In this document: one piece after another, positions 1 to 64,000 of the stretch | Numbering within the stretch: the first letter of the stretch is position 1 | Layout: each line of letters opens with the position of its first letter | From: Takakia lepidozioides | Taxonomy: Eukaryota > Plantae > Bryophyta | Direction: 5' to 3' | Assembly (NCBI GenBank): GCA_030704615.1 | Contig: CM060733.1 | Coordinates: forward strand, 69,936,001 to 70,000,000 | Length of the DNA stretch: 64,000 nucleotides | Position numbers and translations under genes: made by a program | Notes under the pieces: generated by a model | What the model was told of the DNA's origin: nothing | The model's database searches: none | Seen by the model: the letters and a program-made list of their open reading frames with translations, nothing else

Positions 1-284
1 ATAGATTTTTAGCAGAGTCCCAAAAACAAAAACCAAATCTAGATAGGTAGATTTCCCCTTTCTGTAGGTCCCTGCGCAAGTTTTGGGTCCAACGGCCTTG
101 GTAGGCCAAAGTTATGGCCAAACAGGCTCTATCTAATTGAAATTAGATCAAATAACGATTTTTTTTAAAAAAAAATACTTGTCTTGGTTCCTGTTCCCTG
201 GTTATCTACGGGTTCCCGAGGCCATTCCCTCGCTGTGAGCACACTGCCCATTTCCGAGCGCACTCCACAGCAGCAGTCTTCCGT

Positions 285-305
285 GAGAGAGAGAGAGAGA
301 GAGAG
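285..305. repeat. (GA)n microsatellite
   Basis: About 10 uninterrupted GA units. Confidence 0.9.
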
Positions 306-1789
306 CGGGAACAACAACAGCACAGGGCATCACCGCGTCCTTGGCATCAGCGGCATGGGGGCATCTCCTATTTGAGGTATTCAAATTGACCTAACCCTGA
401 TCTTCACAAACCGCAGTCCATCAGCGTTGGTTGTCAACAGAACCTGATCAATCATGCCACTTTCACTGTGGCGCAAGCATGTGCTCTGGTCACGCTTGGT
501 GTAGCGTTGTGCTTGACTGGCATTGTCATCCTCCACATGTTCATATCATGCCTGCGATCACCACCCAAGTCGACCCCAACCAGTATTGACAGTGAGTGCA
601 ACTCGGTTGTTCTCCACACGCTCCATCATGCCTGCGATCAGCTTCCACACAAGGTGGTCCATTTCCGATGCCTGACCTCCGCCCTCAATGTAGATGATAT
701 GACTCTTAACTCCCCAAATGTATGGGCCTGAGCAGCTCTCCAGCTATCCATTTCACTCCAGGCACTTTGTATTCATCCTAGGGACTAGTGCAGATATCAG
801 CATTCACAGCTTGCCAGCCCCTCCCTTGCGAACTGCGTTATCAACTCATGCCAGCGCTGCTCCATACTGCACGGTAGAGCTTTCTTGTGAAGGATCTTGA
901 AATAAACCTGGCAGGTTTGAATCTTTCTTACAGTAGTCACATTGTAACAGAGCCATCAAGCAACAAATTGCAGTGGCAGTCGTTTACTGGATCCTCGCAA
1001 CAACCTTCCTTGCATGATTCTTTACCTAGTTGGTTCACATTAGCAAATGAATCAACATCTTCATCTCGTCAAGTGGTTGGAATGCCTGAGCGGTCACTGC
1101 CCATCAATCAAACTCAGACGGAGGTTTGCTTGGTCTGCAAGGACACTATTTGTCAGTAGGTGTTTGCCCCAAACAGCCAGAGCTACAGCAGGTCTGCACA
1201 CCCAGCCCGCAGGTGGAGCAAGACTGCAAGATATTTGGGTTCACGTTGACAAACAAGCGGACATGGCCAGTCTCCAGTCCCCAGATCACTCAAGGTGAGG
1301 ATTTTGAAAGCTCAGGGCATTGCCCAGTGGCAGAAATAGCTAAGCCTTCTACCTATGGCAGCTTGGGGACAAGAGCATCACTTGTCATGGTTGAGCTTAA
1401 CGGGATCACACCACCACCTCAAGGGCCCAGCGAGTGCTGCCGCGGTCGGTTTCCTTGCATGTGATAGTATCGCGCAGCTGGTGGGTGCACTAAAGATTTC
1501 AATGAAAGAGCACAGAAAGCAACACTTGAGGCTTTGTTCCTACTACGTCAAGCCTCCAATCTGCCGAGGTGGGAAAAGCAAGCATGGCAGCGGCAGAAGC
1601 CATCCCTATGCTGCAACTGTTGATGAGGACATGCCCCCCACGCTTTCAGAACAAGGCAGACAGCCTGCTGCAGTGCCTGCCCAGGAGGAGAATATTGTTG
1701 GTTTTGAACAGAACACTTCGAGTGGTTCCTGCCTTCCTGTTATGCTCCACTAGGCACACATAGCCAGTCTACCTACAGGCTCTCGTAAC

Positions 1790-2147
1790 CAAGCTATATT
1801 ATAATAGTGCTTAAAAACAGGAACGTCACATCTAGCTTAGCATATCGCTATCACTCTTTAAAATAGAAGTCGAGCCAGGGGCACCCCAAGCTATGGGGAC
1901 TCCACCCCACAACAACCTACACTCCCATCATAAGCACACTCAGATCTAAACGCATGAAGGAGCTCAGTCGCGCAGGCTCAACTCGAGAGAGATGAGCTGC
2001 GCGACTGTCGCTCTCGTGAAGATAAGGCGGTTCAGGTGTCAAACTAAACTTGACACCTGACTTAACACTTGACCTAAATCCAAGTGTTAAATACAAATAA
2101 CTAGCTTTATTCTAGTTGTTTTCACACTGTGCTTATATAACTTGACA
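1790..2147 (-). mobile_element. Hairpin-rich LTR-like fragment related to the putative 3' LTR of the DNMT-Gypsy element
   Basis: 2087-2147 matches 38422-38482 at 59/61 nt. Four consecutive hairpins lie at 1966-2120. The left boundary is uncertain. Confidence 0.5.
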
Positions 2148-3091
2148 ACCTCTTTCTTATTTGCCTCTTTCTTGTTTGTTGTTTGTTGTTTTTCAGCCTC
2201 AACTTCATGTTTGTTTTTTCATACTACTTACCTTGCTAGATTCAAATGTGAACATCTGTGTTGCAGAATCGAACATGGTTGGTTGGGTATGGAGCAGCTG
2301 AATAGGATTGATGGAGGTTGGAGAGTCCAAGATGGTTGTATACCGGCCAGCTCATAATGCATGCACTTATAGGGATTTCTTTTCGACCTAGCATGGTATT
2401 TTACTCGTCCTACACAACGGTCTCTTCTCATGTTCCCTGCCCCTGCAGTTTAGGGTCCCCTTCCTCTCATGAGTTGTCTCCCTCCCTGAATCCGTTACTT
2501 GCAAACCCCCAAACATCCAATCCCTCCCGAGTTTTTGCTCCCCCACTGTCTGGTCCCCCCCGCCGCTCCCCCTGTCTTCGCTGCCCACGTGTCACCTCCC
2601 TGACCATAGAATTGCCATGCAAGTCATATCCAGTACTCTCCGCACATGTCAGCTCCCCTCTACTAACATCCCCCCACGTGTCTGGTCCCCTTACTTTGAT
2701 CCCCATGTTCTGGGAGGGGCTAGGGGTTCGCTCCCCCTTCACATCTCCCCATGCCTGCTCCCCCTTATGACCGCCCAGATCTCCCCACGTGTCGACATCA
2801 CTGATCCCCACTTTTGGGTGTGTTGACACGTGTCCATCGACTGATCCCCTACTCCCCCATGTGCCCGCTCCCCTAGCTACACTGCACGTGCGGCATGTCT
2901 TCCTCACGAAGCGGCTCTTCGGTGGCGGCTCTTCGATGTGGTTTTTCAGCTGCTCTACTCATATCCTCTTTGCTATCTATGTTGTGTGTTTTCCTTTTGT
3001 TCGTTGCAATCCGTGTGCTCTTCCTTGTTTTCTTTGGCTTCTGTTCCTTGCTTTTTATTTTCTGTATTTCGGCGTCGTGTGCTCGTTGCTG

Positions 3092-4418
3092 ATGGCGAAG
3101 ACTAGGCCTAAGGTTGTTCCCCCTGAGGATGGTATGCTGGTTTTTTGGCACAAGCCTAAGAAAGGGGACGAGGTTCCTTTCTGGTATACGCCAACTGAGT
3201 GGGAGGAGATGATAGTGGAGGCAGAGGCGGACCTCAGAGTTCGTGATGGCGCAAAACAAAGGAATCCCTATAAGTGCAAGTTTTGTGGGCGGCCCATGAA
3301 GGATAAGGTTAGGTGTTGAATAGGCATGTCATTGATGGGGAGGGTTGTCGTTGGTTGAACATGGTGGATGGTTGGGACAAGGTTTAGTTGCCACTAAAAC
3401 CCTGGCCCGCTGCCGAGTTCCCAAAGCAGGTTACTAATTTTGTGGAGAGGTTGAGAGGGTGTACAAACCCCGAAGCGCGGCGCATACCAGGAGACGACGT
3501 GTCCCCTACTGATCAGCAGCAGCAACCCAAAGGAGTGAGAAAACGGAAGCCTGATGCGCCTGCACCGTCACAAGTGCCCGCCCCTCACAAGTGGAGTAGC
3601 CGTAGTGGGTCCGACACCGATTTTGAGCGCACCAAACCAAAGAAGGGGGCAAAAAAAGGTTAAGATTGTTACTACTTTAACCTCCGCCCGTGAGAGACAA
3701 GCCAAAGTGCGGCCTGAACTCGCTGTCACTTCGAGTAGAAAGCCAAAGAAAAGTATCCCTACAGCCATGAGCAGCCCAGCAGCAGCAGAAATGGGGGGAT
3801 CGGACATGGGGGGATCCGTCTCAAAGTCAGGGGGGCCAGTCCGGAAAACAGCGAAAGGCACGCAGATGTGGGGGAGCAGACTCATCAGGACGAGGGGGAG
3901 CAGCCTGGGAGCTCGGGGCCTCTTGCAGGGGATGGGGCCATGGACATCGACCATGACACACCACACCCGATCACTCCTGCTGGAACATTTATACTCCTGC
4001 AACATGGATTTCTCCCTTCCAATTTTGCTGACCAGAATGATGAAAGATTATGGGATGCATTTGAGTGGAGGGTTTGCAAAGCGCCGCCAGATGGCTTCAC
4101 AGAACAAGTTTGCTTCACCCCCCAATCTCCTTTTGAGTGTCCGGCCATCTGCTCCCCCCAATAGTTTCCCAGGATTGTCCCCGGGTTTGTAAATGCTCAT
4201 TCTGTGTTTGCATTTTTGCCTGCAGATCAATGCTTCCGCGGGAGAAAATTGCGGAAATCAGTGCGGGCATGGAGCACCTGCGAAGACGGCATTCCCCTGT
4301 GCTCTATCCATTGGGCTGGAGTTGGAAGATTTTGAGAGTTACCTTGTGGGAAAGATGAGAGTACTCTATCGTAACACCCCCCTGTCCGGTGAATGTTGTT
4401 CAGCCCCTCCCCCCCCCC

Positions 4419-4460
<42 letters not shown>

Positions 4461-7400
4461 TGCTGCAAACAGGTCTGCTCGCCCATATCAGGTCCCCCCA
4501 TGTCATGTCCCCCTTGCACCGTTCCCCGCTCTGTTGCTCCCCCCTCATCTGTAGATCTCCAGTTTGATATTGTTGAACTATTGCTGGAGGAGCAGGACGT
4601 TCGACGTCTGCTTCGTGAATTCCCTCTCCTAAGAACTGCCGAAGAATCTGATGCCATTGTCACCTGGCTGAAACGTCAATGTCCAGCCCAACTGCCTCTG
4701 GTCCCTGTTCCCCTCCAAGTTTTTTCTACCATGGACCCTCGACCCCTTGTTTCACACTTATATCCTTTGGCCGATTTAAGACATGACATCTGCCCCAGTC
4801 ATATCATGATGCTTTTTGCACCGCAGACTGCTCACAAACTGCCCTACCATGGATTTGGACTCTTCTTGCATGGAGGTTGGCGGACGTTTGGGAATTTTCA
4901 GAATCAGGAGACTATGTTGAAAAAAGTGCTCCTGGCAGAGGGTCAGCTTAGATATGGTACAATGCAGGACAAAATGCAGATCGTCGACTCCTACCGAGCA
5001 TTTCTTCGCATGGTGCGTGCCTGAGCGTTTCATGAATTTGCAGCAACAGAAACCGCCCACTTCCAAGTTTTGTGGTGCAAGGGCAACGATGCCAAAGGGA
5101 TACGACGTGCAGTGCGGGCCTGGGAGGATCTATTGTTTAGGCGGGAGCACATTGATTTGGGACACTACGTGCATCTTTTGAGTAAGTGCATGCTTTGCCT
5201 CTCCAACAGTCTGTCATTGTGAAGATCAGAATTGGAATAGATAAATGGGGGAGCAGACTTTACAGTCAGGGATCGGGTGATCAGGGGATCACGGGGGTCA
5301 AAGCTAAAATACAAGTGCTTGTCTCTGTGATAGGTGAGGCTGAGGCAGCTGATGTTGGAGTTCAAAATGCCATGGAGGAGGTCTTACGAGCAAACATGGT
5401 GTTGTTGGCGAGAAGACATGAACTATACGACCGACGAGTGTCACCATATGCCCCTCACCTTTCCCACATCGACGTGGACGCCTTCAATTCATCGCAGTTG
5501 TCCCACCATGCATTGCAGATGGCGTCGCCAACACCCTCATAGGTTGAAGACCTTCAAGCGCCACATACAGAGACTTTTCAAGTGGAATCTCCGACGGCAG
5601 GTTTCTACACACCCATTGCGGAAGTTGATGTCAATCCCATCCCCTCTCATACTGTTCTGCCTCACAGTCTTCTTTTAGACTCCCCAAGGGAATCATCCGC
5701 TGCCCTCGCTGTCTCTGTTGCCCCCGCCTCTTCTCCCCTTCCTATCTCTGATCGCTCCCAAGGAGCGGCCCCCTCTCTCTGCTATCCTCTCTGTCTTGCT
5801 GCCCCATCATGTGATGTCCCCGCCGCTGCTCCCCTTCAAATCTGTGAACCCGCACCAGGTGCTACCCTCCTCTCCGCCCCCCCCCCCCCCTCGTGTCTGC
5901 CGCCCTCTCTGCCACTCCTCCCCAACCATGTGATCCCCCGCCTCTGCACTTCTTCCATTATCTGCTCCCCCAGAAGTGTCTACCCTCGTCTCACCGCATG
6001 CTATCCCATCGGACTCATCTCCCTCCTCGCATGAGTTTTCTTTTTGTGCTCCCCCCTCATCTGGTACTGCTTTAGTGTGTATCACTGCTCCCTCCCTTTC
6101 TGGTCTCCCTTTAGCCTTGGCAGCCCCCACCTCTACTCCCGAGGTTTTGTCTGCGCCCCCAGATCTATCTTCTACGAAGCATGCATCCGTGTGTGACCCT
6201 GGTCCCCCCCTGTCTGCCCCTGACTTCCACTCTTCTTCCCCCACATTTGTCTCTCTCTCGCATGCTACTGTGACTCCCTCTGGTCCCCCCCCTCAGTGCT
6301 CCATCACCCGAGGTGTCATCCCCCAACGTTGTTCCCGATGTCATGCCTGCTCCCCTCCATATATATGCTCTGTCGCGGGCTGCTGTGTCTCTCTGTGGTC
6401 CTTCACTCTCTGCCCTTGTCCAATCACCTCTTTCAACTCATCCCGAGTCTGTGTACTTCCCACGTGGAGAGGGAGGATGTGCCAAGAATGGTGGATCCAA
6501 CTACCAAGTCCAGCAGATTTGCAGCTGTTTCCAGTCCTCTGCCGACGACACATGTTGAGGTTATTTCAACGTTGGTGACCCCTCAACGCCAGTCATTGGC
6601 AGGGAACACTGAATTGGCAACGGAGGGGTTTGTTCCGCCCATGTCAGTTTAGCCAGGTGCACTCCCGTATCATAGTCTAGTCTCCCCCACAGCAGAGCGC
6701 TTACTCCAGCCCCCTGGTACTGCTCCCATCGCTTCCACAGATCCTTGGAATATTGAATTGGGGGTCACCCTGGCTCCACATTCACACGGGACCTGCCGCC
6801 TATGGTTTCTGCTCCAACCCCCCTGCACATGGGTTTGACCTCCGGCAAACCATCATCTGGCCCAGTAGCAGGTCGAACACGGCATAGGGTTGCTGCAAAA
6901 ACTTCGAGACGCCAATTGAACCTGTAGGGCATGGAGCAGGTGGATCAGAAAGAAACAAAGGATAAGGGGAAGGAGAAGGAACGCATGAAGGGCAAGGGGG
7001 AGCAGACCGGAGAGGGGATTGGCAAGGGGAAGCAAAGACCCCCGAAGGATGAGGGGAGCCGAAGCGTGCGCAAAAAATACGGGTGACGATGCGGGGGAGG
7101 GAGGAGAACCGTGCAGCTAAGGGGGAAAGTAAAGCTATCACCAGAACAGGGAAGAAACGGAAGGCAAAAAATCGGCCAGAAGTCACTAAGTAAGTGGGCC
7201 AGGGCTTCCAACGACCAAGGGGGGACCAAATTCATGGTGAGTACATTCAGCAGGGCTTACACGCATGATAGGGGGATGATTTGGTTGCTTGAAAACACCC
7301 TTAACAGTTAATTGCCTGCCTGTCTGACTACGATAACTTGTGTACAATGCAGAAACCAGAATAGACTGAGGGAAAAGCTCCCAGAGGACAAGGGCTGCCT

Positions 7401-8165
7401 TGTTTTCTCCCTGGAGGAGAGTAATCGTTGCTGGTGGGCTGTGATGGACACACTGATATGGACGGCTTTGGACGCATCATCGAAGGACAACCTTCACAAG
7501 ATTTCCAAAGGGCTTGTAAATGATTGGGTAACTGAGAAGTGCCTAGGGAAGGATCCAGATAAGGTTCAGACATGGTTCATCCCCTTATGCTCTGGGTACG
7601 TCCCTCAATCCTCCTATTTTGCAGCTTTGACCGACTTTGATTTGATTTGGAGAATGGAAAGCATTAGTGGTGTCTGGCTTCAAACACATGTGCATTCTGT
7701 AGGGGCCATTGGAGTTTGATGGTTTTTGATAAGTCCAAGTTTGTTCATCTGAACTCCATGACATCATTCAAATCCCATAGCCGACTTGCCTTTGAAACGC
7801 GTCTTCGCACTTTTAGAGCATACCTGCACAAAGCCGAACCGGACTCGGTACTTTGGAATGAAATAATGGCATGGGAGTGGCTGGAACCTGAGGTGCCACA
7901 ACAACCAAGCGGCTGGGAGTGTGGCTACTTTGTAATGACTTTCATACAGAAATACTTGGAGACCAAAATCACAAAAAAATGGGGGGCAACTTTTACAGCA
8001 GATTGGTTTACATGTGAGTATGTAGTATCAAAGCAGGGTTTTCTTTGTGGATGGATAGTGGATAATTGGGATGATGCAGATTTCCAGCATAGACTGTCAC
8101 ATGTGCATGCCTCGGATGCTGAGGATGTAGCTATTGTATCTCCATTCCCCACGAAAAAAAAATGA
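3092..8165 (+). pseudogene. Multi-exon TE-type gene ending in a Ulp1/C48 (SUMO protease-like) domain; disrupted
   Basis: Removing GT-AG intron 7596-7702 gives WFIPLCSGGHWSLMVFD...HLNSM...VPQQPSGWECGYFV, containing the catalytic His, Gln and Cys (the usual Asp reads Asn). There is an in-frame stop at 7309-7311. Linkage of the upstream exons (from MAKTRPK at 3092) is inferred. Confidence 0.7.
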
Positions 8166-8219
8166 AGCTTGTCCTCCTCTTTGTAATCCCTTTGTGCCTT
8201 CTTTGGTGTCCACTATGCT

Positions 8220-8600
8220 GTGAAGGGGATGAAGGGGTGAGGGGATCCTTGAGGTGGATCAGACAACCAGGGATGAGGGGGGTTCAGGGGGATCAGGGCA
8301 TCAGGGGGCTTAGGTTCAGGGCCGGATCAGGGGATCGGGGGATCAGGGGGGATCAGGGGTTCAAGGGGGATCAGGTTAGGACGGTCGGGGGATGAGGGAA
8401 AACAAGGATTGTATAAGGGGTTAGCAGAGATCGGGGAAGCAGGGGAACGGGTGGGGACAACAGAGGATCAAAGAACTAGGGGAACAGGCCGGGAGATGAG
8501 GGGATCATGGCGGGAATGTCGGGAGCTCGACGGGGGATGAAGGGACCACGGGGTGAGGGGATGAGGGACGGCAAGTTTCGAATCGGGGGATCGGGGGATT
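8220..8600 (+). repeat. G-rich GGGGAT(C/G)A low-complexity repeat, probably a TE subterminal region
   Basis: Many GGGGATCAG/GGGGATGAG units. Similar units occur at 5265-5300 and 9220-9420, and complementary C-rich GATCCCC/CCCCACGTGTC sequence at 2440-2890. Confidence 0.75.
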
Positions 8601-10457
8601 ACTGGTGAAAAGTCGCGTGTGAAGGGGCAAGTTCTGAAAGGTCATGTCCGTGTTTTGCACTATGAAAGGTCACGTCCCTTGCATGTACGAGTGGTGCATA
8701 AGCATGCAACAAAAACTGAAAATAAACCCCAAAGCAAAATCTGAAATTTGCCCAACAATGGCAGAGAGCCCAGAAACTTTTGCTTTAGTCCAAGACAGTG
8801 TCATTTGCTCTCTACAAGGGACGATGATACTGAAGCATCGGTTTTATGGTGCACTGCCTTGCAAATGCAATGGTATCCTCCTTTTCAAATGGAGAACTTT
8901 GAACTGGTGGCTTCACGTTGGAAGCGAATGCATAATGGTTATGAGACAGAATGGCTTTCAAAACCACATATACGGTGTCCCATATGTTATATACACTATG
9001 GGAATCCAAATGGTTCCCACCGAGGTCACCACAAATGTCTCTCATACCATTGTGAATCGCACAAAACATCATGGGTCACTGAACACAAGGCGCTAGCTTC
9101 AATAATTGCCCCGCCGAATGACAGCCGCACTGCCTTGTTGAGCGAACTCTTTGGGTGATACATGGGGGAGCATTGCACGGTGAAGGGGACCGGGCATATA
9201 AGTCCATTGCAAAGCCGCAAGGGATGGGGGGATGAGGGGGAGCAGTGAATGGGAAGGGGATCACAGGGAGCTGAGCACAACCTCGGGAAACAGCGGTGTG
9301 AGCGGGCCAGCTGTGATGAGAAGGGAGATGAAGGGGATCAGGGAACCTCTGCCATTCCAGGGGAGCAGAGGCCGAAGCACTACACGAAGAGGGGGATGAT
9401 GGGAGGAGGGGAGCAGTGTGCTTGCAATGCAAAAAAGGTGGCAGGGAACGCACTAGAGATTGGTGGCAACCGTTTTTCAGTATTGGAATTCAGGATTGTT
9501 AATTTAAAGGCTAAACATAAAAGTGGGCGGTAATTTGTGTTTTGAACATCACTGCAAATGCATGCATACAGACTCAATTGCAATAAAGATCATCCACATC
9601 TCCTTCATTCCATTATGAATCACAAAACACATGCGTCACTGAACATAGCTTCAACCATTTTGAATAATGAGAAATTGTTTGATACCAAATGCTTCGTTGA
9701 GAATGCAATCTCAGTGAGATCATCAATCTGAATGGGAGCACGAGAGCATAAACCTGCTTGTTCTCAACCCTTCAATCTGGGACGCTACTACGTCCAAAGG
9801 AGGCCCAAAGACGCATGTAGAACATCACACTAGGCACAACGGAACTAAGTAGTTTTGGTAATAAAATTGACATATGGCTCTGTAAGAGTTTTAGCATCAG
9901 CTTCCAAAATGTGCCGGTTCAGAAGCCAGTCGTTATACTCTGAACTACCTGCAGAGCTCAATTAAAAGGTTGTTCAAGAAGTGAGACACATCCATTCCTG
10001 CCTCAAGATAGTAGTTTAAACCACCCAAGACTAGCAAGTCAGCTCCCTTTCAGATTTACATAACATGTGTCAAGATGGTCCTCAGGTGGACCTTTCTGAT
10101 AATGGTAGGAAGCTGTTGACTCCTTCCACTGTTGTGGTGTGCCAAGGAGTGTGGTCTAGTCAACTTTGTCTGTGGTGAGAATGATTGATGTAGATGGTGT
10201 TTAATTGAGGGTGGCTCAGGAGATGCATGGGTGGGTACGAGTGCAGGACAAAAAAAGGAGCACCTACGAGTATTGCTGTTGCGTGTGGAGGCAACCTTAG
10301 GTGGTCTTGGATCATGCTTACCTGATTTTTTCCCTGTTGTTGGTAAGCCCAACGGTGGTGGGGGCTGCAGGTGCACCTGTGGCCAGTCCAACATTGCGGG
10401 AGGAGACTGCTAATACCATTCACCAAGCCTGCGAGTAATGCTGCCTCTTCTTTCCGA

Positions 10458-10543
10458 CAAAAGGTAGTTGGTAGTTGCTCATTCTTATCACATGCCAGAA
10501 ATGCCTCAATCACCAGCGCCCGCTCAAATCCCATTGCCTCCAG
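10458..10543 (-). pseudogene. RAD23: RAD23 last exon (UBA2), frameshifted
   Basis: After an AG acceptor the frame reads LEAMGFERALVIEAFLACDKNEQL. The expected NYLL follows out of frame. Confidence 0.85.
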
Positions 10544-11799
10544 CTGTTAAGGCAAACAACGCATCACCTAAAACTTCTAATGCATCCTGTGATTCCTAAA
10601 AATCACCTTCCTTCGAAGTCCACTTCCATATGCAATAGGTGCATGTCTCCAGAAGAAGAAGAAGAAGAAGAAGAATTAGACTCCGGCTTGAACCGGCGTA
10701 ACTACATGTCTCCACTGTGATACTCAGTACCTCTAGTATATTACTGAGCTGAGATTGCAAACATAATAAGACAGCGTCGCTAGTAGTGCGGAGCAACGCG
10801 AAGCCCTAGTTCTAGCAACGACCGAAGGTTGGAAGCTAGTTTAGCGTAGAGCAGGAATAAGGTGCCATAGTGCCACGTCATCGCCGCCACGTTTCATAGA
10901 CACGTCATCATAGACACATCATCATAGCCACGTCATCGTCGTCGTGAATTTCTTTGGAACCTACCCGAAATGCCCGAAAATGTCTTTGCAGCGCATGTAT
11001 ATGATACTCTACACCTGCATCTTTGTCCTCGGATGCTTCTTCCGACGAGTCCGAATCCATAAAAATCCACCAAGAAACTCCATTTGCAGAAAATGCAAGG
11101 CTATCACCGATGGCTTCGTCGAAATGCGAAAAACAAAGCAACCGAGGGGACTCAAGCCTGTCGTCGTCAGATTCCACTGGCGCGCTGCTAGTTTCCCCTA
11201 CAACATTGTTCGTCTTTGTAGCCACACCATCGTTGGGAATTTGCCACAGCTGAGGGGACGGAGGCCTTTCGCTTTCCGATTGCTGCACGGGATCATTGTT
11301 GGTTCCTACATCATTGTTCATAGTGGAGGGTCACCACTGTTTGTAAATCCCCGAAATGGTGTAGTCTATCCCGACTTCACCTTCACCGCCAAAGCAAATG
11401 GTCCACGGGAATGAAAAACCACACGTGCCTTTAATCTCCACGCCATCGCTTTCCTGTCGGGCCACCGCTCGTTCAAAAAATGGTTTTTTTATTCATATGA
11501 GTGCCTATTCCCGCGGCCCAATTCCCCACGACCTATTTCCGCGATGGAAATTCCGGCATCCTGTAATCGGCACCGACTATATATGTTCGGCAACTGCCGA
11601 ACCTATCATATCGAATCCGAACCTAACGTTTACCCACCAGTATGTTCACGCACAAGCACTTTTTTGCATGAAAAGCGGGCGAATTGTACATTTTTTTAAA
11701 GTCCAAAATCAGGGAATATTCTCTGGAATATGCTCTACCCATGCTAAAATCCGCTCATGCTCATGCTCACCGCTCATGCAACATCCGCACCCCGTCTCA

Positions 11800-13830
11800 G
11801 GCTGTTGTGACTGATGAGATCGAAGGGTTTGACAAGCCAGCTGGCCATCAGTTTGCAGGAAAGGTGCAATCTAGAGCTAAAAAAAGGACGGCCATAATGA
11901 GGGGCAAAAATATTTCAAAACAATGGAGCGCCAAGCACAGCCGAAAAGAAGTGATTGCTGGGAAAGAGAAGAGAACTTCCTGGATGATGGGGAGTGGCAG
12001 CTGGACATCCAGCTAAGGTGATGAGCAATATTGGCAAGGGGAGGCCTTTGAGAGCAAGCTGCCAGAGGTTAATATGGTGCAAACGCGGGCTGCAAGAAAG
12101 AGCAGTGAACAAAAACAGCTTCATGAGGAAAGGGGAGAGCAACTTGAGTAGCCAACAAAAGAGGGAAGCTGGCAGGGAAAGGAGTATTCCCTGGATAGTG
12201 AAATCACCCAAGGAAGTAAGGGCGATGCTGAAGGGGATGATTCTGAAGAAGCTGAGTGGGATGAGCTGCAGGCAGAGGCGGGCATAAGTCAGCATGGAGG
12301 CAACAGTGAGCAAGTGACAGAAGGGCTGCAAATGGACCTGTTGCAACTCGTAGTGCTATCAAAAGGTGATCGAACATGTATCATACGGAGAGTGCACTAT
12401 GACATGGATCATTTTGGGATTCAAAGTATGCAAGGGAGGAACTCTGCTGAACTTTTCTGGTGTAATCAAACAGCAGAAATGACAGGGAAAACACATGTGT
12501 ATGTGGGGTGTCAATTGGCGAAATCACAGGGATATTGAGGTCGGAAGAAACGAGGCTGAGAGATGTACCACTGCACTCAGTAACGACAAAATGCGGAGGA
12601 GAAGAGAAACTGCCATCTGTGTCTATCTATGGACATTGGACACAAGAGAAAGGATGTTGGGCGCACACAAAAACGCGTGAAGAGAAATGGAAGGAAGGAA
12701 GCTTGACTCACCAAGAGCTCGAGAGAGGTGCTCAACCAGCCAAAATTGCAGGGCCATTGGGGTCGAGAGGAGCCTGTCTGAGAAATGCACCAGTACGCGG
12801 GTTGTTTCCGTGCCAAGTAGCCCTGAACACAACACAATCATTCCTACGCACCAAAACAGGCAATCCACATGTGATAGTCACCATCGATTGCTTTTCAAGA
12901 TGGGTGAAGGTAAAACTCATGCATGAAGACAATGACAAGAAGGATGCACAACTCCTAGAAGCTGGGAAATTCACGTGTAGATATGAAGTTATGAGCTATA
13001 TGTTGAGAGATCAGGAGAGCAAGTGGCGCAGAGAGTTCAAACTGACAAATGAACGAATTGGCATAAGGCGGAGGTACTGGGCGCTACATTACCCACACTA
13101 CAAATACGTAACCGGAAGATTGAGGCAGAGAATAATTGCAATTCGTGGAAAAAACCAAAAGGTCGATGGAACAAAGACCAGCATGAGGAGCTGTTTGGGT
13201 ACCGAGTGGGAGTGATGAACCTGTCTCCAAACGAGATGCTCACGGGCAAGGATCTGCAGATGAGTTTCGACAATGATTTGGACAACATCATAGAATTTGT
13301 GTGGCTGAACAATGAGGAGCAGTCAATGTGTGCACTCATGGAACAGAAAGTGGCTGACATTCGAGAATTGGAAGCACCACTACATAAGAACATGAAGGCC
13401 GCACGAGAATTCCAGCGTAGAAACTACGCCAACCGTCATGCGAACAACAAATTCAGTCAACACCTGCAGGATCAAAGCTATGTGATGATGTCGAAGCCCG
13501 AGAAGAGCCACGAGATGCAAAAAGGATTGTATCTGCTGGAGGGATACAAAATTGACAAATCCACAAGTAACGATGAATGCGGCCAGGTCTGTACGATGCT
13601 AAGTGAAGCTGGAAGGCGGTGGACACTGTCACGAAGGGAGCTGAAGGGAGTGTGCAGGATGAAGACTTCAGCGTACATTGAAGATGCCCCCGAGGACGGA
13701 GACAGCCAAGGAACGGAGTGCAAAGTGTGGGTAAAAGACATGGGTTGGCAGGATTTTCAGACAAAGGATATGGTCGGAGTGTGCCTGTCGGAATGCAGAG
13801 CAGGATGGATGAAATGGAGGACGAAGTAGG
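11800..13830 (+). mobile_element. Highly degenerate Ty3/Gypsy integrase remnant
   Basis: Zn-binding-like VHYDMDHFGI...FW...VGCQ and core-like HVIVTIDCFSRWV...RDQESKWRREF...GIRRRYWALHYPH. Many frameshifts. Confidence 0.65.
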
Positions 13831-15852
13831 GATGAAAGATAATCCAGAGTAAATTCAACACATGCATTGCACCACTGACGGATGAAATAAGTAGGAACTT
13901 CATCCAAAAGGTGGGATGGATGAGGGAGAAGTTGCATAATGCAGAAGTTGGATGAAGTAGGGATAAGAGGGATTTCATCTTAAGTAAGATTTGGCCTTTG
14001 GACAGATGAACGGTGGTAGGTGGGAGTTCATCCAAGGCAGCTTAGTGGATAAGAATACAGGCTGGAAGGGTCGGATGAATTTCGTGGGATGTCAACCAAC
14101 TTCAGGGATGATTTTTGCCCTAAATAAATGGACATGCAGGCAGAATTAAATATCAGTAGGTGGTATCCAGGCAAGGTGAGAGGGGGATAACACCCGCACT
14201 CTTGCCATATTATTAAAATTGGTAAAATGGTCACATGGCATGGGGTGGCTAGTTAATAGGTTGCCAGCTGAATTCATAGAGAGGGGTGACGGGAAGAGCA
14301 CTTAGGCTCGAAGAGCGATGGATCAAGCTCTCTTCTTGACTATGAGTTTTTGGTATGAGGATGAAGCGGAGAGTGAAGAGTGAGAGGCATCATGAGTAAA
14401 GAGAATGGAGCCCTGTTGATCGAGAAGTGCTGAACTTTGTTACTAGAATAGCATGTTGTGTGAGTGCAATCACTCTTAGATTAGCATCAGAACTTAGCAT
14501 TGCATGTGAAAGAGATAGTAGTTTGGCTGTGAAAGCTGGAAGAATTGGCATGAATGTAGTTTGAGTAGACCAAAGGAAAATGTCATGCAAAGCAACAAAG
14601 GGAAAGTTGGTCATCATGCAGGTTAGATGGGCATCACTTGGCAATATCAAAGGAGCAGAAGTACAGTCTGAGCTAGTGAGATGAGCCAGATAAACAAGGA
14701 TGGATCCGATTTTGTTAAGTGCCACTTTCGCCTATGATGGACAGTACTTCTTCTGAAATAGCTAGTGTGTGATAGTTAGAAGAGAGATTCACAGCATAGA
14801 TATCCTAGAGGGGAGAATGATACTTTCTCTTCCGCTGCAGTGCCATTCTCTCTAAAGGGATAGACAGAGCCATGTAAGGTTGAGTGGAACTTTAGAGTAG
14901 GCCCTTCTTTTGCACCACAATGGTGCCACCTGCATTCGACGAAGTGGAATTCGACCCTCGCATTTGCGAATCCCGGAGTTGGGAGATATTATGGTGGAAA
15001 TGGAGTTCAGTGGACCGACATGCATGGGGACGAGTTTCCGGGCAGTTCTTTGGGATTCTCTTTGGGTGAGACCCGGAAGATGACAACAGTGGAAACTTAT
15101 TGTGCGAGACAGACCTGGGAGACAAAGTGTGTGTCTCTTCATGATGAGATGTTGTTGTGGGGAGTCGTACTACCATGCTTACACCCCACCTCCATAGTAC
15201 CTCCTACCTGATCGGGCTGTTGAGTTGGTGACTCACTTTTCAGGGCCCGGGAATATATTGCTGACACTGAGGGAGAACCGGAACAGGTTTTTGTTGGACG
15301 CGCGCGAGTACCACGATGATATTGAGGATCTCCCACCTAGCATGGAATACTTGCATGTTTTCACGAACCTCACCAATATAGATGTCTTGTATCTTCATGT
15401 GCGCCATCTCCATCCAGATACCGGCAATGGTGACTGGACGAATACAGCGCCACTCCTCATTCTGGACCTGTTCTTTCAAGACTTTGTCGTCCGTGTAGTC
15501 AATCTGAATACAATGGAATAGGCATCGGAACGGGGAACCTCACGAACATTGTCGGGGGTGTTTGAATTCTACAGGCCGTGGTAGTGCTGTCCTCCATTTG
15601 TTATTTAGAAAGGACAGATTTCCGGACTTGTTCCCATCCAGAACAAATAGAAGATTTTGGTAAAGTATGGATTTCTCTTGTGAATCGTCATGTCCTGAGG
15701 TTATTGTAGTTGTCCTCGTGTTGTTGTCCTTGTCAGCCTGAAGTCTGCAAGTTTTTCAATCTTACATAATCGGAGTTCTCCGTCAACGTGTGATTTCTTA
15801 CCGTCTTACTATTTCGGCATATGTTTCACAATTTAGAAAGAAACATCTCGTA

Positions 15853-16663
15853 CGGAATGCTGCACCGCATATCCATTCAAGCATGTTGCATGTCTCCCTG
15901 GGACGGAAATGCGGTGCCGCATTTTTGTTCAACCATGTTCCTGGTGGTACAGAGGACCGAAATGCGGCACCGCATTTCCGTCTGCTGCAATCCAAAGTAA
16001 GAGCCCGGACGGAAACGCGACACCGCATTTATGTCTGCTGCAATCCAAAGTCAGAGCCCGGACGGAAATGCGGCACTGCATTTCCGTTCCTGCCTATCCA
16101 AGGTGTCCCAGTCGACGGAAATGCAGTTGCGCATTTCCGTTCCACCGTGTGCCTGCTGGTACAGTGGACGGAAGCGGTACCGCATTTCCATCTGCTGCAT
16201 TCCAAAGTAAGAGCCCGGACGGAAATGCGGCACCGTATTTCCGTTCCTGCCTATCCAAGGTGTCCCAGTCGACGGAAATGCGGTGCCGCATTTCTGTTCC
16301 ACCATGGCTTACGTGTCCCATTTGACCGAAATGCGGTACCGCATTTCCGTTCCACCATGTGCCTGCTGTACACTGGACGGAAATGCGGTACTGCATTTCC
16401 GTTCCATCATGTGCCAGGTGGTACAGTGGACGGAATGCGGCACCGCATTCCCGTCGGCTCTCTTTCAAAGGAATAGCGCGGACGAAATTCGGATACCGCA
16501 TTTCCGTTCCAGCTCTACTTTGGTTTCCCAGTTGACGGAAATGCGGTGCCGCATATCCGTTTACACTCAGAGAGGAGACGATGTCAAACCGGAATGCGGC
16601 ACCGCATTTCCGTTCCGGGATGTGCACTGGGATACTTTGTCTCCGATACAACGGAAATGCGGC
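15853..16663. repeat. Array of about 15 palindromic repeats (consensus CGGAAATGCGGYACCGCATTTCCG) with ~29-bp variable spacers, period ~53 bp
   Basis: Units start near 15853, 15904, 15958, 16010, 16063, 16116, 16169, 16220, 16273, 16327, 16378, 16431, 16483, 16536 and 16590, with a half unit at 16652. Confidence 0.95.
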
Positions 16664-18162
16664 CTGTCTTTATGAGCACAACTTTGTTGTCTAACCATTT
16701 TAACCAACATTCTTGGCACTTGTCAGTGCGAACATTCATGTCTACACCGAGAATATGCCAGGATCCACCCTTAGCAAAAACTGTCAGGAGATGTTATTGG
16801 TTCACCGAATTGGCCATCATTGTCATACATACTCGATATGGAATCAGAGCTCCCACCTTCATGCATGTATCTTGAAATATTCTGCTCGACTTCAATGTGC
16901 GACTTCCAATCGTTGATGGCCTTAGCAGTTCCAAGTACGAGGTGCCACTAAGCCTTGGTTTGTCGCTATAGAGAACCTTGCACTTGCCAACTTCGTGCGC
17001 TGTTGGATGGCTCCCAATTCCTACGCTATAGTTTGCCGTCCTCCGCAACTTGGGAGAGCCTGGATCCCAAACGAGGGAGGACTTTGCAGAGTGACTGAGA
17101 CTTACCTTTGTTCCAAATTCAAGCTCAAACCGGGCATAGTTTATTTGGAAGAAGAAATGAAGGATGTTCCTGGACAGGTTGATGAGACCATTGTCGTGCT
17201 AGGTGCCGACGTTAGCAAGTGTTGTATGAACAAAAGGGATGAGAGAATACCCGGTCAATGGCTTCCCTCTCCTCAGGTGTGATATTGACTGATTGTGGCA
17301 TTGCTCCTACAAGCTACCCTTATGTCCCTGCACTTTACGCAATCCACTCAGAAGTAATGCACAACGTCCCCCTTCCATGAAGAGGTGTCAAAAGCCTCCA
17401 TAAATTGAAGGCCTTGAATGACTCTCACTAATCAATAGGCTAAACTCACAACAAACTGGACCATAGCATGTATTCAATCAGCACATCCTCCATCACGCGT
17501 CAAAAGAACATTAGCTACCATAACAAACAGCTGAATTCTAGTTCCAAAGATTTAACAGTTGTGTAATTCCAATAACTCTAACCCGTGAAATTTGTATTTC
17601 ATTGAAGCGGTCAATATCCTTCAAAACCTGCCACAATAACACACTTACTTGACCAGATGATGACAATGGCGGTGCAGCTGATGCCATTGTCTGCCAGAAA
17701 GAGATACCAAGTTCAACGTTATCCAGACACTCAAGATAACAACCATTGCAGCTAACCATATCACATACGAGTAGTTTGACATGAAAACAGAACTCGAGAA
17801 TGATAGGCACATCAAAAATCCATGGCCTGCCTTAAGTTGACACATGAATAAGACAACCTTCCAGTAGCTATGATCAATTGGAAGACCAGACAACCTTGAA
17901 GGGCTACAGCAGTTCATCGATCCACTGGCAACCAGCTCATTACAATTGACAAGTAGACTTTCAAACTTTCTTCTCATTTAAGGGTTTCAACTCCTGCCTT
18001 TATCTCCAACACAATATCACTTTGAACGCATGAGCAGTGTCTTCATCTCGTAAGTGTCTGTAAAATAAGACCACAGTCTATTGTATGTCGGACTCAGTCT
18101 GTTGAACAATGTAAATTCAATCACTACTGTAGAATGCGTCTTCAATAATGCATAAGCCTCAC

Positions 18163-18324
18163 CTTGGTCAACATCACCACAAGAAATCCGTTTTCAGAGA
18201 CCTTGTTGTCCTGCATGGTTGTTTCATCTTTAAGAACTTTTCCTTGATGAATCAGCAGCTACTGCGCGCATGGAAATGACTCCTTCCCCTGTGTGTTTTC
18301 TATCTGCCTCTTTACGGAAATAAC
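18163..18324 (-). pseudogene. RAD23: RAD23 UBL-domain exon with premature stop
   Basis: AG/GT-bounded 54-codon exon [53 protein letters not shown], with TAG at 18259-18261. Confidence 0.9.
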
Positions 18325-19023
18325 CTGAAACAAGCAACTCACGATCATATTAATTCTCCTCTATGTGCCAATGATGAACATTCTGAAAAACCCTAGGTAC
18401 GCCCTGTCAAATGCTGACTAAGGTGCATCAGCATAGCTTGTAAGAGTCATGACCTAATTCTTGCTTAAAGTCAGGTTTGAACCACTGTAATAGAAGATCG
18501 GGAAGACTTTCACTTCCTCATTTTGCTCACCAGAGTATCCCTGTGGGTGATAGCGACCAAGAGATTTGACACAATACTTTAGATGATTTTTTATGTTGGG
18601 ACTGCTCCAAATGAAGATTCTTAGACACTGCTACAACTAGTAACCTTCGATACAAAACTTTTGAAGAATAGTTATTGGCAATCAATGGTCATGTTTTTGC
18701 TTTTACAAGAGCTACCCTGCATATTTCAAAGACATCATCCAACATTCATGCACTGGCTCAAAACTTTACTGCCACATGGTCGCATCCAACCTCATCAGGT
18801 CACTATTCAACCTGACATCTCTCAACATATCACACCATGTCATACTTAAAGAGGTCCCGAAAAAGTTTGCCGACCATGAAACGGAAAGACAAATGCTAGA
18901 ATTGAAAAAGATTGTCAATGGTCCAAACATGAAAGCAACTCACATAACCTAAAATTTGTGTTCGCAAACAGTGTCGATGCTGAGTCAACCTCTCCATGAC
19001 ACTGCACAACATCCTTAACCCTA

Positions 19024-19385
19024 ATGCCTCCGTCCGGTCTCCTTGCAGATTTTGTCCTCCCTGCTCACTTCATTGCTCTGCCCAATGGCATCAGAATCCT
19101 GGGAGTCCCTTTTGACACTACCCAGTTCACAACGTCCTTTTTGGAAGATGCACTCCACCAGGATGCCACCCACGCCGATCTCCTTCCTAGGCTCGGAGAT
19201 GTACATGTAGCATATGGAATCTTGACCAAATGTTTCCTTCAGCGTCCCTCATATCTCTTGCGCACTGTTCCATCCAACCCAGATTTCCTACACCTCTTAT
19301 ATGGGTTTGATACTACCATGATGACTATCTTCGGGAGATTGCTAGGACCAAGAGCTCTGGAGGGTGCTCAGGGACTTTTGCGCGA
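19024..19385 (+). mobile_element. Non-LTR retrotransposon RT C-terminal fragment (CRE-like)
   Basis: GIRILGVPF...AYGILTKCFLQRPSYLLRTVP resembles the end of the RT/thumb region of early-branching LINEs. Confidence 0.7.
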
Positions 19386-21279
19386 CTACAGCGATCGCCC
19401 CATGCTTGACCGATCCATTTTCTTCTTTTCGGTATGCTTCACATCTCTAATTGTAGCTTATAGCAACATTAAAAAAAAACACTCCAAAATTGAGAGCTCA
19501 AGGGGAGAACTCTTTTGAGGGATTGAGTTCTCTTGGGCTCACTTTGTACTCAGCTGCGTGGTTCTAAATATGAATGTCAACATCTTTGAATTTATCTTTT
19601 ATTTCAATTTGTTTGATCAAAATTGTCTAAGTAAATCATATAGATTTATTATCAATTCAAATTTAATCAACAATCTGCGCGTAAAGCTATTACAATAATA
19701 TTCCAGAAGTGCGAAGTGCACACCAATATAATGCTAGCCAAGTGCCACACGAAATTAACATGTCTTCCGTTGTCCCACAACTACAATATCAATTTAGCAT
19801 AGATACCATGGGCATGTGGGGAATGATGTTGTCGTGTGAATATGCAAACCCAGATTGCACCAATGTGCCAATAGGAAATCGTGCGTGGTGGACACAATCA
19901 CAATATACACGCCAATCGCATTATTTTGGTGTAATATTTGTTAAAATCATGATGATATCATGATCGTGTGGTTATAATGTTTAACAAGATGACACGAATA
20001 TAGTTTGGATGTAGTAAGAACCCATGAAACTCCGGAAAAAATGTCGTATTTGTTGAGTATTCGTGGCCTGGCAAATTTGAGATGTTCCAAAGGCCGGAAA
20101 ATTATAAGATATTTGATATTCTCAGTATTTGATGTCATTCACAGATAGCCTCCACTTGAGAAATGGAGAAAGAGACAGAGGTCTACTTAGCCTTCTTGTA
20201 CTTGCAAATGAGCTTCTATCTATGGGCATTGTGAATGTTGGGGCCAATGTAACCAAGACGACATTTGCAGTTTATGAGACACAACGCATTCTACTTATAA
20301 CCAGGCTGGGTGGACGAAACAACCAATGATGAACTATCATAGAAGAACATCATCCCTCCACCCCTGTATATTTGGCCAGGAAACACTTGGGCAAGAAAGT
20401 GATTGAGCATGGTGAAACATTGTGTAATGATTTGCCTAGCCTTGTTGGCTGCCCACATCGAAGGCAGGAAGCGCTTCAAATCCCCCACCAACAACACCAG
20501 CACAGGTTGTAGAGGCTATGGAATCACGAGGGAGAAGGTAGCCAATCCTGGATCTTCCTCCTTTACCCAAACTACTGCCCAGAACTGTGCCAATAATGCT
20601 GTGTGTCTCCTCCAACATTGTATCCTTGGAATTCCTCCGGAGACATATCTGCAGGTGGCGGTAGGGGCTGAGCAGATGGAGCATCCCCAACTGCACCTGT
20701 AGTCTGGGGAATGTCTGCGGGCAATTCGCATTGCAGAGGCCTCATCCGGGCCTACAGTATTCTGAAGTTCTTCCACAACGGTGGAGAAGTCCTGCTGCGA
20801 ATGTTCAGCAGCAGCACCCTCCTCCGCTGACAGATCGATGACATCGGTCGGTCTCGTTGCCTTGGCTGTAGCAGAGACGTCGCCAACATCACCTGTCTAG
20901 AAATCAAGCAGAAACTGGGTTTCAGCTCGTGGAACCGGTTTTGCGGGAGACTGCTCCGCCCTCCCTCTGATTGCCTTCTGCTTCTTAATCTTTGCAGGTG
21001 AAGGTGTCTGCTGCATTTGAATTTGCACTGCCTCCTTCTGCTTCATTCTCTTGGGGGGGGGGGGGGAGGGAGGGAAACGGCCTGGTCGGGTTCGGATATG
21101 TGTTCAGCACGGGCTGCTTCTTCTTGGTCTTTGTGGAGAAGGGTCGGCCCCCTGCTGGCAATTCTCCATGAGCTTCAAACGTGAGTCTTTCTCTGGTGCT
21201 TTGAGCTTCAAAGCCTTGCCTTTCCAAACCGCGTCCTTGAAACGCACAAGGCTAGGCCCGGCAAGAAGACCCGTGCTCG

Positions 21280-22008
21280 TGATGTACTCCATGCAATAGA
21301 ACATAGCTTCTTGCAACGTATACCCCGAGCCGCCATGCTACCCTCGGTGTGTGTCATTTGTCTTACAAATGCTTTCAAAGTCTTTATATAACGCTCAAGG
21401 AAGTACATCCACCGAGAATGAACGGGGCCGGCAATGAAAGCCTCTTCCACTAAGTACACTACCAAGTGCACCTGGATGTCAAAGAAGGAGGAATGAAGGT
21501 GCATCTCCAACATACACATTACCTCCGCCGCCTCGTTCTTCATGCGTGGAAAATCTGTTTCCTCCAACTCTTTGGAGCAAATCCACCGGAACAAGCCTCC
21601 CAATATATAGATTGTCTCGCAAACCTCGGGAGTCAATGTTCCACGTACTACAATGGATAAGATGTCTTGCAAAATATTGTGGTAGTTATGAGACTTCAAA
21701 CCATGGACCCTGTCTTCATTGAACTTCATACGGAGGGATGACCCATAACCAGTTGGTGTTCGGACAACACTTATGGTGGCTATCGCTTTCTTTGGACTCA
21801 TTTGTCCATTGCCAAAGTGCGCGCCTATACTTCCACCGTACAACACCCTTTGGGTCCACACTATTTTATGAGGCCCATAGATGGGGCATGCGACCCTGCT
21901 CCTCAAGCTCCTTTCTAACATTGAGAAGATCTCCTTTTGCAGCCATTCCCTTATTTGCCGGCGTGCCATGAAGAACCCAAAAAATGGATGAGCAAACATT
22001 CTTCTCAA
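21280..22008 (-). mobile_element. CACTA (En/Spm) TnpD transposase fragment, DUF4218 region
   Basis: GLKSHNYHNILQ...FFDIQVHLVVYLVEEAFIAGPVHSRWMYFLERYIKTLKAFVRQ...EGSMA. Confidence 0.92.
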
Positions 22009-22203
22009 TATGCATGGGATCTTCAGATCCTACATATATCCCCACCCACAAATACTTACACAAATATCGCGGGCGTAAAAGTGACAATGTAACTCATACA
22101 AAATGTGCAATATCACATGCATGCATAATGATAGTGATGGTCCCTATGACCATGTCTCCCCCTAGGCCACATTAATCTCGTACCGGAGTCGAGATCCACG
22201 TAC

Positions 22204-23600
22204 ATGCCTCTTTCTTGTCACAATCTCCGCACAAGATTGCTAGAAGATGCCATGACCGAGCTTACCCAAAAGGTCAACGATATGATGGACGAGTGCATCA
22301 GAAAATATGGAAGCACTATATGTGCCGATGGTTGGAGTTCTGTTACAAACATACAATTGTTCAATGTCATGCTCGTATGTCCCCTGGGGAACAATTTTTG
22401 GGATCGGTGGACACTAGCGGCGAGAAGAAAGATGGACGTTATCAATGCCAGCTATTGACGAATTTCATCGAACAGGTCGGAAGTGATAGAATCGTGCAAA
22501 TATGCACAGACAATGCCGCTAACATGAGAAACACTGCAGATATGTTATTGGCACGTTATCCCCATATATACTATCAAGGCTGTACTACTCATATCCTTGA
22601 CCTCTTTTTGGAAGATTGGGGAAAAGAACAGTGGGTGAAACAACTTGTCAAACGAGCGAAGAACGTTGTGTCGTTCATCCGCACACACCATATCCCTTTG
22701 GCAATATATAGGAGGCATGAATCCAAATATAGCCTCCAAAATCCAGGCGAAACTCGTTTTGCCACTAACTTCTTGATGGTGGATCGGTTGGTGACAGTGA
22801 AGAGTAGTCCCGAGCACACCATCATCGATCTTCAATGGGAGGCGTAGACATGGACGTTGTGGGACTCGAGAAAAAACAAGTGATTGGGAAAAAGTCGAAA
22901 GGTTCGGAACACCATTCGCAACGATGATTTCTGAAAGAAATGTGAAAACTTTGTTTATATAGTAAAGCCGGTGCTAATTGTCTTGCGGGAGTTTGATGAA
23001 AAGCAACCAGTAGTGGACAATGCATGGTTACTAATGCAAAATCTTAAGAAGCATGTCCAATCCCTAAGGCATCATCCGTTCTCTTTGTAACCTGAACTTG
23101 CGGACAGTGCTGAGGATGCATTTTACGACCGTCGGTCGATGGTTCGAACGGACTTGCATTATGCGGTGGCTTTGCTCAATTCATTCTTGCTCGACAATAT
23201 CATGCTCCAAGACAACGCTGATGCCAAGGCCGGCCTCGTGCGAGTGCTCATGCGACTGGCTCCTTTGAGAGATATAGAGAGCTATATCCGAGTACCAATG
23301 TTTCTCTGATCGCTGCGACCCTTTCGAGGACATGCCGGATCCGAAAGAGCTCAATATGTTGCCACATGAATGGTGGGATTTGATTGGAGCTGGAGCAAGA
23401 AGAAGCAAGAACATTGGCTCTCATTGCGAAGCGTATTCTTGCCCAAGTGTGCTCTGCCTCATCTTGCGAACGCAATTGGAGTAGTTATTCATTTGTTCAC
23501 AACAATATTCGCGACAGGTTGAATCCCACGAGGGCTGACAAATTGGTGTATGTGTATACCAATTGCCGACTGCTACGTGAGAGGGCAGCGGATGATGCAG
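22204..23600 (+). mobile_element. hAT transposase pseudogene (DUF659 plus C-terminal dimerisation domain)
   Basis: CADGWSS, VQICTDNAANM, GCTTHILDLFLEDWGK, ETRFAT, EWWD, SASSCERNWS...DKLVYVYTN. Several stops and frameshifts. Confidence 0.93.
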
Positions 23601-24880
23601 CAGCATCGTATGAGAGGAATTTGCATTCCGAAGACTCTGCTTCTGAGGCAAATTCGATGAGTGACGATACTGAGTCTCAGAGGGAATCATCTCAGAGGGA
23701 GTCATCTGCCTCCGATAGTGGAGATGGGTCTGATGATGCTCCCGACAATGCGTATGACCCGTTTACATTCATAGATGACGATGCCTATATCCAACCGACC
23801 TTTGATGACCTTCTTAACGAAGTACGTATCGCAGATAAGTGTCATGTTGCAATTGTGTCCTTCCCATAACATGGTCACATAATGAAGTTGGGGTCAACTC
23901 TTGCCCCCCACTACACGCTAAAGCCACCGGCAATGCCCCAATGGAACTCAGGGGTGATGAACTACCAGGACCGAGCGACGTACGCAACCCTGTTCATACA
24001 AACGATGGTGCCGAACCCATTGTACAGCCGACGGGACAGGAACATGCCTCACCAATATGACCAGCTCCACCACAATGCGAAAACCGATCTAGCTCCCTAT
24101 CAACACAGCGGGCAATAAGGAGCAACAGGGTTGATCTGTTTTCCACACGCACGCATCATTCTGCTGCATTGGAACGGGCGGAAGTTGAAGCCTCGGATGA
24201 GGACAACCTGTCACTACAATTCCACCTTAACTGAAATGTTGCACAGCAGACCCGTGGTTCCTTACATGCCGGACCATCTAATGCCGATGGAGCACACCCC
24301 CCTCCGATACCTCCTTCGAGACCACCTTCGAATGCGTCCCAACTCCATAAACGACAGAAAACAGTCCAGTCTTTTGTAGGCGATCAGCCCACAAACAGGC
24401 CAAATACCGTGGATGGTATTCAAGACCGGAGTGGGGGTCGACCTCAGAGAGAACTAAATGTGGTTCGAGGTCGCTTGCAGATTCAAAGGACATGGGAGGT
24501 CGGATAGGGAGGACGATTCTAGCACTGATCATGGCAATGGTGGTTCAGCCCATCGGAGCATCAAAATTAGGATCTTCTGCGTCCCGCCGTCGAAGCAATA
24601 GAAGGAATTGAAGCAAAACAGCTCTAGGCATGCAGCAGCACATTTTAGTGCACATGTTTATATTTCTGTAGTGAAGTAATATCAATGTAATCCTTGTCAC
24701 TATGAGTACTTGTATTGTTGTTGTGTATGTGTTGGGAAATAAAAGATGTTGCCTATGTGTATACCACCCAAAATGTCGGCCAAAACATCGTCATTTGCTC
24801 ATGTTTGTGTTCGGTGATTTGCTTGTGTAATGAAAAACAATTGTGTCAATGCTTCCAACTCTGCATTATTTTTTATTTTA

Positions 24881-25547
24881 ATGCAGCGACCGGCATTACT
24901 GGCGGTTGTTTTTGGTATTTTTTTGGTAAATGCAGCGACCGCCAGTACTGGCGGTCGCTTATAATTTATTTTTTGTAAATGGAGCGATCGCCATTACTGG
25001 CGGTCGCTTTTACTTTTTTTTTTCGGAAAATGGAGCGACCGCCATTATTGGCGGTCGCTTATTTTTTTAATTTTGGAAAATGGATCGACCGCCATTTGTG
25101 GCGGTCGTTTTTTTTTTTAATTATTTAAATGGAGAGACCGCCAAGGTGGCGGTCACTTCTATAAGGTGTGCCCTGCGCGGCCGCCATTACTGGCGGTCAT
25201 GTTTTTTTTTTTTTTGGAAAATGGAGCGACCGCCATTACTGGCAGTCGCTTTTATTTTTATTTTTTTCGAAATGGAGTGACCGCCATTACTGGCGGTCGT
25301 TTTTTTTTTTTTTTTTGGAAAATGGAGCGACCGCCATTACTGGCGATCGTTTTTTTTTTTTTGGAAAATGGAGCGACTGCCATTGTTGGCAGTCGTTTTT
25401 TTTGGGAAATGGAGCGATCGCCATTATTGGCAGTCGCTTATTTTTTTTATTTTGGAAAATGGAGCGATCGCCATTTGTGGCGGTCGTTTTAAATTTATTT
25501 TTTGGAGTGATTGCCAAGGTGACGGTCGGTTCTAGAAGGTGTGCCCT
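24881..25547. repeat. Array of about 14 palindromic GCGACCGCCA-NNNN-TGGCGGTCGC units separated by T/A tracts, period ~45-50 bp
   Basis: A perfect palindrome AGCGACCGCCAGTACTGGCGGTCGCT lies near 24934-24959. There is a higher-order duplication (25092-25174 vs 25471-25547) and degenerate copies at 34890-35080. Confidence 0.95.
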
Positions 25548-27112
25548 TCGCGTGGGCCAAGGAATGAGGGGGGGGGGGCATATAAGCCAAGGGAGGCTCA
25601 TTCTCCCCTCACTTCCTCTCCACACAACTTCTGTGTGCGTGGCATGTAATTATTCCACGACACGTAGTCACGTGGAGAAGGAGGTCATTGGCTGGGTGGG
25701 GGGTATTTTTTGCCGCGATTTCTGTGAAGTCGTTGGAGAATTCTCTCATAGACCCTCCTCTGGCTTCCAGGATCATTTCATTCTACAAAATTAGTTTTTA
25801 GGAACTTTTTTGACACTTATTCAAATTCGTTTCCGGTTAAGGGTTTAGGATTACGTCTTAGTAAACCTCGTTTAGTGTTGCTCCGATTGTTGTAGAATGG
25901 TAGAGGGCCAGGACGATGAGCGTCATGGAAGAGATGACCCCAATAAACATGGACCGCCCTCTATAAAAATCAAAGGGTCAAGGCAAGACTTGAATTGGAA
26001 AGCATATGATGACCCTAGCATACTAGCAAAAGAGGGCTGGGAGGATTTTCCGGAAGAGTTCAGGTGGCCGATGGCGAGATACCACATCAATCGATTGTGG
26101 CCTATATAGATAGGCATGACGTGCAAACCCAAAACAATTACGCAGAGTCCAGGTCTTGCACAAACTTGCATTTCCAGCATAGGGCGAATGAGGTACATTG
26201 CACATTGTGGGGTCAACCTCTCTTAAAGGGCCAAATCCCGTATACCTTGGCAGTCATGTTGTACGTGGAGGTCATACTGTTGTGTCCAGTGAATTGACAA
26301 ACTGTTAGTAGGAGGAACGCAACGATGCAATACGATTTGGAGTACATCCCGTACACGTTTGGAACACATCCGGCTGCAACGTTAGAGGAACAACTGGCGG
26401 AAAGAGACCAGCAAATCAAGACCTTGGAGGACTGACTGGAATGACAAAGACTGCGCATAGCTGAGTTGGAGGCTAGATTTCAAGACATGCCTCCAAACAA
26501 TGAAGGCATTGTTGTCCACAATGAGGTTGGAACGAACGTCGTGGACATGGACGCGGAGTTTGCAATGCCCGATCGTAGTATTGACCGCATCATTCACGAA
26601 ATTACGGACGTCCTTGACCCTGCGGCCGATGAAACCATGGTTGAGGAACAGTGAATTGCGGATGAGAGAAGAAGAAAAGAAAATGAACTAGTAATGGAAA
26701 CCGAGGAATATTCAAGGGTCGTCATTCAATCCGATATCAATCTGATATCTGATGTCGATCGCGTTACAAGGGAGCTGGACATTGTCATGGCACTTGTCAA
26801 AAGCACTGTCAGCCTTGCAACGTGTCGCATGTATGTCAAACCGCAACGTGGATAGCATTTATGACAACATGCAAAGGTATAATGATCTCCGCAACGCATC
26901 AAGCATGTTCGCCGGGTATATCTCTGGGCAGATGTGGATTCTATGTTCGATCAATGTGAGCACATAATTTCGGGATCGAACAGAAGCATAAACTGGGAAT
27001 TGGAGATAGAGGAGGAGTGAGACACCACAAGAAGGATGAGCAGCCATATCAACGCGACCGAGAGGGAAGAGATACCACGAGACGTTTTGTCGTCATGGAT
27101 ATCAGATGACAC

Positions 27113-27182
27113 AGTTTGTTCAATGTGCAGGAATCCATACGGCCCAGAGGGATGTCATGTGCTTGGATCATGTGGACATAAA
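27113..27182 (+). other. Truncated RING-finger-like coding fragment
   Basis: CSMCRNPYGPEGCHVLGSCGH matches the first half of a RING motif, then the sequence breaks into AT-rich DNA. Confidence 0.45.
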
Positions 27183-28306
27183 ACTATTTTAACTAATTCT
27201 GGACTTTTGTTTGGTCCAGAAATAATACAAGATATATGAATAATTATAATCTATAATAGAAATAAAGAGATATATCTATAGTTATTTGACTATTTGTGAA
27301 CTATATATCAACGAATTATATAATCCTCCACACATTCTACGCAAAAATACAAGTATGTATTGTGGTCTTAGATGAACATCCACTGCCAAGTTGACGTTCA
27401 TTAAAAAGAATGGGAAGATGCAATGAATCAAACAATGATGAGAGCCCCGATATCTAAAATGACATACACAAACAAACATGGAACAATGGCAGAACCAAAT
27501 ATGAAACAATGATGGCATGTGATGAAGAGGACAACATGGAAAAATGAGTCTGTCAGGACCTGATTGATGATATGAAACATTCATATTTTATTTGAGATTA
27601 TATCATTCAAGGCGATGGACCAACAGAAAAATGAACATCAATTGTCCATCCGTTCATGGACTTAATGCCATACAAGCCATAGATTCTGAAGCCATAGAAC
27701 CGTTACGGCTTATACCAACTCATTAATAATAGTGAGCCTCCTCCCAAACGGCTCGCAGTCAAGGCATGTGTCCGAAGACGCCTCCGGTTACCACAACCAC
27801 TTGCAACAGTCTCTGCACCAGAGGACACGGAGATACTTTCAGGAAGGTGAAACCGGCTAACATTATCATCTGAAATGTTACTGCCAACTCTACTTGATGC
27901 CCTTGAAGCCTCCCGGCACGCCCGCCATTCTTCCCAATCACGTAGCTCTTGTTCCTCTTTTAGAATTCGTTCCTTGAATGTAACTGGGGACAAGCGATTG
28001 AAATGACAAAAGTTAGGCCCAAAATTGAAGTTTTGCATATGGATTTGTTGAGGTAAGAGTGCAAATGCAAATGCAAAAGAAAAAAATTGGAAAATTATGA
28101 ACAAACAACAGAACAGTGGGATCCACGTGCCTACCAAGGTAATCAGGTTCCTTTTGTTGTGGGATCCAAACACGAGGATCAAGATATCTTCCATACCAGG
28201 CCCAGCAGGCATGGTCTCGACCAATAGGCTTATAAGAACACTTTGTCCGGTTCTCGCTAATGTAATCAACGTCTGTTGAAGCTCCAGCCATCTCCGATAT
28301 ATATGG

Positions 28307-30161
28307 TCACACTGCTTTTGTCATATCATCCCGGTCATGCAATCCGTTTGGTGAAGGCTTGAATGAGAAAGGGAAGAATCCAGTATTTTGTGGGTTTCGC
28401 AGGCATTTTGATGGCTCATCATCTACAAGAAATATTTGCCCTTGCGTAGCAAACGGTCTACCAGGGTACCTGACAATAACACTTCGAATATCCTTCACGA
28501 GATATTTCATCCCGGGCCTGATATAACCGGTGGTATCCTTACAATCCTCAGCAGACCATATGAAGCAAAACTTCTTTGCTATTTTCGTGGGGACGAAGCT
28601 CTCCAACATCTTAGAAAGAACGCCTCTATCAGCACATGACCAAATGGCCACGTGAAAATGCTTCAATGCAAGGTCCAGAAACTCCAAGACTCCAGGCCGA
28701 GGCACCACAAACGGTCTGTCAAGAACTTGAAGTGTCACATTCCTGAAACGAAATTTCTCCTTAAACAGTTCACCGCCAGTTGGGGGTGGCCGGTAACAGA
28801 GGAGTAAAATTAACAACATCCGTTTCCTCTTCCCCGCTGTTGCATGTAAAGGATGAGAGACAAAGTTATCCTGAGCAGATTAATCACAAACTGACATTAA
28901 TGTTTCTGCCATGAAAATACCCATGACCTAGAATGATTGAGTGTATGGAAGATCAAGACGATTGTGCAGAAAATGGCAAAATCCTGCACAATGTTGTGGG
29001 CTTGGAATGTTTCAAGAGGAGGGTTAATATTGCTAAGAAGAGGAACATCGACTGCCAAGTGGAGGTTCAAGAAAGTACCTTGTACGGAGGGAAATTGATG
29101 AAGGTATCGTGCTGCATCCCTGCCTGTTGAGAAAAGATGGAGTTAATTAGTGCATAACCAAACGAACAGAAAAGAGAAGAAAGTGAAGAAATAATATCGA
29201 ATAGTACCGATGTCGCCTTATTGGAAAGTCTTGCTGGCGGGGTTGGAATCCCAACGGACGTGTTTTGACGAGACCCCGGTATGTCAGAGGTATTCCTTTT
29301 CTTCCTTGAGTCTGCTTTGTCTCTGACGAAGGACTTCTCTCCGGTGGAACCGATTTGTAGAAGAGATGGAAATGGTTTGGGGGCCCTATTCCGCTTCCTC
29401 GGTGCAGAACATTGCGCCAACACTGCAGGGTCGGGAAGCCGAGAAGTTGCAATTGAAGTTTCGTCCTTGTCCTCGTCGAAAGGGTTGCGGAGAAGGGGAA
29501 CGGAATGGAAATTGTCCCTTGAGCACTCCACATCCTGAATGGAATTCACACGTAACGAAGGGATTACCTCGGAACAGATTTCCAATGAAGACGTCGTTTG
29601 ACAGGAAGGTCACAATCCGCAGATTTTGGCCTGGGTGGAGTAAAACAAGAACATCAGACCCAGTACTAAGGAAAACAAAAGGACGAGTTAGAATTCAGAT
29701 ATAAGTAATTTTACCTGACTCTTTCTGATTTGGGCTGTCCAACCTTCGTGCTGGGGAGAGAAGGAGGGAAGAGAGGCAACAGTGTGTTGCGGAGCCGCAA
29801 CCTCAGCCGCGTCCTCAATGGATGACATTCTCAAGGTAGATTTCAGACCCTTGACACTTAACATGGAGGGTGAAGATTGTAGAGTGAGGTCCACGAAATC
29901 CCCTGCACATTTGTCAAGTTGGCTTCCATCTTCGACATTCAATCCTAAACAATCTTGTGATAGAACATCCTTTTCAGGAATGGACTGAAGAAGAGGGTCG
30001 TGCAATTGAAGGGAAGCCAAGTGCCTGGATGATGCTTCACCGTCGATGACAGAAATCTCAACAGTAGTGTGAATGTCGTCCCTCTGTCGACGAATTTCTG
30101 ATATGGAGGATTCCAATGGAGGTCCTTACAAGAAGTTGGTATCAGCAGCATCTCCACAAAC
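28307..30161 (-). pseudogene. Multi-exon gene ending in an FCP1/SCP (NIF, HAD-fold) phosphatase-like domain lacking DxDxT
   Basis: RPGVLEFL...FHVAIWSCA...FIWSAEDC...LVKDIRSV...LVDDEPSKCLRNP. Intron 28871-29078 joins the upstream exon in frame. The motif I position reads MLLILLLCYR. Confidence 0.75.
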
Positions 30162-30468
30162 CTGCAAAAACGAACTAACAAGGTCAATGTACAGACACAG
30201 GATAACCTCCACTGCACATTGGAGGTTGTCGGATTTGAAAAAACCCCCGAGACGAGTTTCGGAGAAGGCCTGTATCTCAGAGGATCGGGATGGTATAGGG
30301 TGGAGAAACGCATGGATGAGACTAGGAGATATGAAACAATTCAATGTCAATTCAGATTGAAAAAAAAATCACAGTAGACAACAGTTTTTATAGAAAAACA
30401 ATACAACCTATAGAAAAACCAATCAAAAATATACATTGAATCACAGACGTGATTGATTAATAAAATCT

Positions 30469-31200
30469 TTATTTTGAAGCATCATATCGGAGATTCCCGT
30501 AATTAGAATCATCAACATAATCCAAGAGAGGCTTAAACTTGGGATCGGTGGAAACATTCTGACAAGGCTTAAGTCCTATCATCTTTTCGCTAAGATAACT
30601 GGAAACGGTGGGAGATTTCTTCATTTCAAACAAATATTTCTGGAGAACCTTCTGGAGATTGCAAGAGTCCGTCTCAACGGATTCAAACGATTTTAGAATC
30701 AGACAGGATTCAGGCGGGTTCAACACACACTTAATAGCATAATCGTCAATGAGTAGAGTGTTACTCATGTTGTACAGACCATCAAATCTTTGCCAGACCG
30801 TCATCAATGGCTTCAAGAACAGATTCGGTGGGTCGTATCCTAATATAAATTGAGGGTGGACAGAAGTAGAACATGAGATACAATCTTCTTGAGACATAAC
30901 GAATGTCGGCTGAGGAAGACCCCAAAGCATAAAGTCCAGGACAGGCTGCAAGTTCTTGTACATCATGCAGCTCCATATACCTAAACGGAAATGTTTGTTC
31001 AACTCTGTCCACATCTCACGATATTTTTCCCGCCTATATACAAGTCGAAATCCAACAAGAGCTGATATCCTGTAGTCTGTCTCGGACATTTGGGGGACAT
31101 TGTAGCTCTTCTGGTGCTTCAAGACTTTGCACAAAACTTCATTCAGGTAAAAAATTATCAAGCGCAATCCTTTCGCAACTGGAGAAACTGGTGCTGCAAT
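30469..31200 (-). CDS. Exon encoding a second FCP1/SCP-like domain with degenerate motif I
   Basis: LIIFYLNEVL...FRLGIWSC...FVMSQEDC...FLKPLMTVW...NTLLIDDYAIKCVLNP. AG acceptor at 31201-31202. Confidence 0.75.
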   Translation of the reverse strand: MAAPVSPVAKGLRLIIFYLNEVLCKVLKHQKSYNVPQMSETDYRISALVGFRLVYRREKYREMWTELNKHFRLGIWSCMMYKNLQPVLDFMLWGLPQPTFVMSQEDCISCSTSVHPQFILGYDPPNLFLKPLMTVWQRFDGLYNMSNTLLIDDYAIKCVLNPPESCLILKSFESVETDSCNLQKVLQKYLFEMKKSPTVSSYLSEKMIGLKPCQNVSTDPKFKPLLDYVDDSNYGNLRYDASK

Positions 31201-32244
31201 CTGTGAGAAATTCATACATCCACTTAGGTGGTAATCAAGATAAACCAAGGACAGGATTGACATTGGGAGCAACGTCCACTGGATAGTCGAGGTTCAGGAA
31301 AATATACAGCAGCCATCTATGTTTCAATCTGTTCCAAGGAAGCGTCAGGAAATTTTTGTTTTATAAGATAAATCTGCCACTGCAAATCCCATAGCAAGAG
31401 GCATTTGACCTTTGGGTCATTATACGGTCGACATCCTATGGGTTTTTCCACGTTGAATATATCAGCGTCTTTTTCGGATAAACCGTAACTCTTCCAGATG
31501 CGGTTTGAGTTCATCCAGAAGAAACTTGTCCTTGTATGGGTCGATGAGCGCTTTATATTTTCAAATGCCTCCTCCACTGTATTATGGGGTAACATATCCA
31601 CTTTCTTTTGCAACTCTGGTCTTAGTCCATCTCGGATGTAAACCTCACCAAGGTAACCGATGTCAAGAACCAGGACGTAGTATCTTGGTCGAGATCATTT
31701 CGGTCCCTCAGAGAGGCGATATCAATCCTGTGGGTTCACAGATTTGTGATAGTCGATTGGAGGGTGAATCATATCATCCTGTGGAATAACAGAACAATTA
31801 ATTTATTATGAAAACTAGAAGAAGGAAAAAGAAGAACATAGCTAAGATGGTTATGAAGTGTGTACCCGTTTCGGGGAGGGATTCCGAATTTGCTGTTGTG
31901 GCTGCTCGCTCTTTTTTCCTTCGCGCTGAGCAACGACCATATCCGACTCATCTCCTGTTTGAGTCGCGATGGATTTTGTCCGGGTTTGTGTGATTTCCTC
32001 CAATTTCCGTTCATGAATCTATACGAGTTTTTGTAACGGTCAGTCACATGTAATGTTGAAGAAGGTGGGAAATATCAAGATACAGATTAGATATTGGCAA
32101 AAACACAACCAGAACACAACCAGATGCAATACACACAATTTGTTCCATTTAAAATACTTAAAGACACCATAAATCTCCAGGTGTCATTCGTTACCTACAT
32201 CCAAATTGACATGTTGGGAGACACTTTGAGAGTAAGTTGGGCTC

Positions 32245-32430
32245 TGAGTTCGGCCTCTGCCTCCGTTGTTTTTTCCGGGAGACGGGCTTTTAGTCCTGGC
32301 TCTGTCACCACTGTCCCGTTTTGCGGGAGACGGGCTCTTAGTCCTCGCTCTGTGTCCGCTGTCTTTTGTGGGACACGGGCTCTTTGTCCTCGCTCTCTCT
32401 ACCCTCTCTTTTGCGGGAGTCGGGGACATT
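32245..32430 (-). repeat. Coding minisatellite, 3-4 x RARTKSPxPxK
   Basis: About 39-42-bp units within ORF 32184-32582. Confidence 0.8.
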
Positions 32431-33249
32431 GGCGTCGGCTCGTCCCCTTCTACAGGTTTGAACCAGCCTTCTGCACTCCCAACAATATTGTCGTCCACCT
32501 CGATTGAGCTCGCCTCCGCACCCCTTGAGGGTGACGCAGGATTAATCTTTAGTTCTCTCGCTTGAACTCGACGAATCCCCATCCAGAATCACGACCTTGT
32601 GGATCGCAACGTCTTGCGTGATGTTCTCAAGACCATCCAGTGTCTAAGTTCTGAAGTCCTGAATCACATCTAGGTGTCCAGCCTCCCAACGGTCTGCATT
32701 TCTGAGGGTGTTACAAAAGTCTTCAGTGGAGATGGCTATGAGTGCAATCTGAATGCCCGAAGGTTCTCTCCTCTTTTGCCACATAGTCACAGCAAATGGA
32801 TGAGGACTACATGGAGGACCATGACACACCTTCTCCAGTTCCATTAGAGTCTGTGAGGCATCGCCTGTGACATGTGCAGAGTGGGACTGTCACCGCATAA
32901 GAGAAAGTACCAGGCTGGAAATGAGTGTAGCATTTTGTGAAGAAGTATTGGCCCAAGAGACAAGGAAGTAGTCAGTCCCTTGGGCAGGTATATCAAGGTT
33001 CTTTATGAAGTCCAATATTGCTTTTCCATCTCAGTATCTATTTTCAAAGGAGGGGATTTTATGGAATGATGGGTGTGCAGGATTTTTTGCATTAAGCTGA
33101 CATTCTTTTCAAACTTGACATTAATTGCAAGGAGTCCATGTTGATCAGCTTGGGACCTTCAAAAAAGAAATGTGAAGTTGAGACATGAGCTACATTGATT
33201 TCCTACTTTTCAAGGTGCAATTGGCCTTCAATTCATTAATGGCCGATAG

Positions 33250-33410
33250 TTGACTTGAGTAAAATTCATAGGTTTCACATCAAATGTAAATCCAGCAAGG
33301 ATATCAATGTTGTTGTGAGAGCTACAAATGAGTGAATGGACTTGAATAGTGATATTTAAGCGCCATATTCGTGCTTGGAACGAGGTCAATCAAGCACGTA
33401 CAGAGATGGT
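33250..33410 (-). mobile_element. Possible very decayed retroelement aspartic protease remnant
   Basis: CLIDLVPSTNM resembles LID(L/T)G(A/S)STN. Support is weak. Confidence 0.25.
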
Positions 33411-35098
33411 GTGAGTATGTTTCAAGCCATCACTTCCATGTGAAAAAATTACTTAAAATGATATGTGTTGCACTGTCACTTACTTCGTGTTGTAGTAATT
33501 TGCATTGTTAAGACATGAAATTCGTAGAGATGAAGTTAAGCAAGATTTTGGCACGGAAGTGGTATCCCAACACTATGTATTAAAATTGACACGTAATCCA
33601 TGTCGTAATAGAGCAAACGTAATTAGTGTCATTTTCATGTCATCAAAGTAACGTATATCACATGGATGATTTGTTTGACGACATTCGTGCCATAATCGTT
33701 AGATATTCGTGGCCTGGCAAATTTGAGATGAACCCACCTCTACCTTGAGTAAGCCGGCCTCATGCTTGAAGTGGTAGGGCGCCTGGAAGCAGAAAAGGTG
33801 AGAGATCCGTAAACTCCAGCAATTCATCCATTTTCGTGGAACAAAACCAAACGTCGGATGTCAGACGTCACGTCCAAACGTGGATTGAAAGCCTTGGCTC
33901 TTTGGTGCAGAATTTGGCTTTACATTTAAATGTTGGACTGAGCTGGTGGAAGCTGGTAGCCTAGCTTCTTGTGACAGGCCCCTAGCCAGCTTTCTTTCGT
34001 AATCCTTTCGGCACCAAATATACATGGGTGGAGGGATGGTGTTTTTCTGTAATAGTTCCTCATTGGTTGTTTCGTCCACCCAGCCTGGATATAAGTAGAA
34101 TGACTTCACAACACAACACATCGGCCGTCATGTCTAAACGTGCGTGGAGGTTTCTGGAGGAACAATCAACACAACCAGCTTTGGCCGTGGAACCGACCAA
34201 TGCGCACATGCTCAGGTAGGATGGTAGAGAGAAGCACAACATCCGACGGTTTGTAGGGGCTAAAACAGGCACATGACACATTTATGTTGGTACACGGAGT
34301 TCCTGAAATGTGCCATTGGGATGCACCTCGACAGCTACAAGGTGGAAGCCCAGGTGGTGGGATCATCTAGATTACCCTTACTTCGAACCTAGTGGTCATG
34401 GGATCTTCATGCAAACCAAGAGGCGAGGGTCACTGGAGCCATGGTGCTATTGGAGATGATGATGACCGCCATCATTTTGCGATAAGTGTGGCTCTCAACG
34501 AATTATGTTATATTTATGTGAGTAGGCCTGGGGAACATGACCCCTATATCTTTGGCTTTGACTTTCCTGGAAGAGGCTTAGGAGCTGTATTATGTGAATT
34601 ACGAGTATGTGGAAAGTGGACGTGGACGATACAAACGCACATTGCTTTTGCGATGAGTATGACTCTCAACGAGTTATGTTATATTTATGAGGAGATTCTT
34701 GTCTTGCCGTGTTTGAAGATACAAGGAAAGCCTTCCGCCGACTGTTGATGACATCTTTGACATCATGAAATTCAATGGGTACAGCAAGCCCACTTTCAAT
34801 TTGGAGCCTATTTCCAACTCTGTTGGGCAGTAGGAGGCTGGTGTGGCACTGCAAACTATAGGCCTGGTGAACGTGACCCCTATATCTTTGCAACCTCCAG
34901 TATGGCAGTCGCTTAATATTTTAAAATATTTTTTAAAAAAACGACCATCAATTGTGCGGTCATTTTTTTATTTTTTAAATAAAACTATGAAGCGGCCGCT
35001 ATGTCGGTAGTTTGGCGGTCGCTTTATTTTATTTATATTTTTAAAAGGAGCGCCATTCGCCGATGATGGTCGCTGGCATTTTCTAAAATACAAAAAAC

Positions 35099-35300
35099 AA
35101 CCGACCGACCGACCGACCGACCGACGTGCATATGCTCAGGTGGGATGGTAGAGAGAAGCACAACATCCGAAGATTTTGCTTTGTAGAAAGCTTTGGCCTT
35201 ATTTCAAAATCAACATCAAATCAAACATCAAGTCATCAAATCATCAAATCATATCAAATCATCAATTCATCGATTCATGAAATCATGAAATCAAAAATCA
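35099..35300. repeat. (CCGA)n microsatellite followed by an ATCAAATC-type minisatellite
   Basis: About 6 CCGA units at 35099-35124 and repeated AAATCATC units at 35205-35300. Confidence 0.8.
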
Positions 35301-37692
35301 CATATGTTGTTCAAGCTCAACTTTTGCCCGCATGTGCTTGAATATGTCAGCAACACATGTGCAGAGATTCAACCCAAAAAATAAATAAATAATAAAACAA
35401 TTACCTCCCCAACGACGCACTCGCTCCTCAACCAATTTTGAATTAAATCGAATTTTAATGAATTCTAAATACATAATTGGATTTAGAATGACCATGATTG
35501 CGGTTTTTTGCTACATAATGATTTTGTTTTTGGCTCAATTTTGTTTTGTGAATGCAAACCCCACACTATACATCCATGCAAAAATTCGGACCAATTTTTA
35601 TTTTATTTTATTTTAAGTTTTCTTGGGTCACTATTGCATAACTCTTTATGAAGAGTGTATGAAGTTGAATTCCAAATCAACTTTGAAGTGCAAATGAGGG
35701 CAAAAAATATGGTTTTGGGTGCCGGATGTACCCCTTTGACATTAGATCTTTGAGCTGAGTCTTCAGCTCGACCAACTCTCTGTGGCTCAACCGGTAGGGC
35801 GCCTTGGCAAGCGGTTCCGATCCCGGTATCACCTCAATCTTGTGGTCAACTCTTCTTCGCGGTGGCAAGCCGCTTGGTAAATCCTCCGGCATCACATCCT
35901 GGTATCTCTCCAAAATCCCTTTGATCCAATCTGGGCTCGGCTCCCCATCGCCTTCTCCCTTCACTTCTCTAATGTAAAGCAAAAACTGGGGCTCATGTGC
36001 CTCCTCCACGGCCCACTCCCTTGCTGACAGAAGGTTTATTCGCCCTCCCACGGGTTTGGGCGTTTCCAATACTCGTAAGACTTCGCCACCATCCCCACAT
36101 GGTAGCGTGACTACTCTTTTGCGGCCATTTATGACCGCTCCGGATTTGCTCAAAAAGGTCATCCCCAAAATGAGATCCACTCCATCGATCTCGCAAATGG
36201 TGAAGTTCTCACGTCCTTCCCATTTCCCCAGTTGAAGAGGGACATCGAACGCCAACCTCGTCGCCAATTGCGGTTCTCCTTTGGCAGAACGCACCTCAAT
36301 AGAGGCCCCCACGTCACTTGTCGAGAGTCCCAGCTTTTGTGCCGTTGCCGGTGTCATGAAGGAGTGCGACACTCCTGTGTCCACCAACAATGACACGTTA
36401 GTTCCGGATATTATCCCATCCACGAACAAAAACTGACTCCCTTTACGTAAGGCGCCAGTTTCCTGATACAACTCATAAGAAAATTTGCCTACCTTGCAAG
36501 TCCTGGCGACCACCGCTTCCACCAAGCGACTGATGGTATCTTCCGACAGCTCTGTGGTCGCCCGAGTCATGTTCAATTGCCGGGGCTTCGTGCACTTCTT
36601 GGCCATGTGCCCGGGCTCCCCGCAATTGAAACACACTCCATCAAAGGTCGCCTTCTGTCCGCCATAGGCCGCTCCACCCGCTTTTCTTTTTGAAGCACTG
36701 GGTGCCGCCTTGACTTGTGAAGGCCATCCCTTCGATTTCCACGTGCCATTGTCGCCGCGTGGCCTATCCCACTTCTTTTCCGGTCGGAAGGCGTCACCTT
36801 CCCGCCGGGTCTTCTTGTGGTTCAGCTCCGTACGGCCTAGTCTTTCACCCCTAGGGACATCCGAGAAATATTCAGCCCTCTCAATTGCCTCGTTCAAAGT
36901 CTTAGGTGGCTTCTCCTCCAACTTCCGCCTAGCCCATGGGGCCAGTCCCGCCACAAAGTTGAAGACCATTTCTGGTTCTGCCATGTCCGCGACTTCGAGC
37001 AACAGCACATTGAAAGCCTGGACATATCCCCGAATGTCATCTGTTTGCTTCAAATTCCTCATCTTGTCCCGGGCAAGCCAGGACGCGTTGAGGGGCACAA
37101 ACTGCCTTTTCATCAATTCCTTGAACCCACTCCAATTCAAGGTTTCCGGGCTTGGACCTCGATCGTGAAGGCGTTTCTCTGCCACCATTGTTGAGCATAG
37201 CCCCTCAAATAGGTGGGAGCCACTTCCACCCGGTCCTCGTCACTCAACTTGGCCGCCCGGAAGTACTGCTCTAGCTCCAGGAGCCAGGTGTTGAGTGCCT
37301 TCCGATTTTGGACGCCCTCGAAGGTGCCGGGTTCCTTAGGCTTCACCTTAAATTTTGCCTTAGTGGAAGTGGCATTAGCCGCCTTCAACATGTTTCAACG
37401 TCCCGCCAAATTGCGCCAACAACCCTTCCCAAAAGGCTGCCGGCATGGGAGGCATCTGTTGGTCGGTCGGAGCTCTCACGGATTCCTCGGGCTCCGACTC
37501 CTCAGATTCCTCCTGCTCTTGAGCGGCCTCATTTTCGGAGTCATGCATCGCTTCCTCAAACGGCCGCCTCGGTGACACGTCGCCCCATCGGGCTCACCAG
37601 GATCATCATCTTTGGGCCGTTCCGCTTTTGCTTTGGCTTGCCCGACCCCATGATGAGGCCAATCCCAAGGACGATCACGTACTGAACTCTAA

Positions 37693-37704
37693 GCTTTGAT
37701 ACCA
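37693..37704 (-). promoter_or_regulatory. Primer-binding site for initiator tRNA-Met
   Basis: TGGTATCAAAGC, one mismatch to the canonical TGGTATCAGAGC. Confidence 0.9.
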
Positions 37705-37706
37705 AG

Positions 37707-38420
37707 TGTCGCGCACCTCACTTCGGTAAGCTCCCCTTCAGGTCATAGTTGCTAGCTTGATGCGCGCCTAACTCCCAACCTGGCCGCCGGACCAACTTGG
37801 AGCTTCGGCTGCTCACCGGGGCATAACGGTCCCCCTTTGAACTCCCAAAGAACCCTCCACCGATTTGGAACCAGCGGGAATTCCCTTTGGTAGTTGGCAG
37901 TCCGGAACAGCTCCCCACTCTTTGGTCGCTTTCCGGCTCGCTCGCTTACTCACTAGTTTTTGGTCACCAACGGGCTTGCACCGTTCTCGGGGTTACTACT
38001 CCCTATATATACTTCTGTAGCTGTCCGCGGGGGTTTCACAACCAGCCATGCCATTTTATGGCGAACCACCACGAAAATCCTCGACTCCCGGTGATGAGTC
38101 GCGGTGAGTCTTGGCCCACTCACCACGGCCCCTATGGACCGTGATGAGTCCCAAGACTCCCCACGACTCCCACCACAAGGTCTCCGCCCCCATGGTGAGT
38201 CCTATGCCACCCCCACTAAGTCCCGCTAAGCTACCACCACCCCTTGTGGAGCCACCCCCACCGCACCCGGTGTGCGGGGCTCCCCTAGTGAGCGCCTCCG
38301 CCTCCTTGAGTGCCTTGGACACTCAAGGGTGCTTCAGCCCCCCATACCTATCGCTGCCGCTGCCCCACCACAGGGGCAGCCCCTCATGTGTCCCTGCCCT
38401 CAAGGCAAAGGGCCGCGACA
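37707..38420 (-). repeat. 5' LTR (714 bp) of the chromovirus-like element
   Basis: Termini TGTCGCG...CGCGACA (7-bp inverted repeat), 2 nt from the PBS. Confidence 0.9.
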
Positions 38421-38829
38421 ATTAAATACAAATAACTAGCTTTATTCTAGTTGTTTTCACACTGCGCTTATTTAACTTGACAGCTGTCGTGCGCATACGT
38501 ATCGCTACACAACTACATCGCTGTCCAAACCACACCACACATATATGCACAATAAAGTAGTCTGCCACAATCGCCCCTCTAGCTGGCGGGTAGGTCCCTC
38601 TACCTCCAGATAGCTACAAGATGTAATAGCCACAGCCGTACTAAGTCCTCTATCACTGTCCCTATTGCACTCAAACTCTATAGACCAAGAGGCCGGGTAC
38701 AAGAGTAGCCCCATCGTTAGTCGTTGTCTTGCAATCTGTGAACTTGAGCCAGGACCTCGTGTGTTCAAGGTCTCCTAGTAGTTGGGCCTTGCGTTTCTTG
38801 TTAGCCTTCCATGGTTGTATCCACTCCCA

Positions 38830-38973
38830 CTATCCAATGCAATGTGGACATAACCAATCCCCATCCGGAACCATCTCAAGAGGTGGAGTCAAGCATCCCA
38901 TATGCCAACCTCTAGAGCATGGATCACACACCAGCATGGTGGCTGCCCCTCTAGCAGACCCACACAACATGCA
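38830..38973 (-). other. PHD finger at the polyprotein C-terminus (not in the ORF track)
   Basis: Manual translation gives CMLCGSARGAATMLVCDPCSRGWHMGCLTPPLEMVPDGDWLCPHCIG* (C4HC3 with the conserved Trp), in frame with ORF 39037-39249 across one TGA. Confidence 0.93.
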
Positions 38974-39039
38974 CCTCAAACCTGCAGATACCACTGCCAA
39001 GTTTGGGTCTATCCTGCCATCAACATTCGGAAGGTGTCA

Positions 39040-40200
39040 TGGCGCACAATTACGCACATGGTCCTTCCAAGTTATGCCATCCCGACCCTCCAAGACCAAG
39101 ACGCTTGAGGGCAAGACCTCTCGAACCCTCAAAATAACACGTCCTGCAGTCACATCCAAGGTCGTAGGAGCAGTCTGCTGCAGATAGACGTAGTCACCAG
39201 GGTTGAATCCGAACCCCAGGACGATAGCCCCCACCACGTATGGTAGCATACCTCAATGTATCACGGGTTGTGCAATGGCAAGGTTCTCAAAAGCCATTGG
39301 CATGACTTTCTTGAACAACTCTGCACGTTGCTCACATGCACGTGCCCACACATCCGGACGTCAAGGTTAAGAACTGTAGCAGCTTCTCTGCGAATGGATG
39401 TAGGCAAATCCGGCTCTCGGCCAAAGAAAAGAAAGTATGGTGAGAAGGAGGCAAGTGATGCTTGCTTGAACCTGTAGCCCATGGCTAGCCAGGGTAACTG
39501 AAGGTCCCAATCTCCTAGGTGTCCCTTCTACAAGCCGTACTTGCGCAAACCCCTCTTTACTGTTTGAACAACTCTCTCTGCCAAGCCATCGGCCTTAGGA
39601 TGATCCCGAGAAGTGGTGTGGTGGTCTATCAAGGCCTTGTCACACAAACCTGAAACTCCCCCAAGAACTCTCTCCCTTGGTCCGTGAGTACCTCAGCTGG
39701 AGCACCGAATCGGCTAAGCACACAATCCAAGAATGCATATGCAGCTCCCTCACTAGCCTTATCAGGCAATGGAACCAATTCAATCCACTTGAGAAGTGCT
39801 CCACCATCACCAACACGTACTTGTTGTGGCGCATGGTCAGTGGCAACGGCCCTGCGAAGTCAAGACCACCTGTAGCCCAATCCCATGATCAGAAGAGGGT
39901 GCAATTGTGGAGTAGGGGCATTGAATGAAGCACGCACCCTGTTATACACCATGCACCTAGCCACAAATTGTTGCACCTCTGTGTGCATACCACGCCACCA
40001 ATACTGCCCCTGCAGTAGACTATGAGTGTGTTGCACCCCAAAATGCCCCAACTCCTCATGGGCATGCCGCACTAACCGTGCCCGCTGTGTTGGGTGAGGC
40101 ACAATCCTCACTCGACCATCCTCCCACACTCGGAGCAGGTGTGTCCCCTCCCACTTGAACCTCTTGGCTCGTTGTAGGATCCAATCCCTCTCCTTGGCAG
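39040..40200 (-). pseudogene. Gypsy integrase
   Basis: HAHEELGHFG...YWWRGM...CMV; YVLVMVEHFS; downstream core broken by frameshifts. Confidence 0.9.
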
Positions 40201-40459
40201 TCACAGTGGCTGCAGTGTCTCCAGTGCGGAGTAGTCCAACACAACTGAATCCTCATGTATATCTTTGGCGCCACCTTGCTCATTGCTGGCCTCAGGGTCC
40301 TCAGACACTTGATCTATAGTCATCCCTGTTGCATGTCCAACCTGGCCTTCCGCTTCCAAGATACACAGAAATGCAGATGCATGCCATCCGGGCACCATCT
40401 CCTCGTCCGTCTCACCATGCCACCGAGCTCCAGTGTCATCCTGCTGGCTCGTGCATGGA

Positions 40460-41800
40460 TTGCGACTCAACCCATCTGCATTGCGATTGACCAAACCCGG
40501 TCGATGCACCACCTGAAAGTCATACTCTTGAAGGATGAGTGCCCACCGTGCAAGCTTCCCCGTAAGCTTGTCTGACTCCATCAACCACTTGAGTGGTTGG
40601 TGATCCGTGACAAGGATGAAGAGATTGTCGTATAGATAGCACCTGAAGTGTGCCACAGCCCACATTGCAGCTAAGCATTCTCCCTCATATGAGCTATACT
40701 TAGACTCAGCAGCATTGTTCGAGCGGCTAGCGTAAGCCACTACGAACTCTCTTCCTCATCATCCACCTGTGTGAGCACCGCTCCAAGCCCCAGCATGCTC
40801 CAAATCTGTATGCAGCTGAAAAGGACGCCCCCTAATAGGTCGTCTCAAGATGGGCGCCGAGGTCAACCTTGCCTTGAGCTCTTGAAAAGCTTGTTCTTGC
40901 TCATCTTCCCACTGCCACTCCTGGTCCACCTTGGTAAGCTTGGTTAGAGCCTTTGCAATGGCACTAAATCCCTTAACAAACCGTCTGTAATAGTTTGCTA
41001 ACCCCATGAAAGCTCGAACTCGGCTCACATCCGTGGGGCGTGGAACCTGTGCAATGGACTCTACCTTAGTCTGCTGTACCCCCAATCCTCCAGGATATAT
41101 CATGTGACCCAGATACTCAATCTGGTTGTGGAAAAACTTGCACTTTCCCGGATGTAACTTCAATCCGTGCGTCCTCAAGCGCTCAAATACCCCCTGAAGG
41201 TGTCTCTCATGCTCCTCCACCGTAGCACTAAAGATAATGATGTCATCTATGTAGCACCGAGCAAACTCCACCCCTGCTAGAATCTTGTCCATGACCCTTT
41301 GAAACTCAGCAGGAGCGTTTTTAAGCCCAAATGGTAAGAACCGCCACTGGTATAGGCAATCCTTCCCGTGCTCATTGATCCCCCAGAATGCCGTCTTTTG
41401 CTTATCCGCCTTCTTGATCGGCAACTGGTGATATCCGGATCGTAAATCCAACGTGCTAAAGACCTTGGAATGCCCAATGGCATCAAAGATCTCCTCTGGT
41501 GTCAGCATGGCATACCTATCGGACTTGGTCTGACGATTTACAGGCCGGTAATCACCGCACATACGTCTCTCCGTCCAATTGCCATAGACATCCTTCTTGG
41601 CTGGCATCACTGTGGCTGAAGCATACTCTCCACCAGAGAGCTCCACCAAACCTGCCTCCCAAAGATCTTGAGTTCTCATCTGAATCAAGGACCTCTCCAT
41701 GTCACTGTATCTATAGGGTCTTCGAAAGATTGGCGTGTCAGTAGCCAATTCAATGCGAATCTCTTGACCCTTCAGTGCCTCCAAGTCCTTCAAACTGAAG
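40460..41800 (-). CDS. Gypsy reverse transcriptase and RNase H
   Basis: ORFs 40759-41976 and 40201-40740, with YIDD and two compensating frameshifts near 40750-40805. Confidence 0.95.
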
Positions 41801-42269
41801 GCAAAGCAATTCCTGTAAGCCCTCAGGAACCGCCGCATACATCGTCTCTCTCCTCCGGTGACAATGGGTCCAATGTCAGGCTCCCAATTGTCCTCCGTAA
41901 CTGCAATCTTAAGTCCAGTGGGCTTTAGAGGTAGAGAACGCGTCCCGTGGTTGCTATGCTGCAACCTCTTGAGCAATACTCCCTTCCTGCTCAGTCAATG
42001 ACAAGGCCTCATCCTGCCCCATCATCTCATCATTGAGAACCTCCTCAACTCGAGAAGAATCCCCAACCTCATCCATCACAGCTGCCTTGGCTGCCAACTC
42101 CCTCTGGACCTCGAGCACCTCCCACGTGTGCCATGGATGTCTACACCCCGTGGTCCTCACCAGCTCGCCCCCACTCGCTGCCTGTACCATCTCGGTAGGC
42201 AGAGAGACCGTCAAGGGAAGTGCACTCCGTACTCTACGTTGCTCAGCCATAGCCAAGCTGATAATCCAG

Positions 42270-43205
42270 GTCAAGCAATTGAGATCCATTGCTTGCCCCA
42301 ACACCTGACGACGTGATGCCTCAGAAAGAGAAGGCACCGCCGTGGTCCCAGTGGAAAACCCCATAGCCCGCTCTCGCTCGTTGGCATTAGGCTCCACTAA
42401 CTGTTGCAACTGAGCATCCCACAGGAGGCCATGTCCACCATCCCGAAAAGCATGGGATCCTGGGAAGCTGAGCAGTGTAGGTCATGTTGCTCGTGGTTGA
42501 CCCACCCTGTTGACCACTGCCAAAGGCGAATGGTCATCGTATCTCACACGTTGAGACTGCCTCCCTGTGTCCAAAATGCTGTCCACTATGAGGTGTGTTG
42601 GCCGCTGCACCCCATCAAATGCACGCTTGAGCAGTGCGGGTGGCATCAAGTTAGTCCACCATAGCCGTGGACGATGAGCCCGTGATCCCACTGCAGCTGC
42701 ATCCAGCAGCACTGCTGACCCAAGCCACAACCGGACTTGATGCACACTGGCCATCACCCTGGCCCGAGAATCGCCTATCAGTGGCACATTCTCCAAGATG
42801 TATGCTGACGATACAGCTTGATGAAGCTGCAAGTGGCGCAAAATCCACACCATCTCCCAAAACAGACCTGTCCTCGAGTCTCGCAATCCATTGCCATGCC
42901 CGGCTGATGAATGCCCTTGGCAGGGCCAACCTGCCACTACCAGATCAATGGAGCCAACCTGCTCCAAATCCGGTGCCCCCAGCAACGAAATGTCTGCTGG
43001 CAAGGCTTGTTGGTATCCACGAACTGCAGACACTGGCAACAAAGCAGGGTACTGTTGTACCAACTGAGCAACATGGCGCAGTGAGATGCGTCATGCAGTC
43101 TCATCCCTCTCCACATATAGGTAACGCCTTACCCGCACACGTGCCTGTAGCACAGCAGCCAATCCGGTGCTGATCCCGCCAAACAAGTCCAGAAGGCAAA
43201 TGCCT
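42270..43205 (-). pseudogene. DNMT3-like C5 cytosine methyltransferase domain within the retrotransposon polyprotein
   Basis: Motif I LDLFGGISTG (~43175-43192), II YVE, IV GWPCQG (~42913-42931), VI ENV (~42785-42793), VIII RPRLWWTNL, IX ERERAMGF and X RRQVLGQAM. All lie in one frame, with stops at 43091 and 42482. Confidence 0.93.
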
Positions 43206-45811
43206 TCATCCGGATACTGCCACACAATAGGTGTGGTATCCAATGGTGACAACTGAGGTGGTCCTGGTGCAATACCCGCACTCTCCTCCTCTCCTGACGG
43301 TACAAAAGCCTCTACCCAGGCTTGTTGCACCCGTCGATCAGCAACCTGCTGCAAATCCTTGCTCGTACCCCACAATGGAGTGTGAGCAACCATGGCAGGC
43401 AACTCCGCCATACCATGCATGTCATCCTGCTCTGCTGGAGGTGGCACATCCTCTGCATGGGCATTGCCTTCCAGCAACTCTCCAGGCCAACTAACTGCAG
43501 CTGTAAAGGCGGCTAGTGTTGGCATCTTGCCCCGTTGGGCAGCCGCAATACCCCCAATGAATGTCACAGGGAGCTGTGCACGACGACCATCCCCTGACTA
43601 CCATCCAGGCCTGTAGAATGCTGACTCCTCCCAAAAGTCCAGGGTGAAGCCCATGGGGTATAACAGTGCCCCACCAACGAGGACATCGTAAGAGACCGCG
43701 TCTGTCACAATGGCCTTGGCTCGCATTACTGAGCCATCAATAGGATGATCCGGCTGCAGTCTAATGGCCAACTGATGCCGTGTCATGCCCCGAGCCTGCT
43801 CTGATCCTCCCAGAGATGTCTGTATCTGGAAAGGACAAGGCTCCATATCCGCCTCCATGAGACCCAAACCTGCAATAGCAGCTCTGCCCAACATCAGTGG
43901 CTGAGCTCCCGAGTCCAACAAGACCTGCAGTGGCCGGTACTTCTTGCCTGCCGGTCCACTCAAAGAGAAAATGTCATCCTGGTTGTCTAACAAGACAACT
44001 CCAGGTGTCACCATGGCGCGCTCAAAGGCTGGCCTAGCTGGCAGCTCCGTCAACTTGGCAGCTGCAACTTGCCATGGCACAGCCGTGGCAGTCTTGACCC
44101 TCAAATCCGAGGATCCCTCTGCCGCTACACCTTCCAGTAACTCCGCAGAAGATGAAGTGACCTCCCCACTCTCACAGAGTGTTGCTGCTAGTCTGAACAC
44201 TGCAGCTGGTCTTACCCCCGACGTCGCAATCATGGTTGTTGAGAACAGTGGGGCTTGACACACAGAGGTGGCTGCCCCCAACAACACACCGGCTGCACTA
44301 GCCTTGGCAGCAGGTGTCAGTGCTGCACGTGTAGCTCTCCCCAATGGCATAGAAACCTCCGCCTCGGTAACAGTCGGGCGAGAACTAGGTGCCATGGATG
44401 GCGTTGACACTGTCTCCGCCAAAGTGAATGACTGAGGCAGCCTCGCCTGACGGCTTGCCTCCCCACGTTGTGGATCCAACTCCACCTCTGCACCTCGTGG
44501 CTTAGGAACTCGTGCTGCTCCTCGAGTCACGGCTGCAGCAGACTCCACCTGCACTAGTGGTAGTGCTACTCCGCACATGAATCCCATGCCTCCCATATCT
44601 CCTCCCTTAGGCGCAGGAGGTGGACCATCTCGCCTGGGAGCTGGTACCGCCTGAGCTGTAGCCATGGCAGCGAGCCTCTGCTCTAGCTGCTGAAGCCGGT
44701 TGGCCATGCCTTGGTCAATACCCTGACCTCCGAGTCCTTGGCCATGTTGAGCTTGCCCTTGGCCTGCACCTCGTGCCCGGCCACCTCGTCCTCTCTGGGC
44801 TGGTCCACCTCGCCCCCGGCCACCATTGTTCCCTTGGAACTGGCCTGGGTGCAACTCAGGATGCAAGTCATAACAATGGGCATCTCCATGCCCATACTTG
44901 CCACAATGCCCACACTCCAACAGTGTAGGCTGTGCTTGTGCCGGCCTTTTGCCACTCTCTGGGCAATCTCTCTTGACATGGGGTCCTCCACATGTCCAAC
45001 ATATCACCCCTGGTTGCTGTTGGCCTGCAAAAGATGCCACGGGCCTCTTCACCTGAGGTCCCCTGTAAGCTCCATGGAACTTGGGTTGGGAAACCTTGCC
45101 CCCCTGACCACGCTGTTGGGCAGTCCCTTGTGCCTGTGGGCTGGCAGCTGCGCCTCGTGTAGGCATGTCCTTGCCAAACCCAATGGTAACAACTCACTCC
45201 TCCACCATGTTGAGCTCAATCCGCTCAGCCAGCAGAAACACATCTGCTAATGTGGGTTGGGCTGCTTGTAACAGGGTTGCATACCGCACTCTTCTCCTGA
45301 GCTCCTTGTCCAAAATTCCATTCCAGAACTGGATTGCCTGAGCTTCAGTAACCCCTTGGGTCACACTTATCAAGCGCCTCATACGAGTGTAGGCCTCTCG
45401 CCAGCTCTCACTGGGTTTGCGCTGGAAGTCTTTCAAACTTTGCAGCTTCTCTGTCCGTACACCTTGGTAGTTCCTCCGCAATTCCTGGAAGAACTCCACC
45501 ACCGGGTTGAATCTAGGCACATGTGTTGTAGTCGTGGCAGGAGGAGTAGTAGCACCTTTTGAACTGGTACCACCTGCAGAAGTACCGGCACTACTTGTTC
45601 CACTACTAGTACTGGCAGTGGGAGATATTGGTACTGATGCAGCTACTAGTTGCGTCGTGCCTCGAGTAATGGAGACGTAGTCAGGTGACCAATACATCCT
45701 CCACTCCTCAATCTCTGCTTCATGTCCTTGCCTAAACTCGTGGTAATCGTCCATAGGCGGGCCTTCCAAATGCTGGAACAGTCCCTTCCACGCCATGAAT
45801 GGGGTGAATAG

Positions 45812-48722
45812 CCAGAGACTTTTGATGGGGATATCCTATTCGAGCTGCCTCCTCCTCCACGAGTTGGAGGTATAACAAGCATGATGCACGGAATGGACAA
45901 GAAACACGACGGGCACCCATGGTGTAGAACAAAAACATCCAATATTCAAAATGAGGACAAGCTTGTTTTCAGGAGAACAGTTTGCAATGGACACCTTAGG
46001 TGTGATAATTTGAATTGCAGACACTTTCTTCAGTCTGGGGTTCCACAATCAAAGCGAGTGGGAGGGTCTCGCGGAAAATCCATTTAAGCTTGGGACTGCT
46101 CCTCCAGCGGAAACCACTTTTGTTTGCAAATTCTGCAAACTAGTACCAACCTGTCTGGCACTGTGTGGAGCAAGAATGTACTATGTTGTCCACTGTTTGA
46201 AAACCATGACAAGAGCTTGTGTGCATTTCGGTTTCCATAACCATCCTGTCTCGAAGGGGGATTACAGGGAGAGTGTTGAGACAATATCGAGGTTGATTAA
46301 ACAGGAGTACAAGAGAAACCCATTCGCAACAACATCCGCAATTGTTCTTGGCGCAAGCAAGTCCTTCTTGGAAAGCCATATTTTGAGAGAAGGGGATTCT
46401 GTGGGGACTAAACTTGACGGTGCAGCACTCGACGTTGTCAGGATCATTTCTCCATGTTGAGTTCACCTAACATTCGTCATCAGATCAATGCATTGAGAAT
46501 GGGCTCTGGGATCAGAGGCTACATAGACAACATTTTGGAAATGAAACGACTAAACATGTACGACTACATCCAGGACAATGTTTTTCCAGGTCAAGGTGCC
46601 ATCAAAGTTTTTCTTTTCAAAATGTCGACTGCTGGGGAGGGTAGTGGGGTTAGCCTCGTGAAGCGGATGCAGAAGACTGATGACCTGCAGAATTGTTTTC
46701 TTATGTTTGATCATGTGAAACAAGTGAAAGATTGGACGACAATGGCTTGTCATGTGTACGATCCAGTGTACCAACGAGTTATGACAATTACAGTTTGTGA
46801 CATGCAATCCGAGGATACGGAATCCCAGAAGCTCATGTGGAATTCCCTTGTACGTGTTATGGGCTGCCATCTCCAAATTTCGCTGGTTTTATGGCAGATA
46901 GTGCTCAGGCGAATTTCAATGCAGTTCGAATTGTCTTTGGATCAAGCGACCCAAAAGTGCCAATGTCGGGAAGAGAGCGTACATGTCTATTCCATTGGAC
47001 ACAATCTTTGGAGAAACATACAAAATCGGACATCAAACCAGAGATGCAGACACAGCATCATAAATTGTGCAAAGAGTCAAAGATGCTAGAACAATGAAGG
47101 AGGCGGACACTTTGTTCTAGACAATTCGTGCTTGGTGGTTCTCTTCTAGAGCTGCATCGCTTGAGAGTATGAGAGCATTGGAAGATTGGCTGGCGTTTTG
47201 GCACTTCCGGTACAGACAGTGGGGAGCAGCCATGACAATGGTGCGAGGCTTGTATTGCTAGCTTTATTCATACATTTACTTTCCAAATTTTGCTCTCCTT
47301 GCTTTCTTTATGTTGTTCCCTGTGCACTGTTCTGAAGTGTGGTTCTGCTCTTTGCAGAACATGTCCATCGAGGAAATGGCGGACATGCCATCTTGCAATT
47401 TGGCAGAGACTGTGCACAATGCATGGTTGCAACAGTCTGGGAAACGAGGTCGGGATTTGTATGTGGCAACAACAGATGATCTGATACGTGCCTTGCAACA
47501 ACAAACCAAATACAGTGATTTCTTGCGAGGAGGGGCTGGTGGCAAGGGTCCGGACAAACAGGAGTTGATGTTGCGTGCTGCAAACAGATCCGGGGATCCA
47601 AGCAAGATAGCACGGGCAGTGAGCATGTATGCCCAAGGAACGCCACTTGTTTCTAGAGTTCCACATCTTGAAGGGGAGGAGAGATTCGGCTCATGTAAGA
47701 GGAAATTGAACACCCCACCTGGTTCGGATTCCGATTCGCACAGGGCAGACCGTGATAACTTCTCGAAGCCTCGTGTTCCCCTGCATGGCAGATCCATGTC
47801 CGGAACCTCCATTCTGGAGGAACCTCCAACTCGACGGCAGGCTCCAGCATCTAACAATGCCACTGAAATGGTGCAGGAGAGAAACTACCCCCTTGATGTG
47901 CTGGAGTCCGCATGCCCCGACCACGTTTGGCACATAGAACGCACAAGTGCAGGGTCTCGTGTGAAATGTACAGCGATCAGGGCAACTAATTTCGAGAAGT
48001 GCACTTCATCTATATCCAGAGACGGTGCTCGGACTCCTGCTCCGACTTTCACGGGTTTGATGCGAACATACGACCAACCAGAAGCAAAGAACCACAAGTT
48101 CTGGTTCTGCGCAGACGATTGTGGTAGATGTGTGCATGGAACTGTGCGTCCTTCCGTGGTGATGAAGCCAGCTCCTCCAACCGTTTGGCCCGTCAAGGTG
48201 GGAACACATCTCTCAAGTCAGGAGATTGCAATGCTGGAGGAGGCAGGCTTTTCCCTTGCGAGACAACCCCTACTGCATACATGTGTTTCTACTTCTGCGT
48301 CCTCTCGGGTCCCCCCGGCAAATCCTCACTTGTGGCCAACCAAACGAGATGGAAAGTTGGCTCGGCGTTTCCCTCCAACCGCTGAACACTTCGGGAAAGT
48401 GGAGTCCGCAAGAATGCTCCAAGCTCGTGTTGCAAGCACCACGGAAGTGCCCAATCCAGGATATGGTCGGGTGTACACAATGATCACTTCGACATCTGTT
48501 GTTCATGACACGGCATACGACATCACGGTTTCCAATTTTCTCAATTGCACATGTCCTGATTTTGTGAATATGCTATCAACCAGTTTGGGCAAGAGAGGTA
48601 AATTCATACCCTGCAAACATTTGTATTTCGTATTTTTGAAGAGGATGGTTTGCGATCCCAAACGTGACAACTTCGTTCACCAGGCCACTCTGAGTTTCAA
48701 CGAGGTCGATACTCTATTGTAG
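45812..48722 (+). mobile_element. Mutator-like (MULE) transposase pseudogene with GCM-like N-terminus and C-terminal SWIM finger
   Basis: DGHPW...CNGHLRC...C and HFGFHNHP (GCM/WRKY-like); FLMFDH, FMADSAQANFNAVRIVFG...CLFHW, NLAETVHNAW (DDE); CTCPDF...CKHLYFV (SWIM). Intron near 47241-47358 and frameshifts. Confidence 0.8.
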
Positions 48723-48992
48723 CGGGGTACAACACATAGGTAGCATCAACTATGCCATGTGGTATATGGACGATCATGCTATGAAATGTGCAATTTGCAA
48801 CATTGTCATGGAAATTCAATTCAAATCAATTCGTTTGCAACATCGTCGGCGGTGCAATGATATGGCGTCCCTTATCCCTCCATTATCCTTCCAACTATAC
48901 TGAGTGAGCTTTGAGTGGCAACTTTTAAAAGCACCGGAAATGAACTCAACATTTAGTCCATGGATGGAAAGTGGTTCGCAAGAAGGAAACCT

Positions 48993-51900
48993 TCAGGTAT
49001 CTGGCTGAAGGTTAGCCACCTCCAAATTCGCGTGCGCCTTCACTGCTTCCACCGCTGTAATTCTCTTGGTGCTATTTCTTGTTTTTCGTGGCGGCATTGT
49101 CCACACGACATTGTTCACGTGGATCCATTGAGCAGGATCTGACGGGTTGTACTCCCATACTTTTGACCAACAGTCCCTGTACCTCTCAAAGTCTGAGGGG
49201 TTACCTCCTTTCTTCGGTCTCCACCACTCCACCTTCACTTTCTTAAAATTAGGATCTTCCCTTTCTCGGATGACATCTGAAATTGCCATTCCCATCCAGA
49301 CCGGGCACGTCGTTGGGTTATGAGGGCGAACGAGCACAAAAAACCCTTTCTCAATATCCTTGAACGGATTCAAGGGTATCCTTGGACGCTCGCACCTAGG
49401 GCCACAGTAAGTTTCGGGAACCTCATCCTCATCTTCCATATCTTCCAGTATCTGTGGTTGGATGCCATCCCTCCGATGGTTTGAGGACCAATTTGTTTTT
49501 GGCCAAAATCCCTCAAGAAGCTGAATACGATCCGGAATGTCCTGCATTGGCTTATCAAGTTCGACGAGAATATTTCCCCAGTATTGGTCATATTGTTCCA
49601 TTACACCCCGGTAATGATCGTCAAGCAACATTCCTTTGGTCCAAAAATCTCTGTATTTCTTAATACCATTTTTTATGAATGACTGTTTTTCTGAGGAGTT
49701 GTCCCCGACTCCCCATATCGGTTTTCTTGGAACGGCATCTGGGTCTCCTTCAGGGAGATTTGGAGTCCCATCAGGGTTGGACTTCCACATCTTAACGTTG
49801 GAGTTTGTAGGAAGCCACTCCGAATCAATAGCTGACTTCTTGTACTTCATAACGGGCCAGCCATCCGCATCCTTAAAAAACCAAAAGACGTGCATCTCTG
49901 AGATCCCAACCAAAGCCTCCTTTCCATCATGAATACAACCCTTAACAAACTTCTTGAGTCGGGAACCTCCTGAATGATTTGAGGAATGAATTGCATATCT
50001 TGGGAGATCATGAATGACCTCATCAAATCCGGAAGAATGTAGGTGCTGCGTTCCTTTAGCTTCTTCGAGAGATAGCTAAAGAATCCGTCAATATCCTCAT
50101 GGGTGTGCCCGACCATGAGAAAACCAAGCTGGATCTCTTCAAAGACATCTTTGGCAGTGAGGAGGGATAGAAAAACAAGCATCCATCTGTTTTTATTGTC
50201 CTTGGAGGAGTTGTCCATTTGCAAATAAAGTCGTCTAGGAAGTGGTCGAACACCACGTTTATCGTGCGGCCTGCAGGGTTTCAGAGCCTCCAAACATCTC
50301 GATTTACCTCTCATGAGCGTTTCAAAAAAATCATTTTGAACTTCAGTGTCGAAAATGTTCCTAGATTCCCGGCATGTTGGCTTTTCCAGTTGGCGCAGGC
50401 ACCGAGCCAGCGACCCTATTGTGAAGTTTGAATTGCCTTTTCCAGAACTCAAGGGAAAATTGAGCGTAAGCTCCATCACTGTGTCCGTGCGTAACCATTC
50501 CTGTCAATGAGACCGGCAACTGACCCAATCCCGAGACCATCTTGTTCGTCGCCTGTAGCCTCGGAATAGCCGTTTTCCTATGATCCATCTTATCGTGAAT
50601 AATACACAGGAACTCCTCCGGAATCATAACGGACTCATTCCTCCAGTTATGGTACAGCCTTCTACATGAATCTTGATGCCTCAAGTGCAAATCAAGCGCC
50701 CGCTTATGTGCGACATGATCGGAACTCCTCTTAATTGACTTCTTGATCAAGTTATTCAACATCTCGCATTCTGTGCACTTAGCAAAGGTGCTTCCTGTTT
50801 TTCAAACGTCCACGTTAGGAAATATTCGATTCCGTATACGGCTTATAGCTGGCTACGAGACTCCTTTCAAACTGAGCAGTCTGTTCGTCTGCACCCCAAC
50901 TCCCCAATAATGTCAACATCCACTAGGCAGTGGAGGTTCTACAAAGTGGAAGAACAAGAAAGCATGATGGCATCAAAAAGAATAAAATCAGCCACAGTAT
51001 TTTGAAAAAGGAAAAGAGGACAACGAATAAAAGTCACCTCGTTGGACTCCTCTCGAATTCTCTTCCAGTTCATTTCGGGTGGCAAAATTCTCAAAGTATC
51101 CCGACGTCCCTCTCCAATGCAACGTGTTTTGTGAGGCATAAGGTCAGTATTGGCATTGATAATGGATATGATGTTCCCCTCTGCCTGGAGTGTCCTTGGT
51201 CGAGGTCGCTTGACGCCACGATTTCCGTGGAAAGATGACAAACAGCCCTCTTTACTGAGCTTTTTGTACTCCATGTACGTTGACCTTCCAATTCCGTGTA
51301 TTATCCACCGTGCTTTCTTACAAACATCAACACCTTCTATCGTAACATACGACCTGCGTGATGACCCATCCATAATGTGAAGTCGTTTTGAAACATTCAA
51401 TCCAAGTTCTCTCCTCTCATCGAATGACGAACCCCAAAATGCAGTACGAATTGCCAAGGTTTTTCTCCAATCAAAATACTGGCAGCACTAAAGCTTGCAG
51501 CAAGGTTTGCTGCTCACCGACCTCACTTCATCCAAAGTAAGATTTTTCTTGCACTTTTTTGAGTCCTCCATATTGGATGGTTTCTTCTTCATAGTAAAAT
51601 GCCTGTATGCTGCTTTCTTTACGCATGTACCATGGTCGTCATTCTCCATGTCACTGCATGATCGTAGGAAATTTTCGAGATCAACAGAGAGTATCCGGCC
51701 ATTTTCAAGAAGTCTTGTTTTTGTTAACGACCATTTCACAATCGACATCAGTGAACCGGATTCTACAGAGATTGTTCTGGTGACCAGAACCCCAATATCG
51801 TCCTCTCCGAGTTTGTCATTCAGAATGATCTCGTTAGGAATGCATGCCTGAATTCGGCCTTCGAACAGGGCGTTTCCGTCCTCCCCAAGAAGAAGACACT

Positions 51901-52327
51901 GCAAGTTTCTCCAACAATCTCTCCCCAGACCTACAGGCAGATCCCCTTCAGTCTCACCGTTTGATGGAATTTCATTGCTTTTAGTGCTTTGTCCTTGATA
52001 ATCACTATCTTCTGTGATGGAATGACATCATGGGTTTCTTTAGGATGCTGAATCCACAGTTTCATGCGTGCGAACACAGGACACGTCCCACACAACTGGA
52101 GTCCCAATCGCCTCCTTCAATGTGTTAGCATCCATGTGCCGATAAGGCAGAGGACATGAGTCGAATGCGTCATCACAAAAGATCGGGGTAACTGAAATGG
52201 TGGACGAACACAAGTGGTATCCGTGGCAAGTTCCTTCCCCAGAAACATTCGGGCAATCTCCTGAGGCAACAACTGAAGGAGATCCAGGAAGCGACAGAAA
52301 CACCCTTTGGCCTACTTGGAACCCCAT
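48993..52327 (-). mobile_element. DUF7869/Sola1-like DDD transposase pseudogene with two N-terminal En/Spm Transposase_23-like domains
   Basis: STFAKCTEC, IIHDKMD, LYLQMDNSSKDNKN, FLMVGHTHEDIDGFF. N-terminal VVASG...CHG...PLPY...TLKEAIGTPVVW and FEGRI...LGEDDIGVLV...VKW. In-frame intron 50889-51037. Confidence 0.72.
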
Positions 52328-55089
52328 GAAGTTAGTAACCTCCACTGGGCAGTGGAGGTTCAGTAAAATCCTATTACAGGACGGAAGATTAACTGAAGGA
52401 AAGAACGTCGTGACACCGAAAGGAGAAACTTTAAGTATAACTTTCTCGACGGTTCTGAATAAGAAAAACAATATGGTTTGAAAAAGTAAAGTCAATGTCT
52501 GGATGTACACTGGGACTGATGAAAAACAATTGGAATTAAATTGGAGTATGAGGGCGGAGTATAGACTACATCTATCTGAATTGTCAGATGAAGTCACAAA
52601 TGCCAACCTCCACTGGACAGTGGAGGTTGGATGATATCTGTTGATGAAATCAACCACATGGATGAACAATGGATAATGAAGAAGCCCTCTGTAGATGAAT
52701 AATTGATTCTATGGATGGATGAATATTAATGTGGCGACTGCCCAGTGGAGGTTTGGGAGTAACTTTAGACAAACAAAAGCAAGTTTAGCTGGTGCACATG
52801 GAGAGTACACAAAAAAATGAGTATCATACTATCCTACGTGAGAAATTTGCAATTGACACATGAGACTAAGGAAGCAGGGAGAGACTCAGAGGCTGCTTCA
52901 GAAGTACCCTATGGGCAGAGTGGTGCAGGACAGGCAAAGAGGTACACGTTGTCCAGAGAGGTGCAGGATGTCCAGAGAGGTGCGTGAGAGAAAAGAAGCG
53001 AGTGAGAGGTTCACAGTGGGAAGTTGGTGCTGTGTGGAGTCGGACGTGATATAGAGGTGACATGTAATTTTCATCTTTGAATCGCTCCAATGGCAGTGTG
53101 GTATGCTTTCTCCTGGATCGATTGTGGCCACCGTGGATTAAGGCGGAATCGAACGGCTTATTTCAACTCGTGAAATCACAGCTTCATTGAAAGTGTGCAC
53201 AATTTTCCATTTATTGACAACAGCCATTGTCACATTAATTATGGAACAAACGATAACGGCCGCGATCAGACTGAATTCTAGTGTACTTGTACGTTAGTAG
53301 GACTACATGTCTGGCATCATTATCGTGCGGCTCTGACAGCAGACTCTGGAATAAGCGTGAAGGATGTCGATTCTGACAAGTGGCCTGGAGAAATGAAGTC
53401 AGGCGGCTAATCGCCACAACTAATTCTGGACTGCCGTGCCTTGCCGTGCCTTGCTTTCTTGCACATGTTTAATGTAGGGATGGACCCCTCGTGTCGGGTA
53501 TCCCTCGATAAATGGGCAGTCCCTATGGTGGCTCTGGACCTTAAATCAAGGAATGCCCGACACGGGGGGCCATCTACTATCCTTAAAGCCGTATGTCACA
53601 TGGCACTTGCAGGTGTTGTCAGGGAATATTGACGCCTGGCGGCTAACAACCAAAAGTGATTGTGGACGGCTCATAATGAGAGAATGATTATAGAGTGTGA
53701 GGAATCCGTAGGTACAGCGCTATGTCCTCTGGCAGATTGAGTTCGAAACGACTGCCTAGGCGTGTCACGTGGGTGGTCACATGGGCGTTTAGGGCGTGGG
53801 TTAAGGTTTGGTGGCTTCAAATCTATTTTAAGATTTTTGTAAGCGTGAGGGTTGCAGAGTCTGACCAATGGCGTGATTACAGTCATTTCATTCTTTTCTC
53901 ATTCGTATGTCCGGTCGTCTGTCCAAACGTGTGTGCATTTGTCATTCAATTTGGAACAAAAATTGAAATAATTTCATCTGTGTGGATGGACAGAATTAAT
54001 GTTAGTTTGCGTGGATGTGGCAGAACATCCATTTGGGCCGCGCGACCGTTCGATTTCGGACGGAGGTGATGGTTCAGATCATTCTTGAAGGTCGCTTGTA
54101 AAGGGTGCACTCTTTGAGCCCGACCTTTGGGCTTCTTATTTTATACGCGTAAGCGCTGCGCAAGTGAGAGCTTGACTGTTGAGAGAGGAGAGCGTGAAAG
54201 GGAATAGTTTTGGAGCGCAGAGAGAAAGAGACTGTACACTGGAGCATGGAGAGAAAGAGAGCAGATTTGATCGAGTGCAGAGAGAGCAGAGGGTGAAAGG
54301 TGAGAGAGTGAAATAGGTGAAATTTGAAGAGCGAGGAGGAGAGACAGGACAGTGGCGAGTGGAGATTGACGAGTGCAGAGGCGAGAGCACAGTGCAATTA
54401 CCGGCAGGCGGAGGTGCGGAAGAGAGTATCAAACGAAGGACCGTGGTTGCAGGGGCACCAAAATGGCCGGCACAAGCAGGCACTACAACATAACGCGGTA
54501 TATCTGACTGCGAGGCCGCGGTAGTCATGGTTTTCCTGACTTTGACCATGACTTCCCTATATTTTTGGACCAAATTGGGGCTTCACGTAGTCGTTGAAAT
54601 GACTATGTGACTACGTAGTCCTCTGGGTGACTACGTTGGTAGACTTCGTCATGACTGCATGGCTCCGCAATAGACGGAAGGTTGGTCAATGATGGTTGAC
54701 CAGCGCGAGCTCACCACCAAATAGTCGTTGGAATGGCTTCTAGTGTGAAGCCTGGTAGCCAAAAGGTTATTTTTAAAAAAAAAATTGCTTATAGGGTTGC
54801 CCATTAGATGGCTGGGACTTAGTTTTTTTTTCTTTTTTGTCCTGCGCGGTTTCTTAGTATCGAGCTGTTGTGTCATGGAACGCAAGGATCGCAGGATAGG
54901 GCGTGGGATGGAGGCTTTGTATTTCGCTACTGATGTGGGGCGAAGCGCAACCTACACCGCAACCGCAATGGGCTCTTGGCTCCTATTAGTACCATGATGT
55001 GGTATTCTTCCTGATGTTTACAAGTTCTTGGGAGAGTCAGCTTGGCTTGGCAGTCCGTGTTTCAATTTTACCTTTGCGGAAAAGGGTAA

Positions 55090-55460
55090 AAGGTCCATGG
55101 TGACATTGTCAAATTTAGGGTATCCAGAAACAGATGTGGTAGTATTGAGGATACAAAGGGAGTGTTTGAGAATATGGCTGAACGAACCTAGAGTGTGATG
55201 ATCGCAGGATATGCCCCAGCATGGATGCGGGATGGAGGCATTGGAGACCTATGAACAAATGATGTGGGGAGGGTAAAGGCAAACCTGGTCATGTTCGTGT
55301 GTAGATGCAATGCGTGTGCGAGCCTGACAACCCTGGAAAAGGGCAAAGAGGTCCATGCTGACATCATTAGAGCTGGAATTGTACAAGATGTCATTCCGAA
55401 CGATACCCTGGTAGACATGTATGCCAAATGTGGCAGCATCGAAGCTGCAAAGAGAAGGCA
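55090..55460 (+). pseudogene. PLS-class PPR fragment
   Basis: NACASLTTLEKGKEVHADIIRAG...DTLVDMYAKCGSIEAA. Confidence 0.85.
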
Positions 55461-55899
55461 AATACTACTTCCATTGAGCGTTTTCATCTGTCTTCCTAGT
55501 GCAGAAGCTTGGGTGCAACACAGTACAACACAATCCCTGTTTTATGAACGAACGTTGATCACGTGGATTTAATGATGGCAGGATTCTTCTTCGACATGTT
55601 TCAGCCTGGTTTGCCTTCCCATCAGACTCGGCCCTGGATTGCTCGGCAGAGCAGAGCTGGCATGAGGGTTTTACAAATCCTTCACGATGATGGGACAACC
55701 ACGATCGCAAGGTGTGGCTTTTTCTTAATGTACGATGTGAAGAAGTTTGTCCATCCTGCAAATGTGGGCTCTTGGCTCTTGGCTCTTGGCAGGAAAGTAG
55801 GTGCACACTCACATTGTCCAAAGTGGATTCACGCCGAACGTTTTTCTACTCAACACCCTTGTCAATATGTATGTTAAGGGGAGCATCATGGATGATCGC

Positions 55900-58235
55900 C
55901 AAGTGTTCAACACATAATGCCTCAACGATCTTTGATCACGTGGAATATAATGTTGGCAGGATTTACCAAGCATGGGCATTATACGAATGCCTTTGAGACC
56001 TATGAGCAAATGATGCGCGAAGGGGTGAGCCAACCACATCACGTTTGTTTGTGTTTGCAATGCGTGTGCAAGCCTGGAAAAGGGGAAACAGGTCCATGGT
56101 GACATCGGTCAAAGCTGGAATTGCACCAGATGTCATTCTGAACACTGCCCTGACCTGGACATGTATGCCAAATGTGGATGCATTGAGGATGCAAAGGGAG
56201 TTTTCGACACTATGGCTGAACAAGATGTGGTGTCGTGGAGTGCGATGCTTGTAGGGTATGCACAGCAAGGACATGGGATGGAGGCTTTGGAGACCTATGA
56301 GCAAATGATGGGGGAAGGGGTGAAGCCTAGCCACATCATGTTTGTGTGCATTAGCAATGCTTGTGCAAGCCTGGCAGCCCTGGAGAAGGGCAAAGAGGTG
56401 CATGGCGATATCATCAAAGCTGGAATTGTACCAAATGTCAATCTGAACCATACCCTGGCAGCTCTGGAAAAGAGGAAAGAGGTCCATGGTGAAATCTTCA
56501 GAGCTGGAATTGTACCAAATGTCATTCTGAACCATACCCTGGCAGCTCTGGAAAAGGGGAAAGAGGTCCATGGTGACATCTTCAGAGCTGGAATTGTACC
56601 AAATGTCATTCTGAACCATACCCTGGTGGACATGTATGCAAAGTGGGTGCATCGAGCCCTGGACAAGGGCAAAGAGGTGCATGGCGATATCATCAAAGCT
56701 GGAATTGTACCAAATGTCATTCTGAACACTGCCCTGGCAGCTCTGGAAAAGGGGAAAGAGGTCCATGGTGACATCTTCAGAGCTGGAATTGTATCAAATG
56801 TCATTCTGAACCATACCCTGGTGGACATGTATGCAAAGTGGGTGCATCGAGCCCTGGACAAGGGCAAAGAGGTGCATGGCAATATCATCAAAGCTGGAAT
56901 TGTACCAAATGTCATTCTGAACACTGCCCTGGTAGCTCTGGAAAAGGGGAAAGAGGTCCATGGTGACATCTTCAGAGCTGGAATTGTACCAAATGTCATT
57001 TTGAACCATACCCTGGTGGACATGTATGCAAAGTGGGTGCATCGAGCCCTGGACAAGGGCAAAGAGGTGCATGGCGATATCATCAAATCTGGAATTGTAC
57101 CAAATGTCATTCTGAACCATACCCTGGCAGCTCTGGAAAAGGGGAAAGAGGTCCATGGTGACATCTTCAGAGCTGGAATTGTACCAAATGTCGTTCTGAA
57201 CCGTACCCTGGTGGACATGTATGCAAAGTGGGTGCATCAAGCCCTGGACAAGGGCAAAGAGGTGCATGGCGATATCATCAAAGCTGGAATTGTACCAAAT
57301 GTCATTCTGAACACTGCCCTGGCAGCTCTAGAAAAGGGGAAAGAGGTCCATGGTGACATCTTCAGAGCTGGAATTGTACCAAATGTCATTTTGAACCATA
57401 CCCTGGTGGACATGTATGCAAAGTGGGTGCATCGAGCCCTGGACAAGGGCAAAGAGGTGCATGGCGATATCAACAAAGCTAGAATTGTACCAAATGTCAT
57501 TCTGAACATTGCCTTGGCAGCTCTGGAAAAGAGGAAAGAGGTCCATGGTGATAGCTTCAGAGCTGGAATTGTACCAAATGTCATTCTGAACCATACCCTG
57601 GTGGACATGTATGCAAAGTGGGTGCATCAAGCCCTGGACAAGGGCAAAGAGGTGCATGGCGATATCATCAAAGCTAGAATTGTACCAAATGTCATTCTGA
57701 ACACTGCCCTGGCAGCTCTGGAAAAGGGGAAAGAGGTCCATGGTGACATCTTCAGAGCTGGAATTGTACCAAATGTCATTTTGAACCATACCCTGGTGGA
57801 CATGTATGCAAAGTGGGTGCATCGAGCCCTAGACAAGGGCAAAGAGGTGCATGGCGATATCATCAAAGCTGGAATTGTACCAAATGTCATTCTGAACACT
57901 GCCCTGGCAGCTCTGGAAAAGAGGAAAGAGGTCCATGGCGACATCTTCAGAGCTGGAATTGTATCAAATGTCATTCTGAACAATACCCTAGTGGACATGT
58001 ATGCAAAATGTGGGTGCATCGAGGATGCAAAGGGAGTGTTCAACACTATGGCTGAACGAGATGTGGTGTCGTGGAGTGCGTGCTTGCAGGGTATGCACAG
58101 CAGGGACGTGGGATGGAGGCTTTGGAGACCTATGAGCAAATGATGGGGGTAGGGGTGAAGCCCGGGAAAAGGGCAAAGAGGTGCATGGGGATATCATAAA
58201 AGCTGGAATTGTACCAGAGTCATTCTGAACACAAC
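55900..58235 (+). pseudogene. PLS-class PPR gene remnant containing a 660-aa ORF with internal tandem amplification
   Basis: MYAKCGCIEDAKGVFDTMAEQDVVSWSAMLVGYAQQGHGMEAL (S and P motifs). Frameshifts on both sides; no E/DYW domain seen. Confidence 0.9.
56370..58010 (+). repeat. 195-bp higher-order tandem repeat (84 + 111 bp subunits)
   Basis: AAGTGGGTGCATC recurs at 56641, 56836, 57031, 57226, 57421, 57616 and 57811. There are 17 KEVHG subunits in the ORF. Confidence 0.97.
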
Positions 58236-58349
58236 CGGTAACTAATCCATTTATTGGCTGCATTGTTGTGTCCATGCGTAGACTAGAATCCACATGTTCA
58301 ATGTTAGGCAGGGAAAACTATTCTTGCTGCCCAAAGCATGTGATAGTCA

Positions 58350-59600
58350 CAAGCCTAGCAATTGTATCTAAAAAGTGATGGATGACTGGTGCCTTGGTTA
58401 CAGCATCCACCCTTGTCAACTCTTGCGATGTTGCAATGAAATATACCTGCAACAGGCATTGATTAGAAGTTAGCTTTACTTCCATGTCAACTGCTAGCAG
58501 CAAGGCGAGGATGTATGCATGATTTGTGCAGAGTCATGGACAGTTGAAGAGCAGGGATAGAGTGGGGGTCCAGATTCATCTAAGAAGGTCGGGTTTCAAC
58601 TTCCAGATTACCTATCATTCCATGTGGAAGGACAAGTACAAGAAACAGATGGTCAAGTGGAAGCCGCATCAGCAGCGGCACAATTGATAAAATCAGGCAT
58701 TGCTAATGAAGGCACCTTCTTCAACACATTTCACCTGTTTTTCCCTCTTATCAGAGTTGGCACTCTATTTTCATGTTCAATAGCTACAAGAAACCTGCAT
58801 GGGTAGATGGTCAACTAGAAGCTGCAACAGCAGCGGCGGAATTGATAAAATCAGGCACTGCTAATGAAGGCACCTTCTTCAACACATTTCACCTTGTTTT
58901 TCCCTCTTACCAGTAGCGGCTCTAAATTTTCATGTTGAATTCTGCAAGTTAGCTGGTTGAGTGAACCTTTGTAGTTTGGAGTGACTTTTGACATGATACT
59001 GCCAATGTGACAACATGAAGGAATCCAGAAGTTCAGGTAATGGAGACCACAAGAAGCTGTGGAGTAAATACTTTTCTGACCCCAATCAACGGTGGGACAA
59101 TCAAGGCAATAGGTGAATGCCTGTTGGATTACAGAGAGTAGAAGATGCAATTGAGCATAGGAACTGGTGTGATAAGTTGAGTTGGGTGTTTCCCAGAACA
59201 ATTTGAGGCTTTCATTGTCATCTGCTAGCAGCAAGGCAAGGATGAATGCATGATTTGTGTATATCAGGCATGGATAGCTGAAGGAGCAGAGATAGAGTGT
59301 GGGTCCAGAATCATCCAAGAGGGCCAGCAAGAGGGCAGCTCTTTGTGTGCTTGATTCTCACTCCCATTTGGTGTTTGTCGTGGTCTCATTGGTAGATATT
59401 TCCCACCACAGCCCCATTGTCCCAAGCATCCAGTTGTCAACCTTGCTCTCCCATCCTTCACCCTCTTTGTCAGTGAAATACTCCCTTTCTTATTTTTCAT
59501 GTTCCAACCATTTAGGTGGTTTCTCCCTCAATACTGCCTTCATTTGCTGCATTGCCATGTATTTACTCTCTGTGGTTTTAATTTGCTCATGCCCAACAGT
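58350..59600 (-). mobile_element. Very decayed Ty1/copia RT remnant, partly duplicated
   Basis: RARLTTG (KARLVAKG-like), MRPRQTPNGSENQ (YMxQPxG-like) and YPCLIY...ILALLLADD (YVDD-like) occur in the expected order. Duplications 58490-58590/59222-59320 and 58640-58800/58804-58940. Confidence 0.5.
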
Positions 59601-61776
59601 TGGGAGAATTCCATGTGTTGGGCTGATTCCACTCTGAGCTGCAATTTCCATTCTTTTCAGTGCTTCCCACAGGCTGGCTTTTGCTGGAACAGGTCTATCC
59701 TCTTCACTTAAGTTTTCATCTCCTCATCATATCTTCTCCAAATCTGGTCACAGACGTCCTCATTTCCTTCTGTCTCTGGCGCATCATGCTCATCCTCCTT
59801 GACTGTCCATTGTGGTTCAGCTCTTGTTTGTGTGTCTCCATCAAAGGGACATCCTTCGTGTGGTGGAATGCTACTCACAAGAAGTGCTTGTTGTGGGCTT
59901 CTTTGCAGGATTTTTTAGCTCTGTTCTTCCCTCTTCACCTTTCCTCCTTTCAGGTGATCCTCCTCTCAATTCTAGTGCCTTTGTTTGTTGCATTGCAGTG
60001 TAGTACCTCCGTGTGCACATGATCCATTTCTCCACAGTGTGGAGAGACGGTCTATGGCTCCCACTCTGGGGATCAAGGAAAAGATGTGGAGAGCTGTCCA
60101 TAATTTGCATGCTCACACCAAAATGCTGTGTCAACGGTTAATGGACAGAAGTCTAACTTCTATGACATAGACCAAGGTGTGGCTCAAGGATGTACCCCCT
60201 CCCCCTTTCATGTTGAATTATTCAAGTAAGCTAATTGGGTGGATGCAACTCACATGTATGTTGAGTGCATGAGCCTCGTGGATGTAGTAGGAAGCAACAT
60301 CAGCAATTGCACACTTGATAAAATCGGGTACCCTCATCTTCAATACATTTCAGCCTGTTTTGTTCTCTTTTTAGAGTAGTCCCTATTTGTCCAGCGAAGG
60401 GGAGGATGTATATGGATTATGGGTGTTGTAGTAGGGATAGCTAAAGGGCACACAAAGTAGGACTGGTTCTGTTTTCAGTGCACATGGTGCTACTTACAAA
60501 AATATTCGATCAGAAATACAGGGTGATGAACTTGTGCCCTTAGACTGTGTTTTGAGGAGCTAGATTCTGGGACAACAACGCTATTTTGTAAATCTGATTG
60601 GCAGTTGTTTAAGAGAATCTCTTTTTACATCTGCTGTTGGCTTCAGTGTCTCTGTTATGTCCTTTGCACTTTGTCACTTTGTTCTTTCTTGTGAATGATG
60701 GTGTGTTATGATTTTCCAAATAATATTAAAAACCAAATTCTCAAACAACTAATTTGATGCCACGCGTCCAACCCAACAAACCACTTTACAATAGGCACCA
60801 TGACTACACAACATCGCATCATACATTGACACGTGTCATATCCTTGGAAAAATAACACGATCTGTTGTAGTGAGGTACAACATTGAAAACTCCCTCTTTT
60901 CGTTTTATGTTTCATGTTTTGTCTTGGCCTGTTCTCAATTCGTATGGCCTGTTCTCGATTCATGTGGCCTGTTCTCGATTCAATTCGTTTGGATCCTGCT
61001 TCATTCTATGTTGCACTGCACTGTCTTCAGTGCACTCTCACCTGTACTTCAGTGCTTCAGTCCGTGCTTCGGTGCACATTAGGTTTCTGTTTCATTGTCT
61101 GCTTCGTTGTTTGCTTCATTCCTGCTTCATTCTTTGTCGATTAGGGTGGCGGGAGATTACCGTGCTGGTTGTATTGCTTGTTTTGTTCAATGTGGTGGTT
61201 TTTTTAGGACAATGGTTTCGGAAATGTCCGGTTGTTTCTCAACCGTTTTCTTGATCCCCAAATCCAGCGTTAGTTTGTTCTTGTCAATAGTTTATGCATT
61301 TCTTCCCATTCAAATTCAATTCTGAATGGCAATTTTCATTTCATATCCAATTTTGTCGAATTCGGCAATTCTGAAAAACCACGATAGCCTAGTCTACTTG
61401 TATTCTACACTAGACATAGGCTAACAGTAGGCTTCGTGCAGGCCATAGTAGACTATTCGTAGACCAATGTCATGCACATGAGGAACCAAAAACTGGAACC
61501 TCCACTGCCCAGTGGAGGTTCGCGAGAATTCTGTATGGGGAAGCTGAAAGACATTTTTTAACCGTTACGACGAAATCGGATAATTCCGGGAAAAATGAAA
61601 ATCAGTGTGAGATGATGTGGGAACGAGTGATGGAATCATATGTGTAACATTGTAAGTGTGACACATATTTTCCAACGAGACTGGGATACGATAATTGGGA
61701 ACCTCCACTACCCAGTGGAGGTTCGATATTTCTTTGGGTCAGCCAGTTACGCACTCTGATTAGTTTTTATGTCAGT

Positions 61777-64000
61777 ATGAGAAAGATGAGCGAGGGTGGG
61801 GAACCGGTGTCTGACGATGAGTACAAGACCGTCAGCTTAAATTGGAGCAAGAGACGGCGTTCGGTAGACGTGATGGAAGCGAACCATCCAGATCAAAAAC
61901 TTGGTGTTTCGGAACCAGATGAAAAATCCAGTTGGGGGTCTACCGAGCCGAACCAAGTGTCTGTGATTGACAAAAATGTGACTGTAGAACCCCCGTGGAA
62001 CGCATCCGAATCTCCCAACAATACAGCAGAAGACATCTCCAAGGATACCCTGGCGGAAATAAGAGAAAGAGTTCATGTAAACAATGATGTCAACGGATCT
62101 CCTGCCTACTCCCAAAATTATCCGACGTACGCCCTTCCAGACTATTCCCCGGACACATTGGCGGCGATACGAGTGACCATTTTTGGATATCCCGCATCTC
62201 CGGGTTACTCGCCAATATCTCCTGAATCCACAACAGGATCTGCAGGATATTACCCTCCAACCTTCTCCCTGGACACTGCAACGAAACAGGGAATCCTGGA
62301 ACTCCTGGACGTCTCCGGATCTCCAGGATACTCCCCTGCGTCTCCTGATAGTATCACCGGATCCCTAAAATATACCCCTCCAGACTATTCGCCTGATACA
62401 CTCAGAGAGATTAGAAGAAGCATTTTGTAGTTCTTGGGTATATAATCTAGAATCGTCTGAATATAGTGCGAGAAGTCATGAGTATTTTTTGGACAAATTA
62501 GGTTCGAAGATTTCTTTTGTAGATTTGTCCTGTTCCAGGATGATGTACTCAATGGCTCCTGAGCCTCATTTTCATTAAAGTTTTTTTCTACAGCATCTGT
62601 AAAATATGGAGGATTTCCCATTTCATGTAGAAAGCCTCGTACATACTAACCTCCACTGTCCAGTGGAGGTTCTTATTTCTGGAATGATGGATGCTAGTAA
62701 GAGAGATCTTGTTATTTTATTATCTAATGAATTTGTGTTTGGTTGTAACAGAAGACATCCTACACCACCAGATTGCGTCCCAGGATTGATTGGAGATATT
62801 TGTGGCGCATTTGTATGCCAGAAGTCCTCACATTTCAAAACTGAGCATACCGCAATTTTTGAGCTTAACCCAGAGGTGACAGATTGGGGAATCGTGCCTG
62901 TCGGTACACCTCCTGATCACAAACTGTCTTTTCATTACAGAAGTCATGGAATAATAACAGACTTAAAATACGCGGAAGCTCTCGATATAGAGTTTGAGTC
63001 TAAAGAGGAAAACCCGATGTTGGTTTTGTTCCTGCATGAGGATGCAAGAACCCCCGGGACGTTTGGTTTCAAAGTGGAGGTGGGTCGTCTGAACAAGTCT
63101 TTGATGAGTGAATGCATTGCAATGGGATTTAGATTTCTAGACAAGGGCTCAGTATTTACCGACGTAGGTTTGTCGAGGGCCTGGAGTATTTTTCTGGATC
63201 TTCTGCATGCAATGGGGAACGACATTTGCAAGAAACGAGCACTAGAGGAAGCATCAAAGCCGAAGAGGGGAAAACGCAAGTCGTCGACAGCCGGCAATGA
63301 TGACAATGAGGCCGAGACTTCCGCAGGAAAGAAGAAACAGAAGGAGGATCAGGATCCAGCATTGATGTCAGATAACAAGAGACCTAAAGCTGGGGAGATT
63401 TTCGACAAGGAAAAATGCGAGAAGATGGAGGAGAGGCTCACGAAGGAATACAATGATGTATTTCCATTCGGATTCGAGAGTACCTTCCTTGTGAAGGTTT
63501 CCATGATGGAACTAGCTCCAAGGAGCATGGTTTACAGGCCGTTAAATATCAAGCATAAGGACGAAGGGAAAACGCGACTATTCCAACTTCATTTGTTCGA
63601 CTCCAAACATCCGGTGTATCTTGCGCCAATCAATCCTTCTAATCCCGAGAAGATTACTTCATCGCGACCGAAGCAATGGAAGGAAATGGACGTATCCAGG
63701 TTCTTCGTCATTGGTGGACAACAAACCATCGTGGCAGCAAAGGTAATGGACTTCACTTCCACCCAGACCTCTCTTTTAACGAACCTCCACTGGGCAGTGG
63801 AGGTTGGTGATCCCACGAAATTGGATATGTCCCTACCATTTCAACTCTCTCACCCATTTTACATTAACTGTAGCAGGAACTTCTCGAGGATCTTGCCGAC
63901 AGCGAACTGAAAGAGTACTACCGGGAGTGGCCTGCAAAGATTGTATGGTCTACCGATGAACAAAGGCTCCTGAAGTTGTCAAAGCTCCTCAACGATCCCA
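61777..64000 (+). CDS. Multi-exon gene running off the window: YSPxSP repeat region plus ParB/Srx-like domain
   Basis: GT-AG introns 62427-62751 and 63743-63873/6 join three exons in frame. YRPLNIKH...FFVIGGQQTIVAAK|ELLED...WPAKIVW...LSKLLN resembles ParB-like GxHR...AA folds. Confidence 0.65.

Follow-up and report, generated by a model that had tools for sequence, protein, structure and literature searches.

A Ty3/Gypsy-type retrotransposon family with a DNMT3-type methyltransferase in its Gag-protease reading frame, seen from a decayed copy in Takakia lepidozioides

A retrotransposon in the genome of Takakia lepidozioides (Bryophyta) that encodes its own DNA cytosine methyltransferase (DNMT) raises the question of whether the enzyme is a regular part of the element and, if so, what the element gains from it. 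The locus was analysed in a window of 64,000 nucleotides (positions 69,936,001 to 70,000,000 of contig CM060733.1, assembly GCA_030704615.1). In the favored reading, to which we give a probability of about 0.58, the element belongs to a family with the order Gag-protease-DNMT3, stop, reverse transcriptase (RT)-RNase H-integrase-PHD finger, and the DNMT is likely packaged and likely methylates the element's own cDNA. The window element itself is a decayed Ty3/Gypsy-type copy of a multi-copy family, dead and shortened at both ends.

All features of the element lie on the minus strand. Translation agrees with the earlier note on this DNA in placing gag, protease and DNMT in a single frame (45796-41954), and contains the four premature stops that it named (45194, 43598, 43091 and 42482, codons 201, 733, 902 and 1105); the copy is dead, as that note held, with lost ends and a frameshifted pol. 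The gag with zinc knuckles (44850..45811), which contains one premature stop, gives a weak Retrotrans_gag match below the Pfam cut-off (E 0.0026); its 5' end is lost, so that an end-to-end alignment of the ORF1 region with the Marchantia protein P0004 (54% over residues 44-1243) starts at residue 44 of the latter, leaving the window gag without the first ~43 codons. The aspartic protease (43601..44038, LLDSG motif at 43921-43904) was identified from sequence, with no Pfam match in the window copy and Asp_protease_2 matches at the equivalent position in relatives. The pol domains matched by Pfam after the DNMT are the RT (41071..41886, RVT_1 E 2.4e-32, YIDD at 41253-41242), a frameshifted RNase H (40450..40900, RT_RNaseH E 4.8e-26 and RT_RNaseH_2), an integrase with several frameshifts (39040..40180, zinc domain, DDE core and C-terminal part, Integrase_H2C2 E 1.1e-15), whose core is split over three frames, and a PHD finger at the integrase C-terminus (38833..38985, PF00628 E 1.7e-11). 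Hence the Gypsy order protease-RT-RNase H-integrase is present; the original domain reading was right on gag, protease, DNMT and RT and overlooked the PHD finger. A DIRS/Ngaro identity was rejected on the Integrase_H2C2 match here and the rve matches in relatives, and no tyrosine recombinase match was found in the scanned ORFs of the window and the relatives.

The DNMT domain (42230..43213), interrupted by two premature stops, carries its motifs in canonical order, and the DLFGG, YVERD, GWPCQ, ENV, RPRLWWTNL, ERERAMGF and RRQVLG motifs quoted previously are found in the translation. The HMM search proposed at that time yields a PF00145 match on the stop-free piece 42482-43090 (E 1.1e-11, 45.1 bits compared with a Pfam cut-off of 22). 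The top PDB sequence matches of a single-sequence query are DNMT3A/B (E 2e-8), and a family profile reaches E 2e-28 for DNMT3A/B, 1e-15 for DRM and 5e-11 for HhaI. The structure model (pLDDT 95.4) resembles DNMT3A (Foldseek E 1e-19) and DNMT3B (Z 28.4, rmsd 2.6, 273 aligned). Judged by similarity and predicted fold, the domain is an unpermuted, intronless relative of DNMT3 that keeps the key residues. An identity with host DRM was rejected because the motifs run from I to X, unpermuted; the DRM2 alignment is confined to model residues 1-133. The catalytic Cys, reported earlier as retained, is present in 49 of the 49 loci that cover the domain, as is the motif I Phe, with a mean column identity of 59%; with decayed copies included, the ENV Glu is kept in 44/51 and the motif VIII Arg residues in 42/57 and 46/57. 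The DNMT is under purifying selection, with dN/dS between subfamilies of 0.12 (L022/L025) and 0.18-0.20 (L002/L004, L002/L006 and L006/L022). For the window DNMT against L002, L004 and L006, dS is saturated and pN is about 0.2, and the values of 0.39-0.94 for pairs inside the decayed main subfamily reflect dead copies and are no evidence of selection.

ORF1 (Gag-PR-DNMT) closes with the DNMT, and a conserved stop stands between it and pol. This fifth stop, the TAG at 41956-41954, is followed by CAACCA and is conserved across the family, so that it does not represent decay; the natural ORF1 end TAG CAA CCA (41948..41956) fits the plant readthrough consensus UAG-CAR-YYA (PMC3542737). Between DNMT and pol, the window copy and 34 of 41 related loci have a stop followed by CARYY. 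The exact CARYYA, with a chance of about 0.0014 per stop, is found in the window and six of these loci (L002, L022, L025, L040, L041 and L047), the signal closing in C or T after CARYY, not in A, in 28 of the 34. The linker of L036 has no stop, and in the distant P0039 and P0191 a single ORF runs through. The proposal that the DNMT is a module of the polyprotein is supported by the relatives and by co-divergence with the RT; its companion, that the RT follows directly, needs amending for the intervening stop and for the different frame of the window RT (in 33 of 41 relatives the two share a frame). Occasional readthrough of UAG-CAR-YY(A) would yield pol, leaving far more DNMT than RT and integrase, so that the stop offers a prediction of enzyme abundance.

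The ends of the element depart from what the original label, an ordinary LTR retrotransposon, implies: no LTR pair was found within the window, and the relatives have split repeats, ending in A and B. At the split-repeat end, the window copy breaks off 62 bp into A, after B and the junction. A polypurine-tract-like run (38571..38580), which aligns in L006, L014, L044, L056 and L022, stands ahead of terminal repeat B (38485..38570, ending CGCACGACA); next come the B|A junction GACA-GC-TGTCA (38476..38493), a proposed internal integrase attachment site, and the start of the 3' copy of repeat A (38421..38482), cut by a second Gypsy element whose LTR starts at 38420, where a contig also stops. The pattern CGACA..T.TCA is invariant in all seven aligned B|A junctions, and the palindrome is kept from the window through the distant L022 and L048. 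An isolated repeat A of the same family (1856..2147) is recognizable by sequence match (97% over 61 bp between the 3' repeat A and 2087-2147) and by summed contig depth, which is 0.5-0.85 million over 1856-2142, <25,000 leftward and <7,000 beyond 2184.

Because the window copy has no 5' end, only the relatives show the priming signal and the complete arrangement of repeats. These relatives are arranged as A-internal-B or A-internal-B-A-B: L016 is A...B with the target-site duplication TACA, L044 is A...B-A-B with CATA, the same 3' end recurs in L014 and L056, and L027 has a 4-bp duplication with one mismatch. No B lies upstream of the A start in any of the eight loci having one, and the second A is followed by B in the three of three loci that reach its end. 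TG...CA ends, target-site duplications and a polypurine tract are present in relatives, the last as a similar run in the window too. No TGG follows A in the relatives; there is self-complementarity instead. Perfect self-priming complements of 17 nt (L029), 16 nt (L022) and 12 nt (L048), unrelated in sequence, each begin 26 nt past a TATA-like box, compared with shuffle maxima of 8-10; among 12 loci, the complement clearly exceeds the shuffle maximum in three, is marginal in three (10-11 nt, with the best match of L003 and L044 using another site) and is lacking in six.

The split ends, 4-bp duplications, junction and priming signal point to integration of a circular cDNA. Transcription would start about 26 nt past the TATA-like box in repeat A, and reverse transcription would be primed by the transcript's first 12-17 nt, which would anneal immediately downstream of A; the cDNA would carry B-NN-A as the true LTR and then circularise. 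Integrase would open the internal palindrome GACA-NN-TGTC, producing the TG...CA ends and the 4-bp target duplication, with one-LTR circles giving A-internal-B and two-LTR circles giving A-internal-B-A-B. The integrase of HIV-1 is able to cut a palindromic two-LTR junction (PMC1905944). Recombination between B copies could equally be the source of A-internal-B, and the mirror form A-B-A-internal-B, which is expected from two-LTR circles, appears in none of eight five-prime ends, which speaks against them. The same absence favors a scheme without circles, in which a DIRS/Ngaro-like use of the internal B-A rebuilds linear cDNA for ordinary integration and A-internal-B copies are later B-by-B deletions, and the 2018 description of the Klebsormidium layout as DIRS-like (PMC5890265) is in line with it. 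This scheme nevertheless appears rather unlikely: it does not explain the conserved junction palindrome or the TTTTCA|GTTGTGG join of A end and B start, which, with a polypurine tract ahead of B and a priming site behind A, reads as a join of linear cDNA ends. Circular-cDNA integration, in its broadest form, would mean that an ancient chlorophyte-to-bryophyte clade abandoned linear-end integration, primes itself, integrates a circle via the LTR palindrome and packages a DNMT3 at Gag stoichiometry for the methylation of this circle, a combination that we put forward tentatively. If true, the circle route would revive the circle-precursor idea abandoned for retroviruses and would parallel the DIRS elements, which likewise join split repeats with methyltransferases. 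The terminal anatomy offers a concrete replication route for a repeat layout for which no explanation was met in the 2018 text (PMC5890265), and programs that search for LTR pairs miss such elements.

As to the use of the enzyme, the particle likely contains about as much DNMT as Gag, and the enzyme likely methylates the new cDNA, so that a copy would arrive already methylated, probably at CG, and resemble host DNA or be pre-silenced. DNMT3s of Symbiodinium retrotransposons methylate CG de novo in yeast, and the Klebsormidium enzyme showed no activity there, a result that its authors deem inconclusive (PMC5890265). The observed/expected CpG ratio is 0.47 in the window copy and 0.82 in the neighboring Gypsy element, and the 7-kb segments of the window span 0.38-0.85, with 0.22 in a PPR array, so that the copy bears no specific signature of self-methylation. 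The PHD finger probably steers integration via H3 tails unmethylated at K4. It is of the type without the H3K4me3 cage tryptophan, with Gly or Ala at this position in all 37 parsed relatives (12 of the 49 were unparsed), and its PDB neighbors are CHD4, KDM5 PHD1 and PHF21A. A chromovirus identity was rejected on the presence of this PHD finger in place of a chromodomain, and in a quick tree all nine chromodomain-bearing RT matches fall across an SH-aLRT 97 branch from the window.

Alternatively, the DNMT might act after integration, on the insertion and its flanks or on other copies, dampening the family or seeding heterochromatin, an option listed by de Mendoza et al. (PMC5890265). Expression at the Gag level would supply free enzyme too, the PHD finger resembles readers of unmethylated H3K4, whose logic the ADD domain of DNMT3 also follows, and 179 of 345 listed differences are T/A here against C/G elsewhere (73 are opposite), an excess that argues for methylation of copies after insertion but could equally be due to host enzymes, and the compared stretch took in about 1 kb of neighboring elements. 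Given also that the PHD finger resides on ORF2 with the integrase and not on the DNMT protein, this alternative is considered unlikely. Still less probable is retention of the DNMT for a task that involves no catalysis or no DNA, for example to bind nucleic acids in the particle or to methylate RNA: fold similarity does not prove function and KnitGypsy-Dnmt3 of Klebsormidium was inactive on yeast DNA (PMC5890265), but the catalytic Cys, ENV Glu and motif VIII Arg are retained even in decayed copies and the nearest folds are DNA enzymes.

Homologs of the element (59 longer and 186 of similar length) are named from Marchantia polymorpha, M. paleacea, Calypogeia fissa, Riccia sorocarpa, Sphagnum spp. 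and Closterium, with chlorophyte relatives in Hariotina and Scenedesmus. The common layout is found in 59 metagenome loci, many of them near-duplicates, so that these counts overstate independence. For the window's own species, 97,647 matching contig records imply many copies, with similar summed depth over DNMT and RT, and one contig of 5,009 nt from a second organism spans 38565-43512. Across 31 elements, DNMT and RT distances co-vary (Spearman 0.53, reached in 0 of 2000 permutations), the same clades recur in the two trees, and a Coleochaete pol falls in the RT clade of the window. The shared position across relatives, conservation and co-divergence with the RT uphold the earlier view of the DNMT as a native, DNMT3-like module of the element, and show it to be multi-copy. 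The notion that the DNMT is one host fragment captured once, or an insertion nested in the window copy alone, for which no supporting evidence was found, is refuted by an identical position and frame across dozens of loci and in named proteins from several plant classes, by co-divergence with the RT and by the lack of introns and of the DRM permutation.

The co-varying distances and the purifying selection on the DNMT suggest one old green-plant clade, and a distribution so wide, with co-divergence, favors a single old acquisition over one specific to Klebsormidium. Land plants hold one branch of a clade to which algal elements also belong, so that the occurrence there is less surprising than the earlier note implied; the precedents that it named in dinoflagellates and Klebsormidium are correct (PMC5890265), and no land-plant report of a retrotransposon-borne DNMT was found in the literature searched. 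Beyond one alga, retrotransposon-encoded DNMT3 is now seen in liverworts and mosses as well, and the inclusion of the model Marchantia polymorpha, with its existing genomes and methylation mutants, makes the question left open in 2018, the enzyme's use to the element, testable. In bryophyte annotations, gene models derived from such elements swell the apparent number of DNMTs.

The closest known element is KnitGypsy-Dnmt3 of Klebsormidium nitens, described in 2018 (PMC5890265), which shares the Gypsy domain set, an unpermuted intronless DNMT3-type domain under purifying selection and DIRS-like split repeats, here seen in relatives; its A-coding-B-A-B arrangement is fully matched by L044. That element was interpreted as having been acquired independently within the K. 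nitens lineage, whereas the present clade spans bryophytes, Closterium and chlorophytes; its DNMT lies in the ORF of the RT, whereas here it closes the Gag-PR ORF before a readthrough-type stop; and the word PHD is absent from the text of that paper, in which no replication model for the split repeats was met either (PMC5890265). Three K. nitens RTs (P0235, P0266 and P0319) fall on the window side of the SH-aLRT 97 branch of the quick tree; their records are without a DNMT and unlinked to the KnitGypsy-Dnmt3 copies of the 2018 paper. SymbioDIRS-Dnmt3 (a DNMT3 with A-B-A-B repeats and CG methylation in yeast) and SymbioLINE-Dnmt of Symbiodinium are likewise retroelements with a cytosine DNMT, but use tyrosine recombinase or LINE machinery, in contrast to the DDE integrase and 4-bp target duplications here (PMC5890265). 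EpiLTRs and DAM-LTRs, the latter stated to be absent from Streptophyta, also pair a methyltransferase with a histone reader in LTR elements, in their case DAM and a DNMT4-related DNMT with a chromodomain instead of a DNMT3-type enzyme with a PHD finger (bioRxiv 10.64898/2026.05.21.726589). In the main text of REXdb, PHD, methyltransferase and Marchantia were not found (PMC6317226). Tf1/Sushi and the plant Tcn1 chromoviruses resemble the present family in predicted self-priming without a tRNA primer and in a chromatin reader on the integrase but, unlike it, have a chromodomain and ordinary LTRs (PMC6317226).

The DNMT-bearing Gypsy element on the minus strand of the window (about 38421-45811) is a real feature. 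Translation bears out the reading of the earlier note that gag, a protease and a C5-methyltransferase occupy a single minus-strand frame from 45796 to 41954 with four premature stops, and shows zinc knuckles between gag and the protease; the methyltransferase matches the PF00145 profile above the cut-off (E = 1.1e-11), and Pfam matches downstream of it comprise RVT_1, RNase H, Integrase_H2C2 and a PHD finger. The enzyme had been described as DNMT3-like, and its closest solved relatives are indeed DNMT3A and DNMT3B, by sequence as well as by fold: the model (pLDDT 95.4; Foldseek E = 1e-19) compares with the solved folds at Z-scores of 28.4 for DNMT3B, 24.9 for M.MpeI and 22.5 for HhaI. The label denotes similarity of sequence and of modelled fold, host DNMT3 being absent from the 60 rows chosen for the DNMT tree. 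The copy is dead, as had been supposed: gag is 5'-incomplete, beginning at residue 44 of the Marchantia relative, pol carries several frameshifts, and the 3' end is cut at 38420 by the LTR of a second Gypsy. Neither the lost 5' portion of gag nor the 5' internal region turns up elsewhere in the window, and no copy of repeat B was found next to the isolated copy of its partner, terminal repeat A, at 1856-2147.

One-off capture of a host fragment, the alternative raised at the outset, is dismissed because the DNMT is present in many relatives and is native to a multi-copy family. The protein search with the DNMT detects 59 longer relatives and 186 of similar length, the named ones coming from Marchantia polymorpha (many gene models), M. 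paleacea, Calypogeia, Riccia, Sphagnum and Closterium, and also from Hariotina and Scenedesmus, with Calypogeia (73%) and Marchantia (71%) the nearest; a 50%-cluster search gives 384 representatives at E-values up to 1e-10. Together with a PPR array in the window, these nearest relatives would suggest a bryophyte as the probable host. The same layout recurs in 59 metagenome loci, several of them near-duplicates, the depth over the DNMT in contigs of the window's own species is about equal to that over the RT, and a second organism contains a related copy of about 5 kb. No relatives were found in the viral contigs searched, nor was the element found in any RNA record, an outcome that has no bearing on expression. 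The catalytic cysteine is kept in all 49 loci that cover it, and the dN/dS of the DNMT is 0.12-0.20 between subfamilies, unless dS is saturated, and 0.39-0.94 inside the decayed main subfamily. One relative, P0085, is annotated as belonging to a bacterial MAG (Candidatus Obscuribacterales), yet nests with the distant locus L022 in the element clade, so that the bacterial label probably reflects binning contamination.

The quick RT tree, built from 137 rows with at least 200 aligned RT residues and with SH-aLRT as its only measure of support, places the window element in a 23-row clade (support 99) that also contains Marchantia, Calypogeia and a Coleochaete transcript. The last of these, an ORF from the Coleochaete scutata transcriptome (P0211), runs uninterrupted through RT, RNase H, integrase and PHD, with 65% identity to the window RT region. 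A branch supported at 97, near which there are long branches and which comes from a tree without REXdb references, places every row that has a DNMT or a PHD on one side and 39 other Gypsy rows on the other; the DNMT/PHD side includes three RTs of Klebsormidium nitens as well as Closterium and chlorophyte rows. The same groups appear in the DNMT tree, and DNMT and RT distances are correlated (Spearman 0.53 across 31 elements, a value reached by none of 2000 permutations). In chlorophyte-type members, the DNMT is placed between RNase H and integrase, and because many members with this domain order group together in a clade of their own, in the RT tree and in the DNMT tree alike, the domain appears to have changed position once within the lineage. 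The simplest reading would be one old acquisition of the DNMT, repositioned later. The second Calypogeia RT, P0241, falls in a subclade different from that of the first, P0208, which suggests that liverworts hold more than one lineage of the element.

Among the chlorophyte-type members P0041-P0055, P0205, P0278 (Volvox), P0339 (Scenedesmus) and the metagenome locus L048, many have their homologue of the DNMT inside one long ORF, with RNase H before it and integrase after. At the C-terminus of P0047, the stretch after the PHD has no Pfam match and contains DPWAGTG and SPWF motifs, which we take to be adenine-methyltransferase-like; judging by these motifs, some members could carry a second methyltransferase.

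In the best-preserved loci, a single stop separates two ORFs that share a frame, Gag-PR-DNMT and RT-RNase H-integrase-PHD. Of the 41 loci that contain a DNMT as well as an RT, one frame is kept in 33, and a stop followed by CARYY is present in 34 and absent from seven; the exact CARYYA is found in six of the 41, as well as in the window. UAG-CAR-YYA is the readthrough consensus of tobamovirus, as given in PMC3542737. From the conserved stop and its CARYY context, we infer that the DNMT would be produced along with Gag, and that leaky readthrough of the stop would yield pol. The generality of readthrough is called into question by the last signal position, which is C or T in 28 of the 34 CARYY loci, and by the distant members, in which the ORF is continuous and has no stop.

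The integrated ends are always the start of A and the end of B, none of the eight loci with an A start has a B ahead of it, and the 3' A meets B in the way in which the two linear ends would be joined. The order A-coding-B-A-B is flanked by a 4-bp duplication in L044 and A-coding-B by a 4-bp duplication in L016, the duplication in L027 having one mismatch; A directly follows B in L006, L014, L044 and L056, and unrelated DNA follows B in L009, L016, L020 and L039, as it does in L021, L027 and L036, which have internal deletions. All seven aligned copies share the B|A junction sequence CGACA-NN-T.TCA, among them the one in the window (38493-38476) and those of the distant L022 and L048; a purine run precedes B. 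The sequence right after A complements a stretch starting 26 nt past a TATA-like box, over 17, 16 and 12 nt in three subfamilies whose sequences are unrelated (shuffle maxima, 8-10), and this self-complementarity does not rise above background in six of the 12 loci tested and is marginal in three. The contig of L048, 12.3 kb long, has ends overlapping by 20 bases, an open frame across them and a single junction, and is either a collapsed repeat or a circle.

Were priming to start after A, with a PPT ahead of B, standard reverse transcription would yield cDNA with B-NN-A at both ends, which would circularise and be cut by integrase at the internal palindrome; such a route would explain both observed forms, A-coding-B and A-coding-B-A-B. 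Cleavage of a palindromic circle junction by HIV-1 integrase is on record (PMC1905944). The mirror form, A-B-A-coding-B, is seen in none of eight cases, which counts against circle integration, and A-coding-B could also be produced by B-by-B recombination. Integration as a circle is proposed tentatively, with a probability of roughly 0.4. As for the DNMT itself, methylation of the element's own cDNA would be its most likely role, given the conservation of its residues and, by analogy, the CG activity of the Symbiodinium retrotransposon DNMT3s; the Klebsormidium DNMT gave no signal in yeast (both in PMC5890265). CpG depletion in the window copy is not specific as a signature of self-methylation. 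The PHD finger is closest to those of CHD4, KDM5 (PHD1), PHF21A and UHRF1, which read unmethylated H3K4, and the cage tryptophan is missing from it in all 37 parsed relatives.

KnitGypsy-Dnmt3 of Klebsormidium nitens already unites Gypsy domains, a DNMT3 and DIRS-like repeats, and is presented as an acquisition in the K. nitens lineage (PMC5890265). The window subfamily works alike but does not have DNMT and RT in the same ORF, and is thus a variant rather than a member of KnitGypsy-Dnmt3, probably a relative. Identification of the window element as DIRS, chromovirus or EpiLTR was in each case rejected. The supplementary files searched for PMC5890265 (2018) yielded no Marchantia or Sphagnum entry. 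For the land-plant case, the only other relevant sources found were a 2025 MBE paper and a preprint (bioRxiv 10.64898/2026.05.21.726589), which say 'streptophytes', citing the 2018 work; the supplementary trees of all three could contain bryophyte sequences. Passages of PMC8616336, PMC11982613 and PMC6453930 had no bearing on the question. The literature searched, with supplementary trees, subscription journals and Repbase outside its range, contained no land-plant description of such elements and did not report readthrough, self-priming or circle integration in this group. For split repeats in an integrase-bearing Gypsy, the papers found concern tyrosine-recombinase or Penelope elements or are general reviews, and none was found that links CARYYA to a retrotransposon.

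The second Gypsy (35677-38420, minus strand), an ordinary one, is inserted in repeat A and has gag and protease but breaks off where RT begins; its LTR (38420-37707, minus strand) ends in TGTCGCG/CGCGACA, and its primer site, TGGTATC, presumably corresponds to tRNA-Met. The same LTR end is joined to the DNMT element at five other positions (39866, 40386, 42133, 42658 and 45238) in contigs of run X1, so this Gypsy hit the DNMT family repeatedly. Elsewhere in the window, two NIF-phosphatase-like ORFs and transposase-like fragments (DUF4218, DUF659, DUF7869, SWIM) lie at 28307-31293 (minus strand), 21208-22847 and 46000-50500. A PPR gene remnant (55100-58200, plus strand) has been amplified internally as a tandem series in which 84- and 111-bp units alternate, and the DMYAKCG motif of this array is one that we take to be of the PLS type.
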